Shown one piece after another: positions 1 through 64,000 of a stretch of DNA of 64,000 bases (the stretch's first letter is position 1; each line of letters starts with the position of its first letter). Origin of the DNA: an uncultured Gemmatimonadales bacterium. Lineage in GTDB: Bacteria; Gemmatimonadota; Gemmatimonadetes; Gemmatimonadales; Gemmatimonadaceae. A program made the translations under genes and the position numbers. The notes beneath the pieces were generated by a model. It was not told the DNA's origin, did no database searches, and was given only the letters and a program-made list of their open reading frames with translations. Location: contig OY969695.1 of the NCBI GenBank assembly GCA_963701965.1, positions 448,001-512,000 on the forward strand. The letters run 5' to 3'.

Positions 1-82
1 GTCACCGAGCTCGTGCAAAGTTGTACGGATCACCCCGGCGTGACGCCGCATGGACCCAACCCGAAACCTTGTCTTCGCCATG

Positions 83-2152
<2,070 letters not shown>

Positions 2153-2245
2153 GCCCCACCTCGTGTCTCCGGAGTCTCATTACTCGATATTAGAGCCTGA
2201 GACGACTCCCTGACAGAGCAGCGACCTCGACCGCGATGGCGCGGA

Positions 2246-3371
2246 TCAGGCCGCCGGCATGATCACGCGGACGCACGTTTTCGACGCCAGGTCCGCCCAG
2301 TGCGACCGGACGAGTTGCAACACGCTCGGCGTCACCTCCTGGCCCCGGGCGATCAGCAACACTCCGTTCCCGCCGTGCACATCGGCGGCGAAGACCATGC
2401 CCTCGGCCACGTCGGCCAGCTTGACTTCGCGCGTGGACGGCTGCGCCGGCGTGTCGCCGGAGCCGAGTCGTGCCCGCAGCACCGCGAGCGCATCGGGATC
2501 GTAGCGATCAGCGTGCCGCTCGATCACCTCCAGCATCTGTAAGACCGACGCGCCGCGCGCTTCCAGCGCATCGAAATCGATCGCCAGTCGCAGGAGGCGC
2601 GCGCCGACCGGCATCGACGCCACGGGCGTGTCGCCGTCCAGCGCGCCCAAGAATGTCCCGAACGGCTTCCAGTCGCGGAATGCGGGCGATCAACTGCTGG
2701 GCTACCTGCGGCACCGGGTCTACGAGCTTTTTCTCCGGCGCCGTGAGCGGCCGCCCGTGATACAGCTTCTGGACCAACGCGGGGGCCAGCGTGATGCACC
2801 CGACCTGCGACAACATGGCCGCGACCTCGATCGGCCAGCGCTCGGCGATCTTGAGCTCTGCGGCCAGGGTCGCGACGTGCCGCTTGATGCGCGTGGCCCG
2901 GCCGAACGCCATCGGGTGCACGAGCGACAACACATCGGTCAACGCGGTGATGCTGCCTTGGAGCGTTTCCTCGAGGAGAACGCGCTCGCTCGTCACGAGG
3001 CGGTACTGCTCGGCGGCAGCGGCGACGGCCCGGGCCAAGGCCTCCGGCGCGATCGGCTTGGTGAGGAACTGAAAGATGTTCCCCAGGTTGACCGCCTCGA
3101 TGACGAGGTCCATATCCGCAGCGCCGGTGAGCAACATCCGCACCGTGTCCGGCGCGATCTGGCGGACGTCCTGCAGAAAACTGATGCCATCGCGGACGGG
3201 CATGCGCAGATCGGAGATCACGACCGCGAACGGCGGTCCCTGGCCAATGGCGGCCAACCCCTCCGCCGCTCCTGGCGCCGTGACGATTTCCACGTCGCGC
3301 CGGAGGGAGCGGGTGATCGCGGAGAGCACGTACGGCTCGTCATCCACACACAGGACGCGCGTCGGTTCCAT
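2246..3371 (-). CDS. Response regulator with degenerate HD-type output domain (one frameshift near 2650)
   Basis: Starts MEPTRVLCVDDE; SDLRMP and TKP receiver motifs; reading continues in ORF 2246..2650 (GARLLRLAIDFD) if one base is removed. Confidence 0.8.
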
Positions 3372-3372
3372 T

Positions 3373-4374
3373 CTAAGCGGCTCCCACGCGCTCGTGGACG
3401 AGCGCGTCAGCACGGTGCACCGCGATGGCCACATCGCGCGCTGCCGGCGGCGCAGACAACGGCAGGCGGTAATACGCGACAGCATCGACGACGGAACGCG
3501 GAATCCCCCACAGCGCCAGCAGATAGGCGCCGAGGGATGTCGTGTCGTCCTCGGACAGACGTTCGGGCGCGCCGCTGGCCAGCACCAGCTGGCCGATATC
3601 GTGAAACAACGCGGCGGTGTAGGTCTCGTCGGCTCGCGTCCGATCCGTGACCAGCTGGCTCGCCAAACTGGCGACCGCCGCGGCGTGCGCGGCGTGCGCC
3701 TCCAGGCAGAACCCGGGTGCCCGGTTGGTCGTCGGCTGATCCACCAGATCATGGGAGTCGGCCATCAACCGTGCCGTGTTGCCACCGAGCACGGTCAACG
3801 CCTCTCCCACGCTCATCGCCGTTCGCGATGGGCCGAAGAATGACGAGTTGGCCAGTTGGAGCAGCTTGGCCGCTATTGCCGCGTCGCGCTTGGCCAGGTC
3901 GAACAGATCGCCCGTTGCGTCCGCGAGCGCCTGGTGCGTGGCCCGACACGCCGGCAACCGGTGCATGCCGGCCGCCAGCGCGCGCGACGGGGCATCGAGT
4001 GCCAGCGCATGCGCCGCGGTCGCGCGCACGATCACCTGTTGCAAAGCACCCGCATCGCAGGGCTTGGCCAGGAACTGGTGGGCGGTATGGAGCGACCGGA
4101 TCGCCGTGCCCCGCTCCGCGTAGCCCGAGAGCACCACGCGCACCGTCTGCGGCCAACGTTCGGCGATCCGGGCCAGCAAGGTGGCGCCGTCCATCTGCGG
4201 CATCCGGAGATCGCTGACGATGATGTCGAACGCGCCGGCCTCACACGCCAGGAGGGCGGCGTCGCCGCTGGTGACGAACGTGACGTCCCACTCCGTGCGC
4301 CAGGGGCGGAGCGTGCGCCGCACGCCATCGAGCACGCGCGGTTCGTCGTCGACGAACAGGATGCGCCACGTCAC
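3373..4374 (-). CDS. Response regulator with HDOD domain
   Basis: GTG start overlapping upstream stop; ILFVDDE, SDLRMP; KLLQLANSSFFG, LFHDIG and LALWGIP HDOD motifs. Confidence 0.85.
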   Translation of the reverse strand: MTWRILFVDDEPRVLDGVRRTLRPWRTEWDVTFVTSGDAALLACEAGAFDIIVSDLRMPQMDGATLLARIAERWPQTVRVVLSGYAERGTAIRSLHTAHQFLAKPCDAGALQQVIVRATAAHALALDAPSRALAAGMHRLPACRATHQALADATGDLFDLAKRDAAIAAKLLQLANSSFFGPSRTAMSVGEALTVLGGNTARLMADSHDLVDQPTTNRAPGFCLEAHAAHAAAVASLASQLVTDRTRADETYTAALFHDIGQLVLASGAPERLSEDDTTSLGAYLLALWGIPRSVVDAVAYYRLPLSAPPAARDVAIAVHRADALVHERVGAA

Positions 4375-5201
4375 GCCGCGAGCGGCAAGCGCACGAGAAA
4401 CGTCGTGCCCTGCCCCTCCCGCGTGTCGAACGTGATCGTCCCGCCGTGATGTTCGACGACCACGCTGCGCGCGACCGCGAGTCCCTGCCCGGCGCCGGTA
4501 CCGACCGGCTTCGTTGTGAAGAACGGTTCGAACACGTGATCGCGCGCCGCGGCGGGAATGCCCGTGCCCGTGTCGCTGACGCGGAGCTCCACCCACCCGT
4601 CGACCCGGCGCGTGGCGATGGTGATGCGCCCTTTGCCGCCGTCGCGCGTCGCCGGCGCGTCGGCGATCGCATGGGCGGCATTGATGATCAAGTGCAGCAG
4701 CACCGGGCCGATCTCGCCCGCGACACACGGAATAGAAGGCAGGTCGCGGTCGAGCTCGAGCACGAGTTCGGCGACGTACTTCCACTCGTTCCGCGACACC
4801 GCGACCGTGCTCTCGATCTCGGCGTTCAGATCAATCGCGACGCGCTCGTCGACGTCCGGACCGGCGAGCGACTTGAGACCCCGAACGATGTTGGCGATCC
4901 GCTCCAATCCTTCCAAGGACTGCCGGAACGCGGCGGGGACCTCCACGTCGAGATACGCGAGATCGGCGCGCTCGGCCGCGTCCACCACCGGCTTCGTCAC
5001 GTCGCCAAGCACATCCCGCGCGGTGGCCGCCGCGAGTAGCGCCTCGTACGCGCGCACCAGCGCGCTCATATCATTGAACGCGCGCTCCAGGAAACGCACG
5101 TTGTCCTGCACATACTGCATCGGCGTGTTCAGCTCGTGCGCGATACCGGCCGACAGCCGGCTGATCGCTTCGATCCTCTGCGCGCTCAACCGGTTCGGCA
5201 T
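4371..5201 (-). CDS. Histidine kinase core (HisKA + HATPase) without sensor domain
   Basis: AGIAHELNTP H-box, INAAHA N-box, DTGTGI, FEPFFTTK, GAGQGL. Confidence 0.88.
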   Translation of the reverse strand: MPNRLSAQRIEAISRLSAGIAHELNTPMQYVQDNVRFLERAFNDMSALVRAYEALLAAATARDVLGDVTKPVVDAAERADLAYLDVEVPAAFRQSLEGLERIANIVRGLKSLAGPDVDERVAIDLNAEIESTVAVSRNEWKYVAELVLELDRDLPSIPCVAGEIGPVLLHLIINAAHAIADAPATRDGGKGRITIATRRVDGWVELRVSDTGTGIPAAARDHVFEPFFTTKPVGTGAGQGLAVARSVVVEHHGGTITFDTREGQGTTFLVRLPLAA

Positions 5202-5316
5202 CGTGTATAAATGACGAACGCCTGAGCGGCCGCGTCACGCGATTTCACACGGATGGCGGGTCAATGTGACGGAATGGGATCTGAGCCGTCGATTATGTGC
5301 GTTAACAGGGACTCAC

Positions 5317-8037
5317 ATGACCCAGCAGTTGGGATTGGGAGCGCGCCGGGACGGTTCCTGGCTATCGGCGCTGATCGAAGAAGGGCCGGGGTTCATAGCA
5401 GTCGCGCGTGGGCCCGACCACATCTTCGAGTTCGCGAATCGCGCCTACTACCGTTTGGTCGGGAATCGCTCGATCATCGGCTTACCGGTGCGGGAAGCCA
5501 TTCCCGAAGTCGTCGACCAGGGCGTGATCGGCGTCCTCGATCGCGTGCTCAAGACCGGCGAGCCGTTCGTCGGCGACGGCATCCCGATCACGCTCGCGCG
5601 TGCCGGCGGCAGCGAGGTACGGCGGTTCTGCGACTTCGCCTACCATCCCATCACCGAACCCAATGGCACGCGATCGGGTGTCGTCTGCTACGGGATCGAC
5701 GTCACGGATCGGCAGAACGCGGTGCGCGCCGTGGAGTTGAACGAAGCGCGGCTGCGCAGCTTGGTCGAAGGGATCGCGCAGATCGTCTGGCGCATGGGCA
5801 CCGATGGCCGCTTCATCGATGTGTCTCAATGGTGCGCGCTCAGCGGTCAGACGGCGGACTGTTTTCAGAATGGCGGGTGGAAAACGGTCGTGCACCCGGA
5901 CGACACCGCATCGGTGGCGACGCTGTTCGCCCGCGGCCTCGATGACGCGCCCATGGCCGCGATCGAGTTCCGGCTCCGGTTGCGCGACGGCACGTACCAT
6001 TGGTTCAGCGGCCAGAGCGTGCCGGTCCGCCGGCCCGACGGCTCCATTCGGGAGTGGGTGGGTCTGTGCACGGACATCGACACGGCGCGGCGGACGCAGG
6101 ATGCCCTGCGCGAGAGCGAGGAACGCTTTCGCGAGCTGGCGCAGCACATCGGCGCGGCATTCTGGATGGTCGAGGCGCAGGACCACCGTCTCCTGTATGT
6201 CAGTCCCGAGTTCGAGAAGATCTGGGGTGGGCCGGCGAGTCAGCTCCAGACCGCCCCCGCTCTCGAGGTGAGCACGCTCCATCCCGACGATCGGGTCCGC
6301 GTCGCCGCGCGCTGGGCCGAGCCGACGACCGAGCCCTTCGCGATCGAATATCGGATTGTACGACCCTCGGGTGAGGTGCGCTGGATCTATGACCGGGTCT
6401 TCCCGGTGCGCGATGACAGCGGAACGGTGTACCGGCTGGCGGGGATCGCGGAAGACGCCACGGATTGGCATCAGATGGACGAGCAGCTACGGTCGGCCGA
6501 GCACCGGTTCCGTTCGATCATGGAGCACTCCGCCGACCTGGTGACGGTCGTCGATACCGAGTTGATCGTGCAGTATATGAGCCCGTCGTATACCCACGGC
6601 CTGGGCTATCCCACCAATGCCCTCGTCGGCCGCAGCGCCTTGGCCATCGTGCATCCTTCGGATGTCCCCGAGACTCAGGACCGCCTCGCCGAGCTCAGTC
6701 TCGTGCCCGGTGGGACCGCCCAGCTCCGGTTGCGGGCCCAGCACGCGAACGGCGAGTGGCGCACGCTCGATCTGGTCGCCAAGAATCTACTCGACGAGCC
6801 GGCGGTGCGCGGCATCGTCGTCTCCGGGCGTGACATCACCGAACGGCAGCAGCTGGAATCGCAGCTGCGGCAGGCCCAGAAGATGGAAGCGGTCGGCCAG
6901 CTCGCCGGCGGCGTCTCACACGATTTCAACAACGTATTGACGGTCATCCTGAGCTCCGTCGTGTTCGCGCTGGAGGGCCTGGAGACGCCCGCCGAGGTGG
7001 ATCGCGCCGCCTTGCGGGACGACCTGTTGGAGGTCAAGAGCGCGGCGGAGCGCGCCGCGGCGCTCACGCGCCAGCTGTTGGCCTTTAGCCGGCGCCAGAT
7101 CATCCAACCGCGCGTCCTCGATTTCAACGAAGTGATGTACGGGCTCCAGAAGATGTTGCAGCGGCTGATCGGGGAGGACATCGATTTGCGCGTGCTCGGC
7201 GCCGCCGATCTCTGGCGCGTGCGGGCCGACGCCGGGCAACTGGAGCAGGTCATCATCAATCTCGCCCTCAATGCCCGCGACGCCATGCCCAATGGCGGTC
7301 CGCTGGTCATCACGACGCAGAACGCGACACTGGATGCGGCATTCGTGCACGATCACCCCGGATCGAGCCCCGGCGAGTTCGCGTTGCTGGCAGTGACGGA
7401 TACCGGCACGGGGATGGACGACCAGGTCAAGGCGCGCGTGTTCGAGCCATTCTTCACCACCAAGTCCCCGGGCAAAGGCACGGGACTCGGTCTGGCGATG
7501 GTGTATGGCGCGATCAAACAGTCGGGCGGGTACATCGACATTTTGAGCGCGCCGGGTCAGGGCACCACCCTGCGCATCTATCTCCCGCGGTACGCCGGCG
7601 CCGGCGCTGGCGCCGCCACGACCACCGAGATCACACCCGCGCGCCCAACTCCCCGGGGCACGGAAACGATTCTCGTCGTCGAGGACGACGTGGCGGTCCG
7701 CGCCACCACCGTGCGGCTGCTCCGATCCCAGGGCTACGTGGTCCTCCAGGCCGAGACGGGCGCCGAAGCCATGGCGCTCGTCCACGGCGGCGAACCGATC
7801 CACCTGGTGCTCACCGATGTCGTGATGCCGCAGATGGGCGGCCTGGAGCTGATCAAGGCTCTGGGTGTCTTGAGCGAGCGGACCACCGTGCTCTTCATGT
7901 CGGGGTACACCGCCGACGAGGTGATCCAGCGCGGCGCATTGCCGTCGGGGACGCGTTTTCTGGGTAAACCGTTCCGACCCCAAGGCCTCTACGAGGCCGT
8001 CCGGTCAGCGCTCGACGCCAACGCCTACGCGCCCTGA
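5317..8037 (+). CDS. Multi-PAS hybrid sensor histidine kinase/response regulator
   Basis: Several PAS/PAC repeats (HPDD motifs), SHDFNN H-box, GKGTGLGL, C-terminal receiver; ATG 5317 preceded by AGGGA (alternative start 5266). Confidence 0.9.
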   Translation: MTQQLGLGARRDGSWLSALIEEGPGFIAVARGPDHIFEFANRAYYRLVGNRSIIGLPVREAIPEVVDQGVIGVLDRVLKTGEPFVGDGIPITLARAGGSEVRRFCDFAYHPITEPNGTRSGVVCYGIDVTDRQNAVRAVELNEARLRSLVEGIAQIVWRMGTDGRFIDVSQWCALSGQTADCFQNGGWKTVVHPDDTASVATLFARGLDDAPMAAIEFRLRLRDGTYHWFSGQSVPVRRPDGSIREWVGLCTDIDTARRTQDALRESEERFRELAQHIGAAFWMVEAQDHRLLYVSPEFEKIWGGPASQLQTAPALEVSTLHPDDRVRVAARWAEPTTEPFAIEYRIVRPSGEVRWIYDRVFPVRDDSGTVYRLAGIAEDATDWHQMDEQLRSAEHRFRSIMEHSADLVTVVDTELIVQYMSPSYTHGLGYPTNALVGRSALAIVHPSDVPETQDRLAELSLVPGGTAQLRLRAQHANGEWRTLDLVAKNLLDEPAVRGIVVSGRDITERQQLESQLRQAQKMEAVGQLAGGVSHDFNNVLTVILSSVVFALEGLETPAEVDRAALRDDLLEVKSAAERAAALTRQLLAFSRRQIIQPRVLDFNEVMYGLQKMLQRLIGEDIDLRVLGAADLWRVRADAGQLEQVIINLALNARDAMPNGGPLVITTQNATLDAAFVHDHPGSSPGEFALLAVTDTGTGMDDQVKARVFEPFFTTKSPGKGTGLGLAMVYGAIKQSGGYIDILSAPGQGTTLRIYLPRYAGAGAGAATTTEITPARPTPRGTETILVVEDDVAVRATTVRLLRSQGYVVLQAETGAEAMALVHGGEPIHLVLTDVVMPQMGGLELIKALGVLSERTTVLFMSGYTADEVIQRGALPSGTRFLGKPFRPQGLYEAVRSALDANAYAP

Positions 8038-8041
8038 GGCG

Positions 8042-9661
8042 TTACGCGATCATCGCCAGGCCCTGACTGGGCTTGACCTCGCGGATGTGCGCGTCGTTCG
8101 TCAGGGCGAGCGAGACGAGCACGGACTCCGTCGCCAGGAAGGCGGCGAGCACCTCGGGGCGCCAGTGGTGCGCCAGCTCGCGGATGCGGTTCACCGCCTG
8201 CGTCGGCGGCATCGCTTTGGAGTAGTTCCGGTCGGACGTCATCGCGTCGAAGACGTCGGCAATGGCGACGATCTGCGAGTGAAACGGCACGGCGTCTCCC
8301 GCCAGGCCATCCGGATATCCGGTCCCGTCCAGCCGCTCGTGGTGGGAGCGGATGATGGGCATGATCGGCCACGGGAAATCGATCCCCGCGAGGATCTCGG
8401 TGCCCCACACCGGATGCTGTTTGATGATGTCGTACTCGGCGGAATCGAGCTTGCCGGGTTTGCGCAGGATCTCATGCGGCACGAGCAGCTTGCCCAGGTC
8501 GTGCAAGTAGGCGCCCACCTGGACCGTCATGAGATCGGCTTCCTCCAGGCGCAACGCCTTGGCGACCGTCATCGCGTAGGCCGCCACGCGGCCGGAGTGA
8601 CCGAACGTATACGTGTCCGCCGCTTCGATCGACCGGCCCCAGCGGGCGACGACTTCGATGTAGATCCGCTCCAGCTTCGCAATGTTGCTCGCCACCTTGT
8701 GGTCATCGGCGCTGGCGCCGAGCGCGCCGAACAGCTTGCGCGAGGTGTTGAGCAGTCGGAGCGCGTCCTGGTTGCGTTCCTGATTGACGTAGAGAATCGC
8801 CAGCTCGCGCGTCGCCTCCGCTTCCGGGAGCTTCGCGCCCACAGATCGCGCCAGCGCGATCGCCGAATGAAAACGATTCTCGGCGAGTCCGACATCTCCC
8901 TGCTCCCGGTACACGACGCCCAGCCACCGATACGCGTCTGCCTTGCTGAGCGCATTGCCCAGTTGCGAGAACGTCGTGAGCGCTTCCTCGGCGCTGGCCA
9001 GCGCGCGCTCGAAGCGCCGGCAGGCGACGTCGACCTCGGTCCGATTGAGCAACGTGGTCGCGCGGAGTGCCACATCACCCAGGTGAACGGCCCGCTCCAG
9101 CGCGGCATCGAAGTACGCTTCGGCGTCGCGCCATTGCTCCCGGTCGGCGCTCAACATGCCGAGGTTGTGATAGGCCCGGGCGCAGCCCAGTTCGTTTCTC
9201 GCGCGATCAAAGGCCCGGAGCGAGCGCAGGTAGCGGCGGCGCGCTTCGTCGTAGTTGCCGCGAATGTTGGCGATCACGCCTAGGTTCTGCTCCACATGGC
9301 CTGTCAGCTCGCTGGCGCCGCCCAGCGAGAGGGCGCGATCGAGCTCGCGTTCGGCGTCCGTCCACTCGCAACGGTCGATGTGGATCCACGCCTTGCAATT
9401 GAGCGCCTCGGCGGCCAGCCCCGGCGCGTCGCCTTCCATTGCCGTCTCATAGCTGGCCCGCACCAGGGCCAGCGCCCGATCGAACTCCTGGCGACGCCGA
9501 TGGATCGAGGCCTGGCGACGCAGCGCGATCGCCCGCGACTCGATGTCGCGGGGCTCGGCCGCCGCCAGCGCCGCGGCGTAGCAGTCGAGCGCGTCCGTGA
9601 GACGACCGTCTCGTTCATGCTTCTCGGCGGTCGCGATCCAATGTAGAGACTTGAAACCCAT
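8042..9661 (-). CDS. TPR-repeat HD-GYP phosphodiesterase
   Basis: TPR-like helices (NLGVIA, NLGMLS), LHDLGK, HHERLDGTGYP, IADVFDAM; GAGGGG upstream of ATG 9661. Confidence 0.88.
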   Translation of the reverse strand: MGFKSLHWIATAEKHERDGRLTDALDCYAAALAAAEPRDIESRAIALRRQASIHRRRQEFDRALALVRASYETAMEGDAPGLAAEALNCKAWIHIDRCEWTDAERELDRALSLGGASELTGHVEQNLGVIANIRGNYDEARRRYLRSLRAFDRARNELGCARAYHNLGMLSADREQWRDAEAYFDAALERAVHLGDVALRATTLLNRTEVDVACRRFERALASAEEALTTFSQLGNALSKADAYRWLGVVYREQGDVGLAENRFHSAIALARSVGAKLPEAEATRELAILYVNQERNQDALRLLNTSRKLFGALGASADDHKVASNIAKLERIYIEVVARWGRSIEAADTYTFGHSGRVAAYAMTVAKALRLEEADLMTVQVGAYLHDLGKLLVPHEILRKPGKLDSAEYDIIKQHPVWGTEILAGIDFPWPIMPIIRSHHERLDGTGYPDGLAGDAVPFHSQIVAIADVFDAMTSDRNYSKAMPPTQAVNRIRELAHHWRPEVLAAFLATESVLVSLALTNDAHIREVKPSQGLAMIA

Positions 9662-9859
9662 CGATCCCCTCGACTGGGTGCCTGCATCTCTCTGACGTGA
9701 GGATGGTCCCATAAGCAACCGGGGATCACAAATCACGGGGGTGATATGCCATTGTGGCCCCAATGCTTACCAAACGTTGCCGTGTGGTAACCATTTGGCT
9801 ACGACAGCTACGTAACCAGATGGTTCCCAACTAGCAGGGGCGACGAATGGTTTCAGGGA

Positions 9860-10375
9860 CTACTGGACCCTGAACCGCACGCTGGCCTGGGTCGTGTCCC
9901 ACACCATCTGGATCTCACCGCCCTCACCCTGCGGTACGATGTTGATGGCGAACTTCTCGACCGACGCGGGAACGGGCGCGGTGGTCATCGGAATCCGCAC
10001 CAGATCCTGATCCTCGTGATATTCGGTGCCCCACTGCTTGTTCTGCTTGTTGACGACGAGCAGCCACTGTCCCGTTTGTTGGGGCACCGAATACAGGGTG
10101 TAGGTGCCCGCCGGGACCGCGGAGCCACCGATGGACAGCGGCTTGTCGGTCACGAATGTCGTGGCCGCATTGGCTCCGGTGCGCCACACCTTCCCCCACG
10201 GCACCAATCCGCCCCAGATGACTCGCCCACGCATCGATGGCCGGCCGTAGTCGACCAGGAGGTGGGCACCGGCGATGGTCGCCCGCGTCGTATCACGCGG
10301 CGACGGAATGTTCTGCTGGGCCGAAGCGCCCCGCGCGCTCACCGCCAGGGCGAGGGCAAGAAGAAAAACTCTCAT
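9860..10375 (-). CDS. DUF2911 family secreted protein
   Basis: Signal peptide; SPR, YGRPSMRGR, VPWGKVWRTGANAAT motifs. Confidence 0.85.
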   Translation of the reverse strand: MRVFLLALALAVSARGASAQQNIPSPRDTTRATIAGAHLLVDYGRPSMRGRVIWGGLVPWGKVWRTGANAATTFVTDKPLSIGGSAVPAGTYTLYSVPQQTGQWLLVVNKQNKQWGTEYHEDQDLVRIPMTTAPVPASVEKFAINIVPQGEGGEIQMVWDTTQASVRFRVQ

Positions 10376-10393
10376 GGTTCAATCTGCGCCCCG

Positions 10394-13024
10394 TCACTTT
10401 CTGAGGACCAGTGGGGCGGTCGCTCGCTGCGAATCATGCAGGATCGCGAGATCCGCCCTGGCGAACTCGACCCATTTCGCCGGTGGCGTCTCCTGCTTGT
10501 TGACGATCGCGTATCCGGCGTCGATCTCACGTTCGGCCTCGGCGTACTTCCGCTCATGGATGAGCGCTCGCCCCAGCTTGAGCCGCCCGATGGCGATGGT
10601 CAGGTGATCCGCGGGCAGGGTCTCCGCGTACCGGGCCATCGCCTGGCGCAGGTAGCGCTCGGCATTGGCGTAGTCCTTTCGCGCGATGTAGACGCTGCCC
10701 AAGTTTGACCACGCGATCCCGATCAAGTAGTGCTTGCCCGAATACACGGTCTGATAGATAGCCGCCATGCGCCGGAAGTCCGACTCGGCGTCCGCCAGCT
10801 GACCGCGCGCGAGCGCGATCTGGCCGAGATCGTTCAACGTCGAGGCGACACGCGGATGCACGGGTCCGTAAACCCGTTGCTCGATCACGAGGGCCCGGCC
10901 AAGGATGTCGGTCGCCTCGTCCGTCTTCTTCTCGGCGACGAGTGCTCTCCCCAGTAACGTCATCGCCGATGCCGTCTCTTGGTTCTCCGACCCGAACCAC
11001 CGCCCGATGATCTCCAGCGCTTGACGGTCGAACCGTTCGGCCTCGGCGTAGCGGCCCCATTCGTACTGCACCGCGCCCAAGTTGATGAGATCGTCGGCCA
11101 CGTGCGGATGCCCCGCGCCGTAGAGCGCGCTGTCCATGGCGACGAGGCGCCGGTTCAGGCTGTCGGCCAACGCGTAATGGCCCGAGTAGAAATGCGTGTT
11201 CGCCAGCTCGGTGAGACTCGCCGACAGCTCGGATGTCGGCGGCCCGGACGCGGGCTGCAACCGGACCGCGGCAGTCAGCACGCGAATCGCCTCGTCATAG
11301 TTGCCGTGATCCTCGAGCATCTGACCGAGGGCGATCATCGCGCGCACCACCGCCGGATCGCGGGGCGGCAATGTGCGCTGACTCATCGCCAACCCGTCGC
11401 GGAGGAGCGGTTCGGCCTCGTCGTACCTGGCTTGCGCCTGCCGCAGACCGCCCAGCGCGATCAGACTGCCCGCGATATCCGGGTGATCGCCACCATACAC
11501 GCCGCGTCGCTGCGCCAGCGACGCGCGGAGCAGCGTGTCCGCGGACGCGAGACGGCCCAGTCTCTGGTACAGACTGCCCAGCGTCTGGTACAACTCGGCC
11601 TGCACGGCCGGCTCCGCGTCCAAGGCGCGGGCGTCCCGGACGCCCCGCTCGAGCAACGAGACGACGCGCAGGCTGTCGGAGGGGCCGACATCGTCGTCGC
11701 CACCTTGGAACAGATCGAGCATGAACCGCTGGATGCGCTGGGTGCGGGCGGCTTCGGCGACGGCGGCGTTGCGGGCCCGCGTCAGACGCACCGTGTAGAA
11801 CAGCGTCAACGCCACGACGGCCGTGAACACGAACATCGCGGCCGCTAGCGGCCGCCGATGCCGCGTGACGAATTTGGAAACGCGGTAGCGCACCGAGTCG
11901 GATCGCGCTTCCAATGGCTCACCGTTGAGAAAGCGATCGATGTCCCGGATCAGCGCCTCGGCCGATCCGTAGCGCCGTGTGGGGTCCTTGTGCATCGCGG
12001 TAAGACAGAGCACATCCAGGTCCGCCCACTCGGTGCCGCCAAGCGCCAGCACCCGCCCGCGGTCGCCGGCGCGTTCGGCGACCCGTCGGGCTACGGCCGA
12101 GGGTTTCACCGGCTCGTGCTCGAGGATGATCGTCTCGGCCTCGCCCGGCGTGCGATTGGCCAAGTCGAAGGGCAATCGGCCGGTCAGCAATTCATACAGC
12201 ACCACGCCGAGGGAGTACACGTCCGTCTGCATCGCGGCCTGGTCGCCCCGCAGTTGCTCGGGCGCCGCGTACGCCGGCGTCAGGAATCGCAGTCCGGTAC
12301 GCGTCTGGTCGACCGGAACATCGAGGCCTTCCAGCTGCTTCGAGATCCCGAAATCGAGCAGCACCACCGAACCATCGGTCCGTGCCAGTATGTTGGACGG
12401 CTTGAGGTCGCGATGGATGACGAGATGCCGGTGCGCGTACTCCACCGCCTCGCAGATCGCGCGAAACAGCCGCAGCCGCTCCGGGATCGAGCTGGCGTGC
12501 GTCTCGCAATAGTCCGTGAGCGGCACGCCTTCGACGTACTCCATGACGAACCATGGCGTGCCGTCCTCCAGGGTATTCGCATCGTAGATCCGCGCGATGG
12601 CCGGGTGATTGAGGCGCGCCAGCGTGCGCTGCTCGTTGGCGAAACGCTCGCGCCGCGCCGGCGACAGCCAGGCGTCCCGCAGGATCTTGATGGCGACCAG
12701 TCCCCCGAGATCGGTGCGCTCCGCGAGATAGACCACGCCCATCCCGCCCTCGCCCAGCATTTCCTTGATGCGATAGCGCCCAAACTGCTCGGCGGGGACG
12801 CCGGCTGATGCGCCGCCGAGCATCTCCCGGGCCGCGTAGGCGATGTCGCTATCGAGGAGCGACGATCCGCGCGCATCCTCCGCCAGCATCGCCAACACAT
12901 CGGCGGCCAGGTCCGGGTCGACGCATTCGCGCTCCAAAAATGCCCGCTGTTCCTCGGCGGGCAGGTCGGCGGCGCCGTGAAAGAGGGCTTGGATGCGCTC
13001 CCAGCGGCCGGCGTCCATGGTCAT
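10394..13024 (-). CDS. Ser/Thr protein kinase with TM helix and TPR repeats
   Basis: GEGGMGVVY, HRDLKPSN, DFG, YAAPE; kinesin-light-chain-like TPRs; ATGA overlap with sigma gene. Confidence 0.92.
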   Translation of the reverse strand: MTMDAGRWERIQALFHGAADLPAEEQRAFLERECVDPDLAADVLAMLAEDARGSSLLDSDIAYAAREMLGGASAGVPAEQFGRYRIKEMLGEGGMGVVYLAERTDLGGLVAIKILRDAWLSPARRERFANEQRTLARLNHPAIARIYDANTLEDGTPWFVMEYVEGVPLTDYCETHASSIPERLRLFRAICEAVEYAHRHLVIHRDLKPSNILARTDGSVVLLDFGISKQLEGLDVPVDQTRTGLRFLTPAYAAPEQLRGDQAAMQTDVYSLGVVLYELLTGRLPFDLANRTPGEAETIILEHEPVKPSAVARRVAERAGDRGRVLALGGTEWADLDVLCLTAMHKDPTRRYGSAEALIRDIDRFLNGEPLEARSDSVRYRVSKFVTRHRRPLAAAMFVFTAVVALTLFYTVRLTRARNAAVAEAARTQRIQRFMLDLFQGGDDDVGPSDSLRVVSLLERGVRDARALDAEPAVQAELYQTLGSLYQRLGRLASADTLLRASLAQRRGVYGGDHPDIAGSLIALGGLRQAQARYDEAEPLLRDGLAMSQRTLPPRDPAVVRAMIALGQMLEDHGNYDEAIRVLTAAVRLQPASGPPTSELSASLTELANTHFYSGHYALADSLNRRLVAMDSALYGAGHPHVADDLINLGAVQYEWGRYAEAERFDRQALEIIGRWFGSENQETASAMTLLGRALVAEKKTDEATDILGRALVIEQRVYGPVHPRVASTLNDLGQIALARGQLADAESDFRRMAAIYQTVYSGKHYLIGIAWSNLGSVYIARKDYANAERYLRQAMARYAETLPADHLTIAIGRLKLGRALIHERKYAEAEREIDAGYAIVNKQETPPAKWVEFARADLAILHDSQRATAPLVLRK

Positions 13025-13599
13025 CGCGCCCGCCTCAGCTCCCCGGCGAGCCACGCCTTGGCCGCGCGCCAATCGCGGAGGATGGTGGCTTCCGAGACCC
13101 CAATCAGGACCGCTGTCTCGCGGATGTCGAGACCGCCGAAGAAGCGGCACTCGACCATCATCGCTTGGCGCGGATGGATGCGCGCCAGTTCGTCGAGCGC
13201 GGCATCGAGCGCCACGAGATCGTCGGCTTGGGTCGCGGCGGTTTCCATCGCGTCGTCGAAGGTCACGGGCGTGACCCCTCCACCGCGTTTGAGCGCGTTC
13301 CGCCGGCGGGCCGCCTCGATGAGCACCTGGCGCATGGCACGGGCGGCGATGCGTTTGAAGTGCAACTGGGACGTCATGCCGAGCGGCGGCGAGTCCGCGA
13401 GCTTGAGCCACGCCTCGTTGACCAGCGCGGTCGGGCTGAGCGATGCGTTCGGATCATCGCGCCTCACGCTGGCCGCCAACCGGCGCAGCTCCTCGTAGGT
13501 CGCGCTGAACAGTTGATCGAGCGCGCTCTTGCCGCCCGGCGTCGTGCCAAGCTCCGCGAGGTCCAGCGGACACGTCTTCCCAGTGGTTCCGGACGCCAT
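13021..13599 (-). CDS. ECF-type RNA polymerase sigma factor (kinase-associated type)
   Basis: YEELRRLA, PTALVNEAWLKL, AMRQVLIEAAR, RFFGGL, RDWRAAKAWL. Confidence 0.9.
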   Translation of the reverse strand: MASGTTGKTCPLDLAELGTTPGGKSALDQLFSATYEELRRLAASVRRDDPNASLSPTALVNEAWLKLADSPPLGMTSQLHFKRIAARAMRQVLIEAARRRNALKRGGGVTPVTFDDAMETAATQADDLVALDAALDELARIHPRQAMMVECRFFGGLDIRETAVLIGVSEATILRDWRAAKAWLAGELRRAR

Positions 13600-13659
13600 G
13601 ACGATTATTGCCGCGGGTTCACGCACTGCACTGCAGAGCCCACCTACGGTATAACGACT

Positions 13660-13986
13660 ATGGATCTGACGCAATTCACCCTGGGCGTGACGACATCCCA
13701 GGAAGTCTTGGGAAAGCTCAAGGCCACCCATTCCACGGACGCCAATGTCCTGTTCGCGGCCAAGAGCGAGATCGCCTCTCCATTCCGGTCGCAGCGGTTT
13801 CAGGGCGGCCTTTTGTGCGTCGTGGGGGCCGTGAGCTCGATCACGATCGTCCTGGCGATCATTGGCATTCCGGTCGCGATCTTCGGTTGGTGGGTCTGGC
13901 GCCGCGGCACCAGCAACCTGGCCATCGTCGAGAGTGCCTACGCCCAATTCATGGCTTCTCGCACCGCCGCCGCCGTCGGAGCCTAG
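13660..13986 (+). CDS. Small hypothetical membrane protein
   Basis: 108 aa ORF with hydrophobic segment(s); fills the intergenic gap. Confidence 0.65.
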   Translation: MDLTQFTLGVTTSQEVLGKLKATHSTDANVLFAAKSEIASPFRSQRFQGGLLCVVGAVSSITIVLAIIGIPVAIFGWWVWRRGTSNLAIVESAYAQFMASRTAAAVGA

Positions 13987-14052
13987 CGCTCGTTTTCGTT
14001 CGCCTGCACACTTGAGGGAACCATTTTTCCCCCCTCAGGAGAAACGAAACAC

Positions 14053-14418
14053 GTGCGCAACCACTTGTTGACACTCGCTGCCTGCGCGCTCGTCGCCGTC
14101 GCCGCGCCCGCGATGCTCAAGGCGCAGGACGCGCCGCGGCACGACGATCATCCGGACCCGGCGCACCACGAGGACCACGCCGCCCCGGCGCACGATGAGC
14201 ATGCGGGCCCGGCGCATCATGACGATCACGCCGATCACCCGGATCACCCGGATCACCCCGAACACGCCGACCATCACGACGATGATGTCGTCGTGCGCTA
14301 TCGCCATGACCACCCGGGCGCGACCGCCCATTGCCACGACGGCTTCTTCACGCGCACGACGGACCGCCGCCTCGCCTGCTCCAAGCACGGCGGCATCGAG
14401 GTGTGGATCGCGCTCTAG
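14053..14418 (+). CDS. Secreted His/Asp-rich protein with C-terminal DUF3761-like domain
   Basis: Signal peptide, H/D/P-rich tract, PGATAHCHDG...CSKHGGI; GGAGA upstream. Confidence 0.75.
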   Translation: MRNHLLTLAACALVAVAAPAMLKAQDAPRHDDHPDPAHHEDHAAPAHDEHAGPAHHDDHADHPDHPDHPEHADHHDDDVVVRYRHDHPGATAHCHDGFFTRTTDRRLACSKHGGIEVWIAL

Positions 14419-14960
14419 GAGCTCGAGGCTAGGGCCGCGATCTTGAGCACGGTGTTCCAATTGCGGCCCGTGCCTCGTGTTCCGAGCTTGCCATCCAAGA
14501 GCGCGCTGGTCAGTTTCGACTCACCGGCCCCATCCGGATACACGATGTATGCGTGCCGGCCATCGCCGTGCACGCGTTCGCGCCCGGGGATGGCCGCCTG
14601 CAACGCGGCGAGGGCCTCCGGCCCCGGCGCGCTCTTGAGTACCAGGACATAGAGACGGGCGGGGTCGCGCTTGGCTTCGTCGAGGAACGGGTTGTGGTCG
14701 ACGATCGCTTGCCACTCCCGGGCCGTGCGCACGTGGAAATCGGTCGTGACGCCGAGGCGCTTCGTGCATTCGGCTTCGAGCTTTCGCTCCAGCCCCTGCG
14801 CGGTCGGCGCGCTGCTGCGGAACACCGCGTTGCCGCTCTGGAGGAGTGTCTGCACGTCGGTGTAGCCGAGCCCTGTGAGCAAGTCGCGCAGATCGGCCAT
14901 CGCGACGCGCTTGTGCGGACCGAGGTTCACGCCCCGCAACAGCCCGATGTACGTCGTCAC
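14415..14960 (-). CDS. DUF1697 domain protein
   Basis: LLRGVNLG, QSGNAVF, TGRNWNTV motifs; GTGA overlap. Confidence 0.88.
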   Translation of the reverse strand: MTTYIGLLRGVNLGPHKRVAMADLRDLLTGLGYTDVQTLLQSGNAVFRSSAPTAQGLERKLEAECTKRLGVTTDFHVRTAREWQAIVDHNPFLDEAKRDPARLYVLVLKSAPGPEALAALQAAIPGRERVHGDGRHAYIVYPDGAGESKLTSALLDGKLGTRGTGRNWNTVLKIAALASSS

Positions 14961-15679
14961 GGTGCGACCTTTCGCGCCCGGCGCACGCTCCCATCCGGAC
15001 TGCCCTGCACATAGCCGACGACGCGGCCGCTGGCGTCCCGCTCGAACACCATGAGCGGGGCCACGCCGTCCGGCGAAAACGCGCTGGAGGAGACCGGGAC
15101 GAGGTGCGCGCCCCCCGACTCCCCGGTGGCCGTCGCGACGAGCCCCTGCCCTTCCCAGTGCACGTTGTCGACAAAACCGGGGCCGATCTCGTAGTGTCCG
15201 ACGAACGCCGCAAGCGCTGCCGAGTCGAGATGTAGCGGCGCCGGGGACGTGACGACCCAGGTCTGGGAATGCTGCGCCAGGACCCAGCGGCCGGCGCGCT
15301 GTACGAACACCTCGAGGGCGACCGTTGTCCATGCCAGTTCGAAGTCCCCGCCACCCCGGCGGTCGGTCCGGCGATACGTGACCGTCGCCGTGCCGCCCAG
15401 CGCGCGGGCGTGGACGCTGTCGATCGTGTACCGCGGCGGCGGCGTCTGGAGGTGGGAGATCGCCGCCAGGAAATCCTTGGTATGCAGCGTCTGGCCGGAT
15501 GCCCCCACCACCCAATCGAGATCGTCGGTGATCGCCCGATGCACCGTCGCGGTGTCGGCCCGCGCCATCGCCTCGTACCGGGCGACGATCAGATCGTGAA
15601 ATCGGACGTCCAGATCGGACGATGGGGGGCCGGACAGGGCGCACACCGCGACGAGCCCCGCGGACAGACGCACGCTCAC
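14957..15679 (-). CDS. Secreted NTF2-like (DUF4440) domain protein
   Basis: Signal-like N-terminus, SnoaL/NTF2 pattern (VFVQRAGRW), C-terminal beta domain. Confidence 0.6.
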
Positions 15680-16218
15680 TTCACCCCGAGCAGCTCCACG
15701 TCGAACACCAGCGTCGAGTTGGGAGGGATCGGTCCGGACCCGCCCGGGCCGTAGCCAAGGTCCGGCGGGATGACGAGCGTGCGGCGCCCGCCGATTTTCA
15801 TGCCAGCGACGCCTTCATCCCAGCCCTTGATGACTTGGCCGGCGCCCAGCGCAAACTCGAACGGCTCGTTGCGGTCACGGCTGCTGTCGAACTTCGTGCC
15901 GTCCGGCAACCAACCCGTATACTGTACCGACACCGAGTGGCCCGCCTGGGCCACCGCGCCGGATCCCACTTTCACGTCGTGATAGGCCAGGCCCGAGGGC
16001 GTCTTGGTCATGGTCTTCATGTCGACCCCCAACGCCGGGGAAAAGGTTGGTGTACCGGACGTACCAGACGACAGAGACGGAGCGGCCTGCTGGTCGGACG
16101 GCTGCTGGGCAGATCCTTGCGAAGCAGAGGCTTGGTCGGCCGGGGCCTGCGCGGCACGATGCTCGCCACAGGCGAGGGTGGTGGCGGCAAGCGCCACGGC
16201 GATGAGAGTGCGTGACAT
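15676..16218 (-). CDS. FKBP-type peptidyl-prolyl isomerase, lipoprotein
   Basis: LAC lipobox; [43 protein letters not shown]. Confidence 0.93.
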
Positions 16219-16269
16219 GGGCCAAATCTGTGATCCGGGTGGAACGGGCGCGAGGGGAGGCGTACTCCT

Positions 16270-17451
16270 ATGAGCATGAACGTGATGGACGATTGCCTCC
16301 CCTCGGGCGGCGCGGGTCCCCAGTCGGGCCTGCCCCCGCGGCCATCGGCGACGGTGGCCTCGCGCGTGACGGCGTTGATCCTGGTGTTCGCGGCGTTGTA
16401 CTTCGCAAGGGCATTCTTCATTCCCGTCGCCATCGCGCTCCTCCTGAGCTTCTTGTTCGGGCCGGCCGTGCGCCGGTTGGCCCGCTGGCGGATTCCCCCG
16501 GCGGCGGGTGCCGGACTGGTGCTGTCGGTGGCGGCGACGGGATGTGCTATCGCTGCCTACGAACTCTCCGCGCCCATTGACCACCTGATCGCGACGGCGC
16601 CCGCGGCTACGCGCACCGCCGCGCGGAAATGGCGCGCGCTGGCGGTGCCGATCGAGCAGATCGCGAGCGTGGCCGATGAGATCGCCGACGCGGCGCGCGT
16701 GGAGCGCGTCCACGCGCCGCCGTCCACGGTCGTCGTCCAGGGGCCGAGCGTGAGCAGCCGCGTGTTCGGCACGACCGAGGTCTTGGTCGCCAGCACCGTG
16801 GAAGTGATCGTCCTCCTCTACTCGCTCCTGGCCGTCGGCGATGTCCTGCTCCTCCGGGTCGTGCACGCGATTCCCCAATGCCGGGATCGCGAGCGCATCA
16901 TCGGCATCGCGCGCGCGGCCCAGCGATCGGTTTCGGCGTATCTCATTCTCACGGCGGTGATCAACGTGAGCGAGGGCTTGCTGGTCGCGGGTGCGCTGGC
17001 CGCCATTGGGATGCCGACGCCGCTGCTGTGGGGCACGTTGGTCGCTGTCGCCGAGTTCATTCCGTACATTGGGATGTTCGCCATGCTCGGTGTCCTGGCG
17101 ATCGCGGGGGTCACGGCGTTTCCGAGCCTCCCCCATGCGCTGCTCGCCCCGGCCGCCTACCTCGCCATCAATTTCGTCCAAGGCAACATTGTCACGCCGA
17201 TCGTCATGAGCCGGCGCCTGACGCTCAACCCCGTGGCCATCTTCATATCCCTGGGGCTCTGGTGGTGGCTGTGGGGCATCGCCGGCGCATTTCTGTCCGT
17301 GCCGATGTTGGCGGGGTTCAAGATCGTCTGCGACCACGTCGACGCCCTGGCCCCACTCGGAGCTTTGGTCGGCGACGCACGCGATGTCGAGGATCGGACG
17401 GCTGGCGTCCAACCCGCTCCCGCGCTCCGCGCGGAGCGCGTGGTGCCGTGA
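16270..17451 (+). CDS. AI-2E family transporter
   Basis: Multiple TM helices; FIPYIG, QGNIVTP, LNP and [11 protein letters not shown] motifs. Confidence 0.88.
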
Positions 17452-17721
17452 TCCGCGTCCTGGGGCTGCACCACGTCACCACGATCGCCGGCGACCCGCA
17501 ACGCAACATCGATTTCTATACGGGCATTCTTGGGCTCCGTCTCGTCAAGCGCACGGTCAACTTCGACGATCCGCAGACCTACCATTTGTACTACGGGGAC
17601 GAGGCCGGGACTCCGGCCACCGGATCACCTCGGCGAACGGCTGATGTTGCCGCCCCAATACGAGCCCGACCGTGAGGGCATCGAGGCGGTGCGTCCACCG
17701 ATCCATTACAATGCGGGATGA
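17448..17721 (+). pseudogene. Ring-cleaving dioxygenase (VOC/glyoxalase family) remnant with large internal deletion
   Basis: N-terminus [19 protein letters not shown]...KRTVNFDDP.TYHLYYGD joined out of frame to family C-terminus LGERLMLPPQYEPDREGIE. Confidence 0.8.
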
Positions 17722-18323
17722 CTTCCCCGATCTCGCGTGGCTTCCGGGGTCGCCGCCCGACGGTTGATCCGGGGCGCATTCCCCCGGGCCAGTACGTGAC
17801 GCCCGATTCCCCCGTTCTATCTGCCGGGCCGACGCCGCGCACGCCGCTGCCCCAGTGGAGCTTCACGATCCGGGGCGCGGTGACATCGCCGGCATCCTGG
17901 ACCTGGGAGCAGTTTCTCGCGCTGCCCAACGAGAAGATCACCGTCGACATTCATTGCGTGACGAAGTGGTCGAAGTTGGACACCAAGTGGATTGGCGTGT
18001 CGCTCGACGTACTGCTCGGCCACGTCGAGACGACCGCGGGGTACGCATTGGCATGGAGTGACGGCGGATACACGACCAACGTTCCCGTCGCCGACCTGAC
18101 GGGCGGAAAAGCGTGGGTGGCGACGACCTACGACGAATCCCCGCTGCATCCCGAGCACGGCGGCCCCGCGCGTCTCTTGATCCCGCACCTGTACTTTTGG
18201 AAAAGCGCCAAGTGGGTGCGCGGGATCGAGCTCCGCGCGGATGATACGCCGGGCTTCTGGGAGACCTACGGCTACCATAACCGCGGCGACCCGTGGAAAG
18301 AGCAACGATATCGCGGCGACTGA
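17718..18323 (+). CDS. Sulfite oxidase-like molybdopterin oxidoreductase
   Basis: PPGQY, DIHCVTKWS, EHGGPARL, YFWKSAKW, GFWE..GYH..GDPW. Confidence 0.9.
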   Translation: MTSPISRGFRGRRPTVDPGRIPPGQYVTPDSPVLSAGPTPRTPLPQWSFTIRGAVTSPASWTWEQFLALPNEKITVDIHCVTKWSKLDTKWIGVSLDVLLGHVETTAGYALAWSDGGYTTNVPVADLTGGKAWVATTYDESPLHPEHGGPARLLIPHLYFWKSAKWVRGIELRADDTPGFWETYGYHNRGDPWKEQRYRGD

Positions 18324-19051
18324 GCTGGCAGCGCGCCACGGTTGCCGAAATCCGCAACGAAACGGCGCGCGTCCACAGCATCATCCTCGACGTCCCGAAC
18401 TGGGCCGGCCATCTCGCTGGCCAACATGTCGACATTCGCTTGACGGCCGAGGACGGCTACCAGGCCGAGCGGAGCTATTCGATCGCGTCGGCGCCGGAGG
18501 ACGAGCGTCTGATGCTCACCGTGGAGCGCCTCGCCAACGGCGAGGTGTCGCCCTATCTCTTCGACGACCTGCGCGTCGGCGACCCGCTGGAGCTGCGGGG
18601 GCCGATCGGTGAATACTTCGTGTGGACCGCGTCCCTCGGCGGACCGATCCTCCTCGTGGCCGGGGGCTCGGGGATTGTGCCCTTTCGGTCCATCCTCAGG
18701 CATCGGCAGGTCACGGGTAGCACGATTCCTGCGCGGCTCCTGTACTCCGCGCGCGCGCTCCCCGAAGTCATCTATGGCGACGAGTTGGCCGGGCTCGCCG
18801 ACGTACGACTGACGTTGACCCGCCAGCAACCGGAGGGTTGGACAGGGTACCGCCGGCGCATCGACCACGCACTGCTCTCCGAGATCACGTGGCCGTTTAG
18901 CGAACGACCGCTGACCTACATCTGCGGTCCGAACGATTTCGTCGAGACAGCGGCGAGCACGCTCGTGCAGCTCGGGCACGACGCGACGCGCATCAGGACC
19001 GAGCGATTCGGGCCTACCGGCCAGACCGGTACGCTCCAGGAGGCACGATGA
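18293..19051 (+). CDS. Ferredoxin reductase family FAD/NAD oxidoreductase
   Basis: RSYSIAS, GEVS, AGGSGIVP, YICGP, TERFG. Confidence 0.9.
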   Translation: MERATISRRLSWQRATVAEIRNETARVHSIILDVPNWAGHLAGQHVDIRLTAEDGYQAERSYSIASAPEDERLMLTVERLANGEVSPYLFDDLRVGDPLELRGPIGEYFVWTASLGGPILLVAGGSGIVPFRSILRHRQVTGSTIPARLLYSARALPEVIYGDELAGLADVRLTLTRQQPEGWTGYRRRIDHALLSEITWPFSERPLTYICGPNDFVETAASTLVQLGHDATRIRTERFGPTGQTGTLQEAR

Positions 19052-19548
19052 GCCCCAAGAATCACGCCATGATCGAGGTGTCGACGGATCTCAAAGGCGA
19101 CGCGGTCGCCGATATCACCGACGCGCTGCGGCCGTTGCTGGCCGATGTGTTCGCCCTCTATGTCAAGACCAAGAATTTCCATTGGCATATGAGCGGACGC
19201 CATTTCCGCGATTACCATCTGCTGCTCGATGAGCAGAGCGACCAAATCTTCGCGATGACCGACCCCATCGCCGAGCGCGCGCGCAAGCTGGGAGGGACGA
19301 CGATCCGGTCCATCGGCGACATCGCCAAGCACCAGCGGCTCAAGGACAACAACGAGGACAACGTCGCGCCCGGCGACATGCTGAGCGAGCTGCGCGACGA
19401 CAATCTGGAGCTGACGCGATCCTTGCGCGCCGTCCACGAGGTCTGCGACCGGCATGATGACGTGGCGACGGCGAGCCTCATCGAGGTGTGGATCGACGAG
19501 ACGGAGCGCCGGCACTGGTTCTTGTCGGAAACCGTGGGCGACCAATAA
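19048..19548 (+). CDS. dps: DNA starvation/stationary-phase protection protein Dps
   Basis: KTKNFHWHMSG.HF.DYH, D.IAER, ETERRHWFL. Confidence 0.93.
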   Translation: MSPKNHAMIEVSTDLKGDAVADITDALRPLLADVFALYVKTKNFHWHMSGRHFRDYHLLLDEQSDQIFAMTDPIAERARKLGGTTIRSIGDIAKHQRLKDNNEDNVAPGDMLSELRDDNLELTRSLRAVHEVCDRHDDVATASLIEVWIDETERRHWFLSETVGDQ

Positions 19549-19683
19549 GACATATGGCAAGCCGTACCACGTGCCAGTTCTGGCAGCGCGCCCGCCCCGG
19601 CATGCCGGGCAATTGGCCCCATCCCACTGGTCGTTTACCCCACGTCCCTTGGGTGGACGGGCGGCGGGAACGCAAGATAGATC

Positions 19684-19890
19684 ATGACTTATCTCGGCAC
19701 CCGAGTGAAGACGTTACGCGATGCAAAGAAGTGGACGCAGCAGGAGCTGGCCGCCGAGAGCGGCATCTCGGTGACGACGATCTCGCGCTACGAGAACGAG
19801 CGCGTCACGATGTTCTCGGCCAAGGTCCTCGACCGACTCGCTTCCGCTTTGGACGTGGACCCTGGGCTCCTGCTCGTCAAGATGAGGTAG
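19684..19890 (+). CDS. XRE-family HTH regulator
   Basis: WTQQELAAESGISVTTISRYE. Confidence 0.85.
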   Translation: MTYLGTRVKTLRDAKKWTQQELAAESGISVTTISRYENERVTMFSAKVLDRLASALDVDPGLLLVKMR

Positions 19891-19906
19891 CGCGGGGTCG
19901 GTCCCT

Positions 19907-20992
19907 ATGAGCCGGTGGAACGCGACCGGCGTCACCCAGCGGTTGGGGATCGACTACCCGATCATCCAGGGACCGTTTGGCGGGGGCGGCTCTACGCCAG
20001 CGCTCGCGGCGGCCGTGTCCAATGCCGGCGGCCTCGGCTCGTTCGGCGCATTGGCGAGCGCGCCGGACGAGATCGGGACGATCGCGCGCGACATTCGCGC
20101 CCTCACATCGAAGCCGTTCGCCATCAACCTGTGGGTGTCGACGTACGACGCCGCCGCCCTCACGGCCGACCGGGACGCGTATGCGCGCGCCGCGGATGCG
20201 CTCCGTCCGTTCTTCGATGAAGTCGGTGCCGTCCCGCCGGACTTTCCGACGGGCGTCGGCCTCGCGTTCGAGGATCAAGCGCGCGCGGTGATCGACGCCG
20301 CTCCCGCGGTGTTCAGCTTCATCGTCGGTGTCCCGTCCCGGGCGATCCTCAATGAGTGCCGGCGAAAAGGCATTGTCACGCTGGGCACGGCCACGACGCC
20401 CGCCGAGGCGGTGGCCTTGGAGACGGCCGGAGTGGATCTCATCGTGGCATCGGGCTTCGAGGCGGGCGGGCATCGCGGCTCGTTTTTGGCGGCGGCCGAG
20501 CAGTCGCTTACTGGCACATTCGCCCTGGTGCCACAGGTGGCGGACGCGGTCCGTGTCCCGGTCATCGCCGCCGGCGGCATCGGCGACGCGCGCGGGATCG
20601 TCGCCGCGTTGACCCTCGGCGCACAAGGCGTGCAAATGGGCACGGCGTTTCTGGCATGCGACGAGTCTGGCGCCTCGCCGTTGCACAGGGCCGCCCTCTT
20701 TGGCGATCTCGGTCGGCAGACGGGCCTCACGACCAAGTTCACCGGGCGGCTGGCGCGCGGCATCCGGAACCGCCTAATGGACGAGATGGCGGGCGATCGC
20801 TTCGTGGCGATGCCCTATCCGATTCAGCGGGGGCTCATGCGCCCGCTGGCGGTGGCTGCCGGGGCGCTTGGGCGCACGGATCTCATGACCTTGTGGGCCG
20901 GGCAGGCCGCGCATTTGGTGCGGCACCGCACGGTGGCGACCCTGATGGCGACCTTGGTCGCCGACGCCGACCGGCTTACGCGAGCGCGTTGA
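19907..20992 (+). CDS. Nitronate monooxygenase family flavin oxidoreductase
   Basis: PIIQGP, EAGGHRG, AAGGI.D, GVQMGTAFL, LWAGQ. Confidence 0.9.
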   Translation: MSRWNATGVTQRLGIDYPIIQGPFGGGGSTPALAAAVSNAGGLGSFGALASAPDEIGTIARDIRALTSKPFAINLWVSTYDAAALTADRDAYARAADALRPFFDEVGAVPPDFPTGVGLAFEDQARAVIDAAPAVFSFIVGVPSRAILNECRRKGIVTLGTATTPAEAVALETAGVDLIVASGFEAGGHRGSFLAAAEQSLTGTFALVPQVADAVRVPVIAAGGIGDARGIVAALTLGAQGVQMGTAFLACDESGASPLHRAALFGDLGRQTGLTTKFTGRLARGIRNRLMDEMAGDRFVAMPYPIQRGLMRPLAVAAGALGRTDLMTLWAGQAAHLVRHRTVATLMATLVADADRLTRAR

Positions 20993-22232
20993 GGAGCGCG
21001 TCGATGTCGGCGTCGTCGTTGTACAACGACGGCGAGACGCGCATCATGTGCCCTTCGACTTTGACCACGACGTTGGCTTGCGTGAGTCGGCGCTCCGCGG
21101 TCTCCGGATCTTTCACGACGAACGAGACGATCTGCAATGTCGTCTCGGGCGGCGTCAGAGGGGGATAGCGGCGGGAGAGCGCCTGCTGCACGCGTCGCGC
21201 CAGCGCGAGATTGTGCGCGTGCACATTGGCGACGCCGTAGTCCTTCAAGAATGCGAGCGAGTGCGCCAGGGCCGCGGCGGTCGTCGACGAGACCGTGCCG
21301 ACCTCGAAGTGCCCCGGCACGCCCGCGATCGGCTTCCACGTGGCCGGCGTCTCGGCCGGTGTGTCGCCCGGCAAGAAGTGCGTCTCGAACTCGCTGTACT
21401 GGCGGAAGCTGTATTGCGTGCGGTGGACCACCGCATCGATCAGGTCTTCGCGTACGTACAGAAAGCCCAGGCCGAAATCCCCCATGAGCCACTTGTAGCT
21501 CGACGACGCCAGACAGTCGATCCCCGTCGCCCGGACATCGATCGGGATGGCCCCGGCGGCCTGCACGGCATCGGCGTAGACGATCGCGCCGTGCGCGTGG
21601 GCGAGATCGCAGATCGCCTTGAGGTCGTGTTGGAAGCCGTTGATGTAGGAGACGAGGGACAGGGCGACGAGCTTCGTGTTCTTGTCGATCAAGCGCTCCA
21701 TGTCTTCGACGCGTATGCGCCAGTCGCGCGGCATCGCCATGCGGAAGTCGAGGCCTTGGGCCTGGAGGGACCGGTACAGATACGTCGATCCCTCGAAGTG
21801 CAGCCCGTCCGACACGACGTTGCCGCCGCTCTTGGGGAGGCCCAGGCCCGCGACGATCAGATTCTCGGCGGCCGTGGTGCTCGGCACGTAGCTGATCTCG
21901 GCCGGCTTCGCGTTGATCATCTCGGCGAACAGGCCGCGCACGCGCTCGTCGATGCCGTTGGCTGTCACGCCCAGACCCGGCGACGCGGTCGGCGCGGGTG
22001 GCGCCGGCGGGGATCCACGGACCCGGCGTTCCATGTAGGTCTCGATGGCGCGTTGGGCCGAGAGGCTCATGGGGTGGACCGCGGCGTTATTGAGATAGAT
22101 GCGCGTGGCGGCCATCGGGAAGTCGTCGCGGACCGAGGCCGGCGTAAGGGCGTCCAAGCCTCGCGTAGGATCGATCGCTGACGCGACCAGGACACGACCG
22201 GCTCTCGCGAGCCAATCGCGTCGGGTGCTCAT
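20976..22232 (-). CDS. Class V PLP-dependent aminotransferase/desulfurase-like protein, Tat signal
   Basis: MSTRRDWL twin-arginine leader; YLNNAA, DAVQAAG, SSYKWLMG, RVSPSLYN. Confidence 0.88.
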   Translation of the reverse strand: MSTRRDWLARAGRVLVASAIDPTRGLDALTPASVRDDFPMAATRIYLNNAAVHPMSLSAQRAIETYMERRVRGSPPAPPAPTASPGLGVTANGIDERVRGLFAEMINAKPAEISYVPSTTAAENLIVAGLGLPKSGGNVVSDGLHFEGSTYLYRSLQAQGLDFRMAMPRDWRIRVEDMERLIDKNTKLVALSLVSYINGFQHDLKAICDLAHAHGAIVYADAVQAAGAIPIDVRATGIDCLASSSYKWLMGDFGLGFLYVREDLIDAVVHRTQYSFRQYSEFETHFLPGDTPAETPATWKPIAGVPGHFEVGTVSSTTAAALAHSLAFLKDYGVANVHAHNLALARRVQQALSRRYPPLTPPETTLQIVSFVVKDPETAERRLTQANVVVKVEGHMMRVSPSLYNDDADIDALLNALA

Positions 22233-23970
22233 TGGGGGTCCACGTGCAGGACCGCCATCATGCCGGACCCAGAGATGCTCGGCGATGTGACAGTGGAGCA
22301 TCCAGGCGCCGGGGTTCGACGCGTCGATCAGGAGATCGACCGTCGACCCACGGGGATGATCGCCGTGTCCTTCCACACGAGATTCTTCGTCGGGCACGCC
22401 GTCGCGCGACGACGACGAGCATCCGCTGGCCGTGCAGATGGATCGGGTGCTGCATCGGGTGGAACGACATCGGATCGTTGAAGATCCGGAGCTTGACCAT
22501 CGACCCCCGCTTCACGTGCCAGTCGATGTCCATGTTCTCCTTGCCTGACGCCTCGTCGCGGATGATCCACGTGGACCTGATTGGCTCGTCGACAGCCAGT
22601 TCATGTCCGGCATCCCGTCGACCCATTCGACGGGTGCGAAGTACGCCGTATCGACGTTCATGAACTGCACCGTGGCCAGCGGCAGGCCTGCCGTCGCGCA
22701 CCGTCAGCCTGAGCGTCTTGTCGGGCGGCCGATCGAATGCCGGGCGGAACGCTCGATGTCGCGTCGTGACCGCGGCGTTCTGCGCGGAGCGTCGCGAACT
22801 GCTTCGCGTAGTCCGGCGTGGCCGGCGCGGTGCCGACCGTCACGTGCCAAGCGTGTCGACCTCCGGCGCGAACTCGCCGCGTGAAGTGATTGATCGCCTG
22901 CACCGCGTTGACCAGCGCGTACCGGCCCGGCGTGCGGGAACCGCACCTCGACGATGTAGCGCTCGGCCGGCGCGAGGACGACGCTCGGCACCCGTTCTTC
23001 GCGCTCGAACCGGCTCACGTCCGACGCGACGACTTTGATCGGGCGCGTCGCCGAACGACACGTTGTACGTGCGCGAGCTCGAGACGTTGGTGAGGAAGAA
23101 CCGGACGACGTCGCCCTTCGCCGCGTGCAGCGCATAGCGCGGCTCGCCGTTGACGAGCAGCATGTTGCCCGACGCGGCCCATCAGCGCGAAGTCCGGGCT
23201 CCTCCTTGCCGAACGGGATCAGCGTGTCCGCCGTTGACTGAGCAGATCGTCGAGCATCAGCACTTCCTCGCGGTTCACCGGCGAGTAGTAGTCCTTGTCC
23301 GGCGAGTCGACGAGCATGTTGCCGAAGAGGCCCATCGCCTGCTCGATGTCTTCGCGCACGTGCGGGTGATACCAGTAGATCCCCGCGTCCGGGAAAGTGC
23401 ACGTGATAGACGTAGCTGCCGCCCGCCGGCACGGCCTCCTGCGTCAGCCCCGGCACGCCGTCGAGGCGTTGTTCTCCAGCCGCACGCCGTGCCAGTGCAC
23501 GGCGCTCGGCAGATCGATCCGATTGTGAAAGCGAACGGTGATCGTCGCGTTCTGCGGCACGCGGATGAGCGGGCCCGGGACCTGGCCGTTGAACCCGTAC
23601 ATCGTGAACGCGTGCCCGTCGATCGTGCGCCGCACGAGCATCGCGGTGAGATCGAGCGTGTCGCCGTCGTGCATAGCGGCACGAGCTGCGGCGGCTTGGC
23701 GGCCGGGATCGCTGGCGGCGTCGACGCCCGCGCCCGGCATGAAGAGTCGTCCGCTGGCGGCGTCAAGCCGACGAGCCCCGGGATCATCGGCATGCCCGCC
23801 GGCATCGGGATCGGCATCGACATGCCGCATGTCGGTCGTGCGGACATGCCTTTCATCGCCCGACATTCCGTTCATGCCGGCCATGCCGGCATCTGCGCGG
23901 CGGCGTAGTGCGCTTGCGCCGCGGCAGATGCCGCCGCCGAGCGAATGCCATCGCCAACCGACCGCGTCAT
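22229..23970 (-). pseudogene. Multicopper oxidase, multiply frameshifted (possibly sequence error)
   Basis: Fragments in different frames: NGQVPGP, VHWHG, HPIHLHGQ, WMLHCHIAEH; Met-rich N-terminal region; start approximate. Confidence 0.8.
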
Positions 23971-24465
23971 CATGGCGGGATGCCGCGAAACAGCGGGTGC
24001 GAGAGGAACGACTGCAAGCCAACCACTCGGCGACGTGCCGTGCAGCACCGTCGGTCCGGCGTGCGTCGCGACGTCGCCGATGATTCAGCGGCGACGACGA
24101 GCAGGAACTTGTTGAACGACGACCGGGCCGACGACGTTGCTGCCCGTTCTTCATCGGCCCCAGCCGGACCCACTGCGACAGGTCGGTGTGTCGTGGCCCA
24201 GGCGACGTACGCCGCGTACGGTCCCAAGGATGTGGGGGCTGGGCAGGCCGTTCGCCGTGATCTGGACGTCGTAGCTGCGCACGGCCGTCGGCGTGTCACG
24301 CCAACGCCGAACGGCGATGCCGAGAACACCAGACGCGCGTGCCCGTGCGCGTCCGGCGCTTTCGGCGTGGAGAAGAGCGGGATGTCGAACGGGCCGGCCG
24401 CGCACGGCAGGCGCGGGGACGCGCCGGCCGAGCACAGATGCTCACCAGCGCGGCTACGTCGTGCA
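23970..24465 (-). pseudogene. Hypothetical protein upstream of the multicopper oxidase, frameshifted
   Basis: Coding-like fragments (ARLVFSASPFGV, YVAWAT, NKFLLVVAAE, SHPLFRGIPP*) across frames; bounds approximate. Confidence 0.45.
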
Positions 24466-25850
24466 TCGGACTGCACGAAATCGGCGCTGTGGACTGGCCC
24501 GTGGTCGTAGTCCTGCACGCTCGAGATGTTCGGCATGCCGAAGTCGTTGCCGTTCCAGCCGTTGAAGCCATCCATCTTGAAGAGCCAGAGACCGGTGCGC
24601 ATGTCGGAGATCACGATCAGTCCGTCGTGGTTGCGGACGTCGACGCCGAACGCGCCCTGCATCGACGCTGGTCGTGCTCTGCCACCCGTTGTCCTGCGTG
24701 CCGCCGAAGCCGTGCTCGTGCTCGCACTCGCACGTGAAGTAGTGGCCTTCGGTCTCGGGTGCTTCGGATCCTTGAGATTGAAGATCTGCAGGCCGTCCTC
24801 GTACGCCGACACGAACACGAACGGCCAGCGGACCTCGTGGTTGTGCGACAGGTCGCGCCAGTCGGCCGTCCACGCGCTGATCGGCGTGTCGATGTTCTGC
24901 GCTTGCCCGACTGTCCTCGGCTCAGAGTCCCAGATGCGGAGCGGCGTGTACTGGTACTCCGTCTCGGTCACCGCGTAGTTGCCGTCGGGCGACGGCGTGA
25001 ACGTGTGGGCGACGTCCATGCCGAGGCTCGTGATCGTGAAGAGCTGCTTCGGGCGTCTCGGGCTTGGTGACGTCCCACACCGAGAAGCCGCCCAGGCCGG
25101 CACCGTAGAACTTGTCCTGGTGCGTGGCCGGATCGTAGCCGACGTAGAAGTCGTGGTAGCCGCCGCGCGCCGATCTGCTTGAACGGCGTGGGATTCGGGA
25201 CATCGCCGACCATCGCCGTGCTGCGGGTCCGCGCCCGCGACGATCTTGTCCAGGTCATAGATCACCGCCTTCGACGTCGTTGACCGTCACGAAGTACAGG
25301 ACGCGGCCATCGGAGTGCTTGTAGGCGAACGTGTTGTGGAAGCCGCCCGAGCGACTGCGGGTACTTGATGCGCGCGACGACCTTGACCTTGTTCGGGTCG
25401 GGCAGACCCGGTGACGTCGAAGATGACGGCGCCGAGGTCCTGCATCGGGGCTGCCCTGCATGAACTGGAACGACTGCGCGTAGTAGTAACTTGCCGCCTT
25501 GATCTTGAAGTACTTGCCGTCCATCGCGCCGATGCCGCGGTGCAGCTCGGGGTTCTCGATGGTCCAGTCGTAAGATCTTCTTCGGGCTCGCCGTGATTGC
25601 TGATGTCGTAGATCTGCGCGTCGTAGTTCACGAAGCCGCAGACGTACACGTACGGGCGATTCGGATCCTGCTCGATCTCGATATCCGCCGCTTTCCATGG
25701 CCCTGGGTGCGCCTCAATGTGGGCGAGGTTATGCATCTTTTCGCTCCCGCCGCGTTTCTGCGCGAAATCGACGACCGACGCGCCTGGGTCTTGCGCGCGG
25801 GCAATGGAGGCGACCCCGAAGAGCGCCAGTAAGACAGAGAGTCTACGCAT
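24454..25850 (-). pseudogene. Secreted LVIVD-repeat (beta-propeller) protein, multiply frameshifted
   Basis: Signal peptide MRRLSVLLALFG...AQ; GGFHNTF, AHTFTP, SHNHEV, SAYEDGLQIF and GAFGVD fragments in shifting frames. Confidence 0.65.
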
Positions 25851-26043
25851 GAAGCATCCGGTTATGAGTGGCGGCGAGTGAGACGCGGTCCCACTTTTTG
25901 ATTGCCGGCGGGCCACAGGATCTCGACGGTCGAGTATAGTCCGCCCCAAAAGACCGGACAAGCCATTCGGGCAGCTTGCACCGCACGCTAACCCGGACGG
26001 TTTCGGATGTAGTCACTTGGCGTCAAGCCGTCCAGCCCTCCCA

Positions 26044-26092
26044 TAAACATGGAGCGGCACCGCGAGTCTCCCCGCAGGCCGCTCCATGTTTA
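26044..26092 (-). terminator. Probable intrinsic terminator
   Basis: Perfect 15-bp inverted repeat taaacatggagcggc / gccgctccatgttta just downstream of the stop at 26105. Confidence 0.7.
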
Positions 26093-26104
26093 GTAAGGGG
26101 CAGC

Positions 26105-27967
26105 TTAGCGCGCTACGCTCGCGATCTCCCGCACTTCCGCCGCCAGCCGGCGCACCTTGGCAGGATCGCCCGCGCCTTGCGCATCGCCGTCAAGCTGCGT
26201 AGCCAACTGGTTCAGCGCTGCGCTCCGTTGGTCGCCGTGCAGACCTTCCGCGCTCTTGAGGCTGGCTGAGACAGCGATCGTGCGATCCGCCGGCAAGCCG
26301 TGGTTCCGCACCAACTGATCGACGTAGGCGCGGGCGACGACGAACGCCGCGGGCCAAACGAACTTCGGCTGGTCTTGGACGTTCAAGAAGTCGAAGTGCA
26401 CGAGCTTGGCTGCGTCGATCTCGTTCTGCGACATGAGGGGGCTCGCCTTGAGCTCGAAGATGTCGAGGCCGCGCGAGATCTCGGAGCCGACGATGTAGCC
26501 GTTGTACCAGTACGTCGACCAATAGCCGGCATCCACGAGCTTGGTCGAGTCCATGGGGCCGCGGTCGAAATACGCGATCTCCTTCGGGTGCGACGGGTCG
26601 GTCCAGTCGAAGATCGAAACGCCGCCCTGATACCAGGCCTGCACCATGACGTCGCGGCCCGGGATGGGGATGAGCGAGCCGTTGTGCGCGACGCAATTTT
26701 CGTTCACGGTCTGCGGCGCGCTCATCTTGTAGTAGCTGGTGAACGTCATCTGGCCATCGTTCTTGAGCTGGAAGAGGGCGTCGGCCCCCCACTCGTGCTT
26801 GTCCGTCGCCCGGCAGCGCGGCTGGCTGCCACCGCCCCACTCGTCGGAGAACAGGACCTGGGTGCCGTCGTTGTTGAACGTCGCCGAGTGCCAGAAGGAC
26901 ATGTTGGAGTCGGCGACGGCGCCGATGCGCTTCGGGTGGGCCGGGTCGTGGATGTCGAGGATCAAGCCCATGCCGCCGCACGCGCCGCCGGCGAGACCGA
27001 TCGCCGGGTAGACCGTGATGTCGTGACACTGATTGATGCTGCGCGGCATCTGCGGCCGGCGCGGACCGCCGGCGGCGTTGCGGGCCGCGGTGCGGGCCGC
27101 GGCGAGGGCCGAGTCTTCCGGCGACTCGCGGTGACGGGCGACGGTGCCGAGGCCGTTGGCGTCACCGTTCGACGCATTGGAGAAGATGCGCGGCGAGCTG
27201 ACGATCGCGGCCTGCTCCGGATGGGCGAGCGGCACTTTGATGACTTCGATGCGGAACAATGCGCTGTTCGCGTCTTCTTCTGGCATCGCGCCGGAGCATC
27301 CGGTGAGCTCGTTCGGCGAGCGCACGGCGGCCATACCGGAGACGTAGATATAGACGTTCGACTTGTCGTTCGGATCATCGACCACGGTGTGCGTGTGCGA
27401 GCCGCGGCACGTCTGGACCATCGTCACCGCTTTCGGATTACTGATGTCGGTGATGTCGAAGATCCGGATCCCGCGGGCACGGTCGTGACTCACGCTGTCC
27501 GCCACACCGCCCAAGCCGCAGTCGGTCCGGCCGTTGTTGGCCTCGGCCGACACGAAGAGCAGGTGGCCGTAGACGGACACGTCGCTCTGAGAGCCCGGGC
27601 AGACGTATGATGTCTTGAGCGTGGGGTGGCTCGGGTTCGAGATATCCCACACTTGATAGCCGCTATAGTTGCCCTGCATCACGTAGTTGCCGAAGAACGC
27701 CAGGTCGGAGTTGGTGAGGCGCGCTTCGCCCGGCGTGCTGGGGCTCAGGAACTTCTCCGACGGCTTCGTATTCGAGACCAGCTTGAGGTTCCAAATCGCC
27801 TCCCCCGCGTCCCACCATCCGGCCTTGAGGCCGACGCGCGGATCCGGGCTTGGGGCGCTCGCGGACTCGGAGGGCGACGGCGCGCCGCCGGCCGACGTGG
27901 ACGACGAGTGGGCGCACGCGGCGGACGCGAGCCCGACAGAGAACGCCAACAACGCTTTCGGTCTCAT
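26105..27967 (-). CDS. LVIVD-repeat lipoprotein
   Basis: AAC lipobox; NSDLAF, WDISNP, FDITD, GSHTHT, CHDITV, WHSATF, CVAHNG. Confidence 0.82.
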   Translation of the reverse strand: MRPKALLAFSVGLASAACAHSSSTSAGGAPSPSESASAPSPDPRVGLKAGWWDAGEAIWNLKLVSNTKPSEKFLSPSTPGEARLTNSDLAFFGNYVMQGNYSGYQVWDISNPSHPTLKTSYVCPGSQSDVSVYGHLLFVSAEANNGRTDCGLGGVADSVSHDRARGIRIFDITDISNPKAVTMVQTCRGSHTHTVVDDPNDKSNVYIYVSGMAAVRSPNELTGCSGAMPEEDANSALFRIEVIKVPLAHPEQAAIVSSPRIFSNASNGDANGLGTVARHRESPEDSALAAARTAARNAAGGPRRPQMPRSINQCHDITVYPAIGLAGGACGGMGLILDIHDPAHPKRIGAVADSNMSFWHSATFNNDGTQVLFSDEWGGGSQPRCRATDKHEWGADALFQLKNDGQMTFTSYYKMSAPQTVNENCVAHNGSLIPIPGRDVMVQAWYQGGVSIFDWTDPSHPKEIAYFDRGPMDSTKLVDAGYWSTYWYNGYIVGSEISRGLDIFELKASPLMSQNEIDAAKLVHFDFLNVQDQPKFVWPAAFVVARAYVDQLVRNHGLPADRTIAVSASLKSAEGLHGDQRSAALNQLATQLDGDAQGAGDPAKVRRLAAEVREIASVAR

Positions 27968-27997
27968 GGGTAATTCGGCTAAAGGAGGATGGGAGGA

Positions 27998-28618
27998 CTA
28001 CTGACCTTCGAGCATCTCGTGCATCCGGTCGATCTCGGTCGTCTGATCGGCCTGGACGTCGGTGGCGAACTTGAAGATGCGGTCGTCCTGACCGGCGCCA
28101 TGCGCGCGGAAGAGCTTGTCGACCATGGTGATCGCGCCCGTATGATGCTGGATCATGAACGTGAGAAAGAGGCGATCGAACTCCGGGCCCCGGGCGTGAT
28201 CCAGCTGGGCCATCTGCTCCGGGGTGAGCATCCCCGGCATCAAGGTCATGCCGGCCATTCCCGCCATGTTCATGTCGGCTTTGGGATCCGGGACGGTCTG
28301 ATGACGGTCGCGTAGCCATCGCTGCATGCTCGCGATCTCGTCGCCTTGCCCAACGACAATGCGCTCGCAGAGGACCTGGACATCCCTCCGTGCGCCGTGG
28401 CTCGGCGCCCAGTTGGCCATGACGATGGCCTGGGCATGGTGGTGGATCATGCCCTGCATGAACTCGACGTCAGCCGGCGTGTAGGGCTCGATCCCCTTTT
28501 CGGCCGCCGCCGTGGCCGCTGGCGATGCGCCAGCCTCCTGGGCCTGGACTGTGGTGGCGCCCAAGCCGGCGATGGCGAGGATCGCGAGCATGTGGGGCGC
28601 ACGCAAGCCGTTCTTCAT
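27998..28618 (-). CDS. DUF305 family secreted protein
   Basis: Signal peptide; FMQGMIHHHAQA and FMIQHHTGA double-His motifs. Confidence 0.88.
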   Translation of the reverse strand: MKNGLRAPHMLAILAIAGLGATTVQAQEAGASPAATAAAEKGIEPYTPADVEFMQGMIHHHAQAIVMANWAPSHGARRDVQVLCERIVVGQGDEIASMQRWLRDRHQTVPDPKADMNMAGMAGMTLMPGMLTPEQMAQLDHARGPEFDRLFLTFMIQHHTGAITMVDKLFRAHGAGQDDRIFKFATDVQADQTTEIDRMHEMLEGQ

Positions 28619-28778
28619 GCTCCTGTCTCTCCGGATCTGACGGTCAACTGTCTTGAACGTTTGGCCCCAATGAATCGTTGACACATGGGCGGGAGGGTCG
28701 TTACACACCCGTTTGCCCACTCTTGCCATCCGTCCGGGATCGCGCACTATTCGGCGATACCGTCGAGAAGGTGACCTC

Positions 28779-29066
28779 ATGCCGAACGGCTCCAGCGGCT
28801 GGCCAAACCTGTACTCCGTGAACGGGCCCCCCGCGGCCCTCGCGGCGCTCCTCGCTATTCCCGGCATCACGTTCGACGACCACGGGCAGTTCGTGCTCCC
28901 CGACGGCACGCTCGCGCTCACGGCCTATGCCACATCTGACGCCGTGACCGCCGCCCAGGCGGCACAACCCGGCGTGACGATCGAGTTGGTGCTCACCGGG
29001 GACCAACTGCAGCAACAACGGGAAGCCGAGATCGCCAGTCGAGAGGGAGGCGGGGGCGTTGCCTAG
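28779..29066 (+). CDS. 95-aa protein resembling an M14 carboxypeptidase activation (pro) domain
   Basis: AAGGTG before ATG; overlaps the peptidase start; size and apparent beta-alpha-beta-beta-alpha-beta pattern (inferred). Confidence 0.55.
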   Translation: MPNGSSGWPNLYSVNGPPAALAALLAIPGITFDDHGQFVLPDGTLALTAYATSDAVTAAQAAQPGVTIELVLTGDQLQQQREAEIASREGGGGVA

Positions 29067-30402
29067 CTACCTCAGGGCCGACGACATCACGACCCGCCTG
29101 CAAGCCGCCGCGGCCCGGCCGGAGAACCTCTGCACGTTCGGCACGTGCCCGAACGCGACGCCCGGAGACCCGGCCAACAACATCGCCGGACGCAACCCGC
29201 CCTTCGTGGAGATTCACGCCACCACGACCCCGGCCACGCCACGAACCGTGGTCGTGGTGACCGGCGGGGTCCACGCGCGCGAGTGGGCACCACCCGACGC
29301 GCTGGTGAGCTTCGTCGAGAAAATGCTGGACACCAAGGGCACGGACCCCGCGTCGTACCCGTTGCTCACCCAGAATTCGCCGCCCTCTCTCCCTTTCCCG
29401 ACATCCCCTGACACGCCGATCCTCTATCCGGCGTTCACCATGAATGCGCGGAGCGTGCAGCGCATTTTCAACAATATCGATCTCTACATCGCGCCCTTGA
29501 TGAACCCCGACGGGCGGGAGTTCAGCCGAATGCCCCAGTCGATCGTGTCCTGGTGGCGCAAGAATCGGCGCGGGAATGCCGGGCAATGCCTCGACACGCT
29601 CGGCAACGACCAAGGAATCGGCGTCGACATCAATCGCAATTTCGATATCGGGTGGGAGTTCACCACCCTCTACGCGTCATCGTTCCAATCACAGATCAAG
29701 GCGGTCGCGACCGCCTGCCCGGGGCCACCAACCTCTAACGTACAGCACGACGCGGGCGAGACGTTCCGCGGATCGGTCAAAATGGACGAGCCCGAAGTCA
29801 AGAACATGGACTGGCTCCAGAAAAAGGGCGCGCGCGTGTTCTGCGACGTGCATTCGGCCGGACCGCGTATCGTCTATCCCTGGGGTCTGGCCAACGGCAA
29901 TCAGTCGAAGTTTCCAAAACAGAACATCAAGAACCAGAGCCTGGACGGCACACGCGACGGGACGTACGCGGAGTTCGTCCCGACGGCCACCTTGGCCCGG
30001 ATGTACGTGCTCGGCGGACGCATGCAGCACTGCGTTCGCGGCACGCAAACGCTGGATCCCCGTCTCGACTCGGCAAAGGATCCATCCCGGCAGCGATTCA
30101 CGGGTGAGTACGACGTGAGCTCGTCGGGTCAGGGGCTCTACGTCGCGCCGGGCGCAGGCGAAGACTACCACTTCAGCCGGCAGTTCACGGTCAATGCCTC
30201 ATCCACGGAGAAGGCCGCTCCGCCCGAGCTCTTCGCGTACACCATCGAGTGCGGCAGCCAGGCGCAGGGCAGTTTCTGGCCTGACCGTACCTTCGAATTT
30301 CCGAAAATCGAGCGCGAGGTCCACGCGGCCCTCTGGGGCATGCTCTCGTTCATCGCGTCCCCGGCGTTCACCCTTCCGATCACCTGGCCGATCGGCCCGT
30401 GA
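29059..30402 (+). CDS. M14 family zinc metallocarboxypeptidase
   Basis: GVHAREW, NPDG, WRKNR, GVDINRNF, DVHS, YTIE catalytic motifs; no signal peptide. Confidence 0.92.
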   Translation: MPSYLRADDITTRLQAAAARPENLCTFGTCPNATPGDPANNIAGRNPPFVEIHATTTPATPRTVVVVTGGVHAREWAPPDALVSFVEKMLDTKGTDPASYPLLTQNSPPSLPFPTSPDTPILYPAFTMNARSVQRIFNNIDLYIAPLMNPDGREFSRMPQSIVSWWRKNRRGNAGQCLDTLGNDQGIGVDINRNFDIGWEFTTLYASSFQSQIKAVATACPGPPTSNVQHDAGETFRGSVKMDEPEVKNMDWLQKKGARVFCDVHSAGPRIVYPWGLANGNQSKFPKQNIKNQSLDGTRDGTYAEFVPTATLARMYVLGGRMQHCVRGTQTLDPRLDSAKDPSRQRFTGEYDVSSSGQGLYVAPGAGEDYHFSRQFTVNASSTEKAAPPELFAYTIECGSQAQGSFWPDRTFEFPKIEREVHAALWGMLSFIASPAFTLPITWPIGP

Positions 30403-30414
30403 AATTGTCGCACC

Positions 30415-33400
30415 GTGGCCAATGATACCATAGGCGTCCTGGCAACCGAGCTGGCGCAAGTTTTTCAGCCGCTCGAGACACGCCTCGCGTCGGGAAATGT
30501 CATCAGCCTCTTCGCGGAGCTCGGACTCGCCTTTCCGCCCGCGCTCACGGCTCAGGCCGGCGTCTCCAACGCGCTGACGCAGGCGACGACCGCCGTCACC
30601 GCCCTCCCGGCGCTCATCACGCAGCTCGACACGGCGATCAGCGCCAATGACGTCGCCCAGATCGTCGCGGCCATCGGCAAGCTGCTGCAAGCCGCCGCCG
30701 AGGTCTTGACCGCGATCGACGCGATCGCCTCGGCGATCGACGCCGCGGCTTCTTCCCTCCCGGGCCTCACACCGGCCGACGTCAGCGCGTTCGCGGGCGA
30801 GCTGGCCGACGCGCTCCTGGGCTACGTCGTCGTCTCGTACCTGGAGAGCTACTACCCGCGACTGCGCGCCTGCCTCGCGCTGTTCGGCATCATCGAGGCG
30901 ACACCACAGAACACGACGTCGACGGATCCGACGAAACCGCCCTACACCCAGCGCCGCGATCCATCTCGACGCCCTTCCCAATCTGCTCAAGAAGCCGCTC
31001 GACTTCCTCACGTCCGAGTATGGCTGGAACACACCGGGCTTCGACGGCACGCTCCTGCTGGACCGCGGCGCCGACGTCCTCTACGCGTTCGCTGTTCCGG
31101 CGAAGTACGCCAAAGCAACGGCGACGACGCCGCCGTCGATTCGCGTCTTGCTGCTGTCCCTCACCACCAACGCGGCGCTCTCGCCGCCCGGCCTCCGACT
31201 GGCGGTCGAGATTGGCCTCACCGACGGATTCACGATCACGGTGCCGTTCTTTATGGACGGGTGGTCGATCCAGATCGTCGGCAAGGGCGCGCTCGCCACG
31301 GGGCTCGCGGTCGACATCGCGCCGCCCAGCACGATCACGCTCGTGCCGCCGAGCGGAACGCTCGATGGCCAGCTGTGGTTCAATCTCGTCGGCGCACCGG
31401 TCGCCCCGGCGACGACCCTGCCGATCTTCGGCGCCGCGGGCAGCATCGCCGTCCAGGCCGGCGGCATTACCGCGGGAATCGGCGCCGACTTCTCCTGGGA
31501 CGCGGCCAACAACCACGCCACCGGCGAGATGGCGATCCAGGCCGGTGTCTCGAAGGGCCAAGTCGTCATCAAGTCGTCCGACGTCGACAGCTTCCTTTCG
31601 TCGCTGCTGCCACCGGACGGCCTGACCGCCAATTTCGATTTCACCGTCGGGTGGTCCGGCTCGAAAGGCGTCTACTTCACGGGCAGCGCGGGCCTCGAGA
31701 CCACGATCGCCCTCAACCTGTCGATTGGCCCGCTCACGATTCCCACGCTGTACGTGGCGATCGACATCTCGAGCGCCGGACAGCTCTCACTCGAAGCAAG
31801 CGTCGCCGCCGGAGCGACATTGGGACCCATCGCGGCCTCTGTCGATCGGATCGGCGCGTTGGCCACGCTCGCGTTCCAAAAAGGCAACCTGGGCCCCGTC
31901 GACCTGTCGATCGGCTTCAAGCCACCGACCGGACTGGGCATCAGCATCGACGCCGGCCCGATCACGGGCGGCGGATTCATCTCGTACGACCCGCCGAGCG
32001 GTCGTTACTCCGGCATCCTGTCGCTTTCGCTGTACGGGATCTCGATCACCGCGATCGGGCTCCTCGACACGAAGCTCCCCGACGGGCAGTCCGGCTACTC
32101 GTTCCTGATCATCATCAGCGCCACGTTCACGCCGATCCAACTCTCGTTCGGATTCACGCTGAACGGCGTCGGCGGGCTCTGTGGCGTCAATCGCTCGATG
32201 ATCACCGATGCGATCCAGGCCGGCCTCAAGACCGGGTCGATCTCGGACATCCTGTTCCCGCCGGACCCTGTCGCCGACGCGCCGCAGATCATCTCGGAGC
32301 TGAGCACGATCTTCCCGCCGGCGACCGGTCAGTACGTCTTCGGCCCGATCCTCGAGCTGGGCTGGGGCACGCCGTCACTGATCACCGCCAAGCTGGGCGT
32401 GATCATCGAGCTGCCCAACCCGATCGTGATCGCGATTCTCGGCCAGTTGAGCATGGCGCTCCCCACCGAGGACGACGCGCTCGTCGAAATCCACGTCGAC
32501 GTGCTCGGCGTCCTCGACGTCGCCAAGCAGCTCTTCGAGATCATCGCCGACATCTACGACTCGCGGATTGTCACGTTCACGATCTCGGGCGGCATGGCGC
32601 TCATGCTCACCTGGGGCGATGACGCGAACTTCATTTTCTCGGTGGGCGGATTCAATCCGCACTACCAGCCGCCCGCGGGTTTTCCCTCCGTCGATCGCAT
32701 CACGCTCGCCCTGGGCTCGGGCGACGATCTCCGCCTCACGCTCCAGGCGTACCTCGCGGTCACCAGCAATTCGTTCCAGATCGGCGCCAAGCTCGAGCTG
32801 TACATGGGCTTGAGCTCGTTCAACATCGACGGCTGGCTCGGGTTCAATGCGCTGATCACGTACTCGCCATTCTCGTTTATCGTCGACTTCACGGCGGGAT
32901 TGGCGCTGCGCAGCGGCACCAGCGTGCTGATGGGCATCTCCGTGAACGGCACGCTGTCGGGACCCACGCCGTGGCACGCCGAAGGCGAGGCGAGCATCTC
33001 GATCCTGTTCTTCTCGATCAGCGCCCACGTCAGCTTCACGATCGGGAATGCGCAGTCCAACCCGCTGCCGTCGATTAATGCCTGGACGCCACTGCAAGCG
33101 GCGATTCAACTCCCGGGCAACTGGACGGGCGCTCTCCCCGCTGACGTCCAACAGATCGCGACGCTATCGCCACCGGAGAAGAACGCCGCCCCCATTCTGA
33201 TCGACCCCAGCGGGACGCTCACCTTTCAGCAGAAGGTACTGCCGCTCGACCAACCGCTCGACACGGTCGGGAACGCGATCCCCGAGCAGCAGAGTGAGTT
33301 CGACCTCGCCGGTGTCACCCTGGGTGGGGCCTCCGTGCCGTATACCGTCATCGAGGGCGAGTTCGCGCCGGGTCAGTACCGCAACCTGTCCGACGGCGAC

Positions 33401-33847
33401 AAGCTCTCGCTCCCCTCGTTCGAGCCAATGGATGCGGGTTTCACCGTGGGCGGCGGGACGGTCGATTTCGGCAAGCAGTACGACGTCAACATCGTCTATG
33501 AGACGACCATCATCGATCGGACCCGCCCGATTCTCGCGCTCCCGTATCAAATCGCGCGCGATGACACGCTGGCCTGGGCGAAGGCCGGCGCCGCGGCCCA
33601 CGCGCCGCTCCGTACGACGGGCTTGGCCGCGTCCATGCCGGATCCTCGCGCGCCCAAGCTGGTCACGATGCCCGCCGAGCAGTACGTGATCGTCAGCACG
33701 GTCGATCTCACCCCGCGTCCGGACATCGCCGCCGCCGGCACCAAAGGCGACACCTTCGCCGCCCTGTCGGCGCACGTGGCCCGGAACCCGGCGGACCAAG
33801 GCACGCTGCAGGTCATCCCACTCTACGAGCTCGCGGAGGTCGCATGA
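30415..33847 (+). CDS. Large DUF6603-like protein (~1143 aa), one frameshift at ~30955
   Basis: ORF 30415 frame joins ORF 31148 frame if one C is removed (cag cgc [c] gcg atc cat); FKPPTGLG, GGLCGVNR, SVGGFNPHY, AYLAVTSNSFQIGA, LSGPTPW motifs recalled from DUF6603. Confidence 0.7.
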
Positions 33848-36800
33848 GCAACGGCAACGGCAACGGCGACTCCGAACTGGGCTATCATACCTTTCTGCCG
33901 TGGCTGCGCCGCGGGATCGGCATCGAGATCAGTCGCACTGACGATGATCCCACGCCGGCGCCACGCGCTACGCTCGACATTGGCGTCACCATCGGCCCCG
34001 GCCCGCTGTCCACGGGGGCGACCAATGTCTCACTCGCCCTCTACGGCCCGGGCAATGTCGCCACGCTGGATCCCCGCACGGTGATCCGCACCTGGCCGCG
34101 CCCCAATGTCTATCAGTCGGAGCCCAACTACTTCCCGTTGATCGAGCTCCAACCGGCTGACGTGCCGTGGCGCTTCACGCCGGCCCGCCGCAGCGCGGCC
34201 GACCGGTTGCGACCGTGGATCGTGCTCATCGTACTCGCCGACGGCGAGTACGCCAGCGCCGCGGGGTCGATCACCGTCAACTCGGCGGCTACGCTCCCGG
34301 CGCTCGACCAATCCTGGGCCTGGAGCCACGTGCAGATCACGGGCGAGCAGTCGGTGGACGCGGCGACCGTGCTGGATCTCTTGGACAACGACCCCGATCG
34401 CATCCTGGCGCGCCTCCTGTGTCCGCGACAGCTCGCCCCCGATACGGCGTACACGGCGTTCCTCGTGCCGGCGCTCGAGCGCGCGCGCCTCGCCGGGTTG
34501 TCGCAGAACGTGCCCGACACGATCGACGGGCTCGCGCCCGCTTGGACGAGCGGCGAGAGCAACGTCCAACTGCCGGTGTACTATCAGTGGCGGTTCCAGA
34601 CGGGTGACGATGGCGATTTTGCGTCCCTCGTCGAGCGCGTCCAGCCCCGCCCCATGCCGGCGACCGTGGGATCGCGTCCGATGGACGTGAGTGCGGCGGG
34701 CTACATGCTGCCGCCCGCCGCGCCGGCGGCGCCGCTACAGGCGCTCAACGTCGAAGCCGCGCTCCGCGCCCTGGACAGCGCCAGCACGACGTGGGCCACC
34801 GGCGACCGCACGGCTTGGACGAACGCGCTCGCGACGTTGCTCGACACACCAGCCACGCTCCTGGCGTCGCCAGGGGCGGAGCGCGCCGTCGCTCCGCCCC
34901 TCTATGGCCAGTGGTACGCCGCCACCAACCAGCTTGGCGCCGCAGCGGATCCGACGCGCTGGTTTCCGGATCTCAACGCCGACCCCCGCCTCCGCGTGGC
35001 CGCCGGTCTCGGGACGGTCGCCATCCAGGAGAACCAGCAGCAATACCTCGCCGGCGCCTGGGCGCAGGTCGGCGCGATCCGGTCGATCAACGCCAGGCTC
35101 AAAGCCGCGCAACTGGCGCGCGAGACCGCGGTCAGCCTCTATCAGCGCCATCTCACTGTCCTGAGCGATTCGACGCTCATCGCGGTGACGGCTCCCGTCC
35201 ACCCGCGCATCCTCGCCAGCCCGACCACCGTCGCTGCCGTGCTGGCGAATAGTCCGCTGCGTGCCGGGCTGCTGCGTCCAGCCTGGCGTCGCCTCATGCG
35301 GCCCGGCGGCCAGCTCGGCCGGCGCATCGCGAACGCCGGCCGACTCGCCGGCCCCACCGTCGTCGAGCGCGTCAATCTGGGCGCGTTGCGCGTCGCGCCG
35401 CCGCCCACCACGCCGGCGCAACTCACGACGTTGACCACCGCGACGCAGCATACCGTGCCATCCTGGGCGACACCGGGTTGGATGGCGCTCCTGAGCGCGT
35501 TCAGCCATCTGAGTCTCATCGAGTTGATCGTCGCGCTCCTGCTGGCCGTGATCCTGTTTCTCGTGGGCGGGGGCGCGATCGCCATGGTGTTGGGGATCAT
35601 CGTGGTCGCTGGTCAGCTCCTGGGCAGCCAACTCATGGCGAGCGCGCCCATCGCCGATCTCCAGCGTCGCATGGCGCTCCACAACGGCACGCTGACATCC
35701 AGCCAGATCCAAGGGGCTCCGGCCCGCCCGGCGTTCGTTCCGCAGGAGTACAACGGCGCCGTGCCGACGCCGGCACCCGTCGCCGCGATCGGCGCGGCCG
35801 ACTCGGCGAGTGGCGCCCGGTTCCGCTCCGCTGCCGCCGCAATGTTCGCCGAGGTTCAGACGGCGCCGGCCGCCGGCCCGGTGCTCGTGACCGCCGATCT
35901 GGCATCGATCCGATCGAAGGTTGTGGCGGCGCTCGACCCCAAGCTCACGGTGGCCGTGAGCTATCTCCAGCGGTTGACGCTGGCCACCGGAATCGTGTGG
36001 CAACCGAAGGATCCGATCGAGCCGATCATGGCGGCGCCGAGCTTCCCCGATCCCATGTACAAGCCCCTGTTAGCGGTCTCGCAAGATTGGCTATTGCCGG
36101 GACTCGATCAGGTGCCGGCCGACACGATTTCGCTCGTGCAGACGAACGAGCCGTTCATCGAGGCGTACATGGTGGGCGTCAACCACGAGATGACGCGCAC
36201 GCTTCTCTTCAACGAATACCCGATCGATCAACGGGGCACGTATTTCCGGCAGTTCTGGGACTCGTCGACCGCGATCCCACCGGGACAGCCCGAGCCCGAG
36301 AGTCTCAAAGACCTTACGCCGATCAACACATGGGCCGCGGCATCGCTCCTCGGTACGCATTCGAGTCGGGCCACGCCGCCGGGCGGAAGCTATCTGGTGT
36401 TGCTGCTGCGCGCGGAGCTCCTGCGGCGCTACCCGAACACGATCGTGTACGCGAGCCATGCGAAGTGGAACCCGGACGGCTTCACGCGCTCCGTCGACGA
36501 CACCAACCAATCCAAACCACTGTTCTCGGGGACGCTCGGCGCCGGCGTGGGATTCTGGGGGTTTGCGCTCACGGCGGACCAGGTGCGCGGCGCCGACAAG
36601 CCGCCCGGCGATCCGGGGTGGTTCTTCATTCTCCAGGAAGCGCCCACGGAGCCGCGTCTCGGTCTCGAACCCGCTGGCACGACCTTCGGAGGGCCCGTCG
36701 CCAGCTGGCCGGGCATGGCGTGGAGTGATCTCGCGGCCAGCCCGGCGTCGCTCGCCAGCGTCCAGTTCATCGACCTCTCCGCGGCGCTACCCAATACCTC

Positions 36801-36942
36801 GACGGTGACCGATCCGGATCACGCCGTGTGGCACGCGGGCGACGGGGCGCGGGCGTCGGATATCGCCTACATCACGTATCGCGTGCCGATGCGCGTCGCG
36901 GTCCACGGCTCGACCATGATCCCACCCGACGTCGCGCCATGA
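33844..36942 (+). CDS. Large hypothetical protein (1032 aa) with central hydrophobic hairpin
   Basis: Long ORF with GC-rich coding pattern; GGAGG RBS; ATGA overlaps at both ends. Confidence 0.85.
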   Translation: MSNGNGNGDSELGYHTFLPWLRRGIGIEISRTDDDPTPAPRATLDIGVTIGPGPLSTGATNVSLALYGPGNVATLDPRTVIRTWPRPNVYQSEPNYFPLIELQPADVPWRFTPARRSAADRLRPWIVLIVLADGEYASAAGSITVNSAATLPALDQSWAWSHVQITGEQSVDAATVLDLLDNDPDRILARLLCPRQLAPDTAYTAFLVPALERARLAGLSQNVPDTIDGLAPAWTSGESNVQLPVYYQWRFQTGDDGDFASLVERVQPRPMPATVGSRPMDVSAAGYMLPPAAPAAPLQALNVEAALRALDSASTTWATGDRTAWTNALATLLDTPATLLASPGAERAVAPPLYGQWYAATNQLGAAADPTRWFPDLNADPRLRVAAGLGTVAIQENQQQYLAGAWAQVGAIRSINARLKAAQLARETAVSLYQRHLTVLSDSTLIAVTAPVHPRILASPTTVAAVLANSPLRAGLLRPAWRRLMRPGGQLGRRIANAGRLAGPTVVERVNLGALRVAPPPTTPAQLTTLTTATQHTVPSWATPGWMALLSAFSHLSLIELIVALLLAVILFLVGGGAIAMVLGIIVVAGQLLGSQLMASAPIADLQRRMALHNGTLTSSQIQGAPARPAFVPQEYNGAVPTPAPVAAIGAADSASGARFRSAAAAMFAEVQTAPAAGPVLVTADLASIRSKVVAALDPKLTVAVSYLQRLTLATGIVWQPKDPIEPIMAAPSFPDPMYKPLLAVSQDWLLPGLDQVPADTISLVQTNEPFIEAYMVGVNHEMTRTLLFNEYPIDQRGTYFRQFWDSSTAIPPGQPEPESLKDLTPINTWAAASLLGTHSSRATPPGGSYLVLLLRAELLRRYPNTIVYASHAKWNPDGFTRSVDDTNQSKPLFSGTLGAGVGFWGFALTADQVRGADKPPGDPGWFFILQEAPTEPRLGLEPAGTTFGGPVASWPGMAWSDLAASPASLASVQFIDLSAALPNTSTVTDPDHAVWHAGDGARASDIAYITYRVPMRVAVHGSTMIPPDVAP

Positions 36943-39900
36943 GCCCTGTCGAGCTCTCCAACGTCCAGCAGGCGCGGACGGCGCACGCCAGCGCGCAGGC
37001 CGCGGTCGACGCGGCGCGCGCGCGCGTCACGGCGGCAGCCGCCGGCTCCGACGCCTATGCGCAGGCCACCCGGACGTTGGGCGCCGCCCAAGCGACGCTG
37101 GCCAGCGCGCGCAACACGCTCAATCAGACGATCGGTCAACAACTCTCGACGAACAACCCCCCGGGAGACGTCCAACGGCTGGACGCCGACCATCCGATCG
37201 TGTTGTTTCCCGTGCGCGTCGAGACGCGATTTTCATCGGCGCAGTCGGCGTTGCTCATTCGGGTGTATCCCGACGAGATCCTGGCGAACAGCTTCGAGCC
37301 AGAGTTGACCGCCGATGAGCTGGCGTGTGGCCAACTGTACTGGACCGAAGCCGCGGGCACGGTGGGACCGAACAATGCCTGGCGTCACCTGTTGGGGACC
37401 TACCCGTCGCCGCGTGCGGCGTGGATCGTGCTGCAGACGAATCCGGCGAACCCGGCGCCACCGCTTCGCGCGACGTCGTGGACGAAGCCCGCGGTGGCTC
37501 CGCTGTTGCCGGACCGCTGGATCGCGGTCGCGTATCGGGGAGGCGCCGAGATCGCCCGCGCGTGGAGCAGCCCGGTTCTCGAACCGCTGCCACTCACCAT
37601 CGCACCAGACACTCCGGCGGCGTCGTTGGTCGACATCTCCGGCGCCCTCAATTTGGGCGTCGACTATGACCCGGCGGTGCTCTGGACGGTCGACTACCCG
37701 ACCGCCGTCGCGGCCGGTATGGCGTTCGCCCTGCCGCTGCAATCGGCCGACTTCACCGCCGGGATCGACCGACTGCTGGTGCTCGGGGTCAAAACCACGA
37801 TCGCGCCCGCGGACGCCGCCACGGCGATCCGCTCCCTGATCGACGGTCATCACTATACGCGGGGGATCGCGTTCGTGCCGCAGGGCACGCCGACGCACGA
37901 TTCGCGCGAGGTGCCGTCGGGCTATCCGCCGCCGGACCCTAACGGGGCGATCAGCTTCGCCGTGGAAGAAGGACCGGGCTTGGCGACGCCCGACGGCGAT
38001 GGCGTCCTCTGGTCGCGCGCGCTTGGGCTGGCCGATGATACGGTCGCCCACATCGCCGGTGCCGACCGGACGGAGCAAGCGTCGGCCGCCGCGATGAACC
38101 GGGCGCTCTTCCCGGCGACGTGGGAGTACTTTCTGGAGACGATGATGGCGCCGATCGTGAGTGAAGGCACCATCGACGCCACGCGCGAGTACTTCGCGAA
38201 CCGGGTGCGTGCCCGGGGGCACTTTCCGAATTTTCGCATCGGGAACGTGCCGTATGGACTGCTTCCCGTGTCGTCACTCGCCCTATGGAAAGCGATACCG
38301 ACCCGACAACCGGGCGCATCGCCGATCACGAGCGTGTTGCCCGGGATCCTGCGCGCCGCGCAGCCGTTCTGGTCGGCGCAGATCGGCGCGGCCCCGCACT
38401 TGGGCCGGACGAACGACGGCGAAGGCGACGTGCTGGACGCCTTGAGTATGGACGCGAGTGCGCGCACGCTGCGTTTCCGACGGCTGTTGGGCGCCGAGAC
38501 GCTCGCCAACCTGGTGGGGCTGCTGGGCGTCGACTGGGCGCTGGTGACGCTCTTCGGCGATATGACCGCGGCGAACCTGCTGCGCAGCATGGGGTGGTCG
38601 GGCGCCAACCCCCGGGCGTTGACGAACGTGTTCGCGGCCAATGCGCTGCCATTTCGCTTTCCGTTCGTCGCCACGACGTTGTCGGAGACCGACCCGCTCG
38701 CGCCGAACTTCATCACGTGGGTGCGCACGGCGTCGATCGACGATCTGCGCGCCGGCGCGACGCCGTTCCCTGCCCCATCGGTGCTGCTGTTCCGGCTCCT
38801 GAGCTACGCCGCGCTCACCGAGTCTTGGCGAGAAGGCCGGCGCATTCTCCTCGCGGCGGGCGCGGCGGTGGACGATCTCGCGGTCCGCGAGTTGACCGGT
38901 ATCGTCGCGGGCACCGAGACGCGTCCCACCCCGTGGGATTATCTCGGGGCACCGGTGTCATCGGTCACGCACGCGTTGACGCTGGCGCATTTTCTGTCGC
39001 CGATTCAGCCGGGCGAGGCTACGCGGACGCTGCCGCCGGCGATCGTCGCCTATCGCGAGGCGCTGGGCGTGCTCGAGACACTCCCGACCGCCGAGCTGGA
39101 TCGCTTCTGCACGGAGACGTTGGATCTGGCGTCGAACCGCATCGATGCGTGGACCTCGGCGCTCTACGCCGAGCGCTTGGACACGATGCGCTCGACCACG
39201 CCGACGGGCAGTCATGTGGGCGCGTACGCGTGGGTCGAGTCGCTCAAGCCGGGCGGACAGCCGGCCATCCGGCTGAGCGACCGGCGTGCGGCGCTCGACT
39301 CGACCGGCGGATACATCCAAGCGCCGTCCATGGCGCACGCCGCCGCGGCCGCCGTGCTCCGCAACGCGTATCTCAGTTACGCGGGGGACAGCGGCGCGAA
39401 CCCTTACGCGGTCGACCTCTCGTCCGCCCGCGTGCGTGCCGCGCGGTTTGTGCTGGAAGCCGTCGCCGAGGGACAGCAAGTCGGCGCGGTGTTCGGCTAT
39501 CAGATCGAGAGCGGTCTCCATGCCCGTCTAGCGGATGCGCTCATCGACCCGCTGCGCAACGTGTATCCGCTCGTGGCCAACAAAGCCTTCGACTCCGGGG
39601 AGCAAGCCGAAGCGATCGCGGCGCGCAACGTCGTCGACGGACTGGCCTTGCGCACCGCCTGGAAAGCGAACGCGATCCCGTGGGGCACGGCAGGCCTTCC
39701 GGCCGCGGCGTCCGGCGCATTGTACGATGCCCTCATCGCCGAGCTGGGAGCGCTGGACACGACCGTCGACTCCGTCGCCAATGTCCTGCTGGCCGACTCC
39801 GTGTATCAGCTCGTGCAGGGTAGCACGGCGGGAGCATCGGCGAGCCTGGACACGATGGCGCAGGGCGCGCGCCCACCGGACCCCGGCGTTGTGCATCCCG

Positions 39901-41489
39901 TGACTGGCGGCGTCAATGTCACCCATCGCGTGGCGATCGTCATCGGCGACCCCGCCGTCGCCATCAGCACGGGTTGGCCGTCGACCGCCACGCCGCGCGC
40001 TGCCGCCGAGCCCCGGCTCGACGCGTGGGTGGGCAGTCTTCTGGGCGATCCGGGCAACGTGCGCTGCATCGTGCGGGTGACCGACAACTCCGGCGCCTCG
40101 CCGGTCGTGACCGACCACACGGTGACGATGGACCAACTCGGCTTGCGGCCGATCGACATGCTGGCGCTGGCCGCATCGGTCACGGATCAACCCGCGGCGT
40201 CGGAGTTGGACCGGCGGTGCATCACCGCGGCGCTCGGCGACACGCCGGTGAGCGGGACGATCTCCGTCATCTATGCCCGTGATCCGGGCTGGGATCGCGA
40301 CACCGTCCGCGCGGTGCCCGAGCTCCTGCAGGCGGCGCAAGCGCTGCTCCGACTCATCGGTGGCGCGCGGACCATGGCGTGGCAGGATCTCGTGCGCGCG
40401 GCGGACGTCTCGACGACGACGCTGGGAGTCTTGGCGGTCGCGGATGCGGAAGCGCGCGCGACCGCCGCCGAGGCCGGGTTGGCGGCGATCAAGACCCAGT
40501 TGGACGCTGCCGTAGCGCCCGGCGCCACGCGCGCGGCGCTCGTAGCGGCGCTGCGTGCGACGGCGGCGTACGGCGTCACCGGCGCGTACCCCGTACCGGG
40601 CGCGGGCGCGAACGAAGGGGACGTGGCGACGACGCTGATCGACCAGGCGCAGCGGACGCAGGCCGCGGTCAATGCGCGCATTGCCGCGGCCACAGCGGCG
40701 CATCTTCCCCCGACGCCGCCCCCGACGGATGCCGCGCGCGTGGCCGCGGCGGTGGAGATCGCACAGCAGATCTTCGGGCAGGGATTTGTGTTGGTGACGG
40801 GGTTTGCCCCGTCGCCTGCTGCGACGGTGGGGTCGGCGTTGGCGGCGGGGCCGGCATTGGTGGGCGACCCACACGCGCCGATCAAGTGGCTGCAGCAGGC
40901 GAGCCGGGTGCGAACGGCACTTGGCCGTTGGCGCCGCGTCCGATTGCTCACCGAGGCGATGGGTGCGCCGCCCGTCGCGTTGGACATCGCGCAGTTCCCC
41001 GTGGTCGCCGGCGCGCCGCCGCCGCACTGGGTGGGCTTGCCCTTCGCGTCCGAAGCCGATCGCGTGAGCGGACGCCTGTCGGTGGCGCTGGCGCGGCCCT
41101 CGACGCCGGCGGCGACCGCCACGTGGTACGGGCTCACCATCGATGAGTGGGTGGAGCTCATCCCGAACGCGACGGAGATGACCGGTCTCGCGTTCCACTA
41201 CGACGTCGCGAAAGCCGAAGCGCCGCACGCCGTGTTGGTCGCCGTACCACCGGCGTCCGTGGAGCAGTGGGATTTCAATACGCTGGCCACGATCGTCGGC
41301 GAGACGCTGGATCTGGCCAAGATGCGGGGGGTGGACGGCCGTCTTCTCGGTAGCCTGTCACAGCTCATTCCCGCGATCTACTTCACCGCCAACGCCAATG
41401 ACGACACGGTGACGTTCCCATGGCGGGGAACGCTCCGCGCCGAGACGACGATCACGGCGGCGACGATCGCCGCGGGAGCCACCGGGTGA
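36939..41489 (+). CDS. Very large hypothetical protein (1516 aa), N-terminal Ala/Gln coiled coil
   Basis: ATG 36939 overlaps the upstream TGA; uninterrupted 4.5-kb ORF. Confidence 0.85.
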   Translation: MSPVELSNVQQARTAHASAQAAVDAARARVTAAAAGSDAYAQATRTLGAAQATLASARNTLNQTIGQQLSTNNPPGDVQRLDADHPIVLFPVRVETRFSSAQSALLIRVYPDEILANSFEPELTADELACGQLYWTEAAGTVGPNNAWRHLLGTYPSPRAAWIVLQTNPANPAPPLRATSWTKPAVAPLLPDRWIAVAYRGGAEIARAWSSPVLEPLPLTIAPDTPAASLVDISGALNLGVDYDPAVLWTVDYPTAVAAGMAFALPLQSADFTAGIDRLLVLGVKTTIAPADAATAIRSLIDGHHYTRGIAFVPQGTPTHDSREVPSGYPPPDPNGAISFAVEEGPGLATPDGDGVLWSRALGLADDTVAHIAGADRTEQASAAAMNRALFPATWEYFLETMMAPIVSEGTIDATREYFANRVRARGHFPNFRIGNVPYGLLPVSSLALWKAIPTRQPGASPITSVLPGILRAAQPFWSAQIGAAPHLGRTNDGEGDVLDALSMDASARTLRFRRLLGAETLANLVGLLGVDWALVTLFGDMTAANLLRSMGWSGANPRALTNVFAANALPFRFPFVATTLSETDPLAPNFITWVRTASIDDLRAGATPFPAPSVLLFRLLSYAALTESWREGRRILLAAGAAVDDLAVRELTGIVAGTETRPTPWDYLGAPVSSVTHALTLAHFLSPIQPGEATRTLPPAIVAYREALGVLETLPTAELDRFCTETLDLASNRIDAWTSALYAERLDTMRSTTPTGSHVGAYAWVESLKPGGQPAIRLSDRRAALDSTGGYIQAPSMAHAAAAAVLRNAYLSYAGDSGANPYAVDLSSARVRAARFVLEAVAEGQQVGAVFGYQIESGLHARLADALIDPLRNVYPLVANKAFDSGEQAEAIAARNVVDGLALRTAWKANAIPWGTAGLPAAASGALYDALIAELGALDTTVDSVANVLLADSVYQLVQGSTAGASASLDTMAQGARPPDPGVVHPVTGGVNVTHRVAIVIGDPAVAISTGWPSTATPRAAAEPRLDAWVGSLLGDPGNVRCIVRVTDNSGASPVVTDHTVTMDQLGLRPIDMLALAASVTDQPAASELDRRCITAALGDTPVSGTISVIYARDPGWDRDTVRAVPELLQAAQALLRLIGGARTMAWQDLVRAADVSTTTLGVLAVADAEARATAAEAGLAAIKTQLDAAVAPGATRAALVAALRATAAYGVTGAYPVPGAGANEGDVATTLIDQAQRTQAAVNARIAAATAAHLPPTPPPTDAARVAAAVEIAQQIFGQGFVLVTGFAPSPAATVGSALAAGPALVGDPHAPIKWLQQASRVRTALGRWRRVRLLTEAMGAPPVALDIAQFPVVAGAPPPHWVGLPFASEADRVSGRLSVALARPSTPAATATWYGLTIDEWVELIPNATEMTGLAFHYDVAKAEAPHAVLVAVPPASVEQWDFNTLATIVGETLDLAKMRGVDGRLLGSLSQLIPAIYFTANANDDTVTFPWRGTLRAETTITAATIAAGATG

Positions 41490-43216
41490 CCCTCTCCGTG
41501 CGAGCCGGCCCCACGTTCGTGTTGCGTCCGCCATCGATCACCTATTGGGTGCGCGGAGAGCCCGATGCCCGCGGCGAGACATTTGTCGATGCGATGTGCG
41601 CGCGGCTCCGCGATCCGCTGTGGACGCTGACGCGGCAGTGGCAGCTTGGCGAGTTCCTGGGAGGCGACGCCGGTTCGCCAGCCTTCGTGGAAATGGCGGA
41701 GCGTTTCGGCGCGCTGACCGCGTGGCAGGCCACGGGACAGGCGGTGGAGCCGCTGGGCGGCGGGCCGCTCGAGTACGAGAGCGAGCGCGAGCCATTGGAC
41801 GCGGATCTGGCGACGGCGATCGAGCTCGGGCAGACCGCCGAGCGGTTGCTCACCGAGCGCGGGGTGGCCGCGCTCATTCCGGCATTTCGGACAGCGTATT
41901 CGGTGAGCGCGACACCCGTCGACGCCAGCGACCCGTCCGACGTCACGTTTCGCAGTGTGTGCGCGTCGCGCGCGATCAATGGGGTGGCGTTGGCCGCGGC
42001 GGCCCAAGCGGCGCAGCCCGCTCTGCCGGCGACGCCGGCGATCCCGACGGCGGACCAACCGCAGGCGCTGGCCGCGATCAACGACTTTCTGGCCTGGGTC
42101 GCGGCGACCGTCGGGACGCTGGGCACTAGCGATCCCGGTGCGTGGCAACCGGCGACGCTCGGGTACGGGTTGGGGATCACGGGAACCGCGCCCGACGGCA
42201 GCGCGATCACTCTGCAAGCCAGCCCGGCCGACGATGGGCTGCTGGAGTGGTCGGCGCTGGACCTCACGCCTCCAACGGCGCCTGGATCCGCCGCGGCGAA
42301 GGCGCGGGGCGTGATGCCGGCCCACCTGCGATTCCCGGGCATGCCGAACGCCCGCTTCTGGGATTTCGAGACGTCGGGGTCGGATATTGGGTCGGTCGTG
42401 CCCGACAAGCGCGATCTGGCGCGGCTGGCGGTGATGGATCTCATGCTGGTGCACGGGAACGACTGGTTCGTGATCCCGGTCTCGCTGGCGCCCGGCGCGC
42501 TATACGAGGTCACGCAGCTCTTGGTGCACGATGTCTTTGGCGTGATCACGCGGGTCACGCGTGCGGATCAAGAGGCGATCTCGGCGGGCGCGTGGGCGGC
42601 GTTCACCACCAACATCGTTGGCCAGACCGCGCGCGCGCCGTTTTTCGTCTTTCCGCCGAGCGTTGGGGTGGCGATGCAGCGCGGGGCGCCGGTGGAGGAG
42701 GTGCAGTTCGCGCGCGACGAGCAGGCGAACATGGTGTGGGCGCTGGAGCTCGCGACCCAGAACGCGATCGGCGAGGGGTGGTCGGGTCACGAGCGCGATA
42801 TCGCGCGGAACGGCGGGGCGGCACCGCGGCCGCCCGCGCCCCAAGCGGCCGCGATCCCGCTCGTGTACGACATCCAGACTCGTGTTCCGGAGTACTGGAT
42901 TCCGTTTCTGCCGGCGCGAGTCAATGCGGTGACCGGCGCCGCGGCCCTCGAACGCGCCGCGATGCTGCGGGCCGATGGGACGCCGATTGAACCTGTGGGA
43001 CGCATCCTCCGGCCGTCGAGCATCACCGCCGGGTCGCCGTACCGCGTGCCGGAGGAGGAGGTCGCGCGCACCGGCGTCCGCATCGTGCGGTCGGTGTGTC
43101 GGAGCCGCTGGGTCGACGGCACGACCTGGCTGTGGGGCATGCGGCAGAGCGGCCCGTCGCGCGGCGAGGCGAACAGCGCGCTCCGGTTCGACGTCGCTCA
43201 GCCGAACAGCTCGTGA
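41486..43216 (+). CDS. Hypothetical protein (576 aa)
   Basis: GTGA overlap; Trp/Pro-rich blocks RDPLWTLTRQWQLGEF, FPGMPNARFWDFE, GNDWFVIP, RDEQANMVWALE. Confidence 0.85.
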   Translation: MTLSVRAGPTFVLRPPSITYWVRGEPDARGETFVDAMCARLRDPLWTLTRQWQLGEFLGGDAGSPAFVEMAERFGALTAWQATGQAVEPLGGGPLEYESEREPLDADLATAIELGQTAERLLTERGVAALIPAFRTAYSVSATPVDASDPSDVTFRSVCASRAINGVALAAAAQAAQPALPATPAIPTADQPQALAAINDFLAWVAATVGTLGTSDPGAWQPATLGYGLGITGTAPDGSAITLQASPADDGLLEWSALDLTPPTAPGSAAAKARGVMPAHLRFPGMPNARFWDFETSGSDIGSVVPDKRDLARLAVMDLMLVHGNDWFVIPVSLAPGALYEVTQLLVHDVFGVITRVTRADQEAISAGAWAAFTTNIVGQTARAPFFVFPPSVGVAMQRGAPVEEVQFARDEQANMVWALELATQNAIGEGWSGHERDIARNGGAAPRPPAPQAAAIPLVYDIQTRVPEYWIPFLPARVNAVTGAAALERAAMLRADGTPIEPVGRILRPSSITAGSPYRVPEEEVARTGVRIVRSVCRSRWVDGTTWLWGMRQSGPSRGEANSALRFDVAQPNSS

Positions 43217-44265
43217 CGCCTGGCGGCCGTTGGGGAACCCGCGTTGGCCTGGCGTGGGCGGTCGCGGCGTCCGCGGCGGGAGCTCAGGCGCCGCCCTCGC
43301 CCGGCCTCGACACGGGCGCGCTCCGGGCCGCGGACGACCCGACGCATACGATGCGGGCGGTGCTGGTCCAGCGGCACGGCCGGCTGGTCGCCGAGCAGTA
43401 CTTCAACGGCGAGACGGCGGACTCCCTGCACGACATCCGCTCGGCCACCAAGACGATCACGTCGATGCTGATCGGGATCGCGATCGACCAAGGGCGCATC
43501 GCGAGCGTGCATAGCCGTCTCGCGACGCTCCTGTCGGTCCCGCAGGGTTGGCAGCCCGTGACGCTGGCCAATGTCTTGTCGATGAGCTCGGGGCTCGATG
43601 CGGACGATAACACCGCCGACTCGCCCGGCAACGAAAATCGCATGGACGGGCACGGCGATTGGCTGGCGTTCGCCCGGACGATTCCATTGGCGCGTCCGCC
43701 CGGCACCCGTTGGGCTTACGCCTCGCTCAACTACATGCTGCTCGGCGCCATACTTACCGAGGCCACGCACCAACCAGTCCCAGCATTCGCCCAGGCGTCG
43801 CTCTTCGATCCGCTGGGCATCCGCGACGTGCGCTGGACGGCCGATGCAGCCGGTCACACGTCGACGCAGGGCAACTTCCGCATCCGCGCCCGCGACCTGG
43901 TCGCGCTCGGACAGCTCGCGCTCGATCACGGCGTCTGGCACGGCCGCCGCGTGATCTCACGCGCGTGGTTGGACTCGGCCACCGTCCCCCGATTCCCCAC
44001 ACCGTTCGCGGGGTACGACGGGTACGGCTATGGGTGGTGGACCAACACGATGCCCGTCGCCGACCGCCGGATCTTCTACTACTTCATGTCGGGCAACGGC
44101 GGCCAGAAGGTCTACGTGGTGCCGTCCTTGGATCTGGTCGTCGTCGTGACGAGCGCCGGCTACAATCAGCGCTCGGCGCAGGACCGCTCGGAGCGGATCC
44201 TTCGCGACTATTCTGGGTGCGGTGCGCTAGGGATCGACTTACGCTGCTACGTCTACGTAGGCTGA
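43213..44265 (+). CDS. Secreted serine hydrolase (class C beta-lactamase-like)
   Basis: Signal peptide, SATK (SxxK), WAYAS, LFDPLGI, GYGYGWW, SGNGGQ; true stop may be 44230 if one T at ~44201 is spurious. Confidence 0.88.
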   Translation: MTPGGRWGTRVGLAWAVAASAAGAQAPPSPGLDTGALRAADDPTHTMRAVLVQRHGRLVAEQYFNGETADSLHDIRSATKTITSMLIGIAIDQGRIASVHSRLATLLSVPQGWQPVTLANVLSMSSGLDADDNTADSPGNENRMDGHGDWLAFARTIPLARPPGTRWAYASLNYMLLGAILTEATHQPVPAFAQASLFDPLGIRDVRWTADAAGHTSTQGNFRIRARDLVALGQLALDHGVWHGRRVISRAWLDSATVPRFPTPFAGYDGYGYGWWTNTMPVADRRIFYYFMSGNGGQKVYVVPSLDLVVVVTSAGYNQRSAQDRSERILRDYSGCGALGIDLRCYVYVG

Positions 44266-44454
44266 CGTCGAGACCGGACGCGGGATCGGCTGTCCGGCTT
44301 CCTGCAGTCCCTCGATGTGGAATGAAATGGCGTCACGCATGCTCTGCTCCACCTCGGCGCGATTGTGTCCCGTCGCAATGCAACCCGGCAGGTCGGGCGA
44401 ATACGCCGAGTAACCCGTTGGGGTTTCCTCGATCACAATCAGGTAGCGGCTCAT
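44239..44454 (-). CDS. hicB: HicB family antitoxin
   Basis: YLIVIE...YSAYSPDLPGCIATG....EV....DAI.FHIEG. Confidence 0.9.
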   Translation of the reverse strand: MSRYLIVIEETPTGYSAYSPDLPGCIATGHNRAEVEQSMRDAISFHIEGLQEAGQPIPRPVSTSAYVDVAA

Positions 44455-44456
44455 AG

Positions 44457-44590
44457 TCACAGGCTTGCCTGCCTCAGCACGCTGTTCAACGCCCCGAGCT
44501 AGATGATCGTCTTCGCGGCCAGCGACTGTTATCGCTCCCGATCTCGTTAGGGGCTTGACCTGCCGGTGACAGTCGCGCGTGCGAGCGGCC
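44457..44590 (-). pseudogene. hicA: HicA toxin remnant (3' half, frameshifted)
   Basis: RTRDCHRQVKPLTRSGAITVAGREDDHLARG then ALNSVLRQASL* in another frame; matches the HicA GSH.Q...TV.G...L..G.L.SIL.QA pattern; directly upstream of hicB. Confidence 0.75.
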
Positions 44591-44596
44591 GTGCTC

Positions 44597-44794
44597 TTAG
44601 GCGGCCCGAAAGTCCATCTTCCTGGCGTCAGTGACGCGACGGGAGGCGTCGAGGATTTCCAGACTGACCAGGTTGCCCGCCTCGTCATAGTCCAGAATGA
44701 TCCCGGGCTTGTCCTCGTCGCTCTCAGCGATCGGCCGACCCTCTTGCAAGAGTACCGATAATGTGTCGGTCCGTGAGTCGTAGGTCACTTTCAT
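44597..44794 (-). CDS. DUF2283 family protein (putative antitoxin)
   Basis: MKVTYD..TDTL, GIILDYD..GNLV.LEILDAS. Confidence 0.88.
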   Translation of the reverse strand: MKVTYDSRTDTLSVLLQEGRPIAESDEDKPGIILDYDEAGNLVSLEILDASRRVTDARKMDFRAA

Positions 44795-45048
44795 GTGCCC
44801 CCCTTCCAGTATTTCGCGATCTTGCTGCTACGGTATACCGTAACGACTTCCGCGGGTTGGCGCAGAACATCGACGAACACCCGAACGATATATCGACTCG
44901 GCGGGTCGCCGAAGTCAACCAGAGACTGGAGGACATCCCTGCCCGGCCGATGCGGGTGTCGCTCTCCGGGATCGCGAAGTACATCGCCAACCGTGTCGGC
45001 CGAAATCCCTCGTTGTGCCATCTCCTCCACAGCGTGCGGAGTAAGCAA
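44791..45048 (-). CDS. DUF4258 family protein (putative RNase toxin)
   Basis: TPHA..EM..RGIS, VVTVYRSSKI.KYW; ATGA overlap with the DUF2283 gene. Confidence 0.8.
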   Translation of the reverse strand: MLTPHAVEEMAQRGISADTVGDVLRDPGERHPHRPGRDVLQSLVDFGDPPSRYIVRVFVDVLRQPAEVVTVYRSSKIAKYWKGGT

Positions 45049-45265
45049 TACGACACGATCGGCTCGCCGGACACACAGCCAATTTACGTGGCCGTAGTGT
45101 GCCCGCCACGTGCGATTGCAACCGTCAGCTCGTTGGCCCTAGCGTAGCGAATTCTCGCGCGACACTGGCCAACACGGACAGACACGAACGTCCCGCGACC
45201 CGACGGCTATCGATCCCACCCAGGAGCGCCGGCCGACGTCGGCGTACCATCTCGCTCACAACCAA

Positions 45266-45352
45266 CGGAGGGGGCGGGATTCGAACCCGCGAGACCCTTG
45301 CGAGCCCACACGCTTTCCAGGCGTGCGCCTTAAACCACTCGGCCACCCCTCC
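45266..45352 (-). tRNA. tRNA-Ser (anticodon GGA)
   Basis: GGAGGGG acceptor stem, cacgc-ctGGAaa-gcgtg anticodon arm, long variable arm, GTTCGAATC; CCA not encoded. Confidence 0.96.
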
Positions 45353-45385
45353 CTGGGACACGCGCAGGAGCGCGTGGACCGACAA

Positions 45386-45475
45386 CGGATGGGGTGAGAT
45401 TCGAACTCACGATACCGGGTTCACCGGTATGCCGGTTTTCGAGACCGGTGCCTTCAACCACTCGGCCACCCATCC
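45386..45475 (-). tRNA. tRNA-Ser (anticodon CGA)
   Basis: GGATGGG acceptor stem, ccggt-ctCGAaa-accgg anticodon arm, long variable arm, GTTCGAATC. Confidence 0.96.
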
Positions 45476-45526
45476 AAGTACTACGGAGCGCGAAACTTAG
45501 ACGATTCAGCCCCTGCCCCACAACCC
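45449..45526. repeat. Direct repeat copy 1: tRNA-Ser(CGA) 5' end plus upstream DNA
   Basis: 78 nt; 75/78 identical to 52692..52769 by manual alignment. Confidence 0.92.
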
Positions 45527-45765
45527 AGCGTGGGGATCGCTGGTCGCGCTCCCTCTTTAATTTACGAGATGACGGATCTCGCTTCACACCCAGGTCACTT
45601 AGGATGGACCTCCCGCGGGGCCATCCTGCTTCATGCTAACTGGCCGATCTATCCCGCCGAGCACGGGCCGGAGACGGCACTATTGACTCTCGGTCGTGCG
45701 CCTGAGCGAGGTATTCGCTTGGGTTGATTCGATGGTACCGAAGTCGTAAGATCAACCCGTTTCTT

Positions 45766-46224
45766 CTAAGGCGACATAGGCCAGGGCGGCACGAACTCGA
45801 ACGGTACGATGCGACGTAGCCGCCGGAAATCACTCTCGTTCTCGGTGACGACCGTCACACCGGCCTCTCGGCAAGAGAGTGCGATCATGATGTCGTTCAC
45901 GGTGTGCTTCGGAACACGACGGAGTTCAAGACCATCTTCGGCCACCAATGTGGCGAGCACTCGGCCAGAGTCTCGCCACACGGCAAAACTGGGCGTGATC
46001 ATTCGACCGCGTCGTTGAAACGGTTCGACGACAGTGCGATCAAATTGCTTCACGCCACCGGCGCTGCTGAGTCCCGCGCGTAACTCTTGAACGACTACCG
46101 CGCTGAGAAACTCGTACGGCGCGAAAACCGCGTGAAAATGCTTCAGCTGCTCAGCGCCCGCACGATCGCGATACCCGCGAATGAACAGGTTCGTGTCAAG
46201 CGCGTACTTCGTTGGAACTGACAA
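45766..46224 (-). CDS. vapC: PIN-domain VapC toxin
   Basis: ALDTN, VVQEL, NDIMIA, VTEN..DF motifs. Confidence 0.9.
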   Translation of the reverse strand: MSVPTKYALDTNLFIRGYRDRAGAEQLKHFHAVFAPYEFLSAVVVQELRAGLSSAGGVKQFDRTVVEPFQRRGRMITPSFAVWRDSGRVLATLVAEDGLELRRVPKHTVNDIMIALSCREAGVTVVTENESDFRRLRRIVPFEFVPPWPMSP

Positions 46225-46235
46225 CCGCGCAAATC

Positions 46236-46454
46236 CTAACGGTCAAACGCTGCGATCGGAGTGCCGACAAGCGCATCCACACCATCAACCAGTTCCTTAC
46301 GAAACAGAACCAAGTCGAGAGCAGTTTCGATGGCTTCGGTTTCCGTACTAGCGCCGAGAGCTTCGCGAGCGGCATCGAGGCGCGCCTGATCGAGCCGGAA
46401 ATTTTTTCGAACCGACTTGGGGCGCTTGGATTTGGGACGTCGGGTAGTAGGCAT
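46236..46454 (-). CDS. Putative VapB-type antitoxin
   Basis: 72 aa, RKNFRLD...AREALG..TETEAI..AL (RHH-like); directly upstream of the PIN gene. Confidence 0.75.
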   Translation of the reverse strand: MPTTRRPKSKRPKSVRKNFRLDQARLDAAREALGASTETEAIETALDLVLFRKELVDGVDALVGTPIAAFDR

Positions 46455-46471
46455 CAGATTCCGTTGTCGTA

Positions 46472-46498
46472 TGTACAAATCAATGTATCGTCTGTACA
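46472..46498 (-). promoter_or_regulatory. Paired TGTACA palindromes, probable antitoxin operator
   Basis: TGTACA at 46472 and 46493 (21-nt period) just upstream of the antitoxin ATG. Confidence 0.5.
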
Positions 46499-46604
46499 AG
46501 AAGCGAGCAAGATGGCTATGGGCACATTTCTGGGCACATTTCGCTGCCGACGGGCGGCACCAGACGCAAAGCGGCGCTGACGATCAGCTGCGTCAGCGCC
46601 GCAA

Positions 46605-46700
46605 TGGCTCCAACGACACCGCCGCTCCGTGGGATAGCAGCCGCTGCGGATGCTGACCACGGGGAACCATGCTGTTGGGCACCAGCCGGCGAGCAACACG
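46605..46700 (+). pseudogene. Relic fragment of the alpha/beta hydrolase gene at 52920
   Basis: WLQRHRRS...LTTGNHAVGHQPASN matches 53667..53762 (WLQQHRRS...LTTGNHAVGHLPASN). Confidence 0.8.
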
Positions 46701-46745
46701 AGTCACTTCCTGGGCGCCACTCTTGCCCAGCCGCATCGCGACTCG

Positions 46746-47420
46746 CTAGAGGATCGAGATGGCATCCAGTATCGCGTGCGCGATCATGTTGCCACGGAGG
46801 CCCTTGCGGAGCCACGCGGCGAGGCCGAGCACTACGCCCCACACGCCGATCAGTATCACGTTCTTCCAGCCTTGATACGTGTGGAAGCCGGCGAAGATAA
46901 TGGCCTGTCCGATGATGCCTGCGCTCGTGAGGCCAGTCCATGCGGTGAGCTGCTGCTGGAGATAGCCACGAAAGATCGTCTCCTCGCAGACGCCGGCGGT
47001 GATCGCCATAAGGATCCAGCCCGCAACCTCGGCGCCGTTGTTGGGGATCATGCCGCGTGTCGATACCCAATCGGAGGGGCCCATCAATAGTATGATGAGC
47101 GGGGTGACGCCGAGGAGCACGGCGGCTAACACCAATGACGTCAGAATATCCCACGGAAGCGACCGTGGCTCTCGCAACACGCGAGCGATGGAGGCATTGA
47201 ACACGGCGTCCGATCCCCAGAGCGTGAGTGCGAACGTCGCCCATTCGAACAGCATGACGATCGCGTACATCGGCAGGTGGGGCAGTCGAGAGTCGGCCGA
47301 GGCCAGCCGAAGATAGACGGCCAGCGTCGAGAGCGTCGCGAGGAGCAGCAGCACCGCCAGCGTGTGCCACGCCGGCGCGATCGGTCGCGGACGCTCAGAA
47401 AGCGAAAACGATAAGCTCAT
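46746..47420 (-). CDS. CPBP (CAAX/Abi) family intramembrane metalloprotease
   Basis: EETIFRGYL, FAGFHTYQ, HAILD; multiple TM helices. Confidence 0.9.
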   Translation of the reverse strand: MSLSFSLSERPRPIAPAWHTLAVLLLLATLSTLAVYLRLASADSRLPHLPMYAIVMLFEWATFALTLWGSDAVFNASIARVLREPRSLPWDILTSLVLAAVLLGVTPLIILLMGPSDWVSTRGMIPNNGAEVAGWILMAITAGVCEETIFRGYLQQQLTAWTGLTSAGIIGQAIIFAGFHTYQGWKNVILIGVWGVVLGLAAWLRKGLRGNMIAHAILDAISIL

Positions 47421-47678
47421 GTTGGCCCCATCCTGCCGTGTTATTCCCGTATGCCGACGAGATCAAACGTCCGCATTCGGTCGCCCGACAACAGTATAAC
47501 TGCTTGGGGTCGCTTAGAGGCGAGCACAACGCGACACATCCGTGACGTTCCCCCCGATGTGAGCCCGCTTAGGTTCGCCTTTGGTTCCGCGGCTCGCGGG
47601 CTCTGTACGAGAGATCGCAAGTGCTCTTTGGCCAGGTGGGTTGATCGACAAGGCAAAGGCCACTTTGGCATCAACTGA

Positions 47679-50600
47679 TCACTCGGCGCGCATCGCCGAC
47701 ATCGGGTCCACGGCTGCCGCCCGCAACGACGGCAGCAGTGTGGCCAGGAGTCCCATCGCGACGAGCGCCAGCGTTGCGACCAGCCAGGTTGGCGTGTCGA
47801 GTGGACTGAGCCCGTAGAGGTTCGCCGAGAGCACGCGGGTCACGAGCGCACTGCCAACCAGCCCGAAGGCTACCCCCACCAGAATCAGGCGGAACCCGCC
47901 ATTCACGACCAAGCCGACCGTGCGGGCCGGTGTGCTCCCGAGCGCCGTTCTGATGCCCAGCTCGCGGGTGCGTTGCGCCACGACGTAGCTCAGCACGCCG
48001 TGCAATCCCGCGACGACCAACACGACCGCGATGCCGGCGAAGAGTGTGATCGACACCAGGAAAAATCGCTGGCGGCGCACACTGTCGAGAATGACGTCCT
48101 TCATCGGCATGACCCGCGTCACAGCGGCCTGGGGATCGATCGAGTGCACGGCGGCCGCGACGCTACGGTTCACGCTCAGCGGATCCCCACGCACGCGGAC
48201 CATGATGTTATAGACCGAGGAGGAGGTGTACGGAGTATAGAACTCCGGCCGCGGCTCCATGAGAGGTCCCATGTTGCGGATCGTGCTCACGACTCCGACG
48301 ATGGTCGCCAGTGAGGTGTCGTTCGCGTACCATCGCTTGCCGATCGGGTCCTCGTTGGGGAAGTCGCGCTTCACCAGCGCTTTGTTGACGACGACTACCT
48401 TCGGTGCTCCCTCCTGCACGTCCGCCTCCTGCAGCAAGCGTCCCTCGAGGAGACGCTGTTGGGTGACGGCGAAGAATCCGGGGGTGACGTCGCGCACTTC
48501 GACGACTGGGAGGCGCGTAGGGACCTCCTTTGGCCGGTTTTCGTACTGCGCACCCGTATTCATGCCCCAGCGTCGAAATGGGATCTCGGAGATGGCGCCG
48601 ACCGCGACCACGCCCGGCACGCGGCCGATCGCATTGATCGTTGGGTTCAGAAACCGTTGCACCGATGTGCCCGGTGCGTACGCGACGGGCGAGATCGCGG
48701 TCTCCATGGTCAGCACGTGAGTCGGATCGAACCCCGGGTCACGATCGAGCAGCCGCGTGAACGCCTTTATGACGAGCCCGGCAGCGATCACGAGAATGAG
48801 TGAGAGCGCGACCTCGACGACGACGAGCGTGCCGAACGCGCGCCGAGCGCTCTGGCGCACCCCGCCGCCGCGTCCGCCGCGCAGCACGTCCTGCGGATCG
48901 ACTCGTGTCCCACGCCAAGCCGGCAGCGCTCCAGCCACGACGGCCACGAGGCCAGAGAGCACGAGCGCGAAGGGGATCGCCCGGACGCCGACAAAGACAT
49001 TGGAGAGTTGTGGCAGATCCTCGGACAGGTGCACGCCGGTCGCGCGGATGCCGATCCACGCGAGGAGCACGCCGCACGTCACGCCCGCGATCGCCAGTGC
49101 GAGGCTTTCGACGAGAACCGGACGCACGACATCCCACCGGGAGGCGCCGAGTGCGGTGCGGATCGCGTACTCCTGCTGGCGATGGACGCCGCGCGCGAGG
49201 AGCAGGCAAGCGACGTTGCTCGTCGCCACGAGAAGAACCAATGAGACGGCGCCGAAGAGGAGCATCAGGGGTCCGCGGACGTGGGCGATATCGTCGGCCT
49301 GCATCGGCACGGCGCGCACCGATTCCAGCCGGAAGTCCGGGTAGATTTTGGCGATGTCGGCGAAGCGCTGAGCCAATTCGCGATCGGCATCACTGGCGGA
49401 GGTCCCCGGTGCGAGCCGGCCGAACGCGCACAGGAAGTCCGACCCGCGCGTATTGAGCTCCCTCGGTGTGAACACCAGCGGGATCCAGACATCGGCTTCG
49501 AGACGGCGGTCACCGTGGGGCAGCCGAAATGCCGGCGGGAGCACGCCGATCACGGTCCGGGAGCGGCCATCCAATTGGATCGAGCGTCCGATGAGCGTCG
49601 TGTCGCCTCCAAACCGTGTCTGCCACAGTTCGTGGCTCAGGACGACGACGGGCGCATCGGTCGCGGCGTCGGCGCTGTCGAGTAGCCGGCCATGGGATGC
49701 CGACACGCCCAACGCGGAGAACGTGTTGCCGCTCGCTCGCATGAGATTGAGACGCTCGGCGGCATCCGGCAGCGTCACCAGTCCCGATGTCTGATACACC
49801 GCCGCGAGATCACGCAGTGTGTGGACCGAGCGCCCGAGATCCACGAAGTTGGGTGCCGATATGGGGCTGGTATCGAACTTCAACGCTTTGCGATAGACGG
49901 TGACCAATTCGCGCGCGTGGGCGAACGGGAGCGGTTGGATCAGCGCCCGGTCGATGGCGCTGTAGACCGCGGTCATCGCGCCGGTGCCGAGCGCGAGGCA
50001 GATGAGCGCGTAGACGGTGACGCTCGGGCTGCGGATAAGACCGCGCAGGCCGCCACGGACGTCGGCGGCGGTGACGAACGTGCGCGGTGTGCTCAGCGCC
50101 TCGGGATCTTGAAGCACGCGCATGACATCGACCGCTGAGCGGGGACGCTGACTGGGCTCTTTGGCGAGGCACTGGAGCAGAATGCGCTCCACGCCGGGCG
50201 GTACGTCGGACCGTCGCTTGGCGATCGGCTGCGGCGCTTCGGTGAGGTGCGCCGCCATGAGCTTTCGGACCGTCGGTCCCGTGAACGGCGGGGTGCCGAC
50301 CAGCATCTCGTATCCCACGACACCGAGCGCGTATAGGTCCGTTCGCGCGTCGACATCGCTGTCGCCGGCGATCTGCTCCGGCGCCATGTACACCGGCGTG
50401 CCAATGGACGTGCCTTCGCTGGTCATCGGCGCCCGCGTCCGCGATTTCGCGATACCGAAATCGGAGAGGACGGCGGAGTGCGCCGTGAGCAGAATGTTGT
50501 CGGGCTTGATGTCGCGATGGACGACGCCGTTTTGGTGGGCGAACGCCAGGGCGCGCGCGATGTCGATCAGGATGCTCGCGGTCTCGCGGACCGACATCGG

Positions 50601-50903
50601 GCCGCGGGCGAGTCGGGTCCGGAGCGATTCGCCTTCGACATACGCCATCACGAAGTACGGCAGGCCATCGAGCTCGCCGGACCCGATCACTGGAACGATC
50701 TGTGGGTGCGACAGCTTCGCGATGAGCGCGATCTCGGCTAGGAAACGGTCGGTCGCGAGCGGGTTGGCAAGGTCCCGTGGCAGAACCTTGATGACGACCC
50801 GGCGGTCGAGTGATTCGTCGTGCGCGAGGAAGACGGCGGACATGCCGCCGCCTTCCAGTCGCCGCGTGACGCGGTAGCGTCCTTCAATCAGCTGTTCTTC
50901 CAT
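47679..50903 (-). CDS. Ser/Thr kinase fused to ADOP-type duplicated MacB/FtsX permease
   Basis: GGMSAVF, HRDIKPDN, DFG, YMAPE, then the full ADOP pattern (LALGTG, EYAIRTALGA, DPGFDP, QRTRELGIRTALG, VDPMSAMRAE) in one 1074-aa ORF. Confidence 0.88.
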   Translation of the reverse strand: MEEQLIEGRYRVTRRLEGGGMSAVFLAHDESLDRRVVIKVLPRDLANPLATDRFLAEIALIAKLSHPQIVPVIGSGELDGLPYFVMAYVEGESLRTRLARGPMSVRETASILIDIARALAFAHQNGVVHRDIKPDNILLTAHSAVLSDFGIAKSRTRAPMTSEGTSIGTPVYMAPEQIAGDSDVDARTDLYALGVVGYEMLVGTPPFTGPTVRKLMAAHLTEAPQPIAKRRSDVPPGVERILLQCLAKEPSQRPRSAVDVMRVLQDPEALSTPRTFVTAADVRGGLRGLIRSPSVTVYALICLALGTGAMTAVYSAIDRALIQPLPFAHARELVTVYRKALKFDTSPISAPNFVDLGRSVHTLRDLAAVYQTSGLVTLPDAAERLNLMRASGNTFSALGVSASHGRLLDSADAATDAPVVVLSHELWQTRFGGDTTLIGRSIQLDGRSRTVIGVLPPAFRLPHGDRRLEADVWIPLVFTPRELNTRGSDFLCAFGRLAPGTSASDADRELAQRFADIAKIYPDFRLESVRAVPMQADDIAHVRGPLMLLFGAVSLVLLVATSNVACLLLARGVHRQQEYAIRTALGASRWDVVRPVLVESLALAIAGVTCGVLLAWIGIRATGVHLSEDLPQLSNVFVGVRAIPFALVLSGLVAVVAGALPAWRGTRVDPQDVLRGGRGGGVRQSARRAFGTLVVVEVALSLILVIAAGLVIKAFTRLLDRDPGFDPTHVLTMETAISPVAYAPGTSVQRFLNPTINAIGRVPGVVAVGAISEIPFRRWGMNTGAQYENRPKEVPTRLPVVEVRDVTPGFFAVTQQRLLEGRLLQEADVQEGAPKVVVVNKALVKRDFPNEDPIGKRWYANDTSLATIVGVVSTIRNMGPLMEPRPEFYTPYTSSSVYNIMVRVRGDPLSVNRSVAAAVHSIDPQAAVTRVMPMKDVILDSVRRQRFFLVSITLFAGIAVVLVVAGLHGVLSYVVAQRTRELGIRTALGSTPARTVGLVVNGGFRLILVGVAFGLVGSALVTRVLSANLYGLSPLDTPTWLVATLALVAMGLLATLLPSLRAAAVDPMSAMRAE

Positions 50904-51197
50904 GCCTGCTGAGACAACGAAGAGCTCCTAAGGGTTTAGTCGGTACGCTCCACTACCTTCGCGTCCGAGGACCGCGGAGTTTCAAGACATCCCGCATCAA
51001 TGCCGGTCCCAAACCGGCGATGCGGATCCAACATTGTAACGTCTCCGGTTTCAGTGCGCTTTGATCGCGATGGCGTGATCGACGGGGATCAGGGTGACGG
51101 TGAACGGTGTTGCCGCATCATGGGACACGAGCGGGGTGGGGCCAGCCCCTGCCCCACAACCCGCCCGAGGGTGCGCATCCCTGCCGCCGTTCGGCAA

Positions 51198-51255
51198 GGC
51201 CACCCACCCAAGTACCACTGCGCGCGACACTTGGACGATTCGCGCCTCGCCCCAC
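51198..51255. repeat. Diverged copy of the tRNA-Ser 5'/upstream repeat
   Basis: 47/58 ungapped match to 45464..45521; a further 21-nt piece (cagcccctgccccacaacccg) at 51143..51163. Confidence 0.8.
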
Positions 51256-51510
51256 CATTGACGCCGTGCCCCTGGACGCGCCCGTGCGAGCGTAATGCGC
51301 TGCGGCGGCGGGTCTCGTGCCGTACCAACGCGCGCGCCTGATCCCTGTAACGACGGCCGACCACTGGATTCATCGACGACGCGCGGCGACTCCGCGGCGG
51401 AGCCCGACCTCTGCACCTGGCGGCGTACGAACAGCGGGCTCGTATGCCGAACGCTGCGCCACTAAGTTTGACGAACTCCTGCGGCGTCGTTCCCGTCCTC
51501 CCTTGACATC

Positions 51511-52575
51511 ATGAACCTGATTATCGGTATCGCGCTGCTCGCGCAGACGCAGCTCGTCTTTGGCATGGTTGGGCATCCCGGGACGCGGCGGCCGCCGGAG
51601 GCGAAGGCGCTCTGGGAAGATCCCGAGGTCCAGCTCACCACGCTTCAGGAACGTGGATTGCGGAGCTATCGGGTCAACATCATCCTCGACGACGACAGCC
51701 TCGCCGCGGCGGCGTACCTCCAACAGTTGGCCGACCTGGCGGATGCGCGTCACGTCACGCTGCATCCGATCTTGGTCGTCGCGGACCACGGATACGACCG
51801 CGTGCATCCGTTTGTGCGCCGTTTCGCCCATCGGATCAGGGATTGGGAGCTCGAGAACGAGGTCGATCACCGGCCAGGACTCAAGAGCATGACAGGGCCG
51901 CGCTCGGGTCTGTCCCCGGGCGACTACGACACCCCCCTGGCGCGTCAGTGGGCCGCTGTCATGCGCGACATGGCCCGCGCGGTCGCCGACGTTCGGACAG
52001 AGACAGGAGAGCCGCTCCGAACCGTCGTGGACTTCACGGCATTCGATTTTGGGTTGATCCCGTTTCTCGAACGAGAGGGCGTCACGATCGACGTCGTGGC
52101 GTACCACTACTACTTCGGACTCGGCGTCGATCCCTACCACGTCCGCGTCGTACCCGGGACGACGATCGACCTCTTCGCGAAACTCGGCGAGTTTCGCCGG
52201 CCCGTGATCATCAACGAGATGAACGCCGGCGAGATCCACGCGCCGAAACAGGGGAAACCGTACGACGACGAGCGAGCGCTCGCGAGCCTCGAGAAGCACA
52301 TCGACTACATCGTCGGACAACGAGAAGCGCGCATCGAAGGCATTGAGTTCTATGAGCTCTACGACGAGCCGTGGAAGGACGCCGTGGAGTCGAACTTTGG
52401 ATTCCTCGAAGCGCCTGGCCACACCAAGATCCAGATCCTGGTTGCGGCGGTCTATGCCTGCGGCCGGATCTCCAATGAGGAGCGGGCGACGCTGATCGCG
52501 CACCGTCTCTTTACCGAGCGGGAGCTTGCAACCCGGCGCGCCGCGTGCCGGGACTCGTCAGCGCACACCGGCTGA
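51511..52575 (+). CDS. Putative clan GH-A glycoside hydrolase
   Basis: WELENE (acid/base), AYHYY, IINEMN (nucleophile), YELYDE. Confidence 0.65.
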   Translation: MNLIIGIALLAQTQLVFGMVGHPGTRRPPEAKALWEDPEVQLTTLQERGLRSYRVNIILDDDSLAAAAYLQQLADLADARHVTLHPILVVADHGYDRVHPFVRRFAHRIRDWELENEVDHRPGLKSMTGPRSGLSPGDYDTPLARQWAAVMRDMARAVADVRTETGEPLRTVVDFTAFDFGLIPFLEREGVTIDVVAYHYYFGLGVDPYHVRVVPGTTIDLFAKLGEFRRPVIINEMNAGEIHAPKQGKPYDDERALASLEKHIDYIVGQREARIEGIEFYELYDEPWKDAVESNFGFLEAPGHTKIQILVAAVYACGRISNEERATLIAHRLFTERELATRRAACRDSSAHTG

Positions 52576-52596
52576 CGGATCAACTCGCGGCATCAG

Positions 52597-52635
52597 GGGC
52601 CGTTCGGTCGCTAACCGAACGGCCCTTGTCGTTTT
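52597..52635 (+). terminator. Intrinsic terminator
   Basis: 12-bp perfect stem gggccgttcggt/accgaacggccc followed by a T-rich tail. Confidence 0.75.
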
Positions 52636-52691
52636 GGCGATTCTGTGGGTGCCCATAGCCCCGGGGGGCGAGGCGGCGAGGGTGGCTCCGA

Positions 52692-52769
52692 TGCCTTCAA
52701 CCACTCGGCCACCCATCCAAGTACCACGGAGCGCGAGATTTAGACGATTCAGCCCCTGCCCCACAACCC
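52692..52769. repeat. Direct repeat copy 2: truncated tRNA-Ser(CGA) 5' end plus upstream DNA
   Basis: 75/78 identical to 45449..45526; tRNA similarity stops just after the D-arm. Confidence 0.92.
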
Positions 52770-52919
52770 GCGCTCAGGCCCCGTCGCGTGCCACGTGGGG
52801 CGCCAGATCACCGAAGATGCACCGGAAATCACTGGGTAGTGTCATGCTGCCGGCGTGGAGTGGTCCGCCAGACGAGTGTGCTCGTATCCTGCCACATTCA
52901 CTCGAACGAGGAGGAAAAA

Positions 52920-53939
52920 ATGAAAGCGCTGGCGCCTGTCGTTGCCCTTTGTGTGCTCCTCGGCGCGCGGGCACGCGTCGCTCCGGGTGACAGTGTCTAC
53001 ACGCGACCTGGACAAATAGTGGCGGCCGCGGATGGAGCGCGGCTCAACTTTTACTGCATGGGCACCGGGTCGCCCACCGTCGTCTTCGAATCGGGCTGGG
53101 GGGACTGGGCACCGGCTTGGGCGACCGTTCAGCCGAGGATTGGGGCGTGGACCCGAGCATGTAGCTACGACCGTGCGGGCGCCGGGTTCAGTGGCCCCGG
53201 TCCGCTGCCCCGTACCAGTGTGCGCATCGCCGAGGAACTGCATAGCGCGCTCCGAAACGCCGGCATCGCTGGGCCGTACATCCTGGTCGGCCACGCATTC
53301 GGGGGCGATCCCGCCCGCACGTTTGCCGATCTCTACACGCCGGATGTTGCGGGGCTCGTGCTCGAAGAGGCGGATGCCGGCGACGTCGAGCCCAAGACAC
53401 TGCAGGACGAGGATCACAGGGGTCAAGCCGCCTTCCTGCCCGACATCCGGGCCTGTCGCGATTCCGTAGCCGGTGGCAAGACCCTGCCGTCGGTGTCGCG
53501 GTACGGCGTGCGTCGCACGTGCGCGCAAAACACGTTCTTTCGCGGACTCCCCGAGAGCGAGTGGTCACCAGAGCTGAACGCCTCGCTGCTCCACATCGCG
53601 GAGACCAAGGCAGCGATGTACGACGCATTCTATTCCGAGATGGAGGAGGTCCCGTCGGACGAAGCCTGGCTCCAACAACACCGCCGCTCCCTGGGAGCGC
53701 GGCCAGTGCGCGTCCTGACCACCGGCAACCACGCGGTTGGGCATCTACCCGCGAGCAATGCGCGAGAGCCCAAGCACATAGAGTACGAGCACCAGATCGC
53801 GCTGGCGCAGGCGCGTTGGTTGACGCTGTCCTCGAACGCGAAGCAGATATTCGTGCCACAGAGCTCGGAATACATCCAGTTCGATCAGCCCGACGCGTTG
53901 ATCAGTGCCATCCGCGAAGTATATGACCAGAGCAAATGA
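52920..53939 (+). CDS. Secreted alpha/beta hydrolase-fold protein with substituted catalytic residues
   Basis: GAGGAGG RBS; C.G.GSPTVVFESG, YDRAG.GFS; GHAFGG and SSEYIQ at the usual Ser and His positions. Confidence 0.85.
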   Translation: MKALAPVVALCVLLGARARVAPGDSVYTRPGQIVAAADGARLNFYCMGTGSPTVVFESGWGDWAPAWATVQPRIGAWTRACSYDRAGAGFSGPGPLPRTSVRIAEELHSALRNAGIAGPYILVGHAFGGDPARTFADLYTPDVAGLVLEEADAGDVEPKTLQDEDHRGQAAFLPDIRACRDSVAGGKTLPSVSRYGVRRTCAQNTFFRGLPESEWSPELNASLLHIAETKAAMYDAFYSEMEEVPSDEAWLQQHRRSLGARPVRVLTTGNHAVGHLPASNAREPKHIEYEHQIALAQARWLTLSSNAKQIFVPQSSEYIQFDQPDALISAIREVYDQSK

Positions 53940-53946
53940 CCTGGCG

Positions 53947-54783
53947 TCAGCGCTTCGTGGGCGAGGTCGTGGGACGCACGGGGCGTGACAGTGTCGGATG
54001 ATCTCCCTCCGGACTCAATGTCGGCGACCGAATTTCACGTTGCAGTGAAAGGGACTCGAAGATGACCCAGGAGGCGCCCGCCAGGGCGAAGGTGAAAAGA
54101 AACTCGACCCAGTTTGACGGGAGCGACGGCTTCGTGATGACGGCGGGGATCCACACGAGCAGGGTGAAGAGACTCATCATCGACGCTTCCGACGCGGCCG
54201 CCAAACGCGGAAGGACCGAGAACACGACACCCAGTCCGGCCGCAATCTGTCCGGCCCCCGCCAGGTCGGCCCAGGCCGTCCGGTACGGCAGCCACGCCGG
54301 CACCAACGAAACCGTGCGGGCGGCAAACTCGAAAAAATGCGAGAGGCCGTAAGTCACCAGCGAGAGTCCGAAGACGATCTGCGCTACCCTCACGCCGCGC
54401 TCGAAGCGCGCCCCCGACCCGGAGAGCCAGACAAAGAGCACGGTGGCGGCCGCCGCGAGGACGGCGATCTCTCCAATCGCGAACCAGCTGATCTCCCGGG
54501 CGGGATCCAATACCGTGACCGGGACCCTCGACAGGGTCCACAAGAGCAGGAATGGGAGCAGGATGCGGATGGAAACTCGAGCCGTCTGGTCGAATAGCAG
54601 CCCGGCGCCCGTACCCAGCGTGATGATGACGGACAGGTAGCCGACCCACTTGAGTGCGGGAATCCACGCGGGCGCCGGCGGCCCAAACAGCAAGACCTGA
54701 TAGCCGTAGACGAGCAGAAGGCCGCCAATGCTCATCATCCCCAGCGCGAACACAATTCGGACGATCCTCTGGTTGGTACCCAT
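53947..54783 (-). CDS. DoxX-like multi-pass membrane protein
   Basis: Many TM helices; YGLSHF, LVPAWLP, W..LAG motifs. Confidence 0.7.
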   Translation of the reverse strand: MGTNQRIVRIVFALGMMSIGGLLLVYGYQVLLFGPPAPAWIPALKWVGYLSVIITLGTGAGLLFDQTARVSIRILLPFLLLWTLSRVPVTVLDPAREISWFAIGEIAVLAAAATVLFVWLSGSGARFERGVRVAQIVFGLSLVTYGLSHFFEFAARTVSLVPAWLPYRTAWADLAGAGQIAAGLGVVFSVLPRLAAASEASMMSLFTLLVWIPAVITKPSLPSNWVEFLFTFALAGASWVIFESLSLQREIRSPTLSPEGDHPTLSRPVRPTTSPTKR

Positions 54784-54857
54784 AGTCTTAACAACTTGTG
54801 GGCTCTGGACCGAACTGAGAAGCACCAAGTTCTTAGCACGCTATCATACCAAAAACG

Positions 54858-55814
54858 TCAGTGCTGCAGTGGCGGCGGTCGCATCAAGAACGAAATGCCG
54901 TCGCCCGCATCGTACGTGACCTTCCCATCGCCGGCCGGCTTGGCCTGTACGCGGCCCGCGCGGACCGCGCGGATGGCCGTCAGGAGCTCGGGAAGGATCG
55001 ACGGTTCGGCGATAGGCGCGTTGTGCGACCCGAGCACCTGGTGCAGGTGCGGCGCCAGGGCGGCCAAGCGCGCGACCGAGCGTTCGTATGCGTCGATGTC
55101 GGTCTCCGGACGATACAGCCAGATGGGTCCCGGGTAATACGTATCGCCAGTCCACAAGAGTCCGGCCGCCTCGTCGATCAGCGAAATCGAGTCCGGGGTG
55201 TGGCCGGGCGTCGAAAGGATGCGAAGGACGCGACCGCCCAGGTCCACCGTGTCGCCATCGTGGATCCAACGCGTAATACGAAACGGCCGCGTCGCGTACA
55301 GCTTCGCATCGAAGCCCGGCGGCAGATGCCCGCAGATAGACCCCGGCGTCAACTCGCCCTGCGCATCCGCGACCGAGCCCCGCGCGTTCGCGCGCGTGAA
55401 CGGGGTATCCATGCCGAGGATGGTCCCGAACTGCCAGTTGTCACCGACGTGATCGTCGTGCGTGTGGGAATTGAGCACCACGATCGGCAGCGCCGTGAGC
55501 GCGGTCACGACTTTCTTCAGGTTCCCGATCCCGAGCCCTGTATCGAACAGCGCCGCGCGATCGCGGCCGATGATGAGGTACGAGATGGCCTCTTCGGCCT
55601 GGTGCGGCTCGTAGACGGCGTACACGCCGGGCGCGACGGCGTAGACCTCGAACCATGGGTCCGCGGATGGGACGCGGTGAAGCAGCCGATACGCCGGCCG
55701 CGGGAGCTGCCGGCACCAGTCCGGCGTTTGCGCGTCGGCGCAGCCCGCCAGCCACAGCATGGCGATCGCGACCAGTCGCGAGCCAACTTTCAATGGGAAC
55801 GGTCCGGGCCACAT
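54858..55814 (-). CDS. MBL-fold metallo-hydrolase
   Basis: DTGLG, SHTHDDH, TPGHTPDS, TGD, SHN; start uncertain. Confidence 0.88.
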   Translation of the reverse strand: MWPGPFPLKVGSRLVAIAMLWLAGCADAQTPDWCRQLPRPAYRLLHRVPSADPWFEVYAVAPGVYAVYEPHQAEEAISYLIIGRDRAALFDTGLGIGNLKKVVTALTALPIVVLNSHTHDDHVGDNWQFGTILGMDTPFTRANARGSVADAQGELTPGSICGHLPPGFDAKLYATRPFRITRWIHDGDTVDLGGRVLRILSTPGHTPDSISLIDEAAGLLWTGDTYYPGPIWLYRPETDIDAYERSVARLAALAPHLHQVLGSHNAPIAEPSILPELLTAIRAVRAGRVQAKPAGDGKVTYDAGDGISFLMRPPPLQH

Positions 55815-55876
55815 GAGCCGGGAAACCTACACGCGAAGGTGGCGCTTCCGGGATAATCTGGCTACCATGGGCGTCC

Positions 55877-56512
55877 ATGACTACCGGGCCCAGCAGCCTC
55901 AATGCCTTCGTCCGCGACGCACTAACGATCGGACAGCCGCGGGCCGAGATCGCGCGCGTGCTCGCGGAGGCAGGCTGGTCCAAGGAGCAGGTGACGCTGG
56001 CCCTTGGCACTTATGCCGACGTCGCCTTCCCCATCGCAGTCCCCCGGCCTCGCGCCTCGCTTTCGGCCCGCGAAGCGTTTCTCTATCTCGTGCTGTTCAC
56101 TGCGCTCTACCTCAGCGCGTTCAATCTGGGAACAGCACTCTACGATTTGATCGATCGCGCGCTGCCCGATCCTGCGATGCAGAGCTACGGCGCCGGCGCG
56201 TCGATTCGCTGGGCCCTCGCTGGACTCGTCGTCGCGTTCCCAATATTCCTCTGGATCAGCAACTACGTCGGCCGCGAGGTGGCGGCAAACCCGGCGGGCC
56301 GGCTGTCGCCCGTCCGGCGCTGGTGCACATACCTGACACTGTTCATCGCGGTCACGTTCCTGATCGGCGATGCGACGACGCTCGTGTACAACGTCCTGAG
56401 CGGAGAGCTCACGACACGGTTCCTGCTCAAGGCGCTCGTCGTCGCGGCCATCGCGGGAAGCGCACTCGCGTACTACTTGCGCGACCTTCGTCAGAGCGAG
56501 CGGGAGAGCTGA
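55877..56512 (+). CDS. DUF5671-like membrane protein
   Basis: AREAFLYLVLF, IRWALA.LVVAFP, RRW.TYLTLF, L.GELT.RF. Confidence 0.75.
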   Translation: MTTGPSSLNAFVRDALTIGQPRAEIARVLAEAGWSKEQVTLALGTYADVAFPIAVPRPRASLSAREAFLYLVLFTALYLSAFNLGTALYDLIDRALPDPAMQSYGAGASIRWALAGLVVAFPIFLWISNYVGREVAANPAGRLSPVRRWCTYLTLFIAVTFLIGDATTLVYNVLSGELTTRFLLKALVVAAIAGSALAYYLRDLRQSERES

Positions 56513-56943
56513 TGGCGACGGGTGGCTTCTCTGTCGCGGCGATCGCCGCGACGGCAGTGGTGGCGGCCACGGTCATCGCCACGGTGGTCGTGACCGGCGG
56601 CCCATCGACGCAGCGCGAGATTCGCCTCGACGAGGGGCGGGCCAGGGATCTGACTCGGATCACGTCGGCAGTCAACGCCTATGCACTGCGCCACAACGTG
56701 CTTCCCACGTCGCTCGACTCAATGGTCCCCGACCATCAACTCAATGTCGTACCCAGCGACCCGATGACGCACAAGCCGTACACGTACACCACAACCGGTG
56801 TGACCACGTATCGACTCTGCGCGACGTTCCAGCGAGCCGTCGAGAAGGAAGACGACGGGATCGGTCGCTACGGGAAAGAATGGGACTATCACGGCCGCGG
56901 GCCCGCGTGCTACGATCTCCAGACGAATAAGCGCCCCCAGTAG
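56512..56943 (+). CDS. Single-TM protein with pilin-like features, partner of the DUF5671-like gene
   Basis: TGATG overlap; N-terminal hydrophobic helix, LP.SL, DP.T..PY.Y, Y.LCATF. Confidence 0.7.
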   Translation: MATGGFSVAAIAATAVVAATVIATVVVTGGPSTQREIRLDEGRARDLTRITSAVNAYALRHNVLPTSLDSMVPDHQLNVVPSDPMTHKPYTYTTTGVTTYRLCATFQRAVEKEDDGIGRYGKEWDYHGRGPACYDLQTNKRPQ

Positions 56944-56974
56944 CGGCGAACGCGCCCAGAGCAGCGGCCGCCGA

Positions 56975-57296
56975 CTAGTCGTATCGCAACGCCTGTATGG
57001 GATCGATGCGGCTGGCGCGAATGGCCAGCACGAGGCCCGCACCCAGCGCGACCAGAGCGAGCAGGAGCGCCGACGTGGCGAAGACCACTGGGTCGGTGTT
57101 GGTAGAGCAATGCCGCGGCACAACGGCCCAGCACGAACGATCCCGGCATGCCGATCGATCCACCGATCGCCGTCATCAGGCCCACTTGGCCGAGCACCAT
57201 CCGGCGCACCCGGGCACGGTCGGCGCCGAGTGCCATGCGGACGCCGATCTCGCGGGTGCGTTGTGCCACGGAGTACGCGAGCGCGGACGCGATCAC
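56975..57296 (-). pseudogene. C-terminal fragment of an ADOP/FtsX permease
   Basis: AYSVAQRTREIGVRMALGA then frameshift to RASRIDPIQALRYD*; no upstream portion. Confidence 0.8.
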
Positions 57297-57567
57297 CGAT
57301 ACGATCGTCGGCGTCGCGCGTCGCCCTGTCGTCTGAGTAAACGCCGGGAGGGAACGCTAAGGCTTCCGCGGCGTCACATTCTCGTAGAGGGCGTCCCGTT
57401 CGTGTTTCGATGCCTACACATTCCTCGGAAACGGGAGCGATTTCGACGAGGATCATCACGAGGATCATCATGTGTCGACGCCGAAGCGCCGCGAGATGCC
57501 GACGGAGAACCCGGTCGTCGGTTTCCCGTGAGGCATGCGAGCTGTCCCTCGGTCCTGCCCCCTTCCC

Positions 57568-59118
57568 CTAATTCGCGAAGAAGCCCGTAAACCTCGTCTT
57601 TGCGTTGAGCAGCGACTGGAACGCGTTCACCACGTCATCCCCGGACTTCCCTCCGATGACGAATACGTAGGTGGAGGGGAAGCGCTGAATGGCATACACC
57701 CAGGAGCTGCTTCTGTCGAATTGCCGCTTCATGACATCGAGATCGTTCGGCGATACCCATGTCGTTCGGTCCGCCAAGAGCGGCAGCGTGGCCGGCGACA
57801 CAACGATCATGGCATTCATCTTGTGGTAGAGCTTGAGCATGGTCCACGACGCGTCGTTCGCGACTCCTGCGGAGGGATAGATACCTCCGCTGAGGCGACG
57901 CCTGATGGGGTTGTTGACGACGTCGCTGAACGCCGTGTCATGAATGATCACTAGCTCGGTCAAGAGCCTGGCCGGCATCTGAAGAAGAGGTCCCATCCTG
58001 TGCTCGAGGGCGCTCAGGTACGACGCAGCAAAGGCCTGATCATACAGCGTCTTGCCGGTCGCAAGCTGACTCTTCAGAAACGGCAGAATGGCTTTCGCGG
58101 CCGCATCAATGGCGGAGTCGTTATACAGACCCCGATCGGATTCCAGCTTTGCCTTGAAGGTGGCGGGATCGAGCAGAAGCTCGCCGGCGATCCCGTTTCC
58201 CAGAGCAGTGGCCAGGGCTTCATTCAGAATGTTCAGTCCGGCCAAGGACAGAGAGTCCGGCGAGTCCGCGAAAGACTGGGAGAGAGCGCGCTTGTCTGCC
58301 TCTGACCCGCTGGCGTGAAAGAAATGACATAGTTCGTGGATCACCACGCCCAACCGGAAATTGACATCTTCGTCTGGTAAGAACTCCACGACAGCGTGGT
58401 TTTCCAGTTGCGTCCCCTTGGTGTGGTTGTCAGTCCCCTTGGGGCGATAAAAGAGATTGAGATAGATGGGATATTCACCCGGTAGATCGACATCGTAGAA
58501 CCGGGCGAACGATAGAATCGCGTCCTTGACGCTCTTTTGTGCCAGTCGGCTTTGCACGGTTCGCCGGTAGTGCTCGCAGGGGCCCTGCGCTTCCTCTTTC
58601 CACCACTTGGAAAAGCGTGGTTGGAAATGATCGATCACCGATTCAAGGGCCGGCAGGTCCGTCGGGGCGACGATTGCTTCCCAATGGCTGCGAAGCGCCA
58701 GCTCATCCCGGGCGTGGAACGTGGCGATGGCGAATTTGTCCTCCAACTCGATTCCGGTGGGGCCACTCCACGGAAGCGCCATCGGTTCGGCTCTCGACAC
58801 ATCCAGCACGATCTCGCCACGGTACTTCCGACGGAGGGCCCTCCAGCGGTCCAGGTGAACGTCGTCTTCTGCGGTCCAACCGATTCGCGTTTTCCAAAGA
58901 TTCAGATAGGTCGCCTGACTGCAGTTGATAGTCCCGGCCAGGCAATCGAGTTGGTAGACCAGGTTACTGAGCGGTAAGACCTGCACGATAAAATTGAGAC
59001 CTACCGTGTGCGCGGCGAACAGGTTGGGCGCGAGCAATGAGCCCAAGAGAGGCACAAGTGCGAGCCGACGCGTGGCGTTACCGCCGAGGGATCGCGTTGA
59101 CCTGACCATTTCTGTCAT
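57568..59118 (-). CDS. Secreted putative zinc metallopeptidase (gluzincin-like)
   Basis: Signal-like N-terminus; IHELCH followed by NEALAT; more A/T-rich than the flanks. Confidence 0.65.
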   Translation of the reverse strand: MTEMVRSTRSLGGNATRRLALVPLLGSLLAPNLFAAHTVGLNFIVQVLPLSNLVYQLDCLAGTINCSQATYLNLWKTRIGWTAEDDVHLDRWRALRRKYRGEIVLDVSRAEPMALPWSGPTGIELEDKFAIATFHARDELALRSHWEAIVAPTDLPALESVIDHFQPRFSKWWKEEAQGPCEHYRRTVQSRLAQKSVKDAILSFARFYDVDLPGEYPIYLNLFYRPKGTDNHTKGTQLENHAVVEFLPDEDVNFRLGVVIHELCHFFHASGSEADKRALSQSFADSPDSLSLAGLNILNEALATALGNGIAGELLLDPATFKAKLESDRGLYNDSAIDAAAKAILPFLKSQLATGKTLYDQAFAASYLSALEHRMGPLLQMPARLLTELVIIHDTAFSDVVNNPIRRRLSGGIYPSAGVANDASWTMLKLYHKMNAMIVVSPATLPLLADRTTWVSPNDLDVMKRQFDRSSSWVYAIQRFPSTYVFVIGGKSGDDVVNAFQSLLNAKTRFTGFFAN

Positions 59119-59160
59119 CCGGCCTCCGTAGTGGGACGGCGTTCGCGCCGTGGTCGGAAC

Positions 59161-59260
59161 CGATAGCCCACGAGGGTGGCCAGCACCGCCCTGTCGGGTT
59201 GGGCGGTCTGCGCGTGCGCCGCCGGGGCCACCGCAACGATTCCCGCAGCCAAGAGTGATC
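59161..59260 (-). pseudogene. 5' relic homologous to 60545..60644
   Basis: LLAAGIVAVAPAAHAQTAQPDRAVLATLV versus LLASGIVAVVPAAQAQTAQPDSAVLAALV. Confidence 0.75.
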
Positions 59261-59393
59261 CACAAATGTGTCTCCTCACGTCGTTGCCGTACGAATCGGC
59301 ATCGAAGGTGGTTTCACCCACGAACCAGATGGCCGGAAGCATCTGATATACGTCCTTGTGGCCATCCGCTCACCGCCGTATCGTGTCGATCGG

Positions 59394-60359
59394 ATGACAC
59401 AACCGAAGCGTATAGGCTTTCTCGGATTCGACGGCGTCACGGCGCTCGACCTGGTCGGGCCGCTCGAGGCCTTCTCCGTCGCCGCACAGGACGAGCACTT
59501 CTACGAACCGATCGTCATCGGACTGACCGCGCGGGCGTTCACCGCCGCGTCCGGGATCGTGTTCAAACCGCATCGGACGATCGACAACGCGCCGTCGCTC
59601 GATACGATCGTGATTCCCGGCGGGCCCGGTTTGCGCCAACCGGCGACGAACGCGCGCGCCGCCGCGTGGCTCGCCGTGCGGGCGCCGCGGTGCCGGCGGG
59701 TCGCCACGGTGTGCACCGGGATCTATGGCTTGGCGCCGACCGGGCTGCTCGACGGGCGGCGCGTCACGACGCACTGGCGCTATGCGCGCGACGTAGCCGC
59801 CAAGTTCCCCAAGCTCCGCGTCGACCCCACCCCCCTTTTCTTGAGTGATGGGCCGTTCTATACCGCGGCCGGCATCACCGCCGGCATCGATCTGGCGCTG
59901 GCGCTGATCGAGGAGGACCGCGGCCCGGCAATTTCGCTCAACGTGGCGCGCGAGCTCGTGGTGTTTTTGAAACGTCCCGGCGGGCAGGACCAATTCTCCG
60001 AGCCGTTGCACTTTCAGATGCAGGCAACGGACCGGTTCGCCGACATCGGCGCCTGGATCGCGACGCACTTGCATCAGGAGATCTCAGTCGACGATCTCGC
60101 CAAGCGCGTCCATCTGTCGCATCGCCACTTCCGACGGCGATTCAAGGAAGTGTTCGGCACGACGCCAGCCGCGTTCGTCGAGTCCCTGCGCCTCTCCGAG
60201 GCCCGCCGGCGACTCACAGCGCGCGCCACGAGCATCAAAAGTGTCGGCACCGCGGTCGGCTATTCCAGCGTCGACGTGTTTCGTAAAGCGTTCGAGCGCC
60301 GGTTTGGCGTGGCGCCGAGCGCCTATCGGAGCCGGTTCATGTCCACGACGCGGGGCTAA
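59394..60359 (+). CDS. GlxA-family regulator (DJ-1/PfpI + AraC HTH)
   Basis: LDLVGP.EAF, CTG, TTHW, TAAGITAGIDL, RPGGQ.QFS, C-terminal AraC HTH. Confidence 0.92.
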   Translation: MTQPKRIGFLGFDGVTALDLVGPLEAFSVAAQDEHFYEPIVIGLTARAFTAASGIVFKPHRTIDNAPSLDTIVIPGGPGLRQPATNARAAAWLAVRAPRCRRVATVCTGIYGLAPTGLLDGRRVTTHWRYARDVAAKFPKLRVDPTPLFLSDGPFYTAAGITAGIDLALALIEEDRGPAISLNVARELVVFLKRPGGQDQFSEPLHFQMQATDRFADIGAWIATHLHQEISVDDLAKRVHLSHRHFRRRFKEVFGTTPAAFVESLRLSEARRRLTARATSIKSVGTAVGYSSVDVFRKAFERRFGVAPSAYRSRFMSTTRG

Positions 60360-60393
60360 CAGCATGCGCCTCCTTCTCGCCGCCATCCTGTGC

Positions 60394-60663
60394 CTACAGC
60401 AAGCGCCCGTGCGACAGACCCGGCCACAGCTTCGTCAGCAGTGCCGGGATCTCATTGTCTCCGTGTAACTCCCCCAGCAGGAAGAAGTCGTGTCGCTCCG
60501 CTTCGTGGACGAGGAAATCCTGTCCGGCACTATCAAGGTTGTACTGATGACTCACAAGAGCAGCGAGCACCGCACTATCGGGTTGGGCTGTCTGCGCCTG
60601 CGCGGCGGGCACCACCGCCACAATTCCAGAAGCCAGGAGCAATCGATAAGCGGGCCGCCGCAT
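60394..60663 (-). pseudogene. Truncated secreted protein (GELHG motif; ChaN/EreA-like superfamily suspected)
   Basis: Signal peptide then FFLLGELHGDNEIP; ends after 89 aa. Confidence 0.55.
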
Positions 60664-60744
60664 GCCTTGGTTACGAACGGGCGTTGGTCCTGGTTTCAAT
60701 GAACCGGACACCATGGCACTATTGGCGGCGCCGTCGCCCTAACG

Positions 60745-61836
60745 CTAAGCGGCGACGGCGTCCATCTCCGGATAGTCCGTGTAGCCAGCCGCGCCGCCGC
60801 CGTACCATTTCGCCTTGTCGGTCTCCTCGAACAGCGGCGCTCCCTTGGCGAATCGCTCGACGAGATCGGGATTGGTGATGAACGGCCGCGCGAAGCTCGC
60901 GAGATCAATGTCGCCATTCGCGAGGGTCGCGTTCGCGGCGTCCAGCGTCAGACTGTCGTTGAGCGCGAGCGGCCCGTGGAATGTGCGCCGGATGAGATGC
61001 AGCATGTCGCGCCCGGCCGCGCTCGCGTCACCGACCGTCTGTGTGCGCAGCTCGAGGAAGGCCAGCTTGAACCGGTCGAGTCCGTCCGCGACCACACGGA
61101 ACGTCTCGGCCGGGTGACTGTCGCCGATGCTGTACGGGCTATTGAGCGGCGAGATGCGGACACTCACGCGGTCACCGCCCCAAACACCGACGACGGCTTC
61201 CATGACCTCGAACAGGAAGCGCGCGCAATGAAGCGCCGAGCCGCCATAGGCGTCGGTGCGATGGTTCGCGCTGTCGCGCAGGAACTGGTCGATCAAGTAG
61301 CCGTTGGCACTGTGCACCTGGACGCCATCGAAGCCCGCCTCGCGCGCGTTCCGCGCGGCCTGCTCGAAGTCCCGAACAATGCCAGGGATCTCCTCGATGC
61401 CGAGCGCGCGCGGTGTGACGAACGGCTGCAGCCCAGTCCACGTCACCGCGTTGCCCTCGGGTTTGATCGCTGAAGGCGCGACGGGAAGCGCGCCGCCGGG
61501 CTGCACCGACGGATGCGAGACCCGCCCGGTATGCCAGATCTGCGTGATGATCCGGCCACCGCGCGCGTGCACCGCGTCAGTCACGAGCCGCCAGCCGGCG
61601 ACTTGTTGGGGCGACCAAATGCCCGGCGCGCCGGCGTATCCCGCCGCTTGCGCCGAGATGTCGGTCGCTTCGGTAATGATCAGCCCCGCGCTCGCGCGCT
61701 GCGCGTAGTAGGTCGCGTTCAGCGCGGTCGGTGTCGCACCTTCCGCGGCGCGAAGCCGCGTCATCGGCGCCATCACAACCCTGTTCGGCAGGTCCAAAGG
61801 TCCAATTCGTACCGGACTCAGCACTGTATCAGCCAA
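60745..61836 (-). CDS. Old Yellow Enzyme family alkene reductase
   Basis: NRVVMAPMTR, YYAQRA, QIWHTGR, HSANGYLIDQF, GYTDYP. Confidence 0.93.
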   Translation of the reverse strand: MADTVLSPVRIGPLDLPNRVVMAPMTRLRAAEGATPTALNATYYAQRASAGLIITEATDISAQAAGYAGAPGIWSPQQVAGWRLVTDAVHARGGRIITQIWHTGRVSHPSVQPGGALPVAPSAIKPEGNAVTWTGLQPFVTPRALGIEEIPGIVRDFEQAARNAREAGFDGVQVHSANGYLIDQFLRDSANHRTDAYGGSALHCARFLFEVMEAVVGVWGGDRVSVRISPLNSPYSIGDSHPAETFRVVADGLDRFKLAFLELRTQTVGDASAAGRDMLHLIRRTFHGPLALNDSLTLDAANATLANGDIDLASFARPFITNPDLVERFAKGAPLFEETDKAKWYGGGAAGYTDYPEMDAVAA

Positions 61837-61893
61837 CGTTTCCTCATAGACGGTTTACACGTGTAGCTTCGGAGCGACCACAAAGTTCCGGGG

Positions 61894-62175
61894 TCATACG
61901 CCCAAGGCCAATGCAATCCGCCCTGCGATCCAGAAGAGCGCCGCGCCCGCGAACTGCGTGCGCCCGGAAACGGTGAGACCCAGGTAGCGCCTGAGGACGA
62001 TCGCGGTGAGCGGGCAGGCCGAGAGTCCCGAGAAAAGCGCGAACCAGCCATTCGTGAGCGGCCAGGGGCCGCGCGTCACGAGAAGCCACAGGCCGCCGCC
62101 TCCGGCGACGATCGCGTAGAGCCAGCCCACGAGCCACCCAATGCGTCGCCAGCTCTGTGCGGTCAATGTCTCCAT
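61894..62175 (-). CDS. Small hypothetical membrane protein
   Basis: 93 aa with about three hydrophobic segments; ECF-like promoter upstream. Confidence 0.6.
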   Translation of the reverse strand: METLTAQSWRRIGWLVGWLYAIVAGGGGLWLLVTRGPWPLTNGWFALFSGLSACPLTAIVLRRYLGLTVSGRTQFAGAALFWIAGRIALALGV

Positions 62176-62187
62176 CTTGCTAGCGAC

Positions 62188-62213
62188 TACGACGCATCCT
62201 CCTTCCGGTTTCA
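62188..62213 (-). promoter_or_regulatory. ECF sigma-type promoter TGAAAC-N16-CGTA
   Basis: Exact motif 12 nt upstream of ATG 62175; N17 variants at 59290..59316 and 60672..60698. Confidence 0.55.
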
Positions 62214-62259
62214 ACGCAATGGCGACCCGTGCGGCACTGCCTCTGCATTGCCGCGCCAT

Positions 62260-64000
62260 ATGGCGCGGACCGGCGCACTGGTGCTGGCGGCCGTTGGCGT
62301 GGTGGTCGCCTGCTCGGAGGCGACCACCAGCCCGAATGCGCATGGCATCGCCGACGTCATCATGTCCCCGGACAGTCTGGCGATCGCCGTCGGCGACGTC
62401 GTCACCATCCAGGCACGCCCGGTAACCGCCAGCGGCGCAACCGTGGACAGTGCCCCGCTCTTCTGGTCGACCAGCGACTCCCTGATCGCCACCGTCGACC
62501 AGCACGGCGTCGTCACCGCCTTGGGGCTCGGCGCCGTCAACATCGACGCCAGCTCGGCCGGCGTGTCGCCCAAGCACCCGACGCGCCTGGTCGTCGGGCA
62601 GGTTCCCGTCGCGTCGATCGTGGTCGCGCCCACCGGGGCCACGCTCCGCGTCGGCGCCGCGTTCCAGTTCTCCGACACCACCAAGGACGCCGATGGGAAC
62701 GTCATCACCGGACGCGTCGTCTCCTGGGCCACGAGCGACTCGGCCGTGGCCTCCGTCGATCAGTCCGGGTTCGTGCTGGCCAAAAAGACGGGATCGACGA
62801 CGATCAGCGCCAGCGCCGGCAATGCAAAAGCGACCGCGACCGTGACCGTGAGCCGCACGCGCGTCGCCAAGGTCATCATCGCCCCGACCCAGCCGAACGT
62901 GGTCAATGGCGAACAGACCCAGCTGTCCGCGACAACCGAAGACTCGGCCGGCAATGTCCTGGTCGGGCGGGCGGTGAGCTGGGCGTCGTCGGAGGCCACG
63001 ATCGCCACCATCGACCAGACCGGCACGGTGACCGGCAAGAAACCCGGCAGCGTCACCATCACCGCCACCAGCGAGAGCGCGTCGAGCGCGACCACCCTCA
63101 CCGTCCAATCGGTACCCGTGGACGCCGTCGCCATCTCGCCAGGCGCGTCGACGCTCCACGTCGGGCAGACCATCACCCTGACCGCGGTCGTCACGGACAA
63201 AGCCGGCAAACCCGTCTCCGGCGCAACGGTGGCGTTCGCCAGCGCCGCGCCGGCCGTGGCGACGGTCGCGTCGACCGGCCCGCTGACCGCGACCGTCACC
63301 GCGGTCGCCAGCGGGCACGCGCAGATCACCGGTACCAACGGCACCAAGACCGGGACGGCGACGGTGACCGTCACTCCCGTCCCCGTGGGCTCGGTCACCG
63401 TGGCGCCCGCCAACGAGCGGATCACCGTCGGCGCCACGGTCCAACTGAACGCCACGATAAAAGACTCGACCGGCAAGGTCGAGAAGAACCCCACCGTGAC
63501 GTGGTCGACCAGCAACGCGGCCGTGGCCGCCGTGTCGCCCGCGGGACTCGTCAACGCCTCCGGCGTGGGTAGCGCCGTCATCACGGCCACGAGCGGCGGC
63601 CAACTCGGGTTCGCCACTGTCACCGTCGCCCCGGTCCCCGTCGGTTCCGTCACCGTGACCCCCAAGCGCGACACCGTCGCCGTCCACGCCCAGCAGCAGC
63701 TCAACGTCCGCGTCGTCGACTCGCTCGGACGCGCCATCGCGAACCCGGCCGTCACTTGGTCGTCCACGAACAACGCGGTCGCCGTGGTCTCGAGCACGGG
63801 CCTCGTACTCGGGCTGGGCGCCGGCACGTCGCGCATCATCGCCCAGAGTGGCGCCAAGGCCGACACGAATACGACGGTCGTCATCGCGCCCGTCACCAGT
63901 GTCGTCGTCACGCCCGCTGCCGATACGCTCTTCGCCGCCGCCCCGGGCAATGCCGTGACACTGGCCGCGAAAACCACCCCCGCGGGCACCGCCGTCACGT
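62260..64000 (+). CDS. Lipoprotein with tandem bacterial Ig-like (Big_2) domains, runs off the window
   Basis: MARTGALVLAAVGVVVAC lipobox; repeated W.S....VA.V...G.V units; absent from the ORF track because it has no stop in the window. Confidence 0.88.
   Translation, partial: MARTGALVLAAVGVVVACSEATTSPNAHGIADVIMSPDSLAIAVGDVVTIQARPVTASGATVDSAPLFWSTSDSLIATVDQHGVVTALGLGAVNIDASSAGVSPKHPTRLVVGQVPVASIVVAPTGATLRVGAAFQFSDTTKDADGNVITGRVVSWATSDSAVASVDQSGFVLAKKTGSTTISASAGNAKATATVTVSRTRVAKVIIAPTQPNVVNGEQTQLSATTEDSAGNVLVGRAVSWASSEATIATIDQTGTVTGKKPGSVTITATSESASSATTLTVQSVPVDAVAISPGASTLHVGQTITLTAVVTDKAGKPVSGATVAFASAAPAVATVASTGPLTATVTAVASGHAQITGTNGTKTGTATVTVTPVPVGSVTVAPANERITVGATVQLNATIKDSTGKVEKNPTVTWSTSNAAVAAVSPAGLVNASGVGSAVITATSGGQLGFATVTVAPVPVGSVTVTPKRDTVAVHAQQQLNVRVVDSLGRAIANPAVTWSSTNNAVAVVSSTGLVLGLGAGTSRIIAQSGAKADTNTTVVIAPVTSVVVTPAADTLFAAAPGNAVTLAAKTTPAGTAVT

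Follow-up and report, generated by a model that had tools for sequence, protein, structure and literature searches.

A conserved, horizontally mobile four-protein cassette with an exchangeable upstream enzyme in an uncultured Gemmatimonadales bacterium

Introduction

What could four large proteins devoid of export signals accomplish together with the enzyme encoded just ahead of them? This question is raised by an operon in a 64,000-nucleotide stretch of contig OY969695.1 from an uncultured Gemmatimonadales bacterium (hereafter the window, i.e., the whole stretch of DNA analysed), which an earlier note, made from the letters alone, had singled out as a possible multi-subunit machine acting at membranes. 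In the first instance, there is little prior knowledge to draw upon, as a literature search found no paper containing "DUF6603" or "PF20248", and neither a paper, an experiment nor a solved structure was found for any of the four proteins. As defined here by synteny, the four genes, namely the DUF6603 gene and the following g2, g3 and g4, form a conserved and horizontally mobile, previously undescribed four-protein set, termed below the cassette.

Organisation of the operon

The operon comprises six co-oriented genes, all on the + strand between positions 28779 and 43216, with the following features:

28779-29066, + strand: small ORF of 95 aa, preceded by a Shine-Dalgarno-like AAGGTG; candidate for acting on the M14 peptidase as helper or inhibitor
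29059-30402, + strand: M14 zinc carboxypeptidase (PF00246, E 9.9e-31) of 447 aa with a TTG start; exchangeable enzyme of the window's copy
30415-30957, + strand: 5' part of the DUF6603 gene, 181 codons, first frame; helical Ala-rich N-domain
~30958, + strand: one-base surplus in the DUF6603 gene (any base of the run 30952-30958)
30959-33847, + strand: 3' part of the DUF6603 gene, 962 codons, next frame; PF20248 domain and predicted large beta-barrel
33844-36942, + strand: g2, 1032 aa; unnamed family, in which a variable linker connects an N-domain and a C-domain
35476-35643, + strand: g2 hydrophobic hairpin, about residues 545-600; likely two membrane helices
36939-41489, + strand: g3, 1516 aa, unnamed family; N-terminus Ala-rich and coiled-coil-like
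41486-43216, + strand: g4, 576 aa; closes the cassette and belongs to an unnamed family

This layout agrees with the earlier description, since the shared orientation follows from the ORF coordinates, and the 4-nt overlaps (ATGA at 33844, ATGA at 36939 and GTGA at 41486) as well as the 12-nt gap between the M14 peptidase stop and the DUF6603 start can be read directly in the sequence; in addition, the 3' end of the small ORF overlaps the start of the peptidase gene by 8 nt. The peptidase assignment is backed by the PF00246 match listed above, the likeness to DUF6603 named in the note corresponds to a PF20248 match (E 3.3e-132, 442 bits against a Pfam cut-off of 27), and the statement that the proteins lack signal peptides holds. 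A promoter scan revealed no sigma-70 consensus site, and none of the 13 terminator-like sites of a terminator scan was located after g4.

On one point the earlier description was wrong, i.e., the 1143-aa DUF6603 protein is not encoded by a single open frame, as the first frame (30415-30957) is succeeded by the next one (30959-33847), so that the window's copy does not have all four cassette frames intact. The 5' part aligns to residues 7-183 of an intact 1144-aa homologue from the same genus, which aligns gap-free across the junction (...PPYTQRR / IHLDAL...), and therefore the assembly carries one extra base. The surplus base near 30958 is the sole event passing the frame-switch test across the 5.12-Mb genome. 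Programmed frameshifting was considered and appears unlikely from the sequence, where no slippery or stop-adjacent site occurs and the first frame remains open for 1.6 kb. If real, the frame break would probably render this copy of the cassette inactive.

Conservation and mobility of the cassette

The expectation that the four genes stay together was borne out. The window's proteins were compared by tblastn with 80 related loci, 56 of which offered at least 3 kb upstream and at least 6.5 kb downstream of g2 and were counted (the other 24 being too short); in all but two of the 56, i.e., in 54, DUF6603, g2, g3 and g4 were colinear and shared a strand, as they do in the window. Among 599 pattern matches listed from a species-genome collection, at least 587 encode a g2 relative. 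The cassette is found in many bacterial phyla, including Bacillota and Actinomycetota, plus one archaeon, with a patchy distribution (2 of 41 genomes of relatives and 5 of 301 genomes of a phylum sample). Carriers include the cultured Tunturiibacter lichenicola, Neobacillus citreus, Rhizocola hellebori and Nitrosomonas oligotropha, as well as Streptomyces plasmids, e.g., a Streptomyces europaeiscabiei plasmid with the same four-gene order annotated as a DUF6603 domain-containing protein followed by three hypothetical proteins. In total, 13 plasmid records carry the cassette, megaplasmids included, and in one of the 13 it is flanked by integrase genes. The genes 3' of g4 are unrelated housekeeping genes, and profile-profile comparison found no shared domain among DUF6603, g2 and g4 that would indicate paralogy. 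A link to phages was also considered and dropped, the single match in a phage collection being an unannotated 40-kb record flagged UNVERIFIED, of which 23.8 kb at 76.6% GC were fetched and which was not counted as phage.

An exchangeable enzyme upstream

The earlier note had anticipated that the adjacent enzyme would vary across genomes, and indeed it is swapped between close cassettes. Across 59 loci with upstream sequence, the gene directly upstream encodes (i) S1/S8 proteases with a common C-terminal domain (23 loci), (ii) PhoD-like enzymes (6), (iii) PLD-like enzymes (6), (iv) M64-like enzymes (4), (v) M14 peptidases (3), (vi) members of one unnamed family (3), or (vii) other proteins, including a tyrosinase (9), with none found at 5 loci; these classes are BLAST clusters, to the representatives of which alone Pfam was applied. 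Galactose-oxidase-like proteins also occur among the cassette neighbours. In the window, this place directly before DUF6603 is held by the M14 gene. Mapping the enzyme class onto a 49-row g4 tree calls for 19 changes (minimum 7). PLD and PhoD are carried by sister cassettes, and the remaining M14 cassettes are not sisters of the one in the window. Of the two roles proposed for the peptidase, that of cargo accords better than that of maturase with the unrelated chemistries found among the swapped enzymes. The cassette proteases have pro-domain-like N-termini; HMMs of the two terminal domains (N and C) that the S1/S8 proteases have in common detected no counterpart in M14, PhoD, PLD, M64 or the small ORF.

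The window's own enzyme belongs to peptidase family M14, with H72, E75, H265 and E397 invariant in the alignment (A5), residues which we take to be the zinc and catalytic ones; its N-terminus aligns with those of three homologues and shows no hydrophobic signal. In three other loci (L050, L059 and L067), the M14 gene is immediately preceded by a counterpart of the small ORF, 87-88 aa long. The small ORF has no Pfam match, and no match to Propep_M14 was obtained at E 0.01 or better. When modelled as a complex, the pair obtained a median score of 0.39 against 0.00 for the best of 3 controls, with at least 80% contact agreement between runs, a partner pLDDT of at least 69 and 4-row alignments as input. 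Among solved complexes, 116 of 157 pass the mark set for this score, as do 2 of 215 mismatched pairs, scores of 0.60 or less comprising only 18 of the 157 solved complexes together with both passing mismatches. Because solved procarboxypeptidases exist, the score may reflect likeness to them, and the model weakly supports the small ORF as a putative partner of the peptidase.

The DUF6603 protein as a predicted barrel

The AF2 model of the 3' part of DUF6603 (mean pLDDT 79.2) gave, with VIA-align, 50 listed matches that are all membrane beta-barrels, e.g., OpdQ (Z 13.5, rmsd 12.1 Å, 266 residues aligned); a second comparison gave MOMP and OccK2 (Z 14.5, rmsd about 11 Å, about 260 residues aligned). 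The rmsd of these barrel matches is nonetheless 10.5-15.5 Å overall, and Foldseek yielded TM-scores of just 0.08-0.25 with propeller-rich complexes also in its list; the barrel is therefore a prediction at the level of topology. Over 23 predicted strands in 41 sequences, one face is apolar (mean hydropathy +2.41, 2.7% charged) and the opposite one polar (mean hydropathy -0.69, 26% charged), an alternation that suits any beta-sandwich or lipid-binding cavity equally to a membrane barrel. From the model, the core of DUF6603 is predicted to fold into a large, porin-like beta-barrel, apolar on one face and polar on the other. The invariant residues of the family are mostly Gly and Pro. Ahead of the core lies an Ala-rich helical N-terminal domain without the hydrophobic leader, i.e., the Sec signal, of porins and ushers; the only PHROG match, to phrog_788 "tail protein", falls in this domain and is weak (E 8.2e-4).

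The g2, g3 and g4 families

The three partners are even more anonymous, having no match in Pfam, NCBIfam, PADLOC or PHROGs, and single-sequence searches of the PDB returned nothing for them or for DUF6603; a stray SDR match from the g2 and g4 profiles against the PDB (E 0.013) was dismissed. In the ESM Atlas, g3 matched unnamed clusters only and g2 gave no usable match. At least 1828 homologues of g2 exist, all named "hypothetical". The g2 protein contains a strongly hydrophobic stretch of about 55 residues (Kyte-Doolittle 19-residue peak of 3.08), likely a membrane hairpin, and a segment above 1.7 is present at this position in 16 of 24 aligned homologues and absent in 8. For g3, the best 120 of 874 homologues include three with an N-terminal PG_binding_1 domain and one with FG-GAP and DUF346 repeats. 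For g4, a C-terminal Hcp domain (PF05638, E 4e-21 to 5e-17) was found in 4 of the best 120 of 428 homologues; the Hcp-fused g4 belongs to one lineage, sits in an otherwise ordinary cassette and has an 87%-identical relative without the Hcp domain. Such additions, Hcp in g4 and PG_binding_1 in g3, are rare, and each may be confined to a single lineage. The AF2 model of g4 is poor (mean pLDDT 60.6); it matched nothing at E 0.001 or better with Foldseek on the PDB or in BFVD, and a wide VIA-align search reached at best Z 4.8 over a helical subdomain only, an absence of fold matches which does not mean a new fold.

Candidate functions of the cassette

Several functions could account for a conserved protein set with an interchangeable enzyme. 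As many defence systems have swappable effectors, one candidate is an intracellular conflict or anti-phage system, with the giant proteins as putative sensors of infection and the adjacent protease, PLD or phosphatase as interchangeable effector that would kill or arrest the cell; the patchy and horizontally moved distribution, the location on plasmids and between integrase genes, the lack of signal peptides and the occurrence in bacteria and an archaeon whatever the envelope type all speak for it. Against this, no PADLOC model matches any of the seven products (0 families in PADLOC-DB 2.0 of 2023), and Pfam and NCBIfam disclose no NTPase, nuclease or nucleic-acid-binding domain in the approximately 4,200 residues. 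Moreover, no restriction, CRISPR or abortive-infection gene was seen in 22 + 57 sampled neighbour proteins or in the window, the accreted domains (PG_binding_1, FG-GAP, Hcp) are of extracellular type, and tyrosinase or galactose-oxidase-like neighbours would be odd suicide effectors, all of which makes a defence role unlikely. The same leaderless enzymes, of kinds that would do damage if left unconfined in the cytoplasm (proteases, PLD and tyrosinase), could instead be sequestered, activated or displayed by a four-protein cage or scaffold, cytoplasmic or at the surface, with no membrane crossing. Such an assembly would be workable in any envelope type and would be in keeping with the pro-domain-like N-termini of the proteases, with the separate helper ORF of the M14 enzyme and with the predominance of Gly and Pro among the invariant DUF6603 residues, which is the pattern of a structural protein. 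The analysis turned up no shell-protein family or fold, though, no targeting peptide is common to the enzyme classes, and the g2 hairpin and the amphipathic barrel require a membrane or a large buried surface, so that a cage is distinctly unlikely.

The upstream enzyme might also process the giant proteins rather than being their passenger, a maturase role suggested by the share of peptidases (S1, S8, M14 and M64 in 30 of the 59 classified loci) and by the 12 nt separating enzyme gene and DUF6603 start. This is improbable, as in sister cassettes the same place is taken by PhoD-like phosphatases, PLD-like enzymes and a tyrosinase, and one conserved substrate set would not call for chemistries so unrelated. 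Finally, the existence of Hcp-fused g4 homologues, together with a type VI secretion system (T6SS) sheath gene (VipB) and Hcp genes in the same genome at about 4.42 Mb, could be taken to mean that the cassette is a cargo or adaptor complex of that T6SS. It is highly improbable, since the operon lies about 3.9 Mb away from the T6SS genes, the window's g4 has no Hcp domain, the 87%-identical relative of the fused g4 does without it, and a VipB match was obtained in 0 of 5 other cassette-bearing genomes, the completeness of which is not given.

The explanation tentatively preferred, at somewhat below even chances, is that the cassette constitutes a self-contained membrane-associated machine exporting or delivering the leaderless upstream enzyme, here the M14 carboxypeptidase. 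In such a machine, the DUF6603 barrel and the g2 hairpin would form the membrane-crossing part, with g2 anchored in the membrane by its hydrophobic hairpin; g3 and g4, relatives of which gained peptidoglycan-binding and Hcp domains, would make up the envelope-contacting or conduit part; the upstream enzyme would be the passenger; and the 95-aa ORF may hold the carboxypeptidase latent or folded until release, in the manner of a pro-segment. With regard to the earlier proposal of a complex acting at membranes, a link to the envelope is suggested by these same four elements (g2 hairpin, DUF6603 barrel, PG_binding_1 in g3 and Hcp in g4), while the stoichiometric complex, the delivery and the lipid conduit remain conjecture. 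Counting against this explanation, lineages without an outer membrane carry the cassette, 8 of 24 g2 homologues are without the hairpin, no immunity gene is evident and the docking-like domain common to the S1/S8 enzymes is not found in M14, PhoD, PLD or M64. A bolder version, and a doubtful one, is an unrecognised translocation machine in which a leaderless giant barrel and three partners would enter a membrane on their own, independently of the usual systems for secretion and barrel assembly, and transport interchangeable hydrolases, whether in Gram-negative bacteria, Gram-positive bacteria or archaea.

If the cassette is an export or delivery device, folded enzymes or toxins would have a new route of transport, and effector/helper pairs a new source; a defence system or a cage would likewise amount to a new class. 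Four families totalling about 4,200 residues, three of them without a database name, recur as a unit in hundreds of species of a dozen bacterial phyla as well as in archaea, with a swappable hydrolase as the regular neighbour, and the cultured carriers make the cassette directly testable. To this the window adds four leads, namely the predicted barrel, the g2 hairpin, the Hcp fusion and the PG-binding fusion, as well as the variant combining M14 with a helper.

Comparison with known systems

The closest known entity is DUF6603 itself (PF20248) with its three unnamed neighbours in RefSeq, of which the window has the family match and the same gene order. The Pfam entry is a name only and not a characterised system, and compared with the RefSeq neighbourhoods the window's copy is frame-broken and associated with the rarer M14 enzyme (3 of 59 classified loci). 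With outer-membrane barrels, i.e., OccD/OccK, maltoporin-type porins, TonB-dependent receptors and PapC/FimD ushers, DUF6603 residues ~296-699, a predicted meander barrel of about 18-22 long, dyad-amphipathic strands, align at Z 12-14.5. Sequence identity is however 4-12%, DUF6603 has no signal peptide, the barrel sits inside a protein of about 1140 aa with other domains, and the family also occurs in Bacillota, Actinomycetota and an archaeon, which are without an outer membrane or barrel-insertion machinery. As in procarboxypeptidases, where the N-terminal pro-segment has about 95 residues, the M14 catalytic domain is preceded by a conserved unit of about 90 aa, the sequence pattern of which presumably resembles a pro-segment, with no Pfam match behind it; unlike in these, the unit has an ORF of its own, which overlaps the enzyme gene, and does not belong to the enzyme's chain, and the enzyme has no signal peptide.

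None of the proteins matched the models of an extracellular contractile injection system (eCIS), a Tc toxin, a T6SS or defence systems, and NCBIfam gave no matches for the operon products. No Phage_sheath_1 was found in the genome, and no Pfam match to Hcp, VgrG, PAAR or sheath in the operon or the 31 other ORFs of the window. The likeness to T6SS Hcp and Hcp-effector fusions resides in the true Hcp domain that ends g4 in one lineage, but there it lies at the C-terminus of a 570-aa protein of no known family, no T6SS gene occurs within 4.5 kb downstream at that locus (L091), and most cassettes, including the window's, have no Hcp. For Tc and Rhs proteins, RHS/YD, TcdB, SpvB and TcA-type domains gave no Pfam match at E 0.01 or better, and Foldseek placed Rhs and TcB-TcC chains at a probability of 0.11 or less against the DUF6603 model. 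In functional terms, the cassette nonetheless presumably resembles the Tc (ABC) and Rhs cocoon effectors, as we take both to consist of several large subunits without leaders, one of them very large and all-beta, to have an enzymatic payload that can be exchanged, and to be spread by horizontal transfer; it differs from them in that its payload is not a C-terminal domain but a separate gene encoding 430-950 aa.

Operon Organisation and Family Assignments

The operon, located at 28779-43216 of the window amidst ordinary chromosomal genes, comprises six genes all carried by the plus strand:

Genes of the operon
28779-29066, +, small ORF, 95 aa
29059-30402, +, M14 carboxypeptidase, TTG start, 8-nt overlap with the small ORF
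from 30415 (GTG start), +, DUF6603 gene
33844-36942, +, g2, 1032 aa
36939-41489, +, g3, 1516 aa
41486-43216, +, g4, 576 aa

Direct reading of the sequence bore out the tight packing reported in an earlier note, namely 12 nt separating the stop codon of the peptidase from the DUF6603 start, followed by 4-nt overlaps at 33844 (ATGA), 36939 (ATGA), and 41486 (GTGA). The peptidase was matched to PF00246 (Pfam, E 9.9e-31) and the first large protein to PF20248/DUF6603 (Pfam, E 3.3e-132), a likeness that the same note had already suggested. Pfam returned no match for the small ORF, g2, g3, or g4, neither NCBIfam nor PADLOC matched any operon product, and the search of the PDB by sequence gave no matching chain for DUF6603, g2, g3, or g4. 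The sole PHROGs match was weak ("tail protein," E 8.2e-4) and confined to the first 195 residues encoded by the DUF6603 gene, an Ala-rich N-terminal region.

Of note, a serine hydrolase of the beta-lactamase/PBP family (43096-44265, +; PF00144, E 4e-37), whose signal-peptide-like start is seemingly further in than the first GTG, is found within a few dozen bases of g4; it was matched in only one related locus (L036, 848-1501, minus strand), far from the cassette. An ORF with a HicB-like antitoxin domain (PF15919, E 1.5e-9) occupies 44239-44688 on the minus strand. The region 22400-26100 contains overlapping minus-strand ORFs (23444-24154, 23970-25265, 25255-25698, and 25287-25961) and gave no clear gene call by the GC3 filter; neither 23970-25265 (-) nor 24526-24978 (+) had a Pfam match.

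Conservation and Distribution of the Cassette

The four genes DUF6603-g2-g3-g4, hereafter the cassette, do stay together, being colinear on one strand in 54 of the 56 loci with enough flank, i.e., no less than 3 kb before g2 and 6.5 kb after it (24 of the 80 best loci, too short, were left out). The two exceptions are L052, which has no DUF6603 match, and L075, where g3 is truncated and g4 missing. Since the genes downstream of g4 are unrelated between loci, the unit is considered to end at g4. A large gene (790-1220 aa) directly follows g4 in L007 (7285-10947), L008 (20034-22436), L064 (19431-21809), and L079 (9160-11523), with YbaB-like and DUF7305 matches in two and no Pfam match in the other two; the window has no such gene. 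In eight loci (L023, L032, L033, L039, L050, L051, L056, and L059), only the C-terminal third of g2 was matched (about 8,100-10,000), with some 1.9 kb between DUF6603 and this match, so this sub-lineage has a replaced or strongly divergent N-terminal half of g2.

Homologues in the protein collection amount to at least 1828 for g2, 874 for g3, and 428 for g4; where named, they are called "hypothetical," bar two named after a fused domain, namely a g4 homologue with Hcp and a g3 homologue with PG_binding_1. In the one-genome-per-species collection, the g2 profile gave relatives in at least 587 of the 599 pattern matches listed. The 80 best loci span the phyla Myxococcota, Acidobacteriota, Actinomycetota, Chloroflexota, Gemmatimonadota, Nitrospirota, Verrucomicrobiota, and Planctomycetota, and include Bacillota (Neobacillus), Pseudomonadota (Nitrosomonas), and one archaeon (Nitrosotalea). 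Cultured organisms carrying the cassette include Tunturiibacter lichenicola MP8S11, Neobacillus citreus, and Nitrosomonas oligotropha Nm45. This distribution is patchy; counting the window's own genome, DUF6603 was present in 2 of 41 genomes of its relatives and g4 in 5 of the 301 making up a sample of the phylum. Among 72,556 plasmid records, 13 also carry the cassette (Streptomyces, haloarchaea, Gemmatirosa, Rhizobium, Paraburkholderia, and Nocardia); on a plasmid of Streptomyces europaeiscabiei, it is flanked by integrase genes, and the annotation reads "DUF6603 domain-containing protein" for the first gene and "hypothetical protein" for the other three. Homologues of g2, g3, and g4 are also present in L169 (MT835531.1, 16271-40042), a record from faecal samples labelled "UNVERIFIED: Bacteriophage sp.," which, given the 76.6% GC of the stretch examined, appears to be bacterial and not a phage contig. 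The literature library searched yielded no paper mentioning "DUF6603" or "PF20248," nor any by keywords for the gene combination, and public annotation of the cassette goes no further than "DUF6603 domain-containing" and "hypothetical."

The Exchangeable Upstream Enzyme

As the earlier note had anticipated, the adjacent enzyme varies, the same-strand gene directly upstream of DUF6603 changing class between the 59 loci with upstream sequence (classes from BLAST clusters, with Pfam run on representatives only):

Class of the gene directly upstream of DUF6603 (loci out of 59)
S1 or S8 serine proteases with common N- and C-terminal domains: 23
PhoD-like phosphatases: 6
PLD-like enzymes: 6
M64-like peptidases: 4
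M14 peptidases: 3
One unnamed family: 3
Others (including tyrosinase, galactose-oxidase-like fragment, DUF2515): 9
No upstream gene found: 5

In a quick maximum-likelihood g4 tree of 49 rows (the window and the class-labelled loci whose g4 match spans 450 residues or more), enzyme class requires 19 changes, against a minimum of 7 and a shuffled mean of 28.3. The sister cassettes L061 and L069 differ by PLD versus PhoD, and the cassette of the window groups with a Kofleriaceae locus, apart from the actinobacterial M14 cassettes. The S1 and S8 enzymes have in common a helical C-terminal domain of about 130 residues with the motif NRRVATVWHRNGGP, a candidate docking module, which was not found in the other enzyme classes or in the M14 of the window.

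In the alignment of four M14 proteins, H72/E75, H265, and E397, which we take to be the zinc ligands and catalytic base, are invariant; no hydrophobic leader was found in the M14 of the window. The actinobacterial M14 of L050 (3055-4497) and L059 (2914-4362) bear a Gly/Leu-rich hydrophobic C-terminal tail of about 45 residues resembling a tail anchor, which is missing in those of the window and L067. Each of the three other M14 loci has an ORF of 87-88 aa upstream of the enzyme gene, with 27-32% identity to the 95-aa ORF of the window. The sequence pattern of this small ORF resembles that of the M14 pro-segment, a likeness for which Pfam gave no support. Complex prediction from custom 4-row alignments passed for M14 with the small ORF at a median of 0.39 (runs 0.39, 0.23, and 0.60; best of three controls 0.00), with contact agreement of at least 80% between runs and partner pLDDT of at least 69. 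Among solved complexes, 116 of 157 attain the mark applied, and among mismatched pairs 2 of 215; with scores of 0.60 or less, however, those attaining it comprise only 18 of the 157 solved complexes, along with both mismatches. The predicted binding of the small ORF to M14 is thus weakly supported and, since procarboxypeptidase structures exist, the pass may reflect likeness to them.

A Frame Break in the DUF6603 Gene

The single 1143-aa ORF initially proposed for the DUF6603 gene could not be upheld, as two frames are needed to read it. The frame from 30415 is coding-like only to about residue 181 and Arg-rich nonsense thereafter; the DUF6603 domain is encoded by the next frame, with 1045 open codons and no start codon before TTG 31148. 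An intact 1144-aa homologue from the same genus matches the first frame up to ...PPYTQRR (end 30957) and continues without gap into IHLDAL (30959) of the second frame, which places one surplus base in the run 30952-30958 of the assembly. A genome-wide search for frame switches between coding runs delimited by GC3 and no shorter than 300 nt, where the first frame stays open more than 150 nt beyond the switch and the second has no start codon nearby, gave exactly one event in 5.12 Mb, namely this break; by these criteria, the assembly is not riddled with indels. The surplus base is either a genuine mutation that inactivates the gene or an isolated error of the consensus and, if the break is real, this copy of the cassette is probably dead.

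Structural Leads on the Cassette Proteins

The AlphaFold2 model of the 965-residue second-frame part of DUF6603 (41-sequence alignment; mean pLDDT 79.2, pTM 0.52) is almost entirely beta, with about 30 long hairpin strands. Foldseek returned 12 PDB matches at E <=0.001, all of low TM (0.08-0.25) and mixed in nature (ushers, LptD, SlpA, ApoB100, and propeller complexes); Rhs cocoons had a probability of at most 0.11. With VIA-align, 49 of 48,161 representative chains reached Z >=8 and the 50 matches listed were all membrane beta-barrels, e.g., OpdQ (Z 13.5, rmsd 12.1 Å, 266 aligned), MtrB (Z 12.1, rmsd 8.0 Å), FyuA, Tom40/VDAC, PapC, and FimD, spanning residues ~296-699 of the model, i.e., the Pfam core; re-examination of the top Foldseek chains gave Z 14.5 and rmsd of about 11 Å for MOMP and OccK2. 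Considering these rmsd values, the likeness to barrels is one of topology and not of superposable fold. Across the alignment, one face of 23 predicted strands has a mean hydropathy of +2.41 with 2.7% charged residues, and the opposite face -0.69 with 26%; such predicted amphipathy would fit a barrel in a membrane, a cavity holding lipid, or a sandwich.

In g2, a 19-residue hydropathy peak of 3.08 (residues 556-574) lies inside an apolar stretch of about 55 residues, with a comparable segment in 16 of 24 aligned homologues and none in the other 8. Among the best 120 homologues of each protein, g3 carries PG_binding_1 at its N-terminus in three cases and FG-GAP plus DUF346 repeats in one, and g4 carries a true Hcp domain at its C-terminus in four (E 4e-21 to 5e-17, residues ~570-710). 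The g4 model, of low pLDDT (60.6), gave no fold match.

Possible Functions of the Cassette

The reading we favour, tentatively and at clearly less than even odds, is a self-contained membrane-associated assembly, where the four conserved proteins would export, deliver, or present the enzyme encoded upstream. It is favoured because the gene set is conserved and devoid of catalytic or NTPase signatures, the leaderless hydrolase is swappable, apolar elements are present, and the domain accretions are of extracellular type. An intracellular defence system with a swappable effector would fit the patchiness and mobility of the cassette, but appears unlikely considering that no sensor-type domain, PADLOC match, or defence neighbour was found. 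Somewhat less probable still is a cage or scaffold for a hazardous enzyme, which would suit leaderless hazardous enzymes and any envelope type; however, neither a shell-protein fold nor a targeting peptide common to the enzymes was found. That the upstream enzyme is a maturase, as the earlier note had entertained, is improbable in view of the PLD, PhoD, and tyrosinase variants.

Regarding T6SS, the genome of the window encodes one elsewhere, with a VipB sheath gene (E 2e-138) adjoining an Hcp gene (contig G000:C1, ~4,419,000-4,421,000), and has no match to Phage_sheath_1. Further along the same contig (about 4,757,400 and 3,154,000-3,156,600) are another complete Hcp gene and two partial matches resembling Hcp. 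VipB was found in none of five further genomes carrying the cassette. One g4-Hcp fusion belongs to a cassette that is otherwise ordinary and has no T6SS gene within 4.5 kb downstream, and a relative 87% identical to a g4-Hcp fusion has no Hcp domain. With carrier genomes apparently devoid of T6SS, the cassette is very improbable as T6SS cargo.
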